A DNA stretch of 32,000 nt from NCBI GenBank assembly GCA_036749235.1, contig DAINYW010000002.1:34926-66925 (forward strand), read 5' to 3'. Below the pieces are notes generated by a model, which saw nothing but the letters and a program-made list of their open reading frames with translations, did no database searches and had not been told where the DNA came from. Below, one piece after another: positions 1 to 32,000 of the stretch. Source of the stretch: Nitrosopumilaceae archaeon (lineage in GTDB: Archaea; Thermoproteota; Nitrososphaeria; Nitrososphaerales; Nitrosopumilaceae). How positions within the stretch are numbered: the stretch's first letter is position 1; each line of letters starts with the position of its first letter. The position numbers and the translations under genes are program-made.

Positions 1-66
1 CACAAACAAGGCCCATTTTGTGCTCTCTCGATGACGCACACTCAAATCAATTCCATGACATACGTA

Positions 67-537
67 CTAGCCCATTTTTAGAATCGCATCTCTTATCTTG
101 CTTGTTCTTCCGAAAATAGTCTTGGCAATTTCGTCAATTTCGTCAGCTGATGGTCTCTTGCCTGAATGGGCAAGAAAGTAAACGGTCTCAAATTTTCCAA
201 CTATAGCTCCGTGGACATAGCCGTATGCATATTCCGATTCATCTTTTATCTGCAAGGTATCTTTGAAGTTAGGCAAATGCATGTCCTTGAGAAGTCCAGG
301 AATTTTAGATATTTCTTCATCAATCACTTTTTCGAGTAATTCTTTATCTTTTTGTTTCAAACTCACGTCTGACAAAATGAAATTGCCCCATAAAAGTGTG
401 GTACTAACATTGACACATGCGAAATCGCCCTTAGGAAAACTGCAATTATTGCTGGAACTGGTACTATAAGGGCACATAAGCAGCAAGTCAAATTTACGAA
501 CTAGGTCGTACGATTGCGACAGAGTACACGATTTCAC
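67..537 (-). CDS. hypothetical protein
   Basis: 156-aa ORF. The C-terminal two thirds is non-repetitive with normal composition (...YAYGYVHGAIVGKFETVYFLAHSGKRPSADEIDEIAK...). No motif recognised. GTG start at 537 is uncertain; the first in-frame ATG is at 477. Confidence 0.4.
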   Translation of the reverse strand: MKSCTLSQSYDLVRKFDLLLMCPYSTSSSNNCSFPKGDFACVNVSTTLLWGNFILSDVSLKQKDKELLEKVIDEEISKIPGLLKDMHLPNFKDTLQIKDESEYAYGYVHGAIVGKFETVYFLAHSGKRPSADEIDEIAKTIFGRTSKIRDAILKMG

Positions 538-582
538 ACTTTAAGTTTGCGTAGAAATTATACTGATAAATTCTGCCAGATG

Positions 583-589
583 ATTATAT
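583..589 (+). promoter_or_regulatory. TATA-like box for the FN3 surface-protein gene
   Basis: 'attatat' centred about 27 nt upstream of the GTG at 614. This spacing implies a leaderless or near-leaderless transcript. Confidence 0.35.
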
Positions 590-613
590 GTAATAATCGT
601 TGAGATTTGAGCA

Positions 614-2134
614 GTGAAGACATTAGGAATATCGCTTATGTTGGTTCTTCTTTCAGGATCTCTTGTTTCTCCGATCGCTATTTTGTCGGCTTTTGCTACA
701 ATTCAAACGGCTCCACTGCATCCAACGACCCTCAATGCAACAGCTATATCTGGTACCCAAATTTTCCTAATGTGGACTGCTCCAGTTAATGCCACACAAG
801 ATGGGGTTAGTGGATACAAAATTGAAATGAGGTCTTCCTGTTCTGGTTCTTTTAACTTCTTAGTAAATACTACAACAACAAACTTCTTGAGCGCTGGGTT
901 GACTAATGGTACATGCTATCAATTTCGTGTGTTTGCCATAAATTCTGTCGGAATTAGTAGCCCATCAAATAATGCAACCGCATCAACTCTTTCTGTGCCT
1001 TCTGCACCTACAAACCTTGTTGCAAAAGCAGTTTCTTCATCTCAGATTAAGCTTGGCTGGAGTGCACCTAGCAATAATGGCGGAACTCCAATCACTGGGT
1101 ATAAGATCGAGAAGAAAAATGGATGTGCGGGCAGCTTCATAATATTGGCTCATACTGTCAATTCAAGCACACTGTATTCAGATACTGGTCTTATAGCTAA
1201 TACCTGTTATCTGTATAGAGTATCTGCAATTAATGTTATAGGTACTAGTTCCCCATCAGCTGACGCTATCGCAATTACCAACTCGTCACTTACTCATGTT
1301 CCAAGTGCTCCCACCGGATTGCATGTAACCACCGTATCAAATACTACACTGAAACTAACTTGGCATTCGCCATCTAGTAGCGGGGATTCTCCAATAACAG
1401 GTTATCTAATACAAAGAAACGGAACAACTATTGTAATCAATACGTTTACTAACCAAACCAATTTTACTGATACAAACCTATTGCCAAATCACAAGGAAAC
1501 ATACAGGACGGCTTCATGGAACAGTGTCGGTCTCGGGGCCTTTTCAAACTCCGCATCGGGAATAACTGCCAACTCAACTAGTGTCTCACCGCCAGGAACA
1601 CCTGGCAACCTGACTGGAACCGGAACTCTCCCTTCCAATTTGGGGCAGTTAATTTCTGATTTTGTTCATGATCGTAACGCGCTTTTAAAACAAGAAAGAG
1701 CGGCTATACTCCATGCGATACATGAATGTCATGCAGAAATAAAAAATGCTTCTCATGATGACAAGAAGCAAATACACGATGAATGCAAGGCAAAGATAAA
1801 GGCGCTCAGAGAAAAATACAAGGAATCTCGAAAACAACTACAAGAAGAATTCAAGCAACTAAGAGAGCAATCCAAGTTACAAATAGAGGACGAGAAGATA
1901 AAGCTTGAAAATGCTACTCACGCAGCCAGTGATCTTGGAAAAGAAATCAAACAATCAGAAAAAGAAAACGAACAATCTGTCGGCAGTATTGCCAATCATG
2001 AAAGCGTTATCAAACATTTTGACAACACCACTAACAATCTTGCAAAAGAAATAAAGCACGTCAATAAGGACCTCAAGAAAAATAAAGGCAAGTCAGAAGG
2101 GAATAAAAAGCGAAATCACAACCAAGAAGATTAG
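614..2134 (+). CDS. secreted/surface protein with three fibronectin type III domains and a C-terminal charged coiled coil
   Basis: N-terminal hydrophobic signal/anchor (LMLVLLSGSLVSPIAILSAFA). Three tandem ~95-aa modules carry the FN3 signature (L.W..P......I.GY.I.......Y.(F/Y)RV.AIN..G.S.PS). More than 12 N-x-S/T sequons. The last ~170 aa are K/E-rich heptad-like sequence. GTG start. Confidence 0.85.
   Translation: MKTLGISLMLVLLSGSLVSPIAILSAFATIQTAPLHPTTLNATAISGTQIFLMWTAPVNATQDGVSGYKIEMRSSCSGSFNFLVNTTTTNFLSAGLTNGTCYQFRVFAINSVGISSPSNNATASTLSVPSAPTNLVAKAVSSSQIKLGWSAPSNNGGTPITGYKIEKKNGCAGSFIILAHTVNSSTLYSDTGLIANTCYLYRVSAINVIGTSSPSADAIAITNSSLTHVPSAPTGLHVTTVSNTTLKLTWHSPSSSGDSPITGYLIQRNGTTIVINTFTNQTNFTDTNLLPNHKETYRTASWNSVGLGAFSNSASGITANSTSVSPPGTPGNLTGTGTLPSNLGQLISDFVHDRNALLKQERAAILHAIHECHAEIKNASHDDKKQIHDECKAKIKALREKYKESRKQLQEEFKQLREQSKLQIEDEKIKLENATHAASDLGKEIKQSEKENEQSVGSIANHESVIKHFDNTTNNLAKEIKHVNKDLKKNKGKSEGNKKRNHNQED
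710..1570 (+). repeat. three tandem FN3 modules (protein-level repeat)
   Basis: Modules at aa 33-124, 128-222 and 229-319. Modules 1 and 2 keep a Cys pair (SSCSGSF...GTCYQF and NGCAGSF...NTCYLY); module 3 lacks it. The DNA copies are diverged, so this is not a recent duplication. Confidence 0.8.
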
Positions 2135-2204
2135 TTTGCTCTAATTTTATTTTGGGTTCTGTTAACTTGTTGTCGAATTCTTCAAGCTGTTAATTTTCGT
2201 CTGG

Positions 2205-2444
2205 TCAAGATCCAGTCTTTAGGATTCGGTTCTCTCTTTTCCAATAGTAAACATCTTTCACATGTCCAGCTGGGCATGTGAAGTGTTTTAGAATATGGTC
2301 ACCATTGGGGTTAGGAATTTCTCTTGTAACGCAATAATCTTGATCTAAGGGCGAAACTAGACGTATTCTTCCTCCACATTTTTCACATTCTGTAACTAAA
2401 ATCTTGTAATTTGACACGGTGTAGCGTATGGACTGTAATGCCAT
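2205..2444 (-). CDS. small zinc-ribbon-like protein
   Basis: 79-aa ORF from ATG 2444. The track ORF runs to 2495, but that N-terminus overlaps the transposase remnant. CEKCGG...CPAGH gives C-x2-C...C-x3-H ligands. It starts 5 nt after the remnant's stop codon. Confidence 0.45.
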   Translation of the reverse strand: MALQSIRYTVSNYKILVTECEKCGGRIRLVSPLDQDYCVTREIPNPNGDHILKHFTCPAGHVKDVYYWKRENRILKTGS

Positions 2445-2449
2445 AAGGG

Positions 2450-2596
2450 TTAGGGTTGCTTGCTTTTCTTGGCATTTTGAATGATTGTCAACCACTTGTT
2501 ATCGTCCTCTACTTTGATACCGCAGATTTCGCTTGGCGTCTTACCATCTAAACCCATGTGTGGTCTAATGTAATTAGGTAGCAGGTATTTGGAGAA
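2450..2596 (-). pseudogene. DDE transposase, C-terminal remnant only
   Basis: The minus-strand frame reads FSKYLLPNYIRPHMGLDGKTPSEICGIKVEDDNKWLTIIQNAKKSKQP*. Y-I-RPH-x-G-L-x-GKTP-x-E is the conserved extreme C-terminus of rve/IS240-type DDE transposases. The frame is closed upstream by TGA (plus-strand 2597-2599). Confidence 0.6.
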
Positions 2597-3815
2597 TCAA
2601 TGGAGGGGATAGCGCGTTTGGATTTCCTATGCTTTGCCAGACAAAGATTTGTGCTGTGTATGTTCCAGCTGTTCTAGGCATCCAAGATTGGCCAAGGCTT
2701 AGAGCTTGGTTAGGTGATAAAGTCCCACCAATCCATGACAAAGAAAGGGTTATGCCATTGTGGTCCTGTATTTGTACAAGGTATGTAAAGGGCTGGTCTC
2801 TACTTTGTTTGTTAATTACGTCAGAGACAATTTGGACTTGCTGATTGACTGAAACTTTGTTAATAACATTACCGCTGGAATCTAATATTCTTGCGTTACT
2901 TGCCGGCGTCTTTTCTAAAGGAGGAAGACTAGTACCTACGGAGGTAGTAGCTACCATTCGTAGCTGATCAGATGGCGAATGAGGATATGGCAGGGTTCTG
3001 TCAACATATTCTGCTGTAACCGCATCGCCGTCAGAAACATGCAGTCTGTTCCCTGAAGATTGAAAATCAGCAGTAAAGTAGACCGTACCTTCAAAGACTC
3101 CAGTAGATTCACCTGTCTCTGTCATGGTAAGCTTGATGCCGCCAGAATCAGAATCTGACCAAACACTGGTTTCAAACTTGTCTATCGCTTTGGGATTAAG
3201 GTTCATGTCTGGGTCAAAAATTTGCAGTGTTCCCTTACCACCCGCGGGATAGTTTGATTGAAGCCATTTGACTTCGCCTGTATTCCAGCTAATTAAAGCT
3301 GAACCAGTAACGGTTCTATCGCGTGAATATTCAAAGGAGACTGATATTCCATCATTGCCAGTACTTGGAAGAAAACCATCTGTAGGACCACATATTGGAT
3401 TGCATGACGATTCCATACCTGATGGGTTGGCACCTTCGCCATCCACTCCAATTGAGCCTTTTTGGGCCGGGTCACCAGTAAGTATGAGATATCCTGTGAA
3501 TATTCCAGTGTTAGTGCCAGTCTCCACTAATTGATATGGTATACTGTGACCTGTTGTAGATACTGTGACTTTATCGTCTGTGGTAGTCCCTATTACGTCA
3601 ACCACGTTGGGGTCAGAATTGAAATCAGGCGCATCTATCCTGATATAAAACTGGTCTGTCCAGCTGAACACTTTCTTGCTCAAATGAACCGGTGATGAGC
3701 CTGTATCGTTTTTTGATACAGAGACTTGGTTTGATTCTGGATTGGAAAGGGCATATGAAGGCAGGAAAAGGCAATTAACAATTAATCCGATTGCAATTAA
3801 CTTGACAATTGACAT
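2574..3815 (-). CDS. secreted beta-rich surface protein
   Basis: Signal peptide MSIVKLIAIGLIVNCLFLPSYALS. Two modules end in (V/T)ETG-x-(N/S)TG-(I/V)F-x-G (aa 97-115 and 230-250). C-terminal Ig-like module ...GTYTAQIFVWQSIGNPNALSPP. No TM segment or PEF tail. The stop codon lies inside the IS remnant. Confidence 0.75.
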   Translation of the reverse strand: MSIVKLIAIGLIVNCLFLPSYALSNPESNQVSVSKNDTGSSPVHLSKKVFSWTDQFYIRIDAPDFNSDPNVVDVIGTTTDDKVTVSTTGHSIPYQLVETGTNTGIFTGYLILTGDPAQKGSIGVDGEGANPSGMESSCNPICGPTDGFLPSTGNDGISVSFEYSRDRTVTGSALISWNTGEVKWLQSNYPAGGKGTLQIFDPDMNLNPKAIDKFETSVWSDSDSGGIKLTMTETGESTGVFEGTVYFTADFQSSGNRLHVSDGDAVTAEYVDRTLPYPHSPSDQLRMVATTSVGTSLPPLEKTPASNARILDSSGNVINKVSVNQQVQIVSDVINKQSRDQPFTYLVQIQDHNGITLSLSWIGGTLSPNQALSLGQSWMPRTAGTYTAQIFVWQSIGNPNALSPPLILQIPAT

Positions 3816-3905
3816 CTAATAGTTCTTGAAGATAATATGCCCTGCATAAGCTTTTCAGATATAGTACTATTTTCTACAGGATGCTTGGCTTGCAATGACA
3901 ATGAA

Positions 3906-4097
3906 TCAGGAAATCCTCTCAAGAAGGGACTGTTTATCTTCATAGTACAGGCGCAAAACAGAATCTTCTTCAAGCGATTTTAGCAGATACAAAAATCCTC
4001 CCTTTCTTACCTTCTTCATGTCTTTAATGATGTAAATCTTGTCTTCTTCCTCTGATTCCGTCAAGCGTACTCTTTCGCCGCGATTGAAAGTAGGCAT
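3906..4097 (-). CDS. small hypothetical protein (63 aa)
   Basis: ATG-initiated ORF with K/E-rich normal composition. A TATA-like 'ttaaatta' on the minus strand (plus-strand ~4119-4127) is centred about 26 nt upstream of the ATG. Confidence 0.5.
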   Translation of the reverse strand: MPTFNRGERVRLTESEEEDKIYIIKDMKKVRKGGFLYLLKSLEEDSVLRLYYEDKQSLLERIS

Positions 4098-4247
4098 ATT
4101 GTTTGCAAAAAAATAATCATAATTTAATCTTACTCATGAATCATAACTGAGCAAAGGTTAGTGCGATCCAACTAATCTGAGATCCGGCGGTCTGAGGCGT
4201 TACAATAACACCTAGGGCATTAAACCGAAATTATCTATTAGATCATC

Positions 4248-4254
4248 TTTTAAT
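4248..4254 (+). promoter_or_regulatory. TATA-like box for the malic enzyme gene
   Basis: 'ttttaat' centred about 29 nt upstream of ATG 4280. Confidence 0.3.
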
Positions 4255-4279
4255 CTTCTGTTCATCAAGATACCGATCT

Positions 4280-5446
4280 ATGAATACTAATGCCAAAAAA
4301 GCTTTGGAACTTCATAAAAGACTAAGGGGAAAGATAATTGTTAAAAGCAAGATCCAGAAGTTGAGACCTGGAGAGATCCAGCTAATTTACACCCCAGGCG
4401 TGGCAGCAGTATGTAAAGTAATCTATCGCCATCCAGAACAAAAGTACAATCTGACTACAAAATGGAACAACGTAGCAATAGTAACAGATGGAACAAGGAT
4501 TCTTGGTTTGGGAAATATTGGTCCTTATGCTGCGCTGCCTGTCATGGAAGGAAAGGCAGTATTATATCAGGAATTTGGAGGCGTGAGCGCCTTTCCCATA
4601 TGCCTTAATACTACAAAAAAAGAAGAAATCATCGCTACAATCAAGGCTCTAGAGCCTGCGTTTGGCGCAATAAACCTGGAAGATATAGAATCACCGAAAG
4701 TTTTAGAGATCTCAGACGAGCTTGATAAATCGCTTCCCATTCCGGTCTTTCATGATGACAGGCACGGAACATCAGTTGTGGTGCTAGCGGCACTACTGAA
4801 TTCTCTTAGACTAATCAAAAAGGATCTTTCTTCACTTAAAATAGTGATAGCCGGAGCGGGATCAGCAGGATATGGCATATGCAAGTTACTTTGCGCTGCA
4901 CGTTGCCGTTATCTTATAGTGGTTGATTCTGACGGCGCCATATACAAAGGTAGGACAGAAAACATGAACAAATACAAAAGGGAAATTGCAGCTATCACAA
5001 ATCCCAAAAAAGAAAAAGGCTCTCTTTATGATGTTTTGAAAAATTCTGATGTATTTGTTGGCGTATCTGGAAAAAAGAACCTTGTTACACCAAGGATGAT
5101 AAAGGAAATGAATCAAGATCCAATAATCTTCTCTTTAACAAATCCCGATCCAGAGATAAAGCCAAACACGGCAAAAAAAGCGGGAGCTAAAATCGTAGCT
5201 ACTGGAAGCTATCTGTATCATAATAAAGTCAATAACGCACTTGTCTTTCCCCATCTGATGCGAGTAATTTTGGATAGTAGAATAAAGAAAATCACAACAG
5301 ATATGATGCTTGCTGCTGCAAATGCCATTTCAAAAACCGTCCCTGATAAGCAACTTGGCTATGAACACATACTCCCAGATATGTTTGACAAGAATATACA
5401 GAAAAATCTCTCTAAATATCTAGCGAGTTTTAAAACCTCATTATAA
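4280..5446 (+). CDS. NAD(P)-dependent malic enzyme (short archaeal/bacterial form)
   Basis: Diagnostic strings IYTPGVAAVC, VTDGTRILGLGNIGPYAALPVMEGKAVLYQEFGGVSAFPICL, FHDDRHGTSVVVLAALLN, and Rossmann motif VIAGAGSAGYG. Confidence 0.9.
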   Translation: MNTNAKKALELHKRLRGKIIVKSKIQKLRPGEIQLIYTPGVAAVCKVIYRHPEQKYNLTTKWNNVAIVTDGTRILGLGNIGPYAALPVMEGKAVLYQEFGGVSAFPICLNTTKKEEIIATIKALEPAFGAINLEDIESPKVLEISDELDKSLPIPVFHDDRHGTSVVVLAALLNSLRLIKKDLSSLKIVIAGAGSAGYGICKLLCAARCRYLIVVDSDGAIYKGRTENMNKYKREIAAITNPKKEKGSLYDVLKNSDVFVGVSGKKNLVTPRMIKEMNQDPIIFSLTNPDPEIKPNTAKKAGAKIVATGSYLYHNKVNNALVFPHLMRVILDSRIKKITTDMMLAAANAISKTVPDKQLGYEHILPDMFDKNIQKNLSKYLASFKTSL

Positions 5447-5588
5447 TGACTTCTCACTGAGAACACCAATGCCTGAGTTGTTTTATTTTTGACTTGAGAG
5501 TAAAGTAACGAAGTAAACTCAGCAAAACTTGGGTTAACAACAGTCAGTAACTGCTATAAGAAGCGTATATTATCATATTTTGCTCTAA

Positions 5589-6167
5589 ATGCAAACTTCA
5601 AGCACCAAAAAGACCCAAGAATACTATAAGCACGTTTCTCTATTTTGGACAGACTTGCTGTCTCTGATGGCAAGTAAGCCATACGCACTCTCATCTGCTG
5701 GCCCGATGAGAAAATTTGGAACAAATATGAAAAAGCTTAGCACCGAACTAATAGAAGCAAACGACGACCTACTTGAATTTAACACAAGACTCTCAGAATA
5801 TTATAAACAGCTTACCGATACGTGGACTGAGGCACAAAAACAATTCAACAAAAAAGTGCCAGAACTACCAAACGATGCAGAACATATAGAAGCATCAAAG
5901 CGTGTTTGGATAGACATATTTGAAAACTACTTTACAACTTTGTTTGACTCTACTAAATTTGCCGAAAATTTTGGCAAGCTAGTATCAAGTGAGCTTGAAC
6001 TTGCCAAACATTGGAATAGTATGATGTCAGTACTGCTAGATAATGCTAATCTTCCTACTAAAGATGACATAAACGAAGTCTACAAGGAGTTGCATTCCCT
6101 CAAAAAAAGATTAGCTAAGATGGAAAAAGACAGCAATCACAGGACGGTAAAGAGAAATGGTAAATGA
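5589..6167 (+). CDS. phaE: PHA synthase subunit PhaE (class III), by synteny
   Basis: 192-aa helical W/F/K-rich ORF immediately 5' of phaC, overlapping its start by 11 nt. Size and position match class III PhaE. The assignment rests on context rather than a motif. Confidence 0.65.
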   Translation: MQTSSTKKTQEYYKHVSLFWTDLLSLMASKPYALSSAGPMRKFGTNMKKLSTELIEANDDLLEFNTRLSEYYKQLTDTWTEAQKQFNKKVPELPNDAEHIEASKRVWIDIFENYFTTLFDSTKFAENFGKLVSSELELAKHWNSMMSVLLDNANLPTKDDINEVYKELHSLKKRLAKMEKDSNHRTVKRNGK

Positions 6168-7227
6168 GCTAAAAATAGACCCAAAGCTAGTAGAAGAATT
6201 TCTTAACATCAACAAGAACATCTTTGAAGCTCCAAAGCTTGTGCGTGCACCAGACGAGATCAATCTAGACATGACTCCCTATGATGTGGCATACTCGGAA
6301 GACAAAATTAGACTTCTTCACTTTCATCCAACAACTGAAAGACAGGTGAAGACTCCGCTGGTCATAGTATATGCGCTGATAAATCGCTACCATATACTGG
6401 ATATTCATCCACAGAAAAGCTGGGTGAGAAATTTGTTAAACCAAGGAGTAGATGTCTACCTTGTTGACTGGGGAACTCCAACTAACGCAGACAAGTTTCT
6501 CGGATTTGATGATTATGTTAATGGCTATATTGACAACTGTGTTGATTTTATAGCCAAAGAAACAGGAGAGGAAAAGGTCTCTATGCAGGGATATTGTACA
6601 GGGGGAACTTTGGCAACTGTATACGCATCTCTGCATCCCACAAGGCTGAAAACTCTCACACTTACGGCTCCTGTAATTGACGGTAAAAGAGACACTACGG
6701 TTGTTGGAAATCTTGCAAAACATATCGATGTTGACAAGCTTGTTGATACCATTGGAAACATGCCTCCAGAATTCATGTACTTTGTCTTTTCGGTACTAAA
6801 GCCATTTGAACAAGGCCTTGAAAAATATGTCAATTTCTTCAAAAATATTCATGACAAAGACTATGTTGAAAACTTTATTCGTGTGGAAAAATGGTTAAGT
6901 GATACTCCACCCATTCCAGGAGAGCTCTTCAGGCAATGGATAAAGGACGTATACCAGGAGAACTTGCTTATTCAGAGCAAGATGTACGTAGGTGGGAAAC
7001 AAGTTTCCCTTAAGAACATAAACATGCCGTTGTTCACGCAGGTTGCAGTGGCCGATCATTTGGTCTCACCAGAATCTAGCATGCCTATTCATTATGCAGT
7101 CTCAAGTGAAGACAAATCTCTGCAGATATACACGACTGGACACGTGGGCATGATTGCAAGTTCATTCTCTCAAAAAAGAGTACTGCCTGAATTTGGCCAG
7201 TGGTTAAAAGAAAGGTCAAATAAATAA
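6157..7227 (+). CDS. phaC: poly(3-hydroxyalkanoate) synthase PhaC, class III
   Basis: 356 aa, the class III size. Lipase-like box G-Y-C-T-G-G with Cys147 (tgt at 6595-6597). Alpha/beta-hydrolase core. Conserved His in ...YTTGHVGMI near the C-terminus. Confidence 0.9.
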   Translation: MVNELKIDPKLVEEFLNINKNIFEAPKLVRAPDEINLDMTPYDVAYSEDKIRLLHFHPTTERQVKTPLVIVYALINRYHILDIHPQKSWVRNLLNQGVDVYLVDWGTPTNADKFLGFDDYVNGYIDNCVDFIAKETGEEKVSMQGYCTGGTLATVYASLHPTRLKTLTLTAPVIDGKRDTTVVGNLAKHIDVDKLVDTIGNMPPEFMYFVFSVLKPFEQGLEKYVNFFKNIHDKDYVENFIRVEKWLSDTPPIPGELFRQWIKDVYQENLLIQSKMYVGGKQVSLKNINMPLFTQVAVADHLVSPESSMPIHYAVSSEDKSLQIYTTGHVGMIASSFSQKRVLPEFGQWLKERSNK

Positions 7228-7241
7228 GGAAATGGATTTAC

Positions 7242-7664
7242 CTACTGATTTCGTGTAGGTGTCCATGCTGAGATCCACGATTGTAGCATATTTTCATTTA
7301 GCTCCGAAAATGCCTTTGTGCTGTCATTGAATGACTTTAGGTTTTGTCGGGCCACGTCAATTGTTGCTAGTGCAATCTTGTTCTGAACTGAACGTGCTTT
7401 GATAATCTCTTCCGTTGCGTCATTTACCATCTTGATATATGCTGATGGCACGTTGGTGTTTAGTCCGCTCTTTGTTGCATATTCCTGTTGTAGCGAAACT
7501 GCGGAACCAAATGCATTCTTCCATGCCTCGGTATATTCTTGCTGAAGATTTGTTATTGACTGCAGGTACTGTGGAAGAGATTTCTCTACGTCATCAAAGA
7601 ACTTGTCGATGTTTTGTTTGTATACTGCAAAGATCTCTTTTGTTTCTGGTGTTGTCTTACTCAC
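7242..7664 (-). CDS. phasin-like PHA granule protein (candidate)
   Basis: 140-aa all-helical Q/E/K/W-rich ORF, 4-nt overlap (GTGA) with phaR. Its GTG start is preceded by a perfect SD, GGAGGTG, 5 nt upstream (plus-strand 7670-7676). No enzymatic motif. Confidence 0.5.
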   Translation of the reverse strand: MSKTTPETKEIFAVYKQNIDKFFDDVEKSLPQYLQSITNLQQEYTEAWKNAFGSAVSLQQEYATKSGLNTNVPSAYIKMVNDATEEIIKARSVQNKIALATIDVARQNLKSFNDSTKAFSELNENMLQSWISAWTPTRNQ

Positions 7665-8080
7665 TTTTTCACCTCCCTTTTCTGTTTCTTTTCAATTGGA
7701 ACGATTATTACTTGAACCAAGTCACCCTCTCCAATTTTCAGAGCGTCTCTTTCTGCTTCTGGAATTGATATTCTTCCGTTGCTGCCAACCGTTGTCTTAA
7801 ATGCGCCCCATGACAAAAACTGTGGAACTGACTGTGACATCTTGGACCAACTTTCTATTGCCTTTGCTTGAAAGTCTCCCACATTTTGCATAAATTCGGA
7901 CTGGACTTTTGCGTTTTTTTCAACTATCTCCCTTAGTGTATCAGCTGGGTTGAACGGTCCTTTTTGCTGATTCGTCAACTCACCAAAAGTCTTGAAAAAG
8001 TCCATCTGGGCCTTTCCGCCTTTTTGTATCCATTCTTTGAACATGGTAGATGGGTCATATTGGTTTTGGTTACCAGTCAT
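7661..8080 (-). CDS. phaR: AbrB/SpoVT-domain regulator, PhaR-like
   Basis: The C-terminal NGRISIPEAERDALKIGEGDLVQVIIVP is a swapped-hairpin AbrB/SpoVT DNA-binding motif. The N-terminal 90 aa is phasin-like helical sequence. The gene sits in the PHA locus. Confidence 0.65.
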   Translation of the reverse strand: MTGNQNQYDPSTMFKEWIQKGGKAQMDFFKTFGELTNQQKGPFNPADTLREIVEKNAKVQSEFMQNVGDFQAKAIESWSKMSQSVPQFLSWGAFKTTVGSNGRISIPEAERDALKIGEGDLVQVIIVPIEKKQKREVKK

Positions 8081-8103
8081 TGGTAATATATGGAAATCCG
8101 TTG

Positions 8104-8110
8104 AATATAA
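8104..8110 (-). promoter_or_regulatory. TATA-like box for phaR and the phasin-like gene
   Basis: Minus-strand 'ttatatt' centred 27 nt upstream of ATG 8080, implying a leaderless transcript. Confidence 0.4.
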
Positions 8111-8112
8111 GT

Positions 8113-8970
8113 CTACTGGTAATAATTGGTACTCATTACCAATTCACGGTCTAAAAAATTCAGTATTATATCTGCGAATTTTTCTGGCTGTTCTACATGG
8201 GGTACATGTCCGCATCCTGGAATCTCAACAAATCTTGATTCTGTGATCGCAGACATAAATGGACTGGCATACTCTACTGGAATCACCTTGTCCTGCTTCC
8301 CCCATAGTATCAAAGTGGGTGACGTTATCTTTCGAAGCTTGTCCTCAAAATCCGTATCGTTCTTGATGCCCAAAACAGTTGAAAGGATTGCAAACTTTGC
8401 GTTTGGAAGGTTCATTCTTGTGATAAAGTCGTTTACTAACCTTTGTTCGACCTCTCCTTTCTCCACCATCATCCTAAGGGCCATATGTGCATTATCAGGC
8501 GTGGGATAGAGCGCAGCCAACATGTATGCGTCAAGGGCAGGAGTGGATCTCTTCATCATCCCTGAAGGAGATACTAAAACGATCTTATCTATGACACCAC
8601 TTTGAGTGCTAGCACACTCCGCAACTATCTGACCTCCTAGCGAAGATCCAATCAGACTTGTCCTTTCTATGCCAAGTGCTCCTAAAAATCTAAACACAAA
8701 ATTTGAAAGAAAATCCATGGTATAGTCTACTGACGGCTTGTCACTATGGCCAAAACCGATCAAGTCTGGTATGATCAGTCGATATTTTGACCTCAGATGG
8801 GGAATCACACGAAGCCATCTTTCTGCAGAGGCACCAAGGCCGTGGATAAGAACCAGGGTCTCGTCAGAATCACCGTCGTCGAGATACCTTGTGTTGTATC
8901 CTGCCACGCTTACAAATCGCTCTTTCAAGGATGTTTGTTCGCAGTTTCTACACAAGATAACCTTTTCCAT
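8113..8970 (-). CDS. alpha/beta-fold hydrolase
   Basis: HG oxyanion motif (LVLIHGLGAS), nucleophile elbow G-S-S-L-G-G, and C-terminal catalytic His in GCGHVPHVEQPEKF. General MhpC/BphD-like esterase architecture. Confidence 0.85.
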   Translation of the reverse strand: MEKVILCRNCEQTSLKERFVSVAGYNTRYLDDGDSDETLVLIHGLGASAERWLRVIPHLRSKYRLIIPDLIGFGHSDKPSVDYTMDFLSNFVFRFLGALGIERTSLIGSSLGGQIVAECASTQSGVIDKIVLVSPSGMMKRSTPALDAYMLAALYPTPDNAHMALRMMVEKGEVEQRLVNDFITRMNLPNAKFAILSTVLGIKNDTDFEDKLRKITSPTLILWGKQDKVIPVEYASPFMSAITESRFVEIPGCGHVPHVEQPEKFADIILNFLDRELVMSTNYYQ

Positions 8971-8996
8971 AACAACATTTAGACAGAATGTTATGA

Positions 8997-10085
8997 TTAT
9001 TGAATCTCAGCTAACTTTTCAGCTGCATCCCTTTCGCCTTTTTCTATAAGTTGCTTTATTGTTGTAATAGAAAAATCAGCATCCTCAAAGAGAAAGTGCG
9101 AGTCCTCCTGACGTTGTATCCTTACTATCTGATCTATTATTGCGCCTCTTTCACCTGCCAGCTTTTGGTACTCTTGCTCTATTCTTGAAATCTTTGCCTT
9201 AGAATTGTCATCTAGAGGAACCTTGATGAGAATTTCATACATTTCTCTAACAAGCGAAAGATATCGGTTGATGACCCTTGACATGCGAAGGTTGTGTAAC
9301 GTCTTATCTGCATGCATGATATCCCTTGCCCTATGCCATACCTCGATCATGTTTCTTGGAAGCTCGTGTTGTTTGTCTGGAAACACGTCTACGATGTAAA
9401 CCCTCTTGTCATGCTTTGGAGAAGCATCAATGACTTCTCGAAGAGGTGTATTACTAAGTAACGTTCCATCCCATAGGTACTTGCCATTAATTTGTGTCCA
9501 AGATATTCCATAAAATGGATATCCTGCACATGCAAGAATGTGATCTGCCATTATGTTGTCGTACATGCTATCAAACACAGATGGTTTTGCGTTTTCTACG
9601 TCAGTTGATGTTATTATCAGCCGCGGTCTTTTTTGTTCCCTTATTTTTTTAAAATCTACATATTCATTTAACGTATTTTTCAGTGGCCTTAGATCGTAAA
9701 GATATGGCCACAAAAATGGAAAGAAGTAATCAGGAGAAGGCAGAAACCATTTTGGTAAAAATAATTTAGGATTGCCCCAAATGGCAGAGTTCATAGATGC
9801 AAAGTATGGTCTAACATTATCTGGCAACCCAGGCGGAGTAAGATATTCTGCTATATCTAACCAAAAATTCTCCAAGTCTTTCACAGGATCATTTTTTGCA
9901 CCAGCAATTATTGCTGCGTTTATTGCGCCGATCGAAGTTCCTGCGACGATATCAAATTTTATTCCATGCTTATTTAGAGCCTTGTACACGCCGCATTCGT
10001 ATGCTCCAAGTGATCCTCCACCTTGTAAAATGAGGACTGTCTCAAAACTCAACTTTTTGTTCTCTTTTTGAGATAGACTTTGCAT
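8997..10085 (-). CDS. patatin-like phospholipase/esterase
   Basis: Oxyanion G-G-G-S-L-G, nucleophile G-T-S-I-G (Ser51), and catalytic Asp in YLWDGTLLSNTP. Confidence 0.85.
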   Translation of the reverse strand: MQSLSQKENKKLSFETVLILQGGGSLGAYECGVYKALNKHGIKFDIVAGTSIGAINAAIIAGAKNDPVKDLENFWLDIAEYLTPPGLPDNVRPYFASMNSAIWGNPKLFLPKWFLPSPDYFFPFLWPYLYDLRPLKNTLNEYVDFKKIREQKRPRLIITSTDVENAKPSVFDSMYDNIMADHILACAGYPFYGISWTQINGKYLWDGTLLSNTPLREVIDASPKHDKRVYIVDVFPDKQHELPRNMIEVWHRARDIMHADKTLHNLRMSRVINRYLSLVREMYEILIKVPLDDNSKAKISRIEQEYQKLAGERGAIIDQIVRIQRQEDSHFLFEDADFSITTIKQLIEKGERDAAEKLAEIQ

Positions 10086-10163
10086 TCAATATGAATTATT
10101 CCGTAAAATATTAAAAGGTTTGATAATGTATTGCGATAGTTTACAACTGAGAATTACTATAAC

Positions 10164-10172
10164 ATTATAATA
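10164..10172 (+). promoter_or_regulatory. TATA-like box for the aldehyde dehydrogenase gene
   Basis: 'attataata' centred 27 nt upstream of GTG 10195. This supports the GTG as a leaderless start. Confidence 0.4.
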
Positions 10173-10194
10173 CGATGATTCCACAGTATGGTCC

Positions 10195-11583
10195 GTGAGT
10201 TTCAAAACAATCAATCCAGCCACCGAACAGGTCATGGTGGAATATCAAAACATTAGCAAAGACGAACTTCAGACAATTGTAAAAAAATCTAGAATCGCAT
10301 TTCATGACTGGAAGAAAAACATCAAAAAAAGAGCAGATTACTTGCATATCTTTGCGCAAGAGCTAAGAAAGGAAAAGGCCAAGCTTGCGCGCGTTGCAAC
10401 AAATGAAATGGGAAAGCCTATCAAAGAATCAATTTCAGAAGTGGAAAAATGTGCGTGGGCAATGGAATTCTACGGGGATAATGGTGAGATCTTTCTAAAC
10501 CCTGAAGTTGTTAATACTGATGCTCGAAAGAGCTACATTTCATTTGAACCACTCGGAGTGATTGGAAGTATAATGCCATGGAATTTTCCCTATTGGCAAG
10601 CGCTGAGGTTTGCAGCTCCCTGTCTTATGTCGGGAAATACCGTGGTGCTAAAGCCTGCAAGTGCAACTATGCAGTGTGGAATAGAGATAGAAAATACCTT
10701 GAAGGCAATTGGATTGCCGGAGGGCGTATTTCAGACAATAGTAGGCGATTCAAGTATAGCAGAACAACTTATCGACTCTGATGTAAATGCAGTAACATTT
10801 ACCGGAAGTAACATAGTCGGTGCTAAAGTAGCTCAAAGGGCTACATCTCAGATAAAAAAGTGTGTTCTTGAACTTGGTGGCAGTGATCCTTTTATCGTGT
10901 GCTCGGACGCAGATATAGAAAAGGCATCAACCGGTGCAGTAAAAGGAAGATTCATCAATTGTGGCCAAAGTTGTATTGCATCTAAGCGATTCTTTGTTGT
11001 CAAAAAAGTAGCAAAGGACTTCATTGAGAAATTTCTTCAAAAAGCTGAAAGACTAAAGGTTGGGGACCCCATATCTGAAGATACTGATATAGGGCCATTG
11101 GTAAATGCAGCTGGCCTCAATAAAATAGAAGATCTTGTAAAAGACGCAGCAAGCAACGGTGCGCAGGTATTGACAGGAGGAAAGAGATTGAGGAGTAAAG
11201 GATACTTTTATGCCCCTACTCTTTTGGATAGGGTTACCACCAAGATGAGAGTAGCTAAAGAAGAAGTGTTTGGCCCCGTTGCACCAATAACTACAGTGGA
11301 AGACGAGATGGAAGCAATAAAACTTGCCAATGAATCCCAATTTGGCCTAGGTGCCAGCTTATGGACTCAGGACCTTGAACGGGCAAAAAAACTATCCGAA
11401 TTGGTAGAATCTGGTATAGTCACCGTAAACAATGTTGTCATATCGGATCCTAGAATTCCCTTTGGCGGAATCAAACAAAGTGGATTTGGAAGAGAGCTAT
11501 CAAGATATGGAATGCTTGAATTTGTTAACATGAAGTCTGTGAGGTTCTACGACCAACTAGTGATTCATCACCACGTCGAATAG
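10195..11583 (+). CDS. NAD(P)+ aldehyde dehydrogenase, succinate-semialdehyde dehydrogenase-like
   Basis: ALDH superfamily strings: PWNFPYWQ, FTGS..VG, catalytic Glu in LELGGSDP, catalytic Cys in FINCGQSCIASKRF, and EEVFGPV. The short N-terminus (INPATEQV...) is typical of GabD-type enzymes. Substrate cannot be fixed from sequence. Confidence 0.85.
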   Translation: MSFKTINPATEQVMVEYQNISKDELQTIVKKSRIAFHDWKKNIKKRADYLHIFAQELRKEKAKLARVATNEMGKPIKESISEVEKCAWAMEFYGDNGEIFLNPEVVNTDARKSYISFEPLGVIGSIMPWNFPYWQALRFAAPCLMSGNTVVLKPASATMQCGIEIENTLKAIGLPEGVFQTIVGDSSIAEQLIDSDVNAVTFTGSNIVGAKVAQRATSQIKKCVLELGGSDPFIVCSDADIEKASTGAVKGRFINCGQSCIASKRFFVVKKVAKDFIEKFLQKAERLKVGDPISEDTDIGPLVNAAGLNKIEDLVKDAASNGAQVLTGGKRLRSKGYFYAPTLLDRVTTKMRVAKEEVFGPVAPITTVEDEMEAIKLANESQFGLGASLWTQDLERAKKLSELVESGIVTVNNVVISDPRIPFGGIKQSGFGRELSRYGMLEFVNMKSVRFYDQLVIHHHVE

Positions 11584-11784
11584 GATTCTTTGAAGTGATT
11601 CAAAAGTTTGAATCCATTGTCTTAGAGCACGAGTATCCCTTCCATGAATCGTCCATGTTTTTTGCCCCTTTAGTCCTTTTAACCACAAAGCTATTTCCGT
11701 AATTCCTTGATAAAAAGGAATCAAAAGTCAACTTTCCGGGAAAACAACATGAACCTTTTTCTAACTCTCTTGCTATAACATTAC

Positions 11785-12156
11785 ATGTCCCTTGAGAAAC
11801 TGTTAGATAACATCATGAATACTGACTCGCACATCAGATACGTGACTATCTGTGACATGGACGGAAAGGAAATTCAAACATCAATTCGAGAGAATGTTAC
11901 ACCTTTGCTTAATGACGAAGAAACCAAAGAGACACTTCACTACGCAGTTAATGCATGGAAGACACGAAGCAAGTTTGCGCCAAAGATTGGCAAAGGAAAG
12001 TATGTCCTAGCTGTTTATGAAAAACTCAGGAGATTGACAATGCCCATAGGAGAAAAATACTTGCTCTTGATTACTTGGGGAACTGATGGCGGAACAGCTG
12101 ACATAATCGAGCATCTTCAGAACATGTTCTCCGGAGATTACACACGTGATTGGTGA
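11785..12156 (+). CDS. conserved hypothetical small protein, paralogue 1
   Basis: Paralogue of 12257..12607. Shared core: IR(Y/F).TI.DM.GK...LL..EE...L..A.NAWK.R....KIGKGKY.L..YEKL.R.TMP. By alignment with the paralogue, the start may be Met11 (ATG 11815). Confidence 0.6.
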   Translation: MSLEKLLDNIMNTDSHIRYVTICDMDGKEIQTSIRENVTPLLNDEETKETLHYAVNAWKTRSKFAPKIGKGKYVLAVYEKLRRLTMPIGEKYLLLITWGTDGGTADIIEHLQNMFSGDYTRDW

Positions 12157-12256
12157 GCAGCAGAGACTCAAATAGTGGTCTGAGTAAGCTAGTAATCTTT
12201 ATCCTTTAGAAAACCTACTAGACAATACGAATTACAAGTCATTATATGAAAAAGTC

Positions 12257-12607
12257 ATGGCACTTGACCCCAAAATTAGATTTGCGACAATATTTGACAT
12301 GAATGGTAAAGTAATGATAAGTGGCCATCGTAAGGGTGTGGAGAATCTTCTTTCACCAGAAGAAAGTCAAAAGTCACTTCAGCTCGCAATTAATGCTTGG
12401 AAATCTCGTAACGAAGTTTCAAATAAGATTGGAAAGGGGAAATACGCGCTAGTGGAATATGAAAAGCTAAAACGAATTACGATGCCATTAGATGAAGATC
12501 ACATTCTCTATATAACTACTGATGTGGAAGCGGACCATGCACCTATAATTTATCGAGCCTTAAGATTAAAGCAGGATATGCTTCACAGTCCAGATGGAAT
12601 GCCTTGA
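12257..12607 (+). CDS. conserved hypothetical small protein, paralogue 2
   Basis: 44 identical residues in 98 ungapped aligned positions with 11785..12156 (hand count). The beta-beta-alpha-beta-beta-beta-alpha pattern is compatible with a Roadblock/LC7-like fold, which is a low-confidence inference. Confidence 0.6.
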   Translation: MALDPKIRFATIFDMNGKVMISGHRKGVENLLSPEESQKSLQLAINAWKSRNEVSNKIGKGKYALVEYEKLKRITMPLDEDHILYITTDVEADHAPIIYRALRLKQDMLHSPDGMP

Positions 12608-12960
12608 AGGTTAGTACAAAATTTCTCAGATAAATTAACGAATATTTCTATAAATAGTGAAATCTAAATTTTGGCAAGGCCGCGTTTTGATTTTTTAAAA
12701 TAGTTTGTAATACAATCTTCATGAGTGTATCTAATGGGGTCGCAGGAAGTTTGGCAAAACCAGCAAATACCTTTACGATATTCTGGTAACTAGATCACTC
12801 TCATTTCCTTTATACGTCATTCCTGGTCTTATTTTTGATCCAAGCGTATTTACACACGATCTTATTTTTGAGATATTATAGGAATATGATCAAATCGACA
12901 AAGCAAAGAAGAACAATACATCAACCAACGAAAAAATAGCAAGACTGCAAACATATTTTA

Positions 12961-14286
12961 CTACAACCTAATTCTATAGTAGTCCCAACGTTCTGGATTA
13001 AACGGTCTTGTAAATTCTATCTGTTCTCCTCGTTGAATTCTACTTGATATTACATCTCTTAGTGCAAAACTTGCCAGGTACTTGTAACCCTTTGCTTGGG
13101 CTTGCATTGTAAATAAGAGTCTCATCTCGCGTCCTCCCTTCTGGCCCCAATATCCCATTCTAATAGCTATTGGCTCCAAAAATGCCGTGTTTGACAATCC
13201 ATAATTTGGTTCGTTAAGATCTGGCCGCAATCCATATCCTTCAATAGGACCGCCTTTGGCAAAACCAACTATTGGTCCATTCCCGCTTCCAAGTCTCAAT
13301 GTATTGAGAATCGTATAAGCATCTCTCACGGAATCAGCAAATTCTTCCTTTTTGAACTGCAGTGGAAGAGGCAGCTCTTCATGTATCTTATCCAGGGTTT
13401 TTATGAAATCAGAGTCCCTTCGTATAGATATTGGTTCTATGTTTGCAAAAAATCTGGCGTTATCATAGACAAGAGATGCCTCAATCTGTATTTCTTGCTC
13501 TCGCAATTTCATAAATGACAAAACATTGTCCATGAAATTCTTTCTCATCTCCCTTGGAAGTGAACGCAATATTCTCTGGCACATCTCGGCTTCGTTGTTG
13601 AGAAGATCCTCAAAATACGAAACAGATCTCCTTACGATGTAAATTGGATGCCATGCCAACGCATGAGCATTTTTTTGTGCCATCTCCATTGCTTTTGTAA
13701 AATCACCAAGAGCATATCCTCCAATTCTGTCAGCAACTGATAGAAACCAACCAAGCTTTCTAAAATGCTCCTTTTTGATATCATCATCTTTTGTGATATT
13801 TGATTTCGACAAGTATTCATCAATCTCTTTCTCCACAGTCTTTCTTATATCCTCAGTCCAGGGATGGGTGGTCCTCAGAATTAGTGCTGCAATCAAATTT
13901 TCATCAATGCCTGCATCTTCTAGCAGTGAATGTAGTTTTTGATCGGTCAACACAAATCTTACTGCATCTTCTTCATGTGGCTTGTCTACCTTCTTGCCTG
14001 GATCATAGTCATGAAATAGAGCGGCTACAAAAAGGTACGGAAAATCTTCTTTTGCAAACTTGGCATGTAGGCTCTCCCATTGAGCTGCTAGAAGTGTCAC
14101 ATACGTAACTTCCAGCTCATGAACGATATTGTGATACCCATAATAGTTTACTCCCAGTCCCTTTGACTCGAATAGTTCGACTGTATAATCAAGGATCTTG
14201 GAATAACATGTTCTATCTAATCCGTTTGTAACCAATATTTTTTGGATCTCATCTCGTAATGCTACTGGATTTTGGCTTTGTAGCAA
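12961..14286 (-). CDS. HD-domain phosphohydrolase fused to a GNAT-like acetyltransferase domain
   Basis: N-terminal H...HD...D pattern (YHNIVHELE, AALFHDYD, SVADR). C-terminal GNAT motif-A-like LEPIAIRMGYWGQKGGREMRLLFTMQAQAKGYKYL. TTG start at 14286; there is no nearby in-frame ATG. Confidence 0.65.
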   Translation of the reverse strand: MLQSQNPVALRDEIQKILVTNGLDRTCYSKILDYTVELFESKGLGVNYYGYHNIVHELEVTYVTLLAAQWESLHAKFAKEDFPYLFVAALFHDYDPGKKVDKPHEEDAVRFVLTDQKLHSLLEDAGIDENLIAALILRTTHPWTEDIRKTVEKEIDEYLSKSNITKDDDIKKEHFRKLGWFLSVADRIGGYALGDFTKAMEMAQKNAHALAWHPIYIVRRSVSYFEDLLNNEAEMCQRILRSLPREMRKNFMDNVLSFMKLREQEIQIEASLVYDNARFFANIEPISIRRDSDFIKTLDKIHEELPLPLQFKKEEFADSVRDAYTILNTLRLGSGNGPIVGFAKGGPIEGYGLRPDLNEPNYGLSNTAFLEPIAIRMGYWGQKGGREMRLLFTMQAQAKGYKYLASFALRDVISSRIQRGEQIEFTRPFNPERWDYYRIRL

Positions 14287-14744
14287 CAGAAGAGGATCAG
14301 TTATGTGGGTTTTAAGTCCTACCTCCTAAATTAGCCGTGGAACATATGTAACACTAGAACACTAGCCAGGATTAATCATGTTCCTAGAACCATACACTAT
14401 ATGGAAAACGAACCCCGAAAAGATGAGACGTTGGGAAGCATGGAAATCGACGCCATTGACCTCATTGAGGGAGGGATGGGCAAAAGAGCTATGGAAAAGT
14501 TGCATAAGCAAATTTGCTCCAAATTTGTTCAATAACAATCATTTGCAAGAATTTCGTATTTTCTAGAGAGCACTGAATAATGAATATCCAGCGGACAGAT
14601 TTTTACATTATCATATAAGTAGTTTTACTGCATCTAAAATCTAAAGAGAAAAATTGGACGGAATAATCTGTAACTCATCTCCGCTGACTATCAAAGCAAA
14701 TAATCACAAGTAAAGGTCAAATACAAGACTTCTAAAAGGACTTT

Positions 14745-15248
14745 ATGCTCCATTTGTCATACGCGATTATGGTGGCTCTAGCTGTTTCAGTGGGAGTTGC
14801 ACCAATCTTTGCGCAGACACAAAATCAATTTTCTGTCATGGACCCTGCCGGCGGGCAGTCATATCCTGTAAACTATAGTATCACAGGAGGAGCGGTAAAC
14901 GATATGTCGATCAACACAAACGAAACCTCGCTTGTCGTGTCGATCCAGTCAACAGGTGCTGGTAATCTTACAATGACTCTTCCAAGGACACTAATAGACG
15001 CTAAGGCTGGCGCAGACGATGATCTGTTCTTTGTCCTAGTAGACGGTGCTGACACAGATTTTAACGAGTCAAAGACCAATACGGATAGAACTCTAACGGT
15101 ATCTTTTCCTGATGGAACTCAACAAATAGAGGTAATTGGAACACAAGTAGTCCCAGAGTTTGCTGGATTAGCATTTGCAATACTTGCAATTTCAATTCTA
15201 ATGATAATCGTTTTTTCCACCAAAACCACAATAAGATTCAGACAATAA
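14745..15248 (+). CDS. secreted protein with PEFG-CTERM-type sorting tail
   Basis: Signal peptide ...VGVAPIFAQ. Single beta-rich domain. C-terminal P-E-F-A-G (cca gag ttt at 15153-15161), then TM segment LAFAILAISILMIIVF, then basic tail TIRFRQ. Confidence 0.8.
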   Translation: MLHLSYAIMVALAVSVGVAPIFAQTQNQFSVMDPAGGQSYPVNYSITGGAVNDMSINTNETSLVVSIQSTGAGNLTMTLPRTLIDAKAGADDDLFFVLVDGADTDFNESKTNTDRTLTVSFPDGTQQIEVIGTQVVPEFAGLAFAILAISILMIIVFSTKTTIRFRQ

Positions 15249-15288
15249 CCTACCACTTTCTTTTACTGCGTATCTATAATCTGATTAT

Positions 15289-15543
15289 CTAGCTAAATCC
15301 TGCACCAAACTGGTCCCCATATTGGAGTGGATCGATAGAGTCAGAGCTTTTCAATTTCAGATACAAAAAGACTTCATTTACTAATTGTACCGCATCCTCG
15401 TCTTTGAGATGAAATTCGTTTTTCACGTAATCGTGATACTTTTTCAGCTTCTGTGGGTCTTGTTCATCCACAGATATCCTGTCTGAAATAACTAACGCCG
15501 CCACCTTTTCAATCCGGGAATTATAGTCTGAATCACTCAACAT
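15289..15543 (-). CDS. small hypothetical protein (84 aa)
   Basis: ATG ORF with acidic helical composition. Minus-strand TATA-like 'cttaaaa' (plus-strand 15564-15570) is centred about 25 nt upstream of the ATG. Confidence 0.5.
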   Translation of the reverse strand: MLSDSDYNSRIEKVAALVISDRISVDEQDPQKLKKYHDYVKNEFHLKDEDAVQLVNEVFLYLKLKSSDSIDPLQYGDQFGAGFS

Positions 15544-15695
15544 TTTTTAGCTCCGATTCTGGCTTTTAAGTGATTGGAGGTATGCGACCGCATAAGATTT
15601 GAAAGTAGCATTTTCAAGCATCTTACGTCTTGGATGCGAGCCAACATGCCTGCATATTGCTCTAATAGGTGATTACCACTTTTGGCAGATGGGTT

Positions 15696-15705
15696 TTTTA
15701 TATTA
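15696..15705 (+). promoter_or_regulatory. TATA-like box for the TrmB regulator gene
   Basis: 'ttttatatta' centred about 33 nt upstream of ATG 15734. Confidence 0.35.
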
Positions 15706-15733
15706 TTAGATTGGAAACACCCTAGGTATTATA

Positions 15734-16597
15734 ATGCAAGCTGAAAAATTGGCTGTGAATTCAGACATAAGCATCTTTGACACTGAACCAGATTCCAGTT
15801 TGTATCAGCACAAGTTACAGCTTGACAAAGTAAGGGACGAACTTATGAAATTTGGGCTGTCATCAAACCAAGCTAAAGTGTTCATATATCTTTCAAAATG
15901 TGGACCAAAAAAAGCGTCTGACATCTTCAAGGCCCTGGACTTGCCAAGGACAGAAACATATGGAATTCTTAATGGGTTACAAAGTCGTGGTATTATTACT
16001 GCTGAATTTTCCACTCCTGTAATCTATGCTGCGCTTCCTTTGAGGGATACGCTTGAGGCTCTTGTAAATGCGGAGAAGGAGAAGATCAACATACTTGCAA
16101 AACGAGAAAGTAAGCTTGTCGAGCTGTGGAATGAAATACCAACAGGTATTGCGGAAGGAAGGACTACTAGGAGAGAACAATTACAAATGCTTCAGGGAAA
16201 CCCGCAAATTCATTCTAAAGCCAGACAGATGGTGGAAAGTGCGAAGGAAGAAATTAGAATATTTTGTACATTAAAGGATCTTTCTAGTTTCTATCATTCA
16301 GACCTTATTGATATGTTATCAAGTTCAGTTGCAGATGTAAAGTTCATCATATCTCCAGCTACTATGATACCATCTTTTGCGCGGAAAATTAATAAAAGAA
16401 GGATTAGGTTGATGCCCAACACCAAGACTGAAAATCAATGCTTTGTAGTAAAGGATTCAGAAGTTTTGATTTTCTTAAGAAATGCGAGCTTCGCCCCAAA
16501 CAACGTCTTTGCCATATGGACTGATTCAAAAACACTTGCAGAATCCATGACTCTGTTGTTTGATTGTTGTTGGGAAAAATCAGATACGATTCATTAA
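15734..16597 (+). CDS. TrmB-family transcriptional regulator
   Basis: N-terminal wHTH: LMKFGLSSNQAKVFIYLSKCGPKKASDIFKALDLPRTETYGILNGLQSRGII. This is followed by a coiled-coil linker and a C-terminal TrmB-type effector-like domain. Confidence 0.85.
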   Translation: MQAEKLAVNSDISIFDTEPDSSLYQHKLQLDKVRDELMKFGLSSNQAKVFIYLSKCGPKKASDIFKALDLPRTETYGILNGLQSRGIITAEFSTPVIYAALPLRDTLEALVNAEKEKINILAKRESKLVELWNEIPTGIAEGRTTRREQLQMLQGNPQIHSKARQMVESAKEEIRIFCTLKDLSSFYHSDLIDMLSSSVADVKFIISPATMIPSFARKINKRRIRLMPNTKTENQCFVVKDSEVLIFLRNASFAPNNVFAIWTDSKTLAESMTLLFDCCWEKSDTIH

Positions 16598-16704
16598 ATT
16601 TATCTCATATATTTTAGATCGCATAATATGTTGTAATGCCAGATTCGCGGATTGACAAATACCTGCAACAACTGTACAAAAAATAACTCCCAAAATCACA
16701 CAAA

Positions 16705-16836
16705 TCAAAGATCTTCTTTTGATGATTTCTCATCTTCGAACTCGTCATCGAGATACTCTATATACACTTCTTCCCCGTTCTCTCTGTTTTCATTAAGGTA
16801 TTCTTCTTTACCTAGTTGCTTTTTCTTGTTATTCAT
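16705..16836 (-). CDS. possible 43-aa highly acidic micro-protein
   Basis: Absent from the ORF track because it is under 60 aa. Sequence MNNKKKQLGKEEYLNENRENGEEVYIEYLDDEFEDEKSSKEDL*. The TATA element at 16866-16874 lies about 34 nt upstream on this strand. No other support. Confidence 0.3.
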   Translation of the reverse strand: MNNKKKQLGKEEYLNENRENGEEVYIEYLDDEFEDEKSSKEDL

Positions 16837-16865
16837 ATCTAGTAGCCGTCTTCTGTATACCTAAG

Positions 16866-16874
16866 CTTATAATC
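16866..16874. promoter_or_regulatory. TATA element usable in either direction
   Basis: 'cttataatc'. About 26 nt downstream on the plus strand the GC-rich island begins (16892). About 34 nt downstream on the minus strand is the ATG of the 43-aa ORF. Confidence 0.35.
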
Positions 16875-16891
16875 TTTGAAAAATAATACAT

Positions 16892-17028
16892 GCACCCTAG
16901 CAGCTAGGCCATGAGGGTTGGTGTCTGGGCCTTTGCTGGAGCACGCTGCCGGGTAGCATGATGCATATGTCATCTAAAAATCAGCAGATAAGGTCTGGTC
17001 TGTATGTAGGAGCGACATACAACTTTTT
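16892..17028 (+). ncRNA. candidate small structured RNA, class unassigned
   Basis: A 73-nt stretch (16892-16964) has 46 G+C (63%, hand count) in an otherwise AT-rich intergenic region. A TATA box sits at the right distance upstream. The 3' end has a perfect 7-bp hairpin plus T5. There is no ORF. No match to a tRNA cloverleaf or C/D box layout. Confidence 0.3.
17001..17028 (+). terminator. hairpin plus oligo-T
   Basis: TGTATGT (17001-17007), 7-nt loop aggagcg, ACATACA (17015-17021), then TTTTT at 17024-17028. Confidence 0.4.
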
Positions 17029-17149
17029 CAGGCTCGATTCCTCACAGGTATTCTTCTGAAACAAATATCGGCAGTTTTAGATAACATACCAAAGCTCGAC
17101 GGTAATATTGACGCGTGCACATTGAAATAACTGGAAAATACACACTGAT

Positions 17150-18196
17150 TTGCAAGTGAAGACCAGTATGATGTTAATTGTTGGATTAACAGTAGCTACA
17201 ATTATTGGTGCAATCTTCCTAACTCTAACATTTGTGAATAACTCTAGCTTGGATTATAGCTCATTGCCAAAGAAAACATCCTTTTCAATAACAGAATACA
17301 AAATACCCGATCTAACCAGTTCGCCATTATTTCCAGTTTATGATAATATGCGTCACGTAATATGGGTAGGTGATACCAGAAATAACAGCAGTAGAATTTG
17401 GGAATTTGACATAATCAAACATGAATTTGTAGAACACAAGCTTGATAGTGTAAGATATGTAACTGTGATAACATTAGACTCGGATGGCAACCTATGGTAT
17501 ATAGATCCTGCGTCAAGATTCCTTGGACATTATAACCCAAATAATCAAACTAATAAGATAATAAAAATCCCTTCAAACGGGACTCTGACTAGCATAGTTT
17601 TAGATCCTGCAGGCAACGTCTGGATATCTGGAACTAGTTCTGATGTCTTTTTGAAATATTATGTCCATAACGCAACCTTTTTAGAAATTCCGACGCCAAC
17701 ACCTCATGCCTCGCCCCTAGGCATGGCGAAAGATAAATCCGGTACGATATGGGTTGCTGAAGCAATAGGCGCATTAGCAAGGGTAGATCCTACTCTTAAC
17801 AAGATTACGGAATATCATCCACATGACATCAAGTTGAAGATTCCAGTTGCAACTCAATTGGATCCAGGCGATGCAATTGTATATATTACAGAGCACGGTG
17901 AAGACGCTCTTTTTTCATTTGATACAAAATCTGAAAATTTTGTGAGACATGCACTGCATCATGATCCTCAAGCACTTCCGTATGGGATGGCATTTGATAA
18001 ACATGGAAATCTGTGGGTTGCAGAACATACGGTAAACAAAGTAGCAGTATTTGTTCCCTCTACAGGTTATAGTACCGAGATACAGATTCCATCTCCAAAT
18101 CCCTTGACACAGTGGCTTGCGGCTGACGAGGAAGGAAGAATTTGGCTTGCCGAACCTGGTGGGGCCGCAATCGGTGTTATAAATGAGACAAATTAA
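17150..18196 (+). CDS. membrane-anchored/secreted beta-propeller protein (streptogramin-lyase/NHL-like repeats)
   Basis: N-terminal TM/signal MMLIVGLTVATIIGAIFLTLTF. Seven recurrences of a blade signature (VIWVGD, NLWYID, NVWISG, TIWVAE, IVYITE, NLWVAE, RIWLAE). Collinear paralogue of aa 622-925 of the CopC-CopD fusion. The track start is TTG 17150; ATG 17168 is more likely. Confidence 0.8.
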   Translation: MQVKTSMMLIVGLTVATIIGAIFLTLTFVNNSSLDYSSLPKKTSFSITEYKIPDLTSSPLFPVYDNMRHVIWVGDTRNNSSRIWEFDIIKHEFVEHKLDSVRYVTVITLDSDGNLWYIDPASRFLGHYNPNNQTNKIIKIPSNGTLTSIVLDPAGNVWISGTSSDVFLKYYVHNATFLEIPTPTPHASPLGMAKDKSGTIWVAEAIGALARVDPTLNKITEYHPHDIKLKIPVATQLDPGDAIVYITEHGEDALFSFDTKSENFVRHALHHDPQALPYGMAFDKHGNLWVAEHTVNKVAVFVPSTGYSTEIQIPSPNPLTQWLAADEEGRIWLAEPGGAAIGVINETN

Positions 18197-18545
18197 TTTA
18201 CTTACCATTATTCCAAGATTAAGCTGCTAAATCTGCATCTGAGATTATCACTATAGTTGTCAAGGTAGTGTTGACCAATCCAAAAAACAATAAGTCAACT
18301 GAATCAAATGATAAGGGTATGTAAAATGATTTGAGTTGAAGATCTTTTTATGTTGCAACTTTATCATTATATTGGATAGCAATCATGACTCAGGTGATCA
18401 TACACCATCGGTAGATGGTCCCAAGACAGGTCTCAAGTCACATGGTTGGTATCCCTACTTGTGTTCAGAGAATTTCTTCTAGGGTACGAACCATGGTAGA
18501 TAAAAATGACAGAGCTTATGAACAAGTAAAGAAATACTACTAGGT

Positions 18546-18917
18546 ATGAAAACAAAACTGCATGAGGAGCGCGTTAAGGCCCAGAACCTGGATGCAAGCT
18601 GCAGGGTTCTAAACATTTGGCAGGTACTGGGCAAAAGATGGGCGTTGCCAATATTGAAGAATTTGAGCACAAAAGATGTGATACGATTCAACGAGCTAAA
18701 GAGAATACTTCCAGGAATAAGCAGTACTGCCTTGTCAGAAAGACTGGCCGACCTTGAGAGAGAAGGGCTGGTCTACAAGAAAATCTATCCCGAGGTGCCC
18801 TCAAGGGTAGAGTATAGTCTAACTAGACGTGCGAGAGAACTGGAAGCAATTCTTGACGACTTGGGACGATGGGCAGACAGATGGCAATCTCAAACTGCCG
18901 ACGCAAAATCTATCTAG
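18546..18917 (+). CDS. HxlR-family transcriptional regulator
   Basis: C..L.....GKRWALPIL..L......RFNELKR.LPGIS...LSERL..LEREGLV.......VP.RVEYSLT is the HxlR wHTH signature. Confidence 0.85.
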   Translation: MKTKLHEERVKAQNLDASCRVLNIWQVLGKRWALPILKNLSTKDVIRFNELKRILPGISSTALSERLADLEREGLVYKKIYPEVPSRVEYSLTRRARELEAILDDLGRWADRWQSQTADAKSI

Positions 18918-18919
18918 AG

Positions 18920-19645
18920 CTATTGATTAATTGGATATTTTTCAGGAAGATCAATTAGTATAAGTTCAGATGGATTCTCTGCCTTGATGTAAATCAGTTC
19001 TTCGTTTTCTATTCTTGCCGCGTCTCTTTCCTGCAAAGTATCTCCATTTATTTTGATGTTACCACTTATCACAAATAGATACAGTTTTCTCTGCTCTTCT
19101 AGACCGTATTTGATTTCCTTGCTTGATTCCAATGAAGAAACGTATATCTTTACGTCCTGATGAATTCTCAATAAACTATCTTCTGTAGAGCCATCTGAAC
19201 CTACAACAGGAAGGAGTTTGTTTAGTCTTTCCTGTCTAGTAAAGACACGTTGTTGCCAGGCTGGTAGCAACCCTTTCTTGTTTGCAAAGACCCAGATTTG
19301 TAATAGTCTTAGAGGTTTCTCAGGAGACGGATTATATTCTGAATGCATTATGCCAGAGCCTGCCGTCATTATTTGAATCTCTCCAGAGCTTACGATCCCA
19401 TGATTTCCTTGGTTGTCCTTGTGCTGCAGTTGACCGTCGATGACATACGTGATTATCTCCATATCTCGATGATGATGAAAATCAAATCCTGTACTTGGTT
19501 GTATTACATCATCGTTGAACACCCGAAGTGGCCCAAAACTCATCTTGTTAGGATCAAAGTAGTCACCAAATGAGAAATGATGAGTTGTGGCAAGCCACTC
19601 ATTTTTATTGGTATAATGTTCGTCTGCTCTTGTAATTTTGATCAT
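18920..19645 (-). CDS. pirin-family protein
   Basis: Bicupin with the N-terminal metal motif FHHHRDMEIITYVIDGQLQHKDNQGN...GEIQIMTAGSGIMHSE. Confidence 0.9.
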   Translation of the reverse strand: MIKITRADEHYTNKNEWLATTHHFSFGDYFDPNKMSFGPLRVFNDDVIQPSTGFDFHHHRDMEIITYVIDGQLQHKDNQGNHGIVSSGEIQIMTAGSGIMHSEYNPSPEKPLRLLQIWVFANKKGLLPAWQQRVFTRQERLNKLLPVVGSDGSTEDSLLRIHQDVKIYVSSLESSKEIKYGLEEQRKLYLFVISGNIKINGDTLQERDAARIENEELIYIKAENPSELILIDLPEKYPINQ

Positions 19646-19708
19646 ACTAATAGTACGACAAAATCATTATTAAAGATGGTAGTAATTTTATACCTAGTAA
19701 ATTTCGTG

Positions 19709-19722
19709 TACTTGACCAAGTA
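19709..19722. promoter_or_regulatory. inverted repeat in the pirin/nitroreductase divergent intergenic region
   Basis: TACTTG-ac-CAAGTA, perfect 6-bp arms with a 2-nt spacer. It lies between the two divergent starts (19645 and 19800). Candidate operator, binding factor unknown. Confidence 0.25.
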
Positions 19723-19799
19723 AATAATTCCTTACCACTAAAGTCAAGATTAGCAGAAAAATACTCCACACTTAAGTACGATAAAAGGAAAAGAACACG

Positions 19800-20408
19800 A
19801 TGTTGGATTCTGAAGTTGCTAGGGCAAGGAAACCAACCTATGAGGTAAATCCTCTGATTCTAAACAGATGGTCTCCAAGATCATTTTCAGGAGAAGAACT
19901 AACTGATAAGGAGCTTTTTACTCTCTTTGAGGCCGCAAGATGGGCACCATCATCTTATAACAACCAACCATGGAGGTTCATCTATGCAAAACGAAACTCA
20001 AAGGACTGGGATGCTTTATTTAATTTACTTGTAGATTTTAACAAGCAATGGTGCGCAAACGCATCTGCGCTTGTTGTAATTATTTCAAAAAAGACCTTTG
20101 ATTACAATGGGAAGCCATCTGTGACTCAGCAGTTTGATACCGGCGCAGCGTGGGAAAATCTCGCTATACAAGCAACATCTCAGGGATTATCTACGCATGG
20201 TATGCAGGGATTTGATTATGAAAAGGCAAGAAAAGATCTTGGCGTGCCTGACGAATACGATGTCGTTGCAATGGCTGTAATTGGTAAGAAGGGCGCAAAG
20301 GAGAAACTTTCAGCAGAGTTACAGCAACGAGAAGTTCCCAGCGATAGAAAGCCACTCTCTGAGATTGTCATGGAAGGAAAATTTGGGAATAAAGCAGGAA
20401 TACCATAG
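19800..20408 (+). CDS. nitroreductase-family oxidoreductase
   Basis: RWSPRSF...LF.LFEAARWAPSSYNNQPWRFIY, and later DTGAAWENLAIQA. This is the typical FMN nitroreductase fold signature. Confidence 0.9.
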   Translation: MLDSEVARARKPTYEVNPLILNRWSPRSFSGEELTDKELFTLFEAARWAPSSYNNQPWRFIYAKRNSKDWDALFNLLVDFNKQWCANASALVVIISKKTFDYNGKPSVTQQFDTGAAWENLAIQATSQGLSTHGMQGFDYEKARKDLGVPDEYDVVAMAVIGKKGAKEKLSAELQQREVPSDRKPLSEIVMEGKFGNKAGIP

Positions 20409-20454
20409 TCTTTGATAATATGGAATAACTTAAAATACAAAACTCGGCGATCTT

Positions 20455-20619
20455 ATGCTAATAATGACGGGATTTGAAAAGGACTGTCCTGTTTGCAAGA
20501 AAAAATTCACGAGCCTGCTAGAGTATACTACTCACATTGGAACTGAGCACAGAGATATACCACCTGAAAGGATATTGAAGATTAACAAGGAAGAAAAATG
20601 GAGTTTTTCAAAAAAGTAA
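20455..20619 (+). CDS. C2H2 zinc-finger micro-protein (54 aa)
   Basis: Not in the ORF track. Sequence MLIMTGFEKDCPVCKKKFTSLLEYTTHIGTEHRDIPPERILKINKEEKWSFSKK*. C-x2-C-x12-H-x4-H is a classical C2H2 finger spacing. TATA-like 'ttaaaata' lies at 20430-20437. The start could be ATG 20464 instead. Confidence 0.55.
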   Translation: MLIMTGFEKDCPVCKKKFTSLLEYTTHIGTEHRDIPPERILKINKEEKWSFSKK

Positions 20620-20624
20620 TCTAG

Positions 20625-20966
20625 TTATTTTGAAGAATCGGTATCGGTTTTTGAGAGAATAGAATCCATTTTCCTCTTTAATTCTTGCATTGCGTCAAAG
20701 TATGACTCATGCTTTTCATCAAAATCTGCAAGTTTCTTTAAAATGTCACCATGATTTTCTTCCAACTCATTGATACGAGACAATATGTGGTCTTGCTTGA
20801 CCGATGTCTTCTTCTGTCTGTAGTATATCCACCAACTTACCACAGAACCAATTATTGCTCCAACCATGATGCCTAGGTATGTGGAGGCAGCATTGGTCAT
20901 GTCCACGCATTCTTTTGATATTTCTGGTACACAGCCCCATATGGAAAACAATACTGGAAGCATCAT
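20625..20966 (-). CDS. small membrane protein with C-terminal coiled coil
   Basis: TM segment STYLGIMVGAIIGSVVSWWIYY followed by a helical E/K-rich tail. The track ORF starts at TTG 21017. ATG 20966 is preferred because a minus-strand TATA-like 'ctatttat' (plus-strand 20983-20990) is centred about 24 nt upstream (at the short end of the range). Confidence 0.5.
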   Translation of the reverse strand: MMLPVLFSIWGCVPEISKECVDMTNAASTYLGIMVGAIIGSVVSWWIYYRQKKTSVKQDHILSRINELEENHGDILKKLADFDEKHESYFDAMQELKRKMDSILSKTDTDSSK

Positions 20967-21033
20967 GCTGTCTTTGACACGGATAAATAGTATTTTTACA
21001 TTTTCTATGAGTATCAATTAAGGAGCTTGTGAA

Positions 21034-21573
21034 ATGATAATACACGTAACGGACATACAAAACGGCAAGATACTGAGACTAGTGAAAGGTGACATTACAG
21101 AAAGAGATGTAGATGTAATTGTTAACGCAGCAAATTCTATCCTTAACCATGGAGGGGGAGTAGCCGGTGCAATAGTACGAAAGGGCGGTCGCCTAATTCA
21201 GGAGGAAAGTGACAAAATAGGATCTGTCCCCGTTGGTTCTGCTGTCATGACATCAGCGGGTAAGCTGCAGTGCAAAGCTATCATTCACGCTGTGGGCCCA
21301 AGAATGGGTGAGGGAGAAGAGGATGACAAGTTGAAGAATGCGGTTCGAAACTCACTTTCACTTGCATCGCAAAATGGATTTGCAAGCATCTCAATGCCTG
21401 CTATTAGCTCTGGAACTTTTGGATTCCCAAAAGACAGGTGCGCAAAGATTCTCGTATATGAATCAAAAAAGTTTCTAACTGAACATCCTTCTACATGCTT
21501 GAATACTGTAGAATTTTGTATTTTTGATGATGAAACACTTGTACAATTTAATAATGAATTTGAAAAATTGTGA
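21034..21573 (+). CDS. macro-domain protein (ADP-ribose binding/hydrolase)
   Basis: VKGDIT...VDVIVNAANS.L.HGGGVAGAI, GSAVMTSAGKL.CKAIIHAVGP, and ISMPAISSGTFGFP. An AGGAG lies 8 nt upstream of the ATG. Confidence 0.9.
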   Translation: MIIHVTDIQNGKILRLVKGDITERDVDVIVNAANSILNHGGGVAGAIVRKGGRLIQEESDKIGSVPVGSAVMTSAGKLQCKAIIHAVGPRMGEGEEDDKLKNAVRNSLSLASQNGFASISMPAISSGTFGFPKDRCAKILVYESKKFLTEHPSTCLNTVEFCIFDDETLVQFNNEFEKL

Positions 21574-21675
21574 CAACAAAAGTGTGAGTGCATTGGCATC
21601 GATAATAAAAATTGCGTATGATTAATGAGCGAAGCATATCGTTAAGACATTTTAAAGGGTAGTGGACAAGAAAAG

Positions 21676-22389
21676 ATGTTGCCTGAGAATATAGACAAAG
21701 ATTCAGATCTATCGGTGAAAGCAGAAGAGTACATCGAGGTAATAAGTACAGACGATGAGCGGATCAAGATCATAGGAGAGGAGCTTGCCAACGACACTGG
21801 AAGGGCAATCTTTGGAAAGATATCGCAGGGAGTTGCAAGCACCAATGACCTTGCAAAAGCACTAAACATTTCGCTTCCACTTGTAAATTGGCACATAAAT
21901 CGCCTTTTGAGTGTAGCTTTAATCAAGGTGGAAAAGGTTGAGATGAGCTCAAAAAATAAGAAGATGAAATATTACGGGCCAGTAAAGACCGCACTTGTGA
22001 TTGTTCCCCCTGAAAATTCCTCTGAAAATAATGTATCAAAGTCAAAAAAGGAAACTGTTCTGTTGCAGTTGCGACATTATTTGGCAAGTATCGCAGCATT
22101 TGTTGTAGGTACATCTACAATCTATATTACTGAGAAAAACCAATTGCCAACTGGATCTGTCACGGCACCGCAAACAGCAAAGAATCTTGCACAAACATCA
22201 GAGTCTTTGCATGCAGCTACACCACAGACCTCGATCACAACCGCATCTCCTCCGCCAGAACCTTCGATTCTTGCGGCAGAACCAACCTTGATTTTACTTG
22301 CATTACTAGGTGGTGCCATAGCATTCTGCGCGGTCTTTTTTGGAATTCGTATGGCTCGAAGAAAAAAACAGAAGGTTCAAACAATTTAA
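21676..22389 (+). CDS. membrane-tethered winged-helix (ArsR-like) protein
   Basis: N-terminal wHTH (RIKIIGEELANDTGRAIFGKISQGVASTNDLAKALNISLPLVNWHINRLLSVALI). TM segment at ~aa 135-152. S/T/P-rich linker. Second TM segment LILLALLGGAIAFCAVFFGI followed by RMARRKKQK. Confidence 0.7.
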   Translation: MLPENIDKDSDLSVKAEEYIEVISTDDERIKIIGEELANDTGRAIFGKISQGVASTNDLAKALNISLPLVNWHINRLLSVALIKVEKVEMSSKNKKMKYYGPVKTALVIVPPENSSENNVSKSKKETVLLQLRHYLASIAAFVVGTSTIYITEKNQLPTGSVTAPQTAKNLAQTSESLHAATPQTSITTASPPPEPSILAAEPTLILLALLGGAIAFCAVFFGIRMARRKKQKVQTI

Positions 22390-22521
22390 AATTCGAATTT
22401 TCTTGGAGATACCAAAAAAATAAAAAATATATCATGTAAGAAACACTTTTGCAATTTTTTAATAAAAAAATAGGTTAAAATGAAATTTAATCAAAACCTA
22501 TAAGCTCTGTTAATTATTCAA

Positions 22522-23313
22522 ATGCTAATGACAACCAAAAACAAAATCGTGCTTGCAACACTGGCTGCAATTCTTATTGTTTCAACAACAGTGTTTGCTG
22601 GCATGCAGACTTCACAAAAAGAGGCCTACGGGCAACAATCACCAGTTCTGTATCCATCGCGAGAGAGAACAATCTCTGTCACTGGTGCTGCCACGACATC
22701 AGTTTTACCAGATCTCGTGACAGTGCAATTTGGGGTTGACACCGAAGGCAAGACGGCTCAGGAAGCCATAAGCTCAAACGCGCAAATAATGAATGCGGTA
22801 GTTTCTTCTGTTCAAAACCTAGGTATCACCAAAGATGAAATCAGTACGACTGGGTTTACCATATATCCAATCTACAATGATACTGTACCTGATCTGAAAA
22901 CCGGAGTTCACAAGTCAGTACTCGCAGGATATAGGGCCTCCAATACGTTGTATGTCAAGACCACAAAGCTATCCTTGGCAGGAAATATCATTGACACTGC
23001 TGTTAGCTCGGGGGCAAACAGAGTGGACAATGTGTCATTTTCGCTTTCTTCTGTTCAACAGCAAAGCATACAAGATGACCTATTAGGCAAAGCCGTACTC
23101 AACGCTAAATCTCGTGCAGAAAAAGCACTAGATCCGCTAGGCCAGAAGATAATTGGTGTAAAAATGGTAAATCTCTCGGAATTCAACATGCCTCCTCCAA
23201 TATACTACAATGCGGGAGCAGCTCCGATGGCAGAAAAATCCACGCCAATATTTACATCAAATCAAGAAGTAACAACTACTGCAAACGTCATTTTCCTAAT
23301 TGGAGACAAGTAG
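22522..23313 (+). CDS. SIMPL-domain (DUF541-type) secreted protein
   Basis: Signal/anchor, then I.V.G.A...V.PD...V.FGV.TEGKTA.EA...NA..MN.V...... and the C-terminal duplicated half that is typical of SIMPL proteins. The start may be ATG 22528. Confidence 0.8.
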   Translation: MLMTTKNKIVLATLAAILIVSTTVFAGMQTSQKEAYGQQSPVLYPSRERTISVTGAATTSVLPDLVTVQFGVDTEGKTAQEAISSNAQIMNAVVSSVQNLGITKDEISTTGFTIYPIYNDTVPDLKTGVHKSVLAGYRASNTLYVKTTKLSLAGNIIDTAVSSGANRVDNVSFSLSSVQQQSIQDDLLGKAVLNAKSRAEKALDPLGQKIIGVKMVNLSEFNMPPPIYYNAGAAPMAEKSTPIFTSNQEVTTTANVIFLIGDK

Positions 23314-23453
23314 CTCCACTCCTATCTTTTTTATATCTAGAACCTCGGCTGCTTATTCGTGCAACTAAAAACTATTTGTAATTGTAAAATCAGATCTGTT
23401 GATTCCTAAATACTAAACATCTTTTAAGGACTATTGCATATCTCAGACAGAAT

Positions 23454-24404
23454 ATGGAAGTAATGGGAAGAGGTTTAAGGCAGATAATGCAGGAAACTCC
23501 TTGTTATTTCCATATATTTACCAAATTTGCCGCGTACAAATTATTTAATAAACGTAGTCCACTCTACGGTTCTGCTGATATAATCAACGTATGTAATCTG
23601 CACTGTGAGCATTGTTACTGGTGGCTTAATAGAAAAGAAAATGAAGAGCTTACTGTAGAACAGTGGCAAAAGGTAATTGATGAGAAATTCAAGAAAAACC
23701 ACGTTTTCATAATCACCCTCGTTGGAGGTGAACCTACTCTTAGACCAGATGTTATAGAATTATTTGTAAAGCAGTTCCCAAAACGAGTCTCCATAGTTTC
23801 CAATGGAACTCTGCCACTTAAACGGATTGAGAATCTATACTTTTATTGGATTTCAATAGACGGTACAAAGGAAATTCATGACAAGATTCGTGGAGATAAT
23901 GCATGGGAACGTACAAGAAAGAACGTGCTTGACTATGTCAATAATAATGGAGAAAAAGCCTGGAAAGACATCTGGATTACAATGACTATAAACTCACTAA
24001 ACCACAAGACTGTCAAGCAAGTTGCAGACGAATGGTATGATTACTCTAATAAAATAGGATTCCAGTTTCACACTCCATTTATGAAAAATGACCCCCTGTG
24101 GTTACCCTTTGGTGAGGAAAGAACAAAGCTTGTTGATGATATTATCGCAATGAAAGCGAGGTACGATGATGATTACGTCATAAATCCTATCTATCAGCTG
24201 GAATTAATGAAGAAAAACTGGGGAGGAAAAGGAACTACACCAATTGATTGTCCAACATGGGCTATCGTATCAGTAGATCACTTGGGACGAGAGAAGAGAC
24301 CTTGTTGTATAGGAAGTGCAGAAAAAGAATCCATGAAGCCAATTTGTGAAGAATGTGGTTTAGGTTGCTATTCTGTTCTAGTTGGCTACGGCGTGAAAGG
24401 ATAG
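23454..24404 (+). CDS. radical SAM protein with C-terminal Cys-rich region
   Basis: C-x3-C-x2-C cluster in NVCNLHCEHCYWW. GGEPTL SAM-binding motif. The C-terminal segment has 6 Cys (CPTW...PCCIGS...ICEECGLGC), suggesting an auxiliary Fe-S cluster. Confidence 0.85.
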   Translation: MEVMGRGLRQIMQETPCYFHIFTKFAAYKLFNKRSPLYGSADIINVCNLHCEHCYWWLNRKENEELTVEQWQKVIDEKFKKNHVFIITLVGGEPTLRPDVIELFVKQFPKRVSIVSNGTLPLKRIENLYFYWISIDGTKEIHDKIRGDNAWERTRKNVLDYVNNNGEKAWKDIWITMTINSLNHKTVKQVADEWYDYSNKIGFQFHTPFMKNDPLWLPFGEERTKLVDDIIAMKARYDDDYVINPIYQLELMKKNWGGKGTTPIDCPTWAIVSVDHLGREKRPCCIGSAEKESMKPICEECGLGCYSVLVGYGVKG

Positions 24405-24425
24405 AGATCCTTTACATACTAATAA

Positions 24426-25811
24426 TTACATCCTACGATCATTCCAATTTACAAAATTTATGCGAGTAAGAAGGATAACTAATACAAGGACGCTAAATAA
24501 AACATACAATGATGTAACGGGAAATTCTGGAGTCGAAGAGGGATTCATAACAAATGCTGAGAATTCCGAGTCTGCAAAGCTATTTCCGTTTAGATTCTCA
24601 AATCCAATAGTAACGGGCCCTGTGAAATTTGATGGAAAAGGAACACTAATTGTGTTCAGCGAACCATCGCTACTGGTTTTTCCAGACTTGTGGAAGATTA
24701 CATTGCTCTTGCCCTCTATTACTGAGAAATCATAGTCTATCGAGTTCACTGTTTTATTAAATAAATAAGGATCTAAAACTTGGAACTTGAAATTTGTTAT
24801 TGCGCCAGGAAAAATTTCCTGCGGATCCCAGCTGAGACTCACTTTATACTGTGCGTTTCTAGTAAATTGTTGAATTGGAAAACTAGTCTCGTTGCTTGAC
24901 GCAAGTGAGAAATCCATTTCTGGTTTGGATTCATGTTGTTGTTTTGCCATATATGATAATTCTTGTTTGTAGAGTATCAGATGAACTATTCTGTCATCTG
25001 ACGAATAATCATCTATAATGATGGCATTTTGAGGTAGTTTTATTCCGTTAACATAGGCATCATATTTTGTAACGATAAAATCACCAAATGATTTTGGTAT
25101 CTTGATCTCTTGGTGAACTACACTAGCTTGCTTCAAGTTGGTATTAGACCAATCAAATGGCATAACAAAACCCATAGATTTCTTGTCAGGGTCATAGCGG
25201 AAATTATTTATCTGATCATAATATGCAATTACAGTAACATTTTGCTTTCCATACTTATTGTCATATACTTGGTAATAGTTTGTGACAGGAATGGATATGG
25301 CGGCGCTGTATGACTTGCTGACTTGATTCTCATACGAACCCATCGTTAGTACCTGAATCTTGAATCTATACAAACCTCCTGAATTGAAAACTGGACCTGA
25401 CACATCATAATTTCCGCTATGTTGTCCAATTATTCCAGAAAGGAATCCGCCTTTTTCATTAATTGAGACATTTCCAGATTGTTGAGGTATCATATTTATG
25501 AGAAAATTACCGTTGTCACTTTTGAAAACATGCCCAAACAATGCCTTGTCAGCTCTGAAAGCCGAGATAGCTAGGGTGACTTGAGGAAATGGTTGCTGGC
25601 TGTCTATATCGATTAGCATAAAATTGATTTGTGTAACTACATGAGTGTTGTCAATTAAGAATGGCGAAGAATTAATTGAGAAGGTCACATTCCTGTTCCC
25701 AATCATGGCTGGAGGTAACGTCTCACTCGCTAATCCATCACCATAGGCTGCTGATAAAAATAGAAAATTTGAAACTAGAAAAAGGAAAAGGACTACTTTT
25801 AGCTTGAACAA
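24426..25811 (-). CDS. secreted two-domain beta-rich protein with PEF-CTERM-type tail
   Basis: Signal peptide ...FLFLSAAYG. C-terminal P-E-F (plus-strand 24522-24530), then TM segment SLYVLFSVLVLVILL, then a basic tail. TTG start at 25811 is supported by TATA spacing. Confidence 0.75.
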   Translation of the reverse strand: MFKLKVVLFLFLVSNFLFLSAAYGDGLASETLPPAMIGNRNVTFSINSSPFLIDNTHVVTQINFMLIDIDSQQPFPQVTLAISAFRADKALFGHVFKSDNGNFLINMIPQQSGNVSINEKGGFLSGIIGQHSGNYDVSGPVFNSGGLYRFKIQVLTMGSYENQVSKSYSAAISIPVTNYYQVYDNKYGKQNVTVIAYYDQINNFRYDPDKKSMGFVMPFDWSNTNLKQASVVHQEIKIPKSFGDFIVTKYDAYVNGIKLPQNAIIIDDYSSDDRIVHLILYKQELSYMAKQQHESKPEMDFSLASSNETSFPIQQFTRNAQYKVSLSWDPQEIFPGAITNFKFQVLDPYLFNKTVNSIDYDFSVIEGKSNVIFHKSGKTSSDGSLNTISVPFPSNFTGPVTIGFENLNGNSFADSEFSAFVMNPSSTPEFPVTSLYVLFSVLVLVILLTRINFVNWNDRRM

Positions 25812-25830
25812 GAATTAATCCCGCTCATCT

Positions 25831-25842
25831 TTATTCTTATAC
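25831..25842 (-). promoter_or_regulatory. TATA-like box for the 24426..25811 gene
   Basis: Minus-strand 'gtataagaataa' centred about 26 nt upstream of TTG 25811. Confidence 0.35.
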
Positions 25843-25881
25843 TCTAAATAAATAGTGATGGGTTTTTCAAAATAGTGTTCA

Positions 25882-26379
25882 TTATAAGCTTGAGAAAGTA
25901 TCAGCGAGGTTATACGCTGTTCTTTCAAGTAGTATTGGGTTATATTTTTGAATAATTTCTCTAACCACGTCGACATTCCTTAGGTTGAATGTTTTTTTAA
26001 AATAGGTATTTTTGGTCTCGATCACTTTATCCTCAATTAATTGGGAAAGATACGTAGAAACTGTAGATGGTGATTTACGCACTTTTTCAACCATATTTGA
26101 GAAAGAAAGATTTTGATCATTGAGTAACGCAAGCAATATTCTTTGTGGAGTTTCCTGTCTTAGATTTCTTATTAAAATTGATTCTTCCTTTGTGACAAAA
26201 AGAGGATAGAATCTAGTTCTGCCTGACTTTCTTTCTATTTTTACGGTTCCATCTTCTTCCAGTTTTTTTACATGATAGCTTAGAACGCCGTTTTTCATTC
26301 CGGTTTCTCTCATTATTTCACGAAATTTTATTCCAGGGTTTTTTTCAATCAGTCTAACGATTTCAGAGCTTCTGTTCAT
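25882..26379 (-). CDS. transcriptional regulator with two tandem winged-helix domains
   Basis: wHTH 1: IVRLIEKNPGIKFREIMRETGMKNGVLSYHVKKLEEDGTV. wHTH 2: RILLALLNDQNLSFSNMVEKVRKSPSTVSTYLSQLIEDKVI. An SD, AGGAGGG, lies 7 nt upstream of the ATG inside the end of the upstream gene. Confidence 0.8.
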   Translation of the reverse strand: MNRSSEIVRLIEKNPGIKFREIMRETGMKNGVLSYHVKKLEEDGTVKIERKSGRTRFYPLFVTKEESILIRNLRQETPQRILLALLNDQNLSFSNMVEKVRKSPSTVSTYLSQLIEDKVIETKNTYFKKTFNLRNVDVVREIIQKYNPILLERTAYNLADTFSSL

Positions 26380-26381
26380 GT

Positions 26382-26774
26382 TTAGTCCCTCCTAAAGACG
26401 CTAATTGCAAACATCCCAAGTGTACAAAGGGAGAGAAAATGTCCTATTTCTCCAGCAGAGAATACCCCAAGATAATATGTATATTGCCAAGCGGCGTCTA
26501 CTAGCGAAAGAGTTTCCGATGCTACAAATATGGAAAAAGCAAGCATCGTAAACAATAACCTTCTTGTCCTTACTCTTGCGTAGGCTATGACAGATACAAT
26601 ACTGAGAAAGGCAGCCAAACCAATTCCGCTAAGGTGAAGCAGTATATGGAAAACCTGGAACTTGTGAAATATGTGAGGTAATATTACAGGTATAGCTAAG
26701 ATTCCTATTACGGCAAAGATGGTTAGCGTGAATAGCTTCGACCTATTTTCCAATAGAGGGTTGGTTTTAAGCAC
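26382..26774 (-). CDS. 4-TM membrane protein with a His-rich first loop/helix
   Basis: Four hydrophobic segments. There are 4 His within 14 residues (LPHIFHKFQVFHILLHLSG) plus GEIGHF in TM4. GTG start. There are 2 nt between its stop and the regulator's ATG. Confidence 0.7.
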   Translation of the reverse strand: MLKTNPLLENRSKLFTLTIFAVIGILAIPVILPHIFHKFQVFHILLHLSGIGLAAFLSIVSVIAYARVRTRRLLFTMLAFSIFVASETLSLVDAAWQYTYYLGVFSAGEIGHFLSLCTLGMFAISVFRRD

Positions 26775-26794
26775 AATAAAATATGGTCTTTTTG

Positions 26795-26803
26795 AAATTT
26801 AAA
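26795..26803 (-). promoter_or_regulatory. TATA-like box for the membrane protein/regulator pair
   Basis: Minus-strand 'tttaaattt' centred about 25 nt upstream of GTG 26774. Confidence 0.4.
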
Positions 26804-27002
26804 CGAACTGGTACAACCATCGAACAACGAATTGCTATCTAGAATAATATGGCATAACCTGCTATCTTTGTAGAATTATCAATTCACTTATGTTGCCAAA
26901 TGGAGAATTTCTATTTGCAGCGAATCGTATCGACTTCATTTGTCTCCGTTCTTGCTGTGCGCTCGATGTCATGCAGCAACGAACTGGACATTTTCAAGCT
27001 CT

Positions 27003-29975
27003 CTATTCAATATTCTTAATCTTAATTACTTGCTCTGAGCTTTTTCTAAGCTCTATTACACCTTTGCAGTAGAAAAAGGCCACAACAATTAGTAATCCTG
27101 TGATCGATGGGGCTACTACTTGAACATAACTAAAACCTAATCTAGGAATTCCTGCAACTATATTTGTTTGACTAGGAAAATTGTTTTGTGACGGACCTGC
27201 GGTTATTGTTATTGTTCCAAGCTTTTCTGCCCGCTCCTCGGCAATCACGATATTTCCTTGCGAATCAGGTGTTATCCATTGTACAGAGGAGTTTGATGAT
27301 GGAATATTTATCTCGATACTCTCTCCAGTCCTTGGATCAACTATTGCAATTTTATCAATAGTGTGCTGCGCAATCCAGAGATTGTGGTATTTGTCAAACG
27401 CCATTCCATAGGGTAGACCACTAGGATCAAGCGGTATTCTCTTGAATGTCTTAAGCAATGGATCAAAGACTGATACTGCATGACCCTCGTGTTCTGAGAC
27501 GTATATCTTTCCTGTCTGGGAATCTAAAATTATACCAGTGGGGTCCACAAGTGTATAGTTTTTCTCAGATGGTGAATACTCTGTTATCTTGTTGTTTGTT
27601 GGATCAAGACTAGCTATTTTTCCGATTCCTTCTGCAATCCATATTTTGCCTAAAGTGTTGCCTATCGCTATATCCTGAGGACTAGATTTGTTATCTAGCT
27701 TTATTGAATTAAATTCAGATGCCTTATGGTTGAATTTCAATATCTCGGCTGCGCCTGTGTCTATGTTTGTAGATGTCATCCAAATAGTATCGTTACTGTC
27801 AATGGCAATGCTTGTGAGAATTCCTTGACTTGGAATTGGATAATCTTGGTGTGAGTTATCATCTGGATTATAATGTCCAAGAATCTTTCTCTGATAATCG
27901 ATATACCAGAGAGTATCATGCGAATCTAAAGCCATGTATGTTATACTGTTTAATCCGTCAATCTTGTGTTCTGTGTATTTGTTTGATCCCAGATCAAACT
28001 CAAGTATCTTACCACTCTTGAATGTAATGTCACCAACCCATATCTTGTTTCTAGTATTATCATATACTGGATACTTTGGCGTACTGTTTGCAGGGGTTTT
28101 AAATTCAGAAATTTTTACAAGCAAGTCGTTTAGTTTTGGTCTGACAAGTAAGTCATACGATGCTACAAGATTGAGCGCATTTTCCTTGTCTTGTACTCCT
28201 TCGACTCTGACCGTCCAGTGTCCTGGAAGTCCAAAATCGGTATTTGCAACAAATGCCCCAGTAGATGTTTGGTTTGCATCTAGCGCGATTGATCCTATTT
28301 CTTGGTCGACCGGTGTAAGTCTCAACTTTACTGACTGCATATCAATTGGATTCTTGCTTGAATCCAAAAATGAAATTTTAAAATTATTACTCCCTGTAGA
28401 AAATGGGTTAATTGATAAGACTATTCTGCTTCCATTTTCGACAAACCTTGTCTCTGAAAAACCATTTCCTAGAGTGTTATCCGTAGAAGCAAGAGCAAAG
28501 ACACTTTGTCCATTTATTAGTTGTAATTGACTTTGAAACTCACTTGACGGTAATCCAGAATCGACAAGTACTGCTACGGAGGCAATCAAAGCTATTCCAA
28601 TCATTGCTTCGATTTGTGTGCTTTTACTAAATTGTGAGAAAATTCGCGTTAAATTAGCTGCGCCCGAGCTAATTGCATCATCCTGATTTGCGTTCAAGAT
28701 GACTGTGGCCTTGAATGCATGCTTGTGAATTACTGTCTGATTGTACGCACCTAGACACAACATGGCTGATGCAAGAGAAAGTTTTATGATAAGTACTTTG
28801 CCGTAGGTTGATGCAAGTGTTAATGCGATGTTGTTTTCAAGGACGAAAAGCAGAACTGGACCTGTTACTGCTATTGAGCCAAGTATAGTAATAACCAGTA
28901 TTGAGAACCGCGGAATAATAATTGAGATTGATGATATGTTGGCCGTGTCATTGACGGCTTGCTTCAGATTCGGTAGAATAATGAACGCAATATAGAAAAT
29001 CCCTCCGATCCAGAGAGAAGCAGCTATATTGTGGATGAAATCTAATGTTAAGGGAATCATCTGACCAGTAGCTGCACCGTGAGAGATCAAACTTGTTGTT
29101 GCCAGTATTGCAACACCTATGAAAAATAATGACATGACTAAACCTCTTGGAGCAAGTGATTTTGAGTTTCTTACTTTGTAATATGTTATTAAGGAGATTC
29201 CAAGTAGCACCGCGCATTCGATCATTCTTAGAATCCATATGTTTCCAAATTTGGTAGAAATGGCATCTAATATTCCAGCGTTGATTGAATGTGCCTGAAC
29301 TACAATCATTGCAAAACCTGAAGCCAAAAGAACGACAGAACCAATCACTGTCAATTTCATCATACCTATATCGATCTTGGTTCGAGTTTCTGCAATTGAA
29401 TTTCGTAACCAAGAAATTCTCGAGATGGGCTTCCATAACCATAGAGTTGCAAAAGTAGATCCAACTACCATGACTTGCCCGACAAGCGCAGGAAATCTTG
29501 CAAATGCTTCAGGTACAGAGATCTCCTGATAGATACTAGATGTCACATTGTTAGCTAGATTTGGTGGCACAGCTTGGCCCACGGCAAAGAAAAAGGGGTT
29601 TTCAGTTACATGACCGTCTATTTGATCTAGAACTTTGGCTGTCACAGTGTAAATTCCGTTTGACAACCCAGGCTGGAGAGAAATACTAACGGCCTTCTGA
29701 TCATCGGTTATGTAATGTAAATTCTGACCCTGAACTTCTTTTCCGTTAGTGTCCAAAACTCGTATCTGGCTATATTTGATATCAATGGGATCATTAAAGT
29801 AAACGTCGATTTTCGAAGGAGGTGTGTTCAAGGATTGTAGGGAAGCAGGAATGCTGTGGTCTATGTATGCATGTGCATAAGATTTTGGAAGGTTTGGAAT
29901 AACAATTAACGCGGAGGAAATTAAAAAGATAATTAGGACAACTTGAAATGTAGTTCTACGATCAAATCTTCTCAT
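27003..29975 (-). CDS. CopC-CopD fusion extended by a YtkA/FixH-like beta-sandwich, a beta-propeller and a C-terminal anchor
   Basis: Signal peptide ending SYA, then His35. CopC domain at aa 35-133 (HAYIDHSIPA...IDVYF...IRVLD.NGKEV...LDQIDGHVTENPFFFAV). About 8-10 TM CopD region at aa ~155-475. Beta-sandwich at aa ~512-612 (SINPFSTGSNNFKISFLDSSKNPIDMQSVKLRL...GLPGHWTVRVEG). Seven-blade-like propeller at aa ~622-925. TM anchor at aa ~948-972. Confidence 0.9.
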   Translation of the reverse strand: MRRFDRRTTFQVVLIIFLISSALIVIPNLPKSYAHAYIDHSIPASLQSLNTPPSKIDVYFNDPIDIKYSQIRVLDTNGKEVQGQNLHYITDDQKAVSISLQPGLSNGIYTVTAKVLDQIDGHVTENPFFFAVGQAVPPNLANNVTSSIYQEISVPEAFARFPALVGQVMVVGSTFATLWLWKPISRISWLRNSIAETRTKIDIGMMKLTVIGSVVLLASGFAMIVVQAHSINAGILDAISTKFGNIWILRMIECAVLLGISLITYYKVRNSKSLAPRGLVMSLFFIGVAILATTSLISHGAATGQMIPLTLDFIHNIAASLWIGGIFYIAFIILPNLKQAVNDTANISSISIIIPRFSILVITILGSIAVTGPVLLFVLENNIALTLASTYGKVLIIKLSLASAMLCLGAYNQTVIHKHAFKATVILNANQDDAISSGAANLTRIFSQFSKSTQIEAMIGIALIASVAVLVDSGLPSSEFQSQLQLINGQSVFALASTDNTLGNGFSETRFVENGSRIVLSINPFSTGSNNFKISFLDSSKNPIDMQSVKLRLTPVDQEIGSIALDANQTSTGAFVANTDFGLPGHWTVRVEGVQDKENALNLVASYDLLVRPKLNDLLVKISEFKTPANSTPKYPVYDNTRNKIWVGDITFKSGKILEFDLGSNKYTEHKIDGLNSITYMALDSHDTLWYIDYQRKILGHYNPDDNSHQDYPIPSQGILTSIAIDSNDTIWMTSTNIDTGAAEILKFNHKASEFNSIKLDNKSSPQDIAIGNTLGKIWIAEGIGKIASLDPTNNKITEYSPSEKNYTLVDPTGIILDSQTGKIYVSEHEGHAVSVFDPLLKTFKRIPLDPSGLPYGMAFDKYHNLWIAQHTIDKIAIVDPRTGESIEINIPSSNSSVQWITPDSQGNIVIAEERAEKLGTITITAGPSQNNFPSQTNIVAGIPRLGFSYVQVVAPSITGLLIVVAFFYCKGVIELRKSSEQVIKIKNIE

Positions 29976-29999
29976 CTGTCATTTTTTATTCTTGCCTAA

Positions 30000-30006
30000 C
30001 TATATT
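30000..30006 (-). promoter_or_regulatory. TATA-like box for the CopC-CopD fusion gene
   Basis: Minus-strand 'aatatag' centred 28 nt upstream of ATG 29975. Confidence 0.35.
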
Positions 30007-30124
30007 GCTCTTGCGAGAAAAGTGGTACAACAGTAGAATTAGACTTTCAATTTAGGAACCTTTCATCTTTTACCATCTAGATTTCTATAATTATTATATT
30101 TCTGGTGTTCGACGACTGTACTAC

Positions 30125-30136
30125 AAAATATTTAAA
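30125..30136 (+). promoter_or_regulatory. TATA-like box for the 30158 gene
   Basis: 'aaaatatttaaa' centred about 27 nt upstream of GTG 30158. This supports the GTG as a leaderless start. Confidence 0.4.
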
Positions 30137-30157
30137 CACAGAAATATCACCAAGTTT

Positions 30158-31060
30158 GTGAATAATAGAGTACTTGTCCTAGTTATTGGTGGAATTATTT
30201 CCACTGGTTTAATTTACACGCCGCACGCATCAGCTCATAATTTTGGAGGAGATGAGAGTGCATCATTTCTTGCCAAAGTGGCAGAAATAAAAACAGAAGT
30301 GAATTTCATTTCAAAACATGTTTCAGAGCCGGATGCAATTGATTACTACGCTGATGCCCTCAACGAGTATTGGAATGCTAATGATACGAGAGAAATGGGA
30401 GAGAGAAATACGCTATTACAAAAAGAGATTCCAGCCACGATTAATGCTACTATAGGCGATGCAAGATCTGGAAACCAAGCTGCCGTTAATGCTGATGTCT
30501 CGCAGCTAAACGGATATCTTGACGAAGCTGTTCCAGTTAGAATAGACAAAGACAAGCTTTCAAATTCCACCGTCCAAGCACTAGCAGTAACTTTTGTCTT
30601 AAAAGAAGCTTTAGAGAAGTATGGCGATGCAATCAACTCTACAGTGGATCTCAATGATATGTCGCAGATGAACATAAACGGTAGCGTGTCTAGCGGTTCT
30701 ACGGGTTCGACGCAACAAATGGCTGTCACCATTGTTGACCAACACAAATATTATAATTCGATAGGTCTTGCAACAGCAGCTCAGCAAATGTTCAATGACT
30801 TGGCTGCAAAGAACCCCGACAAGTCTACTTTTAACGCCAAGATATCGGCTGGACTTGCAAAGATGATACAGGACCTCAATAACAAAGCCGACGCAAATAC
30901 GATAATGACAGATGCGCACGTTGACCTCCACCGCGCCATAGTTAGTGGCTACAATATTCAAGAGGTACCAGAGTTTCCAATGCCGGCATTATTAGTGATA
31001 ATCTCAATAGTGGGAGTGATAGCGATATCAAGATTTAGGTCAGTCAAGTTAAGACAATAA
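30158..31060 (+). CDS. secreted all-helical protein with predicted N-terminal His and PEF-CTERM-type tail
   Basis: Signal peptide ending HASA, then His27 (30236-30238). About 240 aa of helical A/N/D/K-rich sequence. C-terminal P-E-F (30968-30976), then TM segment ALLVIISIVGVIAI, then SRFRSVKLRQ. Confidence 0.75.
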   Translation: MNNRVLVLVIGGIISTGLIYTPHASAHNFGGDESASFLAKVAEIKTEVNFISKHVSEPDAIDYYADALNEYWNANDTREMGERNTLLQKEIPATINATIGDARSGNQAAVNADVSQLNGYLDEAVPVRIDKDKLSNSTVQALAVTFVLKEALEKYGDAINSTVDLNDMSQMNINGSVSSGSTGSTQQMAVTIVDQHKYYNSIGLATAAQQMFNDLAAKNPDKSTFNAKISAGLAKMIQDLNNKADANTIMTDAHVDLHRAIVSGYNIQEVPEFPMPALLVIISIVGVIAISRFRSVKLRQ

Positions 31061-31086
31061 ATATACGATCATTTACTTGAATCTAA

Positions 31087-31791
31087 ATGAAAACAAGAAT
31101 TGTAGCTCTTGCATCCGTTTCTATTTTCATTCTGCTAATAATTTCCATTTCCCCATTTGCCATTAAATCAGCTTTGGCCCACATAACTAAAGTGTATGGT
31201 AATTACCTCCTGACCGTCGGGTGGGCAAATGAACCGGTGTATAATGGGTTAATTAATGCACCATTAGTTATAGTAAAAAAAGGTAGTGGAGACACTGCCA
31301 AGCCAGTAATTAACGGGCTAGCTAATATGCAAATCTCAATAAAATATGGCTCGGTAACAAAAAAATTGGATTTTGTTCCAGATAGTACGGTCGATGGACA
31401 ATATGTTTCTCCACTAGTTCCTACAAGAGTCGGCTCTTACAGTCTGATAATGAAGGGCACTATAGAAAATCAGAGTATTGACACCGAAATAGCGCTTGAC
31501 GATGTTGCAAGCATAGATATTTTGAATTTTCCTCCGAATACGTCTAGCGATACTTCGGCAAATTTGGGACAAGTTGGAACAATTCTTGACCAATTAACAA
31601 ATGACATTGAAGAAGCAAAAAAGAATTCTGATGCTGCATCTCAGGATCTCTTAAATGCTGCCAAATCGTTCCAAGATGTAAAGGATAGCACCGACAGGTT
31701 ATACCTAATAAGTATGACAGGAATTGGTGTTGGAATCGCTGGAGTAGTAATAGCGGTAATCGCGATTACGCGCAACAAACAACAAGTCTAA
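31087..31791 (+). CDS. secreted beta-sandwich protein with predicted N-terminal His, helical stalk and TM anchor
   Basis: Signal peptide ending SALA, then His32 (cac at 31180-31182). About 110-aa beta-rich domain (HITKVYGNYLLTVGWANEPVYNGLINAPLVIV...). Helical segment, then C-terminal TM segment GIGVGIAGVVIAVIAI followed by TRNKQQV. Confidence 0.7.
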   Translation: MKTRIVALASVSIFILLIISISPFAIKSALAHITKVYGNYLLTVGWANEPVYNGLINAPLVIVKKGSGDTAKPVINGLANMQISIKYGSVTKKLDFVPDSTVDGQYVSPLVPTRVGSYSLIMKGTIENQSIDTEIALDDVASIDILNFPPNTSSDTSANLGQVGTILDQLTNDIEEAKKNSDAASQDLLNAAKSFQDVKDSTDRLYLISMTGIGVGIAGVVIAVIAITRNKQQV

Positions 31792-31931
31792 TTTTATAGA
31801 CACTAGTACAAATGTGAAATCTACTATCATGCGGGATTAATTCTTCGCATCATTATCTCTGTATCAAATAACATCTGTGACTAGGTTTCATGACAATTAG
31901 TCTCTTTAACTTCGCATAAAGTACACAAGAT

Positions 31932-32000
31932 ATGGGACCAACTGTATTTACAAAAACATATGATCTCATGAAGTCAATAAGCAAGGTGATTGGGAATGCT
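31932..32000 (+). CDS. possible 5' end of a CDS running off the window
   Basis: ATG at 31932 opens a frame (MGPTVFTKTYDLMKSISKVIGNA...) that stays open to the window edge. Only 23 codons are visible. Confidence 0.2.
   Translation, partial: MGPTVFTKTYDLMKSISKVIGNA

Follow-up and report, generated by a model that had tools for sequence, protein, structure and literature searches.

The closest described counterpart of the locus analysed here is the CopC/D region of a soil relative, Nitrososphaera viennensis (NVIE_014250-014310), which is induced by copper limitation (Reyes et al. 2020, PMC7785015). That study covered the ArsR-type regulator, the neighbouring hypothetical and exported proteins and a promoter motif, and described CopC-CopD-YtkA-SGL architectures across ammonia-oxidising archaea (AOA). 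Under copper limitation, the log2 changes were +2.68 for CopC/D_a, +2.72 for the adjacent hypothetical protein, +2.47 for the ArsR regulator, and +2.6 to +2.8 for the exported proteins (PMC7785015). A 2025 paper handled NVIE_014250-014310 as one region (PMC12448741). In Bacillus subtilis, YcnJ is a high-affinity copper importer that requires histidines of both its CopC and CopD parts (PMC12154828, PMC13344008).

We analysed a block of genes in a 32-kb stretch of DNA (the window) from a Nitrosopumilaceae archaeon. The evidence supports a conserved unit under shared regulation, with a YcnJ-type CopCD importer at its core. The block is probably a copper-limitation regulon unit of AOA that captures and imports Cu(II). 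An earlier note on this DNA had called the module undescribed. The importer cluster, its regulator and its motif were in fact published by Reyes et al. (2020), whereas the accessory families are uncharacterised; what is new relative to that study is the definition of these families, their N-terminal histidines, and their co-conservation.

Gene layout and the CopCD importer

Counting ORFs of at least 60 aa, we found that six ORFs, rather than the seven genes of the earlier note, together tile positions 24426–31791, in the divergent arrangement that it described (Table 1). They form three transcription units, G5-G6, G4, and G3-G2(-G1), each with a regulatory box in front. G2 starts 2 nt past the G3 stop, and G6 starts 26 nt past the G5 stop.

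Table 1. Features of the block, related features elsewhere in the window, and boxes in the Nitrososphaera locus L054.
Feature	Position	Strand	Description
G1	24426–25811	−	461 aa, exported, tandem Ig-like beta-sandwich domains, PEF tail
G2	25882–26379	−	165 aa, cytoplasmic regulator, two winged-helix domains
G3	26382–26774	−	130 aa, membrane protein, four helices (by eye)
G4	27003–29975	−	990 aa, CopC-CopD-YtkA-propeller-anchor fusion
G4, CopC domain	29580–29873		47.1 bits, above Pfam cut-off
G4, CopD membrane domain	28566–29501		46.8 bits, above Pfam cut-off
G4, YtkA-like domain	28203–28412		20.6 bits, below cut-off of 25.9
G4, NHL/Vgb_lyase-type beta-propeller	about 27147–28118		61.2 bits, above Pfam cut-off
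G4, C-terminal anchor helix	about 27060–27128
G5	30158–31060	+	300 aa, exported, N-terminal His, PEF-type tail
G6	31087–31791	+	234 aa, exported, N-terminal His, C-terminal membrane anchor
Propeller paralogue	17150–18196	+	free, membrane-anchored, resembles G4 propeller
Third PEF-type tail	14745–15248		outside the block
Regulatory box TTCGATGGTTGTACCA	26809–26824	−	50 to 35 nt upstream of G3 start
Regulatory box TTCTACTGTTGTACCA	30023–30038	−	63 to 48 nt upstream of G4 start
Regulatory box TTCGACGACTGTACTA	30108–30123	+	50 to 35 nt upstream of G5 start
L054 box, G4 homologue	469–486
L054 box, G3 homologue	6297–6312
L054 box, G5 homologue	9951–9966

By its domain matches, G4 is predicted to be an importer of the YcnJ type (CopC-CopD-YtkA) to which an NHL-type propeller and a terminal membrane anchor have been added. 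This agrees with the CopC-CopD importer with extra domains proposed earlier: CopC, CopD and the propeller all score above Pfam cut-offs. The Cu(II)-ligand residues of CopC (H35, at the mature N-terminus, D120, and H122) do not vary, and neither do H299 and H315 of the CopD part. This CopC domain belongs to the Cu(II)-only class, which has no Met-rich site for Cu(I). The architecture of about 980 aa recurs in the best 120 of 456 homologues (E ≤ 1e-10), which come mostly from Nitrosotalea and Nitrosopumilaceae. Source annotations, like the family names, read 'copper resistance'. The nearest PDB relatives of the propeller are PknD-derived 'Pizza' proteins and Vgb lyase. A free propeller elsewhere in the window, previously singled out as a paralogue, is indeed 42% identical to that of G4 (308 aa, E 1e-73) and matches Vgb_lyase at 78.1 bits, but nothing ties it to the block; a box scan of the window found no box upstream of it.

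The ORFs scanned across the 32 kb included no P-type ATPase, CopA or CopZ, in line with the absence of efflux genes noted earlier, and G4 is the only ORF in the window of P-type ATPase size. A domain scan of the same ORFs found no multicopper-oxidase partner.

The accessory families

The two N-terminal-His surface proteins reported earlier are G5 and G6, whose signal peptides end in A-x-A↓H (↓, cleavage site). Such ends occur in three of 81 window ORFs, the third being the CopC domain of G4, and the first mature histidine is invariant in both families. In G5, the site is ASA↓HNFGGDESA, and an HxxxH motif is conserved close to the C-terminus; the invariant residues are H27, F29, M250, H254, and H258. 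G5 had no match in Pfam, NCBIfam or the PDB, either as a single sequence or as a profile. The family comprises 156 representatives among 1.84 billion proteins, and its named members are all Nitrososphaeria. Nearly all full-length members start with H-x-F-x-x-(D/N)-E-S-A; relatives carry a variable Met/Ser/Gly-rich insert, and many members have tails that are Met-rich or His/Asp/Glu-rich. Read by eye, the G5 sequence suggests a mainly helical protein.

In G6, the site reads ALA↓HITK; beyond it come a beta-sandwich (about 110 aa), a long helix, and a membrane anchor at the C-terminus. Five residues (H32, E49, P50, Y106, and Y118) are invariant across the 20 sequences compared. The AF2 model reached a pLDDT of about 72 in the sandwich region against a whole-protein mean of 57. 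Foldseek returned nothing significant: P19, HftA, PcoC and CopC matched weakly, and YcnI was absent among the top 50. The model is of modest confidence, and these matches are to generic Ig-like sandwiches. G6 is not a detectable YcnI/DUF1775 homologue, with no DUF1775 match in the 20 members and an hhalign probability of 0.2% against YcnI (7ME6 and 3ESM). G6 paralogues in relatives have Met-rich linkers and genuine PEFG-CTERM tails, and in the closest long relative (L001) PEFG-tailed plastocyanin-like genes come after G6.

The latter genes would fit a copper-trafficking relay that metallates extracytoplasmic cuproenzymes (AMO, plastocyanins, multicopper oxidases, aa3 oxidase) rather than importing copper into the cytoplasm, with G5, G6, G1 and the CopC and YtkA domains acting as surface chaperones. 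These AOA enzymes are membrane-bound or thought to be active outside the cytoplasmic membrane. Reyes et al. (PMC7785015) listed them and raised this option for CopC. In YcnJ, the YtkA domain resembles CtaK and aids CuA assembly. Transport is favoured, however, by the invariant membrane domain CopD, whose histidines are conserved; in B. subtilis, the CopD histidine is required. We consider the relay doubtful as the main role, although relay and import are not exclusive.

G1 had no match in Pfam, NCBIfam or PDB sequences. Its AF2 model is all-beta (mean pLDDT 72), and Foldseek recovered only multi-Ig/macroglobulin-like chains. Forty homologues, some of them from Nitrososphaeraceae, share a conserved (V/I)PEFP tail and a GDGLA.E.LPP motif near the N-terminus. 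No metal signature was seen in G1, and no box lies ahead of it. The PEF tails attributed to G1 and G5 have the PEF motif, hydrophobic helix and basic end, all kept in relatives, but do not reach the curated PEF/PEFG-CTERM models (G5, 13.1 bits against a cut-off of 23; G1, no match). Since the window has a third PEF-type tail beyond the block, the PEF tail is a general sorting signal.

G1, G5, and G6 could instead be structural or adhesive envelope proteins of a cell-surface or biofilm module, leaving a copper role for G4 alone. The general nature of the PEF signal and the multi-Ig-like make-up of G1 would fit, as would the strong induction of NVIE_014250-014310 in biofilms of soil AOA, but the authors of that study explain the induction by the matrix sequestering copper. 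An invariant N-terminal His, HxxxH and Glu are hard to explain in purely structural proteins, and G5-G6 and G4 have the box in common. We regard this account as very unlikely.

Of the two remaining proteins, G3 had been described as His-rich; its 130 aa include 5 His, a modest share. H41, H45, and H111 are invariant in 38 sequences, along with E86, D92, and E108, and H33 is kept in 90% or more. Judged by eye from its hydrophobic segments and the positive-inside rule, G3 would have four helices with its conserved His and acidic residues facing outside. Pfam matches were all sub-threshold, both for G3 (DUF7471, 19.5 bits) and for its Nitrososphaera homologue (MASE3 and Cation_ATPase_C). The winged-helix regulator of the earlier note is G2, with two such domains (aa 5–60 and 75–130) that match HTH_24 (68.7 bits), HTH_5 (52.9 bits), and HTH_HVO_0163_N (50.2 bits). 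Its score against the ArsR/SmtB metalloregulator model NF033788 (42.1 bits) is under the 55-bit cut-off. G2 has no Cys and a single, non-conserved His; it is not YcnK-like, and metal-sensing residues are absent.

Conservation and the shared regulatory box

The comparison across archaea showed the six families gathered around the importer at roughly 90% of informative loci. Co-occurrence with G4 was 26/28 for G6, 25/28 for G5, 32/36 for both G3 and G2, present as a pair, and 33/36 for G1, each time no more than 10 kb downstream of G4. The Nitrososphaera genome L054 has all six families in a rearranged gene order, with the G3-G2 pair adjacent (HMM E 4e-22 and 3e-43, respectively). Adjacency might merely be synteny inherited among close relatives, as the radical-SAM, SIMPL and HTH genes beside G1 keep their synteny in many Nitrosotalea-clade loci as well. 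In L001, L002, L009, L046 and Nitrososphaera, however, these flanks are gone and the six families remain clustered, the rearranged yet complete L054 cluster contradicts this explanation, and a common box precedes three units; we find it scarcely credible.

The box spans 16 bases (TTC-N6-TGTACYA; bipartite form TTCGA-N4-TTGTACCA). Three copies occur in the window against 0.13 expected, a number reached in none of 100 shuffles, and all lie 35–63 nt upstream of the G3, G4 or G5 start. A TATA-like element, TTTAAATTT, comes after the G3 box, and the G5 box abuts another, AAATATTTAAA. Across 50 archaeal loci, we detected 126 instances, mostly ahead of G3, G5, and G4; the box precedes G3 in 26 locus instances and G5 homologues in 25, and Nitrososphaeraceae L035 has it ahead of a G5 homologue. 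The G4 box forms a phylogenetic footprint in the intergenic alignment, and the TAGTACA and GA columns of the G5 box are invariant in 10 aligned intergenic regions. L054 was fetched after the box pattern had been fixed and thus served as independent validation: it has three matches (0.07 expected), ahead of its G4, G3, and G5 homologues.

The box ahead of the L054 G4 homologue has one mismatch to the published N. viennensis copper-limitation consensus TTCSGSMTTTGWACYANT. The window boxes differ from that consensus at 4–5 central positions, and searching the window with it at ≤3 mismatches gave one chance-level site only. Equating the window box with the published motif therefore rests on the shared core, position, target genes, and the Nitrososphaera intermediate.

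The box ties the block to the copper-limitation response already published, which favours acquisition over resistance; the earlier note had argued for uptake or surface buffering from the absence of efflux genes. Surface proteins that sequester excess copper would be consistent with the historical 'copper resistance' name of CopC/CopD and the source annotations, with the proposal that YcnI sequesters Cu(II) and limits entry, and with Met-rich segments in several family members, typical of periplasmic Cu(I) binders. Resistance or surface buffering is nevertheless very unlikely: the box is tied to induction under limitation, not excess, the CopC domain is Cu(II)-only, and the window holds no efflux ATPase or multicopper-oxidase partner.

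Under the preferred reading of Cu(II) capture and import, signal peptidase would expose His as residue one of G5 and G6. Together with Glu49 (G6) or HxxxH (G5), this His would bind Cu(II) at the cell surface in a YcnI-like manner. The tethered proteins would hold Cu(II), swapping it with G4 through its CopC domain, from which it would pass to CopD for transport. Met-rich inserts of relatives may hold Cu(I), and G1 may be a PEF-anchored scaffold or a further binding protein. Copper binding by G1, G3, G5, and G6 is putative. G3 may sense extracytoplasmic copper via its outer-face histidines and control G2, whose two different winged helices would make it a natural candidate reader of the two different half-sites. 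G2 is only a candidate box-binding factor because it has no metal-binding residues and the box persists where G3-G2 is missing (loci L014, L015, L035).

Comparison with known systems

The G1 and G5 tails share the tripartite organisation of PEF-CTERM/PEFG-CTERM (TIGR03024, TIGR04296), and G6 paralogues in relatives exceed the PEFG-CTERM cut-off; the PEFP tails of G1 and G5 fall under both curated cut-offs, and a cognate archaeosortase was not seen. Sequence, profile and structure searches detected no relationship between the accessory proteins and characterised copper proteins. Like CopC and YcnI, G5 and G6 would be extracytoplasmic with a His exposed by signal-peptide cleavage, and G6 has a beta-sandwich scaffold, but sequence or convincing fold relationships are lacking and the accessory metal site is a predicted one. 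To our knowledge, known N-terminal-His Cu(II) sites are built on beta-sandwich scaffolds; G5, by eye, looks mainly helical.

The parallel drawn earlier with ycnK-ycnJ-ycnI is apt at the level of logic. Both clusters contain a regulator gene and are linked to copper limitation. G4 has the YcnJ order CopC(N-terminal His)-CopD-YtkA and adds the propeller and terminal anchor. Several traits of G6 recall YcnI: its signal peptide ends directly ahead of a conserved His, a Glu about 20 residues beyond that His is conserved too, the beta-sandwich is small, the C-terminus is anchored in the membrane, and the gene neighbours a CopCD gene. Yet G6 is not a detectable DUF1775 member. The archaeal block differs in pairing a tandem wHTH regulator with a small membrane protein instead of a YcnK-type repressor, in the G5 and G1 families, which have no counterpart, and in anchoring by PEF-type tails.

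The N. viennensis region is likened here by description, sequence orthology being shown for Nitrososphaera L054 only. The window differs in coming from a Nitrosotalea-related branch and in having a single CopCD and a diverged box. In both, a CopC/D fusion lies beside a small hypothetical protein and an ArsR-type regulator, these two seemingly co-transcribed, and beside exported proteins, a promoter motif sits 35–70 nt upstream of start codons, and the order CopCD, hypothetical, regulator, exported protein corresponds to G4-G3-G2-G1.

Gene content and conservation of the block

The block at 24426-31791 had been credited with seven genes in an earlier note on this DNA. Our ORF listing gave six, G1 to G6, and a seventh was not found. 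The arrangement is divergent, with four ORFs on the minus strand and two on the plus strand. The stop of G3 and the start of G2 are separated by 2 nt, and the stop of G5 and the start of G6 by 26 nt; the gaps are 228 nt between G4 and G3 and 70 nt between G2 and G1.

ORFs of the block, position of the regulatory box relative to the start, and informative archaeal loci in which the family was found near G4
ORF	Product	Position	Strand	Box relative to start	Loci with family near G4
G1	Ig-like surface protein	24426-25811	-		33/36
G2	winged-helix regulator	25882-26379	-		32/36
G3	small membrane protein	26382-26774	-	-50 to -35	32/36
G4	CopC-CopD-(YtkA-like)-propeller fusion, putative importer	27003-29975	-	-63 to -48	
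G5	exported N-terminal-His protein	30158-31060	+	-50 to -35	25/28
G6	exported N-terminal-His protein	31087-31791	+		26/28

Co-conservation was scanned in 50 archaeal loci; loci with at least 4.5 kb of flank were considered informative, and a family was counted if it lay no more than 10 kb from G4. All five families recurred near the importer in most informative loci (see table), G6 being positioned upstream of G4. In the Nitrososphaeraceae MAG loci, G5 and G1 were kept beside the importer. On a Nitrososphaera sp. contig (L054), the six families were found together in one cluster (HMM E-values 4e-22 to 2e-63) in an order differing from that of the window, with the G3-like and G2-like genes adjacent, as in the window. 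That the clustering is kept through rearrangement between the two major families of ammonia-oxidising archaea (AOA) speaks for function rather than inherited order.

Several observations concern the surroundings of the block. A SIMPL/DUF541 gene and a PTO1314-like radical-SAM gene (22522-24404, +) adjoin G1; their synteny with the block was seen in many Nitrosotalea-clade loci and was absent in L001, L002, L009, L046, and Nitrososphaera. Two more exported proteins of the L054 cluster (L054:5442-6233 and L054:8097-8663) have a mature N-terminal His (AFA/HAHTS... and AEA/HFFGA..., the slash marking the end of the signal peptide), a feature of about half of the genes there. In L001, the closest of the long relatives, the genes after G6 encode two plastocyanin-like cupredoxins with tails of the PEFG-CTERM type (6588-8104) and a G1 paralogue (L001:4104-5561), and in the window an ORF beginning MKSISKVIGNA (31968-32000, +) continues past the end; for these reasons, the module may extend beyond the window. 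Elsewhere in the window, a PhaE-like and PhaC-like pair (class III polyhydroxyalkanoate synthase; 5589-7227, +) has patatin-like phospholipase and alpha/beta-hydrolase genes nearby.

Putative importer and exported surface proteins

G4 is a protein of 990 aa that matched CopC (PF04234, 47.1 bits against a cut-off of 23.3), CopD (PF05425, 46.8 bits against 32.1), and a Vgb_lyase/NHL/SGL beta-propeller (61.2 bits), and that ends in a terminal hydrophobic helix. Its YtkA-like domain (PF13115) scored 20.6 bits, under the cut-off of 25.9; this domain is precomputed in several G4 homologues. In an alignment of 13 homologues, H35 (the first mature residue, after SYA), D120, and H122 of the CopC domain were invariant, as were H299 and H315 of the CopD region. 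The CopC residues correspond to the Cu(II)-only ligand set, including the D-x-H pair. The propeller was nearest to the PknD sensor-derived 'Pizza' proteins and Vgb lyase. The architecture of about 980 aa is common among Nitrosotalea and Nitrosopumilaceae, and the order CopC-CopD-YtkA-SGL was already drawn in Fig. S5 of Reyes et al. 2020 (PMC7785015).

A propeller paralogue at 17150-18196 was considered as a module member and rejected, as it has neither an upstream box nor conserved linkage. Some genomes carry a second CopCD-propeller locus, and L021 and L025 share one contig. These second-type loci (44-48% identity) have two or three G6-like paralogues in tandem beside them (L025:8368-9892; L036; L024:8709-9350; L026:8734-9345).

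A signal peptide ending in A-x-A and followed directly by His was present in just three of the 81 window ORFs: G5, G6, and G4, where it precedes the CopC domain. This N-terminal-His hallmark of two orphan families, G5 and G6, is new here. Searches of Pfam, NCBIfam, and the PDB with G1, G5, and G6, singly and as family profiles, yielded nothing meaningful.

In the G6 family, His32, Glu49, Pro50, Tyr106, and Tyr118 were invariant across 20 sequences. In the AF2 model of G6, a beta-sandwich of some 110 residues (pLDDT ~72) leads into a long helix, and the membrane anchor that follows, a C-terminal helix, spans aa 211-230. We considered G6 as a homologue of YcnI, that is, as a DUF1775 protein, and rejected this by sequence and profile: DUF1775 (PF07987) matched none of the 20 family members at E <= 0.05, and the hhalign probability of the G6 profile against the verified YcnI sequences 7ME6 and 3ESM was 0.2%. 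Descent of G6 or G1 from the CopC or YtkA domains of G4 was likewise rejected (hhalign probabilities <= 4%). A search of the PDB with the G6 profile found nothing, and Foldseek returned generic Ig-like matches, P19, HftA, PcoC, and CopC among them, with non-significant E-values. Met-rich linkers (MNGMNMS repeats) occur in the G6 paralogues of relatives, whose tails reach the PEFG-CTERM model; those in L024 and L026 score 25.8 and 25.6 bits against the TIGR04296 cut-off of 25.

The G5 family is small (156 representatives among 1.84 billion proteins), and its named members are all 'hypothetical proteins' of Nitrososphaeria. Nearly all full-length members start with H-x-F-x-x-(D/N)-E-S-A straight after the signal peptide, and many have Met/Ser/Gly-rich inserts or His/Asp/Glu-rich tails. 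His254-x3-His258 and Met250 of G5 were invariant among aligned relatives.

The model of G1 (pLDDT 72) consists of tandem Ig-like sandwiches, for which the fold search returned generic multi-Ig/macroglobulin matches only, with low TM scores. Sub-threshold YtkA matches were restricted to two Nitrososphaera homologues of G1. The C-termini of G1 (...STPEFPVTSLYVLFSVLVLVILLTR) and G5 (...VPEFPMPALLVIISIVGVIAISRFR) each combine a PEF motif, a hydrophobic helix, and a basic cluster, and these PEFP-helix-basic tails are conserved across homologues. The earlier proposal of PEF-type sorting tails on two proteins thus stands as far as the conserved tripartite structure is concerned, but both tails fall below the cut-offs of the curated PEF/PEFG-CTERM models TIGR03024 and TIGR04296 (G5, 13.1 bits against 23; G1, no match). 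No archaeosortase match was found among the window ORFs scanned. Outside the block, a 167-aa ORF (14745-15248, +) also has a PEF(G)-type tail (VVPEFAGLAFAIL...), with 21.9 bits for TIGR04296, just below the cut-off, and a weak ArlF-like match; tails of this type therefore serve as a general signal for sorting in this organism.

Regulatory box and the G3-G2 pair

Two inverted copies of a 16-base box lie between the divergent genes G5 and G4, and a third is found ahead of G3. Within the 32 kb, the pattern TTCNNNNNNTGTACYA occurred exactly three times versus 0.13 expected, and none of 100 shuffles reached three. The three window copies share the core TTC-N6-TGTACYA at -35 to -63, each with a TATA-like element beside it. 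Across the archaeal loci, 126 instances were detected, mainly before G3 (26), G5 (25), G4 (at least 13), and G6-like paralogues (7), and also in front of Met-rich exported proteins. The box, with the consensus TTCGAYRRTTGTACCA, forms a conserved footprint within otherwise variable intergenic DNA.

In Nitrososphaera viennensis, the motif TTCSGSMTTTGWACYANT was reported at -35 to -70 upstream of genes induced by copper limitation, including a CopC/D gene and a hypothetical gene that shares its transcript with an ArsR regulator (PMC7785015). Searching the window with this published consensus at up to three mismatches retrieved none of the three boxes; the site that matched, TTTCACATTTGTACTAGT at 31802-31819 (-), just after the G6 stop, has two mismatches and is at chance level. 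It adjoins TATAAAAT. The relaxed core was used in place of the published consensus and was tested independently on L054, a locus obtained after the pattern had been fixed. In L054, the box occurred three times versus 0.07 expected, before the G4, G3, and G5 homologues and at the distances seen in the window, and the copy before the importer differed from the published consensus by one mismatch. The L054 cluster bridges the two forms, and we take the window box to be a probable diverged orthologue of the copper-limitation motif.

L001 and L002 are the two relatives whose G6 has the highest identity to that of the window; in both, the importer-side box is degenerate and the G5-side box intact (L001:9900-9990, L002:7000-7090). 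Boxes also precede small exported proteins whose N-terminal regions are rich in Met (e.g., MDMSGMGSMQDMQNTM) at L026:15063-15875, L027:2746-3171, and L028:15065-15526, which are possible further regulon members.

G2 contains two winged-helix domains (HTH_24, HTH_5, HVO_0163_N), with HTH_5 scoring 52.9 bits against a cut-off of 22. It shares the ArsR-type winged helix with the ArsR/SmtB repressors but lacks both a family-level score (NF033788, 42.1 bits, below the cut-off of 55) and a metal-sensing Cys/His site, having no Cys and one non-conserved His. G3, read by eye, is a four-helix membrane protein in which H41, H45, H111, E86, D92, and E108 are invariant and H33 nearly so. By the positive-inside rule, these conserved His and acidic residues would face outward. 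Its Pfam matches were sub-threshold only (DUF7471; for the Nitrososphaera homologue, MASE3 and Cation_ATPase_C). The HMMs of G2 and G3 had no match in the Nitrososphaeraceae MAG loci L035, L048, and L049, nor in L014, L015, and L025. A clade-specific pair, as these absences would have it, was overturned by the presence of both genes in L054.

Copper response, proposed mechanism and known systems

The N. viennensis region is the only one for which induction on copper limitation has been published (PMC7785015). The log2 changes were +2.68 for CopC/D (NVIE_014300), +2.72 for a hypothetical gene (NVIE_014290), +2.47 for an ArsR family gene (NVIE_014280), and +2.64 and +2.80 for the exported NVIE_014250 and NVIE_1457. 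On the reverse strand, the region reads CopCD, hypothetical, regulator, exported, the same order as G4-G3-G2-G1. It was also induced in biofilms in a 2025 study that called NVIE_014290 a putative cation channel (PMC12448741). Via L054, the block is probably orthologous to these genes. Since the core and its copper response were already published for N. viennensis, the cluster cannot be termed undescribed, as the earlier note had it; the six-family definition of the module across AOA is new here, and so are the arrangement of the box at three promoters and the naming of G3-G2 as a candidate sensor-regulator pair.

The block combines its domain content with conserved ligand-type residues, clustering, and a shared box at fixed spacing, and its reading as a copper-acquisition block is well supported. 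We propose that G5 and G6 would hold Cu(II) at the cell surface through their N-terminal His, and that this Cu(II) may be exchanged with the CopC domain of G4, by analogy with YcnI and YcnJ. CopD of G4 would then transport the metal, and G1 may act as an anchored scaffold or binder. G3 would sense copper outside the cell and control G2. The two winged helices of G2 differ from each other, as do the two half-sites of the box, which they could read. Control of the box by G3-G2 is the weakest step because the box persists in loci without G3-G2 nearby. It is conceivable, although we would not bet on it, that G5 and G6 are archaeal-specific N-terminal-His (histidine-brace-like) Cu(II) families, one of them possibly on a helical scaffold, and that G3-G2 is an unrecognised archaeal signalling pair, with G3 sensing extracytoplasmic copper via outer-face histidines and G2, as a single-chain tandem winged-helix protein, reading the bipartite box and driving the AOA copper regulon.

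The energy metabolism of AOA depends on copper enzymes, and copper supply is limiting for nitrification in soils, in the oceans, and in water treatment. Genes known as 'hypothetical' and induced by copper limitation now belong to a defined module whose conservation spans families: an importer resembling YcnJ to which a propeller is added, two small exported families with an invariant N-terminal His, a PEF-anchored surface protein, a membrane-protein/regulator pair, and a shared promoter box at fixed spacing, the last of which can be used to map the copper regulon of uncultivated lineages.

YcnJ of Bacillus subtilis has the CopC-CopD order of G4, followed by a YtkA domain where G4 has its sub-threshold YtkA-like stretch, and is an experimentally supported high-affinity copper importer that needs CopC His24 and CopD His295; copper import under copper limitation has been demonstrated for this protein only (PMC12154828, PMC13344008). 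In YcnI of B. subtilis, an N-terminal His27 and Glu50 are combined with a cupredoxin fold and a C-terminal helix, and its gene has a CopCD gene as neighbour. G6 appears similar in its N-terminal His (H32) and conserved Glu (E49), its C-terminal helix, and its CopCD neighbour, so that its overall architecture mirrors YcnI, yet by sequence it is not a member of that family. The parallel drawn earlier with ycnK-ycnJ-ycnI accordingly holds for the logic of the system but does not extend to homology of the accessory parts.

Follow-up and report, generated by a model that had tools for sequence, protein, structure and literature searches.

A CopC-CopD fusion protein of ammonia-oxidizing archaea, probably serving copper acquisition and extended by an extracellular beta-propeller arm

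Described CopC-CopD systems and the archaeal fusion

The copper importer YcnJ of Bacillus subtilis combines, in this order, a signal peptide and a CopC domain beginning with histidine, a CopD domain of eight transmembrane (TM) helices and an extracellular YtkA-type sandwich; residues H24 and H295 are required, and in the ycnK-J-I operon the gene adjoins those of a regulator and of a membrane-anchored N-terminal-His protein. In Escherichia coli, the 8-TM CopD protein YebZ imports copper and requires the outer-face histidines H135 and H154, present in 99% of 8-TM CopDs, with the Cu(II)-binding CopC protein YobA as its partner. Soluble copper-handling domains following CopD have precedents in proteobacterial CopCD proteins with C-terminal YtkA or DUF1775 domains, and further in the CopD of M. 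trichosporium, which carries cytochrome c and Sco1-like domains; none of these described fusions includes a propeller or a TM helix that returns the chain to the membrane. CopCD systems have historically been linked to resistance too. For ammonia-oxidizing archaea (AOA), whose energy metabolism runs on copper enzymes, the route of copper uptake goes by no more than the name "CopC/D"; nitrification in soils, oceans and water treatment is limited by how much copper is available.

The window, a stretch of 32,000 nucleotides from a Nitrosopumilaceae archaeon, contains a gene for a 990-aa protein (Table 1) that is probably the main copper-acquisition protein of this ammonia oxidizer, a relative of Nitrosotalea, and would represent a YcnJ-type importer with a propeller arm working together with co-inherited partners. 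It shares with YcnJ the order of signal peptide/His1-CopC, 8-TM CopD and extracellular sandwich, its CopC domain finds its best PDB sequence match in that of YcnJ, starting at the same histidine, and both the CopC and the CopD histidines required in YcnJ are conserved. The comparison with YcnJ made in the initial annotation is well founded; CopC-CopD-YtkA is the known architecture of that importer. YcnJ, however, stops after YtkA, whereas the 990-aa protein, with a sub-threshold YtkA match, adds a seven-bladed propeller of ~310 aa and a ninth TM helix; the ~450 extra residues first estimated must be reduced to about 380, because YcnJ already has YtkA and only propeller and anchor are additional. 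The genes next to it likewise encode a regulator and a membrane-anchored protein with an N-terminal His, but differ in that the proteins with an N-terminal His are not DUF1775/YcnI by sequence and a winged-helix (wHTH) regulator and a His-rich membrane protein replace YcnK. In contrast to the archaeal fusion, YebZ and YobA are separate polypeptides without YtkA, propeller or extra TM helix. The propeller itself resembles the virginiamycin/streptogramin B lyase Vgb of Staphylococcus aureus, its best structural match, in having seven blades built from the same repeat (P-x-G-I...D...W-F-T-E), although identity is 18% and Vgb is a soluble cytoplasmic resistance enzyme, whereas the archaeal propeller is extracellular and membrane-tethered.

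The view that no such protein had been described was correct only in part: Fig. S5 of Reyes et al. (2020) draws AOA CopD proteins with CopC, CopD, YtkA, FixH and SGL (propeller) domains, and databases already annotate these fusions, but the propeller is never discussed there, nor was any literature text found discussing it. The core function, copper acquisition, is not surprising; about 40% of the protein mass is an arm that nobody has examined, its degree of conservation equalling that of the transporter core.

Table 1. Features of the fusion gene and its linked genes, with positions in the window.
Feature	Residues	Position	Strand	Evidence or linkage
Winged-helix regulator (ArsR / HTH_HVO_0163_N type)		25882..26379	-	Linked in 50/84 loci
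130-aa 4-TM protein		26382..26774	-	Linked in 46/84 loci; weak DUF7471 match
Whole gene, 990-aa fusion protein	1-990	27003..29975	-	ORF (ATG start), Pfam/NCBIfam domains, homologues
Signal peptide	1-34	29874..29975	-	Hydropathy; helix 6-28 in model
CopC domain	35-132	29580..29873	-	PF04234; alignment to YcnJ-CopC, Mst-CopC
CopD, eight TM helices	154-475	28551..29516	-	PF05425, NF033808, model helices, K/R-inside pattern
Flexible extracellular linker	476-504	28464..28550	-	pLDDT <50 at 482-503
YtkA/FixH-like beta-sandwich	505-612	28140..28463	-	Sub-threshold profiles; strands 506-612
Seven-bladed Vgb-type beta-propeller	618-926	27198..28124	-	28 strands; Foldseek; PF24684; hhalign
Disordered linker	927-949	27129..27197	-	pLDDT <50 at 929-947; 16% gaps
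Ninth TM helix (C-terminal anchor)	950-968	27072..27128	-	Hydropathy 2.03; helix 950-989
Cytoplasmic tail (5 K/R) and stop codon	969-990	27003..27071	-	Positive-inside rule
n300, exported, C-terminally anchored, largely helical		30158..31060	+	Linked in 51/84 loci
n234, exported, beta-domain, helical stalk, C-terminal TM anchor		31087..31791	+	Adjacent in 71/84 loci

Modules and conservation of the fusion protein

Pfam and NCBIfam profiles, hydropathy and AlphaFold models bear out the five modules that had been read from the single ORF, with the qualification that the YtkA/FixH-like module remains below profile thresholds. The layout is the same by hydropathy, by K/R distribution and in two AlphaFold models, the full-length model reaching a pLDDT of 83.4 and a pTM of 0.57 (inter-domain arrangement uncertain), and the resulting topology places residues 476-949, and with them the propeller, outside the cell as had been supposed. 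The fusion gene is real and widely conserved in ammonia-oxidizing archaea: more than 110 full-length homologues share 50-68% identity, and the family was found in at least 80 species-representative genomes. Because a single intact ORF of at least 850 aa is the rule (72 of the 75 uncut related loci), an assembly artefact, which the initial annotation had named as a possible refutation together with consistently split orthologues, was rejected. The split call in the one near-identical contig of this kind (L085) reflects 139 missing nucleotides that encode the most conserved CopD segment, and loci L002 and L089 are split by frameshifts in assemblies of long reads. The proposed survey found fused loci in Nitrosotalea, Nitrosopumilaceae, Nitrosopumilus, Nitrososphaera, Nitrosocosmicus and Nitrosopolaris, with 36-50% identity to Nitrososphaeraceae members and the same five modules in Nitrososphaera homologues of 1000-1090 aa. 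A single bacterial label occurs among family members, Candidatus Binatus (44% identity, on a contig of 1.7 kb); it is apparently a binning error, and the labels Pacearchaeota and Bathyarchaeia look like errors of the same kind.

The signal peptide has a hydrophobic core at residues 8-26, and cleavage after S-Y-A leaves His35 as the first residue, in agreement with the first reading; this histidine aligns with residue 1 of the crystallized CopC domains of YcnJ (9C14) and Mst-CopC (5ICU), and D120-G121-H122 aligns with the DGH motif of both. The CopC domain (PF04234, residues 35-132, 47.1 bits against a cutoff of 23.3) forms a sandwich at residues 38-132 in the AlphaFold models, while the NCBIfam CopC equivalog cutoff is not reached (43.3 vs 95). 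When residue conservation was scored in 100 diverse homologues (19-76% ectodomain identity), H35, D120 and H122 were found in 97, 96 and 96%, respectively. A Met-rich Cu(I) site is absent from this region, with one Met in residues 27-200, and the domain fits the single-Cu(II)-site class (C0-1), defined by an N-terminal His and D-x-H without such a site; H35, D120 and H122 are accordingly a sequence motif predicted to bind one Cu(II).

The CopD domain comprises eight helices at residues 154-472 (hydropathy and model) and matches PF05425 over residues 354-470 (46.8 bits, cutoff 32.1); NCBIfam CopD NF033808 aligns over residues 159-470 without reaching its equivalog cutoff (74.1 vs 195). H299 and H315, located in the outer TM4-TM5 loop and 96% conserved in the 100 homologues, were matched to H135 and H154 of YebZ by their position in the NF033808 alignment and the published description, not by residue-level alignment. 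A linker of low conservation with 21% gaps follows, and then a beta-sandwich that, in the AlphaFold models, has the size of YtkA and the place expected after CopD; its YtkA (residues 522-591, 20.6 bits vs 25.9) and FixH (16.2 bits vs 23) matches are below threshold, a precomputed PF13115 (YtkA) assignment exists for only a minority of the homologues, and distant members score 23-25 bits. Among the 100 homologues no His, Met or Cys of the sandwich is conserved (M546 varies between I, M, L and V, and H586 is kept in only 25%), and the sandwich is therefore probably a spacer or adaptor.

Both ends of the arm are marked by poorly conserved linkers (0.33), whereas the ninth TM helix is conserved to the same degree as the CopD helices (0.53), with Y950 in 85% and P956 in 92% of homologues and small-residue motifs. 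The predicted propeller and final TM anchor of the initial annotation are both present, the former as 28 strands arranged in seven blades.

Linked genes and a likely counterpart induced by copper limitation

Four neighboring genes are repeatedly linked to the fusion gene (Table 1). The two exported proteins with an N-terminal histidine, n234 and n300, are the most interesting by-product of the analysis. In n234 the N-terminal H32 is invariant, as are E49, P50, N57 and Y118, and in n300 H27, F29, E47 and others. Membership of the 234-aa n234 in the YcnI/DUF1775 family was rejected, as it had no sequence support; comparing its family profile with the PDB and scanning the members one by one with Pfam gave coiled-coil noise only, with one of 35 members weakly matching YtkA, and n300 matched no Pfam family. 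The N-terminal His of n234, its Glu and its C-terminal anchor have analogues in YcnI, and both n234 and n300 may be YcnI-like in role, not in sequence. The 130-aa 4-TM protein, in which H34, H43, H47, E87, E109 and H112 do not vary, is a candidate membrane metal sensor or channel; its stop is overlapped by the start of the regulator gene, whose product matches HTH_24 (68.7 bits), HTH_5 (52.9) and HTH_HVO_0163_N (50.2). No YcnK or DUF1775 matches were obtained among the neighbors of the fusion gene, and its conserved partners include no cupredoxins. The n234 gene is still found in the distant loci L086 and L087; cupredoxin genes adjoin the distant family member L087.

In Nitrososphaera viennensis, an ArsR regulator, a small membrane protein, a CopC/D protein and an exported protein are encoded in the same order as here. 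Judged by gene order and family, the cluster with NVIE_014300 and NVIE_014310 (CopC/D_a and CopC/D_b) is likely the counterpart of this locus. Under copper limitation NVIE_014280, 014290, 014300, 1457 and 014310 are up by 2.2-2.8 log2-fold, including the ArsR gene NVIE_014280 (log2FC 2.47) and NVIE_014290, which occupies the position of the 130-aa small membrane protein, and expression of the region also rises in biofilm and on filters. This induction of the likely counterpart, together with the 96-97% conservation of the copper residues, speaks for the copper-acquisition role originally suggested. A search with a Nitrososphaera orthologue gave 608 family members, and the best 120 of them included no entry under the name N. 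viennensis. The N. viennensis copper-limitation motif TTCSGSMTTTGWACYANT was not found upstream of the fusion gene, and its single match in the window (31802-31819, two mismatches) is no more than chance would give, as 78 of 100 shuffles show.

The propeller arm and its possible roles

The propeller matches PF24684 Vgb_lyase over residues 761-943 (61.2 bits, cutoff 50), an overlapping SGL match scores 31.0 (cutoff 26.3) and NHL 23.6 (cutoff 20). Foldseek returned Vgb structures as top matches (2QC5, 2Z2N and 2Z2P, target-normalized TM 0.88-0.90, rmsd 2.4 Å), and hhalign gave a probability of 98.8; searching the PDB with the propeller sequence yielded nothing but repeat matches out of register (Pizza, PknD, Vgb), uninformative for residues. 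Conservation of the propeller (0.55 vs 0.53 for CopD) includes an acidic ring of D649, D693, E782, E828, Q/E870 and E913, a generic feature of Vgb-family repeats that may therefore be structural, and beside it a family-specific, near-invariant His pair, H829 and H871, as well as the near-invariant Q899 (across 19-76% identity). From the blade register, H829, H871, E828, E913 and Q899 would converge into one site, and this face of the propeller may be a surface for binding a divalent cation, most likely Cu(II), or for docking a partner. The propeller is an uncharacterized accessory arm on an otherwise ordinary copper-acquisition core.

A mechanism can be outlined for the favored reading as a copper importer. 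After cleavage of the signal peptide, His35 as the new N-terminus would form the CopC site outside the cell together with D120 and H122, and copper would pass to H299 and H315 on the outer face of CopD and on into the cytoplasm, as suggested by YebZ and YcnJ mutagenesis. After TM8 the chain would re-emerge as a flexible linker, the YtkA-like sandwich and the propeller, forming a second extracellular arm. The ninth TM helix, which probably packs against CopD, anchors this arm, and the arm would therefore have a tether at each end that keeps it above the transporter. The propeller face, with the acidic ring, H829/H871 and Q899, may pre-concentrate copper or relay it to CopC and CopD; the two exported, anchored proteins with an invariant first-residue His would work alongside the fusion protein, and the wHTH regulator, encoded with the His/Glu-rich small membrane protein, probably makes expression responsive to copper. 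A bolder version, plausible rather than probable, is that the arm is an unrecognized copper-handling module, with H829/H871 and the acidic ring as a new Cu(II) site, and forms a dedicated archaeal high-affinity copper-acquisition system with the two new N-terminal-His (histidine-brace-like) families of membrane-anchored proteins and the His/Glu-rich membrane sensor/wHTH. If true, such a system would explain how ammonia oxidizers acquire copper at very low free Cu2+. Defining the roles of the propeller and the N-terminal-His partners would replace the present vague annotation by a model of how archaea acquire copper that can be put to the test, and could reveal a new propeller-based metal site.

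It seems unlikely that the arm serves not in import capture but as a metallochaperone or assembly platform, which would receive copper and dock cuproproteins outside the cytoplasm (AMO, cupredoxins, multicopper oxidases, complex IV) so that they are metalated. The analogy here is the YtkA domain of B. subtilis YcnJ, which is dispensable for import-dependent Qox function and partly redundant with CtaK in CuA assembly; propellers, moreover, commonly act as protein-docking hubs, AOA have many extracellular copper proteins, and the cupredoxin genes beside L087 would fit. A sandwich devoid of conserved His, Met or Cys speaks against such a platform, however; no client protein was identified, and the conserved partners are not cupredoxins.

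Quite improbable is a catalytic propeller, a lactonase-like hydrolase or lyase dependent on a metal, that would degrade organic copper ligands or chalkophore-like chelates on the cell surface and so free copper for CopC, even though the Vgb_lyase and SGL memberships, the Vgb fold, conserved His, Glu and Asp near the channel face and a degree of conservation like that of an enzyme core would all suit it. The Mg2+ and catalytic residues of Vgb are reportedly His228, Glu268 and Glu284. H270 is named as catalytic in the title of PDB entry 2Z2P. In the archaeal propeller the first-strand positions equivalent to H228 and H270 hold F/Y856 and Q899, and only a generic Glu (E913) is kept, so that a Vgb lyase function was rejected; the NCBIfam Vgb(A) score of the 990-aa protein is 39 vs a cutoff of 600. 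A canonical lactonase was rejected likewise. The lactonase Ca2+ ring lies at the first-strand N-termini in the upper cavity (E32, N123, N168 and D215 in CJ1041C and lactonases), and this E/N/N/D set is replaced by L/K634, T679, S/T721, L/Q767, T813, F/Y856 and Q899. The genes nearby encode no candidate substrate pathway, and with no Cys or conserved Met for Cu(I), the reductase-like or chalkophore-binding roles initially considered for the propeller find no support.

Finally, a mainly architectural arm, acting without copper chemistry as a spacer or strut that places the transporter in the pseudo-periplasm or attaches it to the S-layer, with the propeller as an adhesive or structural module, would agree with the double tether, the two disordered linkers, the generic acidic ring and the occurrence of propellers in archaeal surface proteins, but is very improbable given the near-invariance of H829, H871 and Q899, which are also retained in a stand-alone, membrane-anchored paralogue.

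Architecture, topology and copper-site motifs

The CopCD-propeller gene is a single ATG-initiated ORF encoding 990 aa, positioned exactly where the initial annotation had placed it. Pfam searches revealed CopC (47.1 bits, cutoff 23.3), CopD (46.8 bits, cutoff 32.1) and Vgb_lyase (61.2 bits, cutoff 50) domains, together with SGL and NHL matches, with YtkA (20.6 bits, cutoff 25.9) and FixH (16.2 bits, cutoff 23) falling under their thresholds; the NCBIfam CopD model aligned over residues 159-470 with a score of 74, short of its equivalog cutoff of 195. Hydropathy and K/R distribution place a signal helix ahead of eight CopD helices; 474 extracellular residues then lead to a ninth TM (950-968) and a K/R-rich, cytoplasmic C-terminal tail. 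Two AlphaFold models (full length, pLDDT 83.4; ectodomain, pLDDT 87.8 and pTM 0.80) agreed with this layout, and the five modules and topology read initially from the sequence are borne out, the YtkA/FixH match being sub-threshold.

Features of the CopCD-propeller protein (residues), the linked genes in the window and related loci (nucleotides)
Feature	Location	Strand	Source
CopCD-propeller gene	27003-29975	-	window
CopC domain	35-132		Pfam
CopD domain	354-470		Pfam
YtkA match	522-591		Pfam
Vgb_lyase domain	761-943		Pfam
CopC sandwich	38-132		AlphaFold models
CopD helices	154-472		AlphaFold models
Disordered linker	482-503		AlphaFold models
Beta-sandwich	506-612		AlphaFold models
Seven-bladed propeller, 28 strands	618-926		AlphaFold models
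Disordered linker 2	929-947		AlphaFold models
TM helix	950-989		AlphaFold models
Radical SAM, SIMPL (DUF541) and HTH genes	21676-24404		window
461-aa secreted protein	24426-25811	-	window
130-aa protein and wHTH pair	25882-26774	-	window
300-aa protein	30158-31060	+	window
234-aa protein	31087-31791	+	window
234-aa family homologue	6207-6923		L001
234-aa family homologue	3750-4505		L083
234-aa family homologue	7320-7970		L086
234-aa family homologue	6025-6762		L087
Split CopCD-propeller calls	6802-10667		L002
Split CopCD-propeller calls	5001-7833		L089
Stand-alone propeller P0198	1236-2264		L088

Among PDB sequences, the CopC domain is matched best by its counterpart in B. subtilis YcnJ (crystal structure 9C14), whose residue 1 and DGH motif pair with His35 and D120-G-H122, respectively, as is also the case for Mst-CopC (5ICU). 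Among 100 homologues, whose ectodomain identities span 19-76%, conservation reaches 96-97% at H35, D120 and H122, and 96% at the sole conserved CopD histidines, H299 and H315 in the outer TM4-TM5 loop. H24 (CopC) and H295 (CopD) are required in YcnJ, and copper uptake by YebZ requires H135/H154, both present in 99% of 8-TM CopDs; H35/D120/H122 and H299/H315 correspond to these experimentally required residues. Since YcnJ is itself CopC-CopD-YtkA, modules one to four are a known architecture, the YtkA assignment being borderline here, and YcnJ with the ycnKJI operon is the closest known system. By analogy with characterised relatives, the His35 brace would capture Cu(II) and hand it to H299/H315 for import through CopD. 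The anatomy further suggests that the arm, i.e. the extracellular part after CopD, may be held over the transporter by TM8 at one end and TM9 at the other, and that TM9 may pack against CopD. The beta-sandwich, which contains no conserved His, Met or Cys in the same 100 homologues, may serve as spacer or adaptor.

Continuity of the fusion and prior description

An artificial fusion through assembly error, considered in the initial annotation, is refuted by comparison with relatives. The same Pfam set recurs in over 110 full-length homologues of ~960-1010 aa, at 50-68% identity. Species-representative genomes yielded 150 relatives, and nearly all of the best 80 align across query residues ~1-988; these 80 derive from Nitrosotalea, Nitrosopumilaceae, Nitrososphaera, Nitrosocosmicus and Nitrosopolaris. 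An exhaustive HMMER search recovered more distant members (896-949 aa, 27-32% ectodomain identity), Nitrosopumilus sp. among them, and these retain CopC, CopD and a Vgb-type propeller. Where the gene is uncut by a contig end, a single ORF of at least 850 aa was found in 72 of 75 loci, the exceptions being frameshifts. One of these exceptions is the independently assembled contig L085 (JGI Ga0209235_1000009), 99.8-99.9% identical to the window. It lacks exactly 139 nt (window 28782-28920, junction 5982/5983) encoding residues 352-398, where CopD is most conserved, and the resulting frameshift divides the gene into calls of 361 and 586 aa; the loss reflects either faulty assembly or a natural variant of the population in which function is lost. 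Downstream of the deletion, L085 independently bears out that the CopD-to-propeller junction lies in one frame.

Two loci from one ENA long-read assembly project, L002 and L089, carry the gene as two overlapping calls (overlaps of 19 nt and 44 nt), with a frame change at the junction detected by tblastn in L089. These are most likely indel errors, and calls of this kind make "split" or "propeller-only" proteins look more numerous in databases than they are. Family members labelled Candidatus Binatus, Pacearchaeota and Bathyarchaeia (P0169, P0072 and P0235) come from short contigs, share 44-73% identity with proteins of ammonia-oxidising archaea (AOA) and are probably mis-binned AOA fragments.

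The initial annotation knew of no described member with such an arm. The legend of Fig. S5 in Reyes et al. 2020 has SGL, YtkA and FixH domains drawn on AOA CopD proteins; the architecture had therefore been seen and annotated before and is not discovered here. The N. viennensis CopC/D genes, the closest described relatives, are treated in the literature simply as "CopC/D fusions", and no discussion of a propeller was found in the text of the AOA CopC/D literature. The uncharacterised elements are the functional unit formed by propeller and anchor, the conserved residues peculiar to it, and the module inherited along with it.

Fold and conserved residues of the propeller

The top structural match of the propeller is the streptogramin B lyase Vgb (target-normalised TM 0.88-0.90, rmsd 2.4 A, 18% identity). 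The Vgb sequence, checked against 2Z2N, was aligned to the family profile with an hhalign probability of 98.8, and blade-by-blade register places the catalytic histidines of Vgb (P-H228 and P-H270) where the innermost strands of blades 6 and 7 begin, positions held in the family by F/Y856 and Q899. H270 is catalytic according to the PDB entry "inactive H270A". The family's inner ring comprises L/K634, T679, S/T721, L/Q767, T813, F/Y856 and Q899 (Q899 95% conserved), and propeller lactonases hold their catalytic Ca2+ at inner-ring positions with E/N/N/D. With neither the Vgb histidines nor this set in the ring, the domain can be classed neither as Vgb-type lyase nor as canonical lactonase.

A generic acidic ring is retained where the second strand ends (D649 91%, D693 93%, E782 79%, E828 85%, Q/E870, E913 85%), directly followed in adjacent blades 5 and 6 by H829 (95%) and H871 (96%), the family's own addition. 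Conservation of the propeller (0.55) matches that of CopD (0.53), versus 0.33 for the linkers; the ninth TM (0.53) equals the CopD helices, with Y950 (85%), P956 (92%) and small-residue motifs. Judging from this anatomy, the face bearing the acidic ring and His pair may be a binding site for a divalent cation, with Cu(II) the likeliest, or a docking surface for a partner, and we rank copper capture or relay as the leading role. Second comes a platform for metalation, suggested by the analogy to YtkA/CtaK; an enzyme degrading ligands, a role for which the Vgb and lactonase catalytic sets are absent, comes third, and a purely structural propeller last.

The stand-alone paralogue P0198 (342 aa, cluster of 24 member sequences) has an N-terminal TM anchor, lacks CopC, CopD and sandwich, and is not encoded beside a CopD gene; its sequence shows 42% identity to residues 622-925, with the E-H, (E/Q)-H and Q motifs (His pair and Gln) retained.

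Linked genes and the probable N. viennensis counterpart

In 71 of 84 loci a homologue of the 234-aa protein is encoded beside the CopCD-propeller gene, for the most part directly upstream and in divergent orientation, and two very distant loci of 62% and 50% GC (L086 and L087) still show the pairing. These exported proteins, without a Pfam match, begin in mature form with an invariant His, followed by invariant E49-P50, N57 and Y118, and continue through a Ser/Gly linker and helical stalk to a C-terminal TM anchor; they are candidates for a new histidine-brace copper protein, alike in role to YcnI but unlike it in sequence. The 300-aa protein (linked in 51/84 loci), likewise outside any Pfam family, is exported, largely helical and C-terminally anchored, with an invariant N-terminal His (H27) after A-x-A cleavage and invariant F29, E47, N136, T138, Y155 and Y198. 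On the other flank, a gene for a 130-aa 4-TM protein (H34, H43, H47, E87, E109 and H112 invariant) overlaps at its stop with the beginning of the gene for a 165-aa wHTH regulator (ArsR / HTH_HVO_0163_N). This pair, linked in 46-50 of 84 loci, is possibly a membrane copper sensor with its regulator, and the N. viennensis genes in the same position are induced by Cu limitation.

The N. viennensis cluster, comprising NVIE_014280 (ArsR regulator), 014290 (hypothetical membrane protein), 014300 (CopC/D), NVIE_1457 (exported protein) and 014310 (CopC/D), rises 2.2-2.8 log2-fold under copper limitation, and growth in biofilms or on air-exposed filters induces it as well. In the window, the wHTH regulator is likewise followed by the 130-aa membrane protein and CopCD; this shared order and the 1000-1090-aa Nitrososphaera homologues with the same modules point to orthology. 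The N. viennensis promoter motif was not found upstream of the CopCD-propeller gene.

Downstream of the regulator, the 461-aa protein (C-terminal TM anchor, no Pfam match) is linked in 44/84 loci. The radical SAM, SIMPL and HTH genes, with equivalents in L001 and L003, share synteny with the module only in relatives at the Nitrosotalea level, and NicO and proteasome genes lie on its other side in N. devanaterra and a 790-kb contig. L086 and L087 (27-28% ectodomain identity, Vgb_lyase 233-252 bits) share the four-gene module, with cupredoxin genes nearby in L087, and their organisms are possibly not ammonia oxidisers.

Follow-up and report, generated by a model that had tools for sequence, protein, structure and literature searches.

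A probable copper-handling partner of CopCD with a conserved predicted N-terminal histidine, and a clade-specific helical companion, at a thaumarchaeal copCD locus

Protein B, the predicted membrane-anchored product of a gene beside a CopC-CopD fusion in a Nitrosopumilaceae archaeon, is probably an undescribed copper-handling partner of CopCD, since its family adjoins CopCD in many bacteria and archaea, while protein A, encoded directly upstream, appears from its sequence to be a narrow clade-specific addition with a weaker case for copper binding. The locus was analysed in a stretch of 32,000 nucleotides, here called the window (Table 1), and on balance we favour, with some reserve, its interpretation as a copper-acquisition module in which CopCD would work with A and B as accessory surface proteins. 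Ammonia-oxidising archaea (AOA) are strongly dependent on copper enzymes, and nitrification can be limited by how much copper is supplied. Their copper uptake is still largely a CopC/D-based model (PMC7785015), to which the locus offers concrete extra candidates.

Table 1. Features of the locus, with nucleotide positions in the 32,000-nt window and residue numbers in the precursor proteins.
Feature	Position	Strand	Description
Candidate regulatory pair	25882-26774	-	Downstream of copCD
Double winged-helix ArsR/MarR-type regulator	25882-26379	-	Second gene of the candidate regulatory pair
130-aa His-containing membrane protein	26382-26774	-	First gene of the candidate regulatory pair
Motif TTCGATGGTTGTACCA	26809-26824	-	Ends 35 nt upstream of the start of the membrane-protein/HTH-regulator operon
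CopC-CopD-YtkA-like-NHL/Vgb-type beta-propeller fusion	27003-29975	-	990 aa; C-terminal TM segment
His35 codon of the fusion	29871-29873	-	After ...PKSYA; predicted mature N-terminus
Motif TTCTACTGTTGTACCA	30023-30038	-	5' of TATA-like box; ends 48 nt upstream of copCD start
Motif TTCGACGACTGTACTA	30108-30123	+	Directly 5' of TATA-like box; ends 35 nt before A start codon
Gene A	30158-31060	+	300 aa, GTG start, predicted secreted helical protein
Parts of A			Signal peptide 1-26, predicted mature N-terminus His27, PEF-type C-terminal anchor
His27 of A	30236-30238	+	After ...TPHASA; predicted mature start HNFGGDE...
Disordered Ser/Gly/Met-rich loop of A, residues 158-195	30629-30742	+	From sequence and low pLDDT at 174-186
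Last helix of A, ladder M250-x3-H254-x3-H258	30893-30943	+	ANTIMTDAHVDLHRAIV; conserved in 75 homologues
PEF-CTERM-like sorting signal of A	30965-31057	+	VPEFP, hydrophobic helix, basic tail; VPEFPMPALLVIISIVGVIAISRFRSVKLRQ
Gene B	31087-31791	+	234 aa
Parts of B			Signal peptide 1-31, beta-sandwich 32-142, FP motif 148-149, helical stalk 160-201
C-terminal end of B			TM anchor ~205-228, then basic tail
His32 of B	31180-31182	+	After ...IKSALA; predicted mature start
N-terminal hairpin of mature B, H32-ITKVYGNYLLTVGW46-AN-E49-P50	31180-31236	+	Family signature; proposed copper site
Core of B beta-sandwich, residues 47-122	31225-31452	+	Aligns with YtkA-like domain of CopCD fusions

Genes A and B are co-directional, separated by 26 nt and divergent from the fusion gene, an arrangement already described in an earlier, sequence-only reading of this DNA. 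Pfam assigns residues 35-132 of the fusion to CopC, 354-470 to CopD and 761-943 to Vgb_lyase/NHL, with a YtkA match (residues 522-591) lying below the Pfam threshold. The gene pair for a membrane protein and an HTH regulator that follows copCD also adjoins copCD in Nitrosotalea, and its two members recur in 9 thaumarchaeal loci each. In Nitrosotalea a NicO-family transporter gene is found ~1 kb downstream of B, which is not conserved at other loci. The B and A proteins of Nitrosotalea devanaterra are CUR52090.1 and CUR52091.1.

In the precursors of A, B and CopCD the n-region is basic, the h-region is hydrophobic and positions -3 and -1 hold small residues, and cleavage sites assigned by rule would expose a histidine in each. 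Their signal peptides end in ASA before His27 of A, in ALA before His32 of B and in SYA before His35 of the fusion, the codons of His27 and His32 lying where the sequence-only reading had placed them; the Pfam CopC model begins at residue 35 of the fusion, and a CopC of N-terminal-His type is encoded next door. His27 is invariant in the 75 aligned homologues of A, together with A26, G31 and D32, while among representatives of the 50%-identity clusters of B His32 is kept in 128/129 and Ala at -1 in 122/129. A signal-peptide-like context ends just before the histidine in 240 of 245 B-family sequences, a set made up of these representatives and the ORFs of pattern-selected loci (see below). At the level of sequence, the predicted N-terminal His of A and B is no chance feature.

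The B family comprises ~1040 clusters at 50% identity from Chloroflexota, Actinomycetota, Dormibacterota, Thermoplasmata and Nitrosopumilales, with its greatest abundance in monoderm bacteria (Chloroflexota, Actinomycetota). It is without a Pfam or NCBIfam model, the source names of both the A and B families are "hypothetical" or "conserved exported protein of unknown function", and a literature search found no description of either protein; one RefSeq paralogue is named "peptidase". The proposal that A and B are undescribed archaeal proteins was right in that both are unnamed in the databases searched, but the B family is not confined to archaea. Loci were gathered with a degenerate DNA pattern for AH-x5-G-x-Y-x3-VGW-xx-EP, and a B-family ORF is present in 120/120 genome loci so recovered. 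Because these loci were chosen by the motif itself, conservation statistics drawn from them would be circular, and residue counts are therefore taken from HMMER representatives only. Among 114 loci with a strong B match, 83 have an adjacent CopC/CopD gene, 17 are cut and 14, which hold a B paralogue, have none despite an available flank, so that synteny with copCD extends to 83 of the 97 testable loci. B is usually followed directly by copCD in the same orientation in Chloroflexota, Actinomycetota, Dormibacterota, Thermoplasmata and Bathyarchaeota, the stop codon of one gene often overlapping the start codon of the next, and in bacteria the two usually belong to one operon; in Thaumarchaeota the two are divergent. 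No YcnI homologue was found in any B locus recovered, nor does DUF1775 figure in the 25 most frequent Pfam families across 150 ORFs of the neighbourhoods, which is consistent with B filling the role of YcnI.

The neighbourhoods of B also bear on the identity of the metal. Chelation by the amine and imidazole of an N-terminal His also serves Ni and Co, for instance in CbiM/NikM, and together with the NicO-family gene near B in Nitrosotalea and the FUR-family regulators in a few bacterial neighbourhoods it could be taken to mean that A and B handle Ni, Co, Zn or Fe. We regard this as very improbable: CopC-CopD is the sole partner conserved across phyla, those of its members that have been characterised work on copper (PMC12154828, PMC13344008), genes for cupredoxins recur near B, and the NicO gene lacks conservation elsewhere.

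B has an AxA site of the signal-peptidase-I type, lacks a lipobox Cys and carries a TM helix at its C-terminus, and the TM segment and basic tail are conserved across the family. Its AlphaFold2 model (pLDDT 59, moderate confidence) gives a beta-sandwich and a long helix at the residues listed in Table 1, followed by the C-terminal TM segment, and agrees with the architecture read earlier from the sequence, i.e., a ~110-aa beta-sandwich with a helical stalk and a TM anchor. In the 129 representatives Glu49 and Pro50 are kept in all, Asn57 in 128, and residue 46 is Trp in 120 and Phe in 8; there is no second conserved His, Met or Cys column, none exceeding 50% besides His32. Strands predicted at 32-37 and 40-46 pair into a hairpin in the model, which would put His32 opposite residues 45-46, the proximity of His32, Trp46 and Glu49 being read solely from the predicted hairpin register.

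With a single conserved His, B is unlikely to have a canonical two-histidine brace, and its conservation pattern fits better a YcnI-type monohistidine brace (His and Glu, with Trp nearby), at positions not homologous to Glu50 and Trp137 of YcnI. The earlier suggestion of histidine-brace copper sites is thus retained as regards the conserved N-terminal His and loses its two-His form in B; beyond the N-terminal His, B has conserved Glu49 and Trp46 but no other conserved His or Met, and A has conserved M80, M250, H254 and H258. An N-terminal His on a beta-sandwich is the LPMO hallmark (PMC10952591), from which it might be supposed that B or A is an LPMO-like histidine-brace oxidative enzyme acting on a surface polymer, but no second His is conserved among the 129 B representatives to complete the T-shaped brace, the globular part of B spans ~110 aa only, Pfam reveals no LPMO-family similarity, and the neighbourhood is one of copper transport, not of carbohydrate metabolism. 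We give such an enzyme hardly any credence.

The fold family of B, which the sequence-only reading had left open beyond a resemblance to YcnI, can be assigned a distant YtkA-like relationship by hhalign at probabilities of 88-92%. The B-family alignment matched a profile of YtkA domains taken from CopCD only with 92% (E 6.5e-7), and in an independent run it matched a YtkA-domain alignment, 34/39 members of which carry PF13115, with 87.7% (E 3.4e-6). A probability of 98.7% against the YtkA-like "mid" domain was discarded, as the iterated profile contained B sequences, and the comparison was redone with CopCD-only domains. The copy of B in the window has no Pfam match at E<=1, PF13115 and DUF1775 included, and PF13115 gives weak matches in 14/105 B members, the best at 24.2 bits against a cut-off of 25.9. 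Judged by profile comparison, the core of B is a distant homologue of the YtkA-like (CtaK) domain that follows CopD; CtaK, a YtkA-like family member, has been implicated in CuA assembly (PMC13344008). Identification of B as YcnI/DUF1775 (PF07987) was rejected, with an hhalign probability of 0.1% against YcnI (7ME6 sequence) and DUF1775 not among the Pfam families matched by the 105 B members, as was its identification as CopC (5.8% against the CopC profile and 0.2% against the CopC of the window), for which no PF04234 match was obtained in the window B or the 105 members. A YcnI-like architecture devoid of a sequence match, as first perceived, is therefore what B displays, with its TM anchor and CopCD adjacency. 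Foldseek of the B model against the PDB returned generic Ig-like matches (top 3qfg, E 5.9e-4), from which YcnI, CopC and any named YtkA structure are all absent, and a profile search of PDB sequences with the B-family alignment yielded low-complexity or TM artefacts alone.

Homology to domains already fused to CopCD lends itself to another reading, that B is a non-metal-binding accessory or scaffold of CopCD, a YtkA-like Ig domain supplied in trans whose hairpin serves as a contact or folding element. Ig-like domains commonly mediate contacts, and B has a single conserved His and no conserved Met or Cys; however, its top conserved polar residues are of the types found at the Cu(II) site of YcnI (N-terminal His, Glu, Trp), and the His falls exactly at the predicted cleavage site in ~99% of the family, which a contact surface rarely needs and which would be expected if the free alpha-amine matters. 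A purely structural role is for these reasons rather unlikely, and a copper-handling role for B is preferred.

Protein A has 290 homologues, all hypothetical and all from Nitrosopumilaceae/Nitrosotalea, and by its sequence distribution it is limited to the Nitrosotalea-like clade, with no match to a Pfam or NCBIfam family. The all-helical body with a PEF tail noted earlier is what the AlphaFold2 model depicts (pLDDT 78.6, low at 174-186), the tail consisting of VPEFP, a TM segment and basic residues, and Foldseek retrieved no similar PDB fold (best E 0.16). All 75 aligned homologues keep P271, E272, F273 and P276, and the tripartite layout is present; the scores against TIGR03024 (13.1 bits, cut-off 23, E 0.089) and TIGR04296 (12.0 bits, cut-off 25, E 0.12) are below threshold, such short-motif models often giving low scores. 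No archaeosortase was found among ten ORFs scanned at 15.7-25.8 kb of the window. The ladder of the last helix is conserved at M250 (75/75), H254 (74/75) and H258 (73/75), M80 is also invariant, and most members bear Met-rich MSxM-type repeats in the disordered loop, with a family median of 6 Met per ~36 residues and 3 in the window copy. The family has little depth (61-98% identity, with a column mean of 68%), and its conserved residues therefore carry less weight.

A is present at 15/120 B loci, directly upstream of B in 15/15 and between copCD and B in all 11 loci whose copCD side falls inside the 8-kb block. This restriction to one clade, the lack of a recognisable copper-protein fold, a family too shallow for decisive conservation and the mere 3 Met in the loop of the window copy would all suit a lineage-specific cell-surface or S-layer-associated helical protein that was inserted by chance between copCD and B, has an incidental His and is unrelated to copper. 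Since A nevertheless forms an operon-like pair with B at every A locus (gaps of ~10-30 nt), has a common promoter motif at fixed distance, and combines MSxM-type repeats in most members with a conserved M-x3-H-x3-H helix face, we deem this explanation possible yet unlikely, and continue to treat A as a candidate accessory copper protein.

The promoter motif, TTC-N6-TGWACYA, occurs three times in the window against 0.39 expected, and 0/100 shuffles reach 3; the pattern was derived partly from two of these sites, the one upstream of the regulator operon having not been used. Many related thaumarchaeal loci carry it before A and copCD at the same distances, it precedes B in three thaumarchaeal loci that lack A, and its density is 0.14 per kb in thaumarchaeal vs. 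0.006 per kb in non-thaumarchaeal loci. In Nitrososphaera viennensis the motif TTCSGSMTTTGWACYANT lies upstream of genes induced by Cu limitation, copC/D included (PMC7785015), and TTC-N6-TGWACYA agrees with it in its outer parts and spacing. By hand alignment, the site before copCD matches the N. viennensis consensus at ~14/18 positions and the site before A at fewer, and the full 18-mer with 3 mismatches allowed is not enriched in the window (1 vs. 1.46 expected). The link of the motif to copper limitation is thus a resemblance to the motif of a different AOA order. Because the motif is common to all three, the A-B, copCD and regulator operons are probably induced jointly, with copper limitation the likeliest trigger, and the conserved element provides a route to the copper regulator of ammonia-oxidising archaea. 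NVIE_014340 of N. viennensis is an exported protein near copC/D that is induced by Cu limitation.

In the mechanism that we favour, B would be exported and cleaved after Ala31, remaining anchored in the membrane through its C-terminal helix. A helical stalk of ~40 residues would carry the YtkA-like beta-sandwich, to which an N-terminal hairpin is added. In this hairpin His32, through its free amine and its imidazole, would join the Glu49 carboxylate and a Trp46 stacked close by in one Cu(II) site, a "monohistidine brace". With this site B may capture or buffer surface Cu(II) and exchange it with CopC, the His-brace domain of CopCD, which would hand it to CopD for import. A would be a PEF-CTERM-anchored helical surface protein added to the module in one clade, whose flexible His27 tail, Met/His ladder and Met loop may bind or store further copper, possibly as both Cu(I) and Cu(II). 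To our knowledge, YcnI of Bacillus is the sole characterised extracellular partner of any CopCD importer, and the role of B is modelled by analogy on this unrelated protein and its partner YcnJ in B. subtilis. YcnI binds Cu(II) via N-terminal His27, Glu50 and Trp137, is TM-anchored and is encoded beside a CopC-CopD-YtkA fusion (PMC8424229). Cu(II) is exchanged between YcnI and the CopC domain of YcnJ, both of which are required under copper limitation, and moves both ways in vitro, so that the direction implied by "feeding CopCD" is not established even for this model system (PMC12154828).

A broader reading, which we advance tentatively and with less than even confidence, would join three propositions. 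B would be a third class of N-terminal-His partner of CopCD, independently evolved beside CopC and YcnI through the grafting of a His/Trp/Glu hairpin onto a YtkA-like domain, and would replace YcnI across Chloroflexota, Actinomycetota and several archaeal phyla. A would have been recruited in acid- and soil-adapted AOA as a new, archaeosortase-anchored helical fold uniting an N-terminal-His Cu(II) site and a Met-rich Cu(I) loop in one protein. The TTC-N6-TGWACYA element would mark a copper-limitation regulon conserved between Nitrosopumilales loci and N. viennensis. The distribution of B suggests that many other monoderm bacteria and archaea may rely on another protein, as yet unannotated, that follows the same ligand logic, in which case the "monohistidine brace" would extend beyond DUF1775 and the YtkA-like fold would gain a defined metal site. 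Given the size of the B family and its lack of a Pfam or NCBIfam model, thousands of genomes would be better annotated once it is defined.

Among known systems, YcnI (PF07987) shares with B a cleavable signal peptide predicted to expose an N-terminal His, a small extracellular beta-sandwich followed by a linker and a single C-terminal TM anchor, a gene adjoining a CopC-CopD fusion, monoderm hosts, and one His, one Glu and one Trp as best conserved candidate ligands. The two differ in that a single hairpin of B holds the Trp and Glu, 14 and 17 residues past the His, against Glu50 and a C-terminal Trp137 in YcnI, and in that B has a long helical stalk and a core that aligns with YtkA-like domains. 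CopC (PF04234), a Cu(II) histidine-brace chaperone, resembles B in its N-terminal His, small beta-sandwich and association with CopD, but its Cu(II) site includes a second His (D-x-H motif) that is missing in B. YtkA-like domains (PF13115; CtaK and the C-terminal domain of YcnJ/CopCD) appear to have a homologous Ig-like core and are, like B, extracytoplasmic, membrane-tethered and tied to copper trafficking and CopD; the N-terminal His/Trp/Glu hairpin is found in B only, and a lipid anchor or fusion to CopD takes the place of its C-terminal TM helix. Met-rich copper proteins and inserts are known from CopA/PcoA, PcoE and CueO, and, though no sequence similarity to them was detected in A, these periplasmic proteins have in common with it a disordered MSxM-type loop, export and a copper locus, while A is set apart by its folded helical body of two bundles, by its N-terminal His tail and by an anchor of the archaeal PEF type.

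The A and B genes, 26 nt apart, are both divergent from the copCD fusion gene, and the two ORFs, like the His codons of A and B, lie exactly where a sequence-only reading had put them. All three precursors (A, B and the fusion) combine a basic n-region and a hydrophobic core with small residues at -3 and -1, and by rule their signal peptides are predicted to be cleaved before His27, His32 and His35, the last coinciding with model position 1 of Pfam CopC. According to Pfam and NCBIfam the fusion comprises CopC (35-132), CopD, a below-threshold YtkA-like domain (522-591) and an NHL/Vgb-lyase-type beta-propeller (761-943), while no model of either collection matched A or B.

Coordinates of the A-B/copCD features and of further elements (positions in the window unless a locus is named)
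Feature	Position	Strand	Remarks
A	30158-31060	+	ORF, 300 aa, GTG start
B	31087-31791	+	ORF, 234 aa
copCD fusion gene	27003-29975	-	990 aa; Pfam and NCBIfam
His27 codon of A	30236-30238	+	preceded by TPHASA
His32 codon of B	31180-31182	+	preceded by IKSALA
His35 codon of fusion	29871-29873	-	preceded by PKSYA
TTC-N6-TGWACYA, A	30108-30123	+	ends 35 nt before A start; 5' of TATA-like box
TTC-N6-TGWACYA, copCD	30023-30038	-	ends 48 nt before copCD start; 5' of TATA-like box
TTC-N6-TGWACYA, operon	26809-26824	-	ends 35 nt before 130-aa membrane-protein/HTH-regulator operon; TATA-like box downstream
Membrane-protein/regulator pair	25882-26774	-	directly downstream of copCD
Two-mismatch match to full N. 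viennensis motif (TTTCACATTTGTACTAGT)	31802-31819	-	opposite strand, just past B stop
Stand-alone beta-propeller protein	17150-18196	+	348 aa, Vgb-lyase/NHL type
Window beyond B	31792-32000		209 nt
Genes beyond B, locus L001	8785-9633; 9689-10477	+; -	Nitrosotalea devanaterra

A word-indexed search with B retrieved 318 close relatives, every one of them from Nitrosopumilaceae or Nitrosotalea and annotated as 'hypothetical', and a HMMER profile search over 50%-identity representatives yielded 1040 clusters at E ≤ 1e-3 (348 at E ≤ 1e-10), with many high-GC, bacterial-looking members. Mean column identity in an alignment of 105 members was 16%, the sole invariant positions being E49, P50, G116 and P149; A31, H32, G45, W46, N57 and several Gly, Tyr and Pro positions were kept in more than 90%. 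Conservation of the first-residue His had been set as a check on the idea that A and B are copper-binding surface proteins feeding CopCD: counting only the 129 representatives (50% identity) that span the N-terminus, His32 was found in 128, Glu49 and Pro50 in 129 each, Asn57 in 128, Ala31 (position -1) in 122 and Trp46 in 120 (Phe in 8), and no further His, Met, Cys or Asp/Glu column of the sandwich exceeded 54%. A signal-peptide-like context preceded the His in 240/245 sequences, a set mixing representatives with pattern-selected locus ORFs. The conserved columns and this context therefore define the family signature: a signal peptide, AxA|H-x5-G-x-[YI]-x3-VGW-xx-EP, a sandwich, FP, a linker, a TM segment and a basic tail.

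A profile search with bacterial members of the family returned 'hypothetical protein' only, with no precomputed Pfam domain, and an exact-sequence look-up of the Nitrosotalea A/B pair gave 'conserved exported protein of unknown function'. One Nitrosopumilus B paralogue (WP_368060173.1; locus L108, 3971-4705, minus strand) is named 'peptidase' in RefSeq, probably a misannotation, as the B family lends the name no support. Tandem paralogues occur in some genomes (L111, 4192-7559; L059, 2475-4309; L116, 3687-5458; L076); a Nitrosotalea MAG holds three B copies plus A, several Dehalococcoidia hold two B copies, and Nitrosotenuis (L028, L058) has more divergent B paralogues that do not adjoin copCD.

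A degenerate DNA pattern of the signature, run against one genome per GTDB species, recovered at least 120 loci, and all 120 of those listed, chosen by the B motif itself, contained a B-family ORF. The hosts listed were bacterial, namely Chloroflexota (Dehalococcoidia, Limnocylindria, Anaerolineae, Chloroflexia), Actinomycetota and Dormibacterota, and archaeal, namely Thermoplasmata and 'Methanobacteriota' MAGs, one Bathyarchaeota MAG and Nitrosopumilales. Profiles of the window's CopC and CopD domains matched in 88 and 77 of the 120 loci listed, respectively, the scan being confined to 8-kb blocks not centred on the B gene. Synteny of B with copCD, likewise proposed as a check, was present in 83 of the 114 listed loci with a strong B match, where a CopC/CopD gene adjoins B; 17 others were cut by a block or contig end, and 14 had no adjoining CopC/CopD despite available flank. 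The copCD gene lies directly downstream on the same strand, often with overlapping stop and start, in Chloroflexota (adjacent in 42 of 56 loci listed), Actinomycetota (13 of 18), Dormibacterota (3 of 3) and other archaea (6 of 6), and is divergent in Thaumarchaeota (16 of 27). The divergent gap measures ~100 bp in Nitrosopumilus, Nitrosopelagicus and relatives, and ~1.1 kb in Nitrosotalea and the window's clade, with A in between. The remaining neighbours were variable, most commonly winged-helix regulators, cupredoxins, DUF3105 and FUR; YcnI/DUF1775, PCuAC and Sco were absent from the 25 commonest families among 150 neighbouring ORFs, whose calling was crude and, for some high-GC neighbours, spurious, and phmmer with YcnI found no match in any of the loci listed.

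Small His-rich exported proteins, DUF3105, cupredoxins and FUR-type regulators recur beside bacterial B-copCD genes (e.g., L013, 2449-2937, and L057, 3072-3662, both plus strand). In Nitrosotalea devanaterra (L001) B is followed by a 282-aa gene of unknown function and then by a NicO-family Ni/Co transporter gene; the window itself ends shortly past B. The extra C-terminal propeller of the fusion (residues ~640-960, closed by a final TM helix) was matched by 17 ORFs of the loci listed, all thaumarchaeal CopCD proteins except two, one being the copCD fusion of a Bathyarchaeota MAG (L091) and the other a free-standing ORF at a Thermoleophilia locus (L034), and bacterial fusions carry one to three YtkA-like domains in its place. 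The stand-alone propeller protein of the window is possibly a paralogue of the fused one.

As to what B is related to, YcnI homology was rejected, since the B profile and the YcnI sequence (identical to PDB 7ME6) aligned in hhalign with a probability of 0.1%, in agreement with the sequence-only reading of a YcnI-like architecture lacking a YcnI sequence match. CopC was rejected as well, the probability being 5.8% with a CopC profile and 0.2% with the CopC of the window itself. From CopCD proteins only, a profile was built of the domain next after CopD in neighbouring fusions; it aligned to B residues 47-124 (probability 92%, E 6.5e-7), and 30 of the 275 B sequences matched it at E ≤ 1e-3. When 39 such domains, 34 of them Pfam YtkA-like (PF13115), were aligned independently, the result was 87.7% (E 3.4e-6). 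Direct PF13115 matches were found in 14/105 B members, all sub-threshold (best 24.2 bits, cut-off 25.9). As judged from these profile-profile alignments and sub-threshold matches, B belongs to the YtkA-like fold as a distant branch of its own, one that gained an N-terminal hairpin bearing His, Trp and Glu. YtkA, also known as CtaK, is tethered to the membrane on the extracytoplasmic side and has been implicated in CuA assembly; the YtkA domain of YcnJ overlaps with it in function (PMC13344008). A 110-residue 'Copper resistance protein' in PDB 9LL2, 9LL4 and 9LL5 matches the CopCD YtkA-like profile (E 1.4e-8) and would be the best template for comparison with the B core.

AlphaFold2 models built with the family alignments agreed with the earlier structural descriptions, a helical A and a B made of sandwich, helix and TM segment. 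The B model, of moderate confidence (pLDDT 59 overall, 66-79 in the sandwich), places a beta-sandwich at 32-142 ahead of a long helix (160-201) and the TM segment, and Foldseek against the PDB returned generic Ig-like domains only, from which no family can be assigned. A hairpin is predicted from strands 32-37 and 40-46; its register would set His32 opposite residues 45-46, with Glu49 three further; their proximity is inferred from the model. In the all-helical A model (pLDDT 78.6, pTM 0.73) the N-terminal tail is disordered as far as residue 32, as is a loop at 174-186, and the chain closes with the C-terminal anchor; Foldseek found no significant match to this model in the PDB.

Protein A is far more restricted: its 290 detectable homologues all belong to Nitrosopumilaceae or Nitrosotalea, and it was present in only 15 of the 120 loci listed, directly upstream of B every time and between copCD and B in 11/11 listed loci whose block includes the copCD side. 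Among 75 homologues (61-98% identity, a shallow family) A26, H27, G31 and D32 were invariant, the first-residue His thus being conserved in A as well, together with W72, M80 and M250. The last helix carries an M-x3-H-x3-H ladder of M250, H254 (74/75) and H258 (73/75), and the anchor shows no variation at P271, E272, F273 and P276. The PEF tail noted earlier was borne out as VPEFP, a TM segment and basic residues, though the PEF-CTERM and PEFG-CTERM models matched only below threshold. Most members are rich in Met in a disordered loop (158-195; median of 6 Met per 36 residues, e.g., DLNDMSQMNMSSMSGGSMSGGSMQM), where the window copy has only 3 Met, and A has no Cys. By sequence, these features fit an extracellular copper-binding protein, with the N-terminal His for Cu(II) and the Met clusters for Cu(I). 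Copper binding by A, a shallow family with a fold like nothing known, is nevertheless a tentative reading, to which we give slightly less than even weight.

When 11 related loci were aligned between copCD and A, two blocks emerged, each just 5' of a TATA-like box. The reduced 16-nt pattern, TTC-N6-TGWACYA, has 3 occurrences in the window (32 kb), where 0.39 are expected (0/100 shuffles reach 3); the sites before A and copCD are not independent evidence, because they helped define the pattern, and the site before the operon is independent. In related thaumarchaeal loci it stands as far ahead of A (9 loci) and of copCD (5 loci) as it does in the window, it precedes B in 3 related loci lacking A, and thaumarchaeal loci carry it at a density of 0.14 per kb vs. 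0.006 per kb in others. This shared element supports co-regulation of A-B with copCD. The motif TTCSGSMTTTGWACYANT was reported in Nitrososphaera viennensis, where it stands 35-70 nt ahead of copper-limitation-induced genes, among them copC/D and the gene of an exported protein of unknown function (PMC7785015); it has the TTC and TGWACYA parts in common with the window element, at identical spacing, and this resemblance by itself suggests that A-B and copCD may be induced under copper limitation. The match to the full N. viennensis motif past B is within chance (1.46 expected per window). The pair downstream of copCD consists of the 130-aa membrane protein, whose TM segments contain several His and which matches DUF7471 weakly, and a double winged-helix ArsR/MarR-type regulator (HVO_0163-like); it recurs in other thaumarchaeal loci and Nitrosotalea, and may be a sensor/regulator acting on TTC-N6-TGWACYA.

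No Pfam/NCBIfam model, source annotation or describing paper was found for either family in the literature and databases searched, so that of the 'undescribed archaeal' proteins first proposed the former adjective stands, and the latter does not hold for B, whose hosts also include Chloroflexota, Actinomycetota and Dormibacterota. YcnI already exemplifies a surface protein with an N-terminal His that partners CopCD; what is new is the scaffold of B, a YtkA-like core with a grafted hairpin, the range of monoderm bacteria and archaea in which the B family occurs, the helical protein A confined to one clade, and the conserved cis-element of the locus. Bacillus subtilis YcnI has a cleaved signal peptide, a sandwich and a C-terminal TM anchor; its single bound Cu(II) sits in a 'monohistidine brace', coordinated by Glu50 and by the N-terminal amine and N-delta of His27, and Trp137 stacks on the metal (PMC8424229); under copper limitation YcnI and YcnJ are both required (PMC12154828). 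B likewise has a His at the predicted cleavage site, beside which an invariant Glu and a near-invariant Trp are the only conserved residues of ligand type; it has a C-terminal anchor, its gene is closely linked in operons to those of CopC-CopD-YtkA fusions, and its hosts lack an outer membrane, whereas the scaffold differs. Given these YcnI-like features on a different scaffold, we propose that B would be an independently arisen functional analogue of YcnI, binding and exchanging Cu(II), and by this analogy it is probably a copper-binding partner of CopCD.
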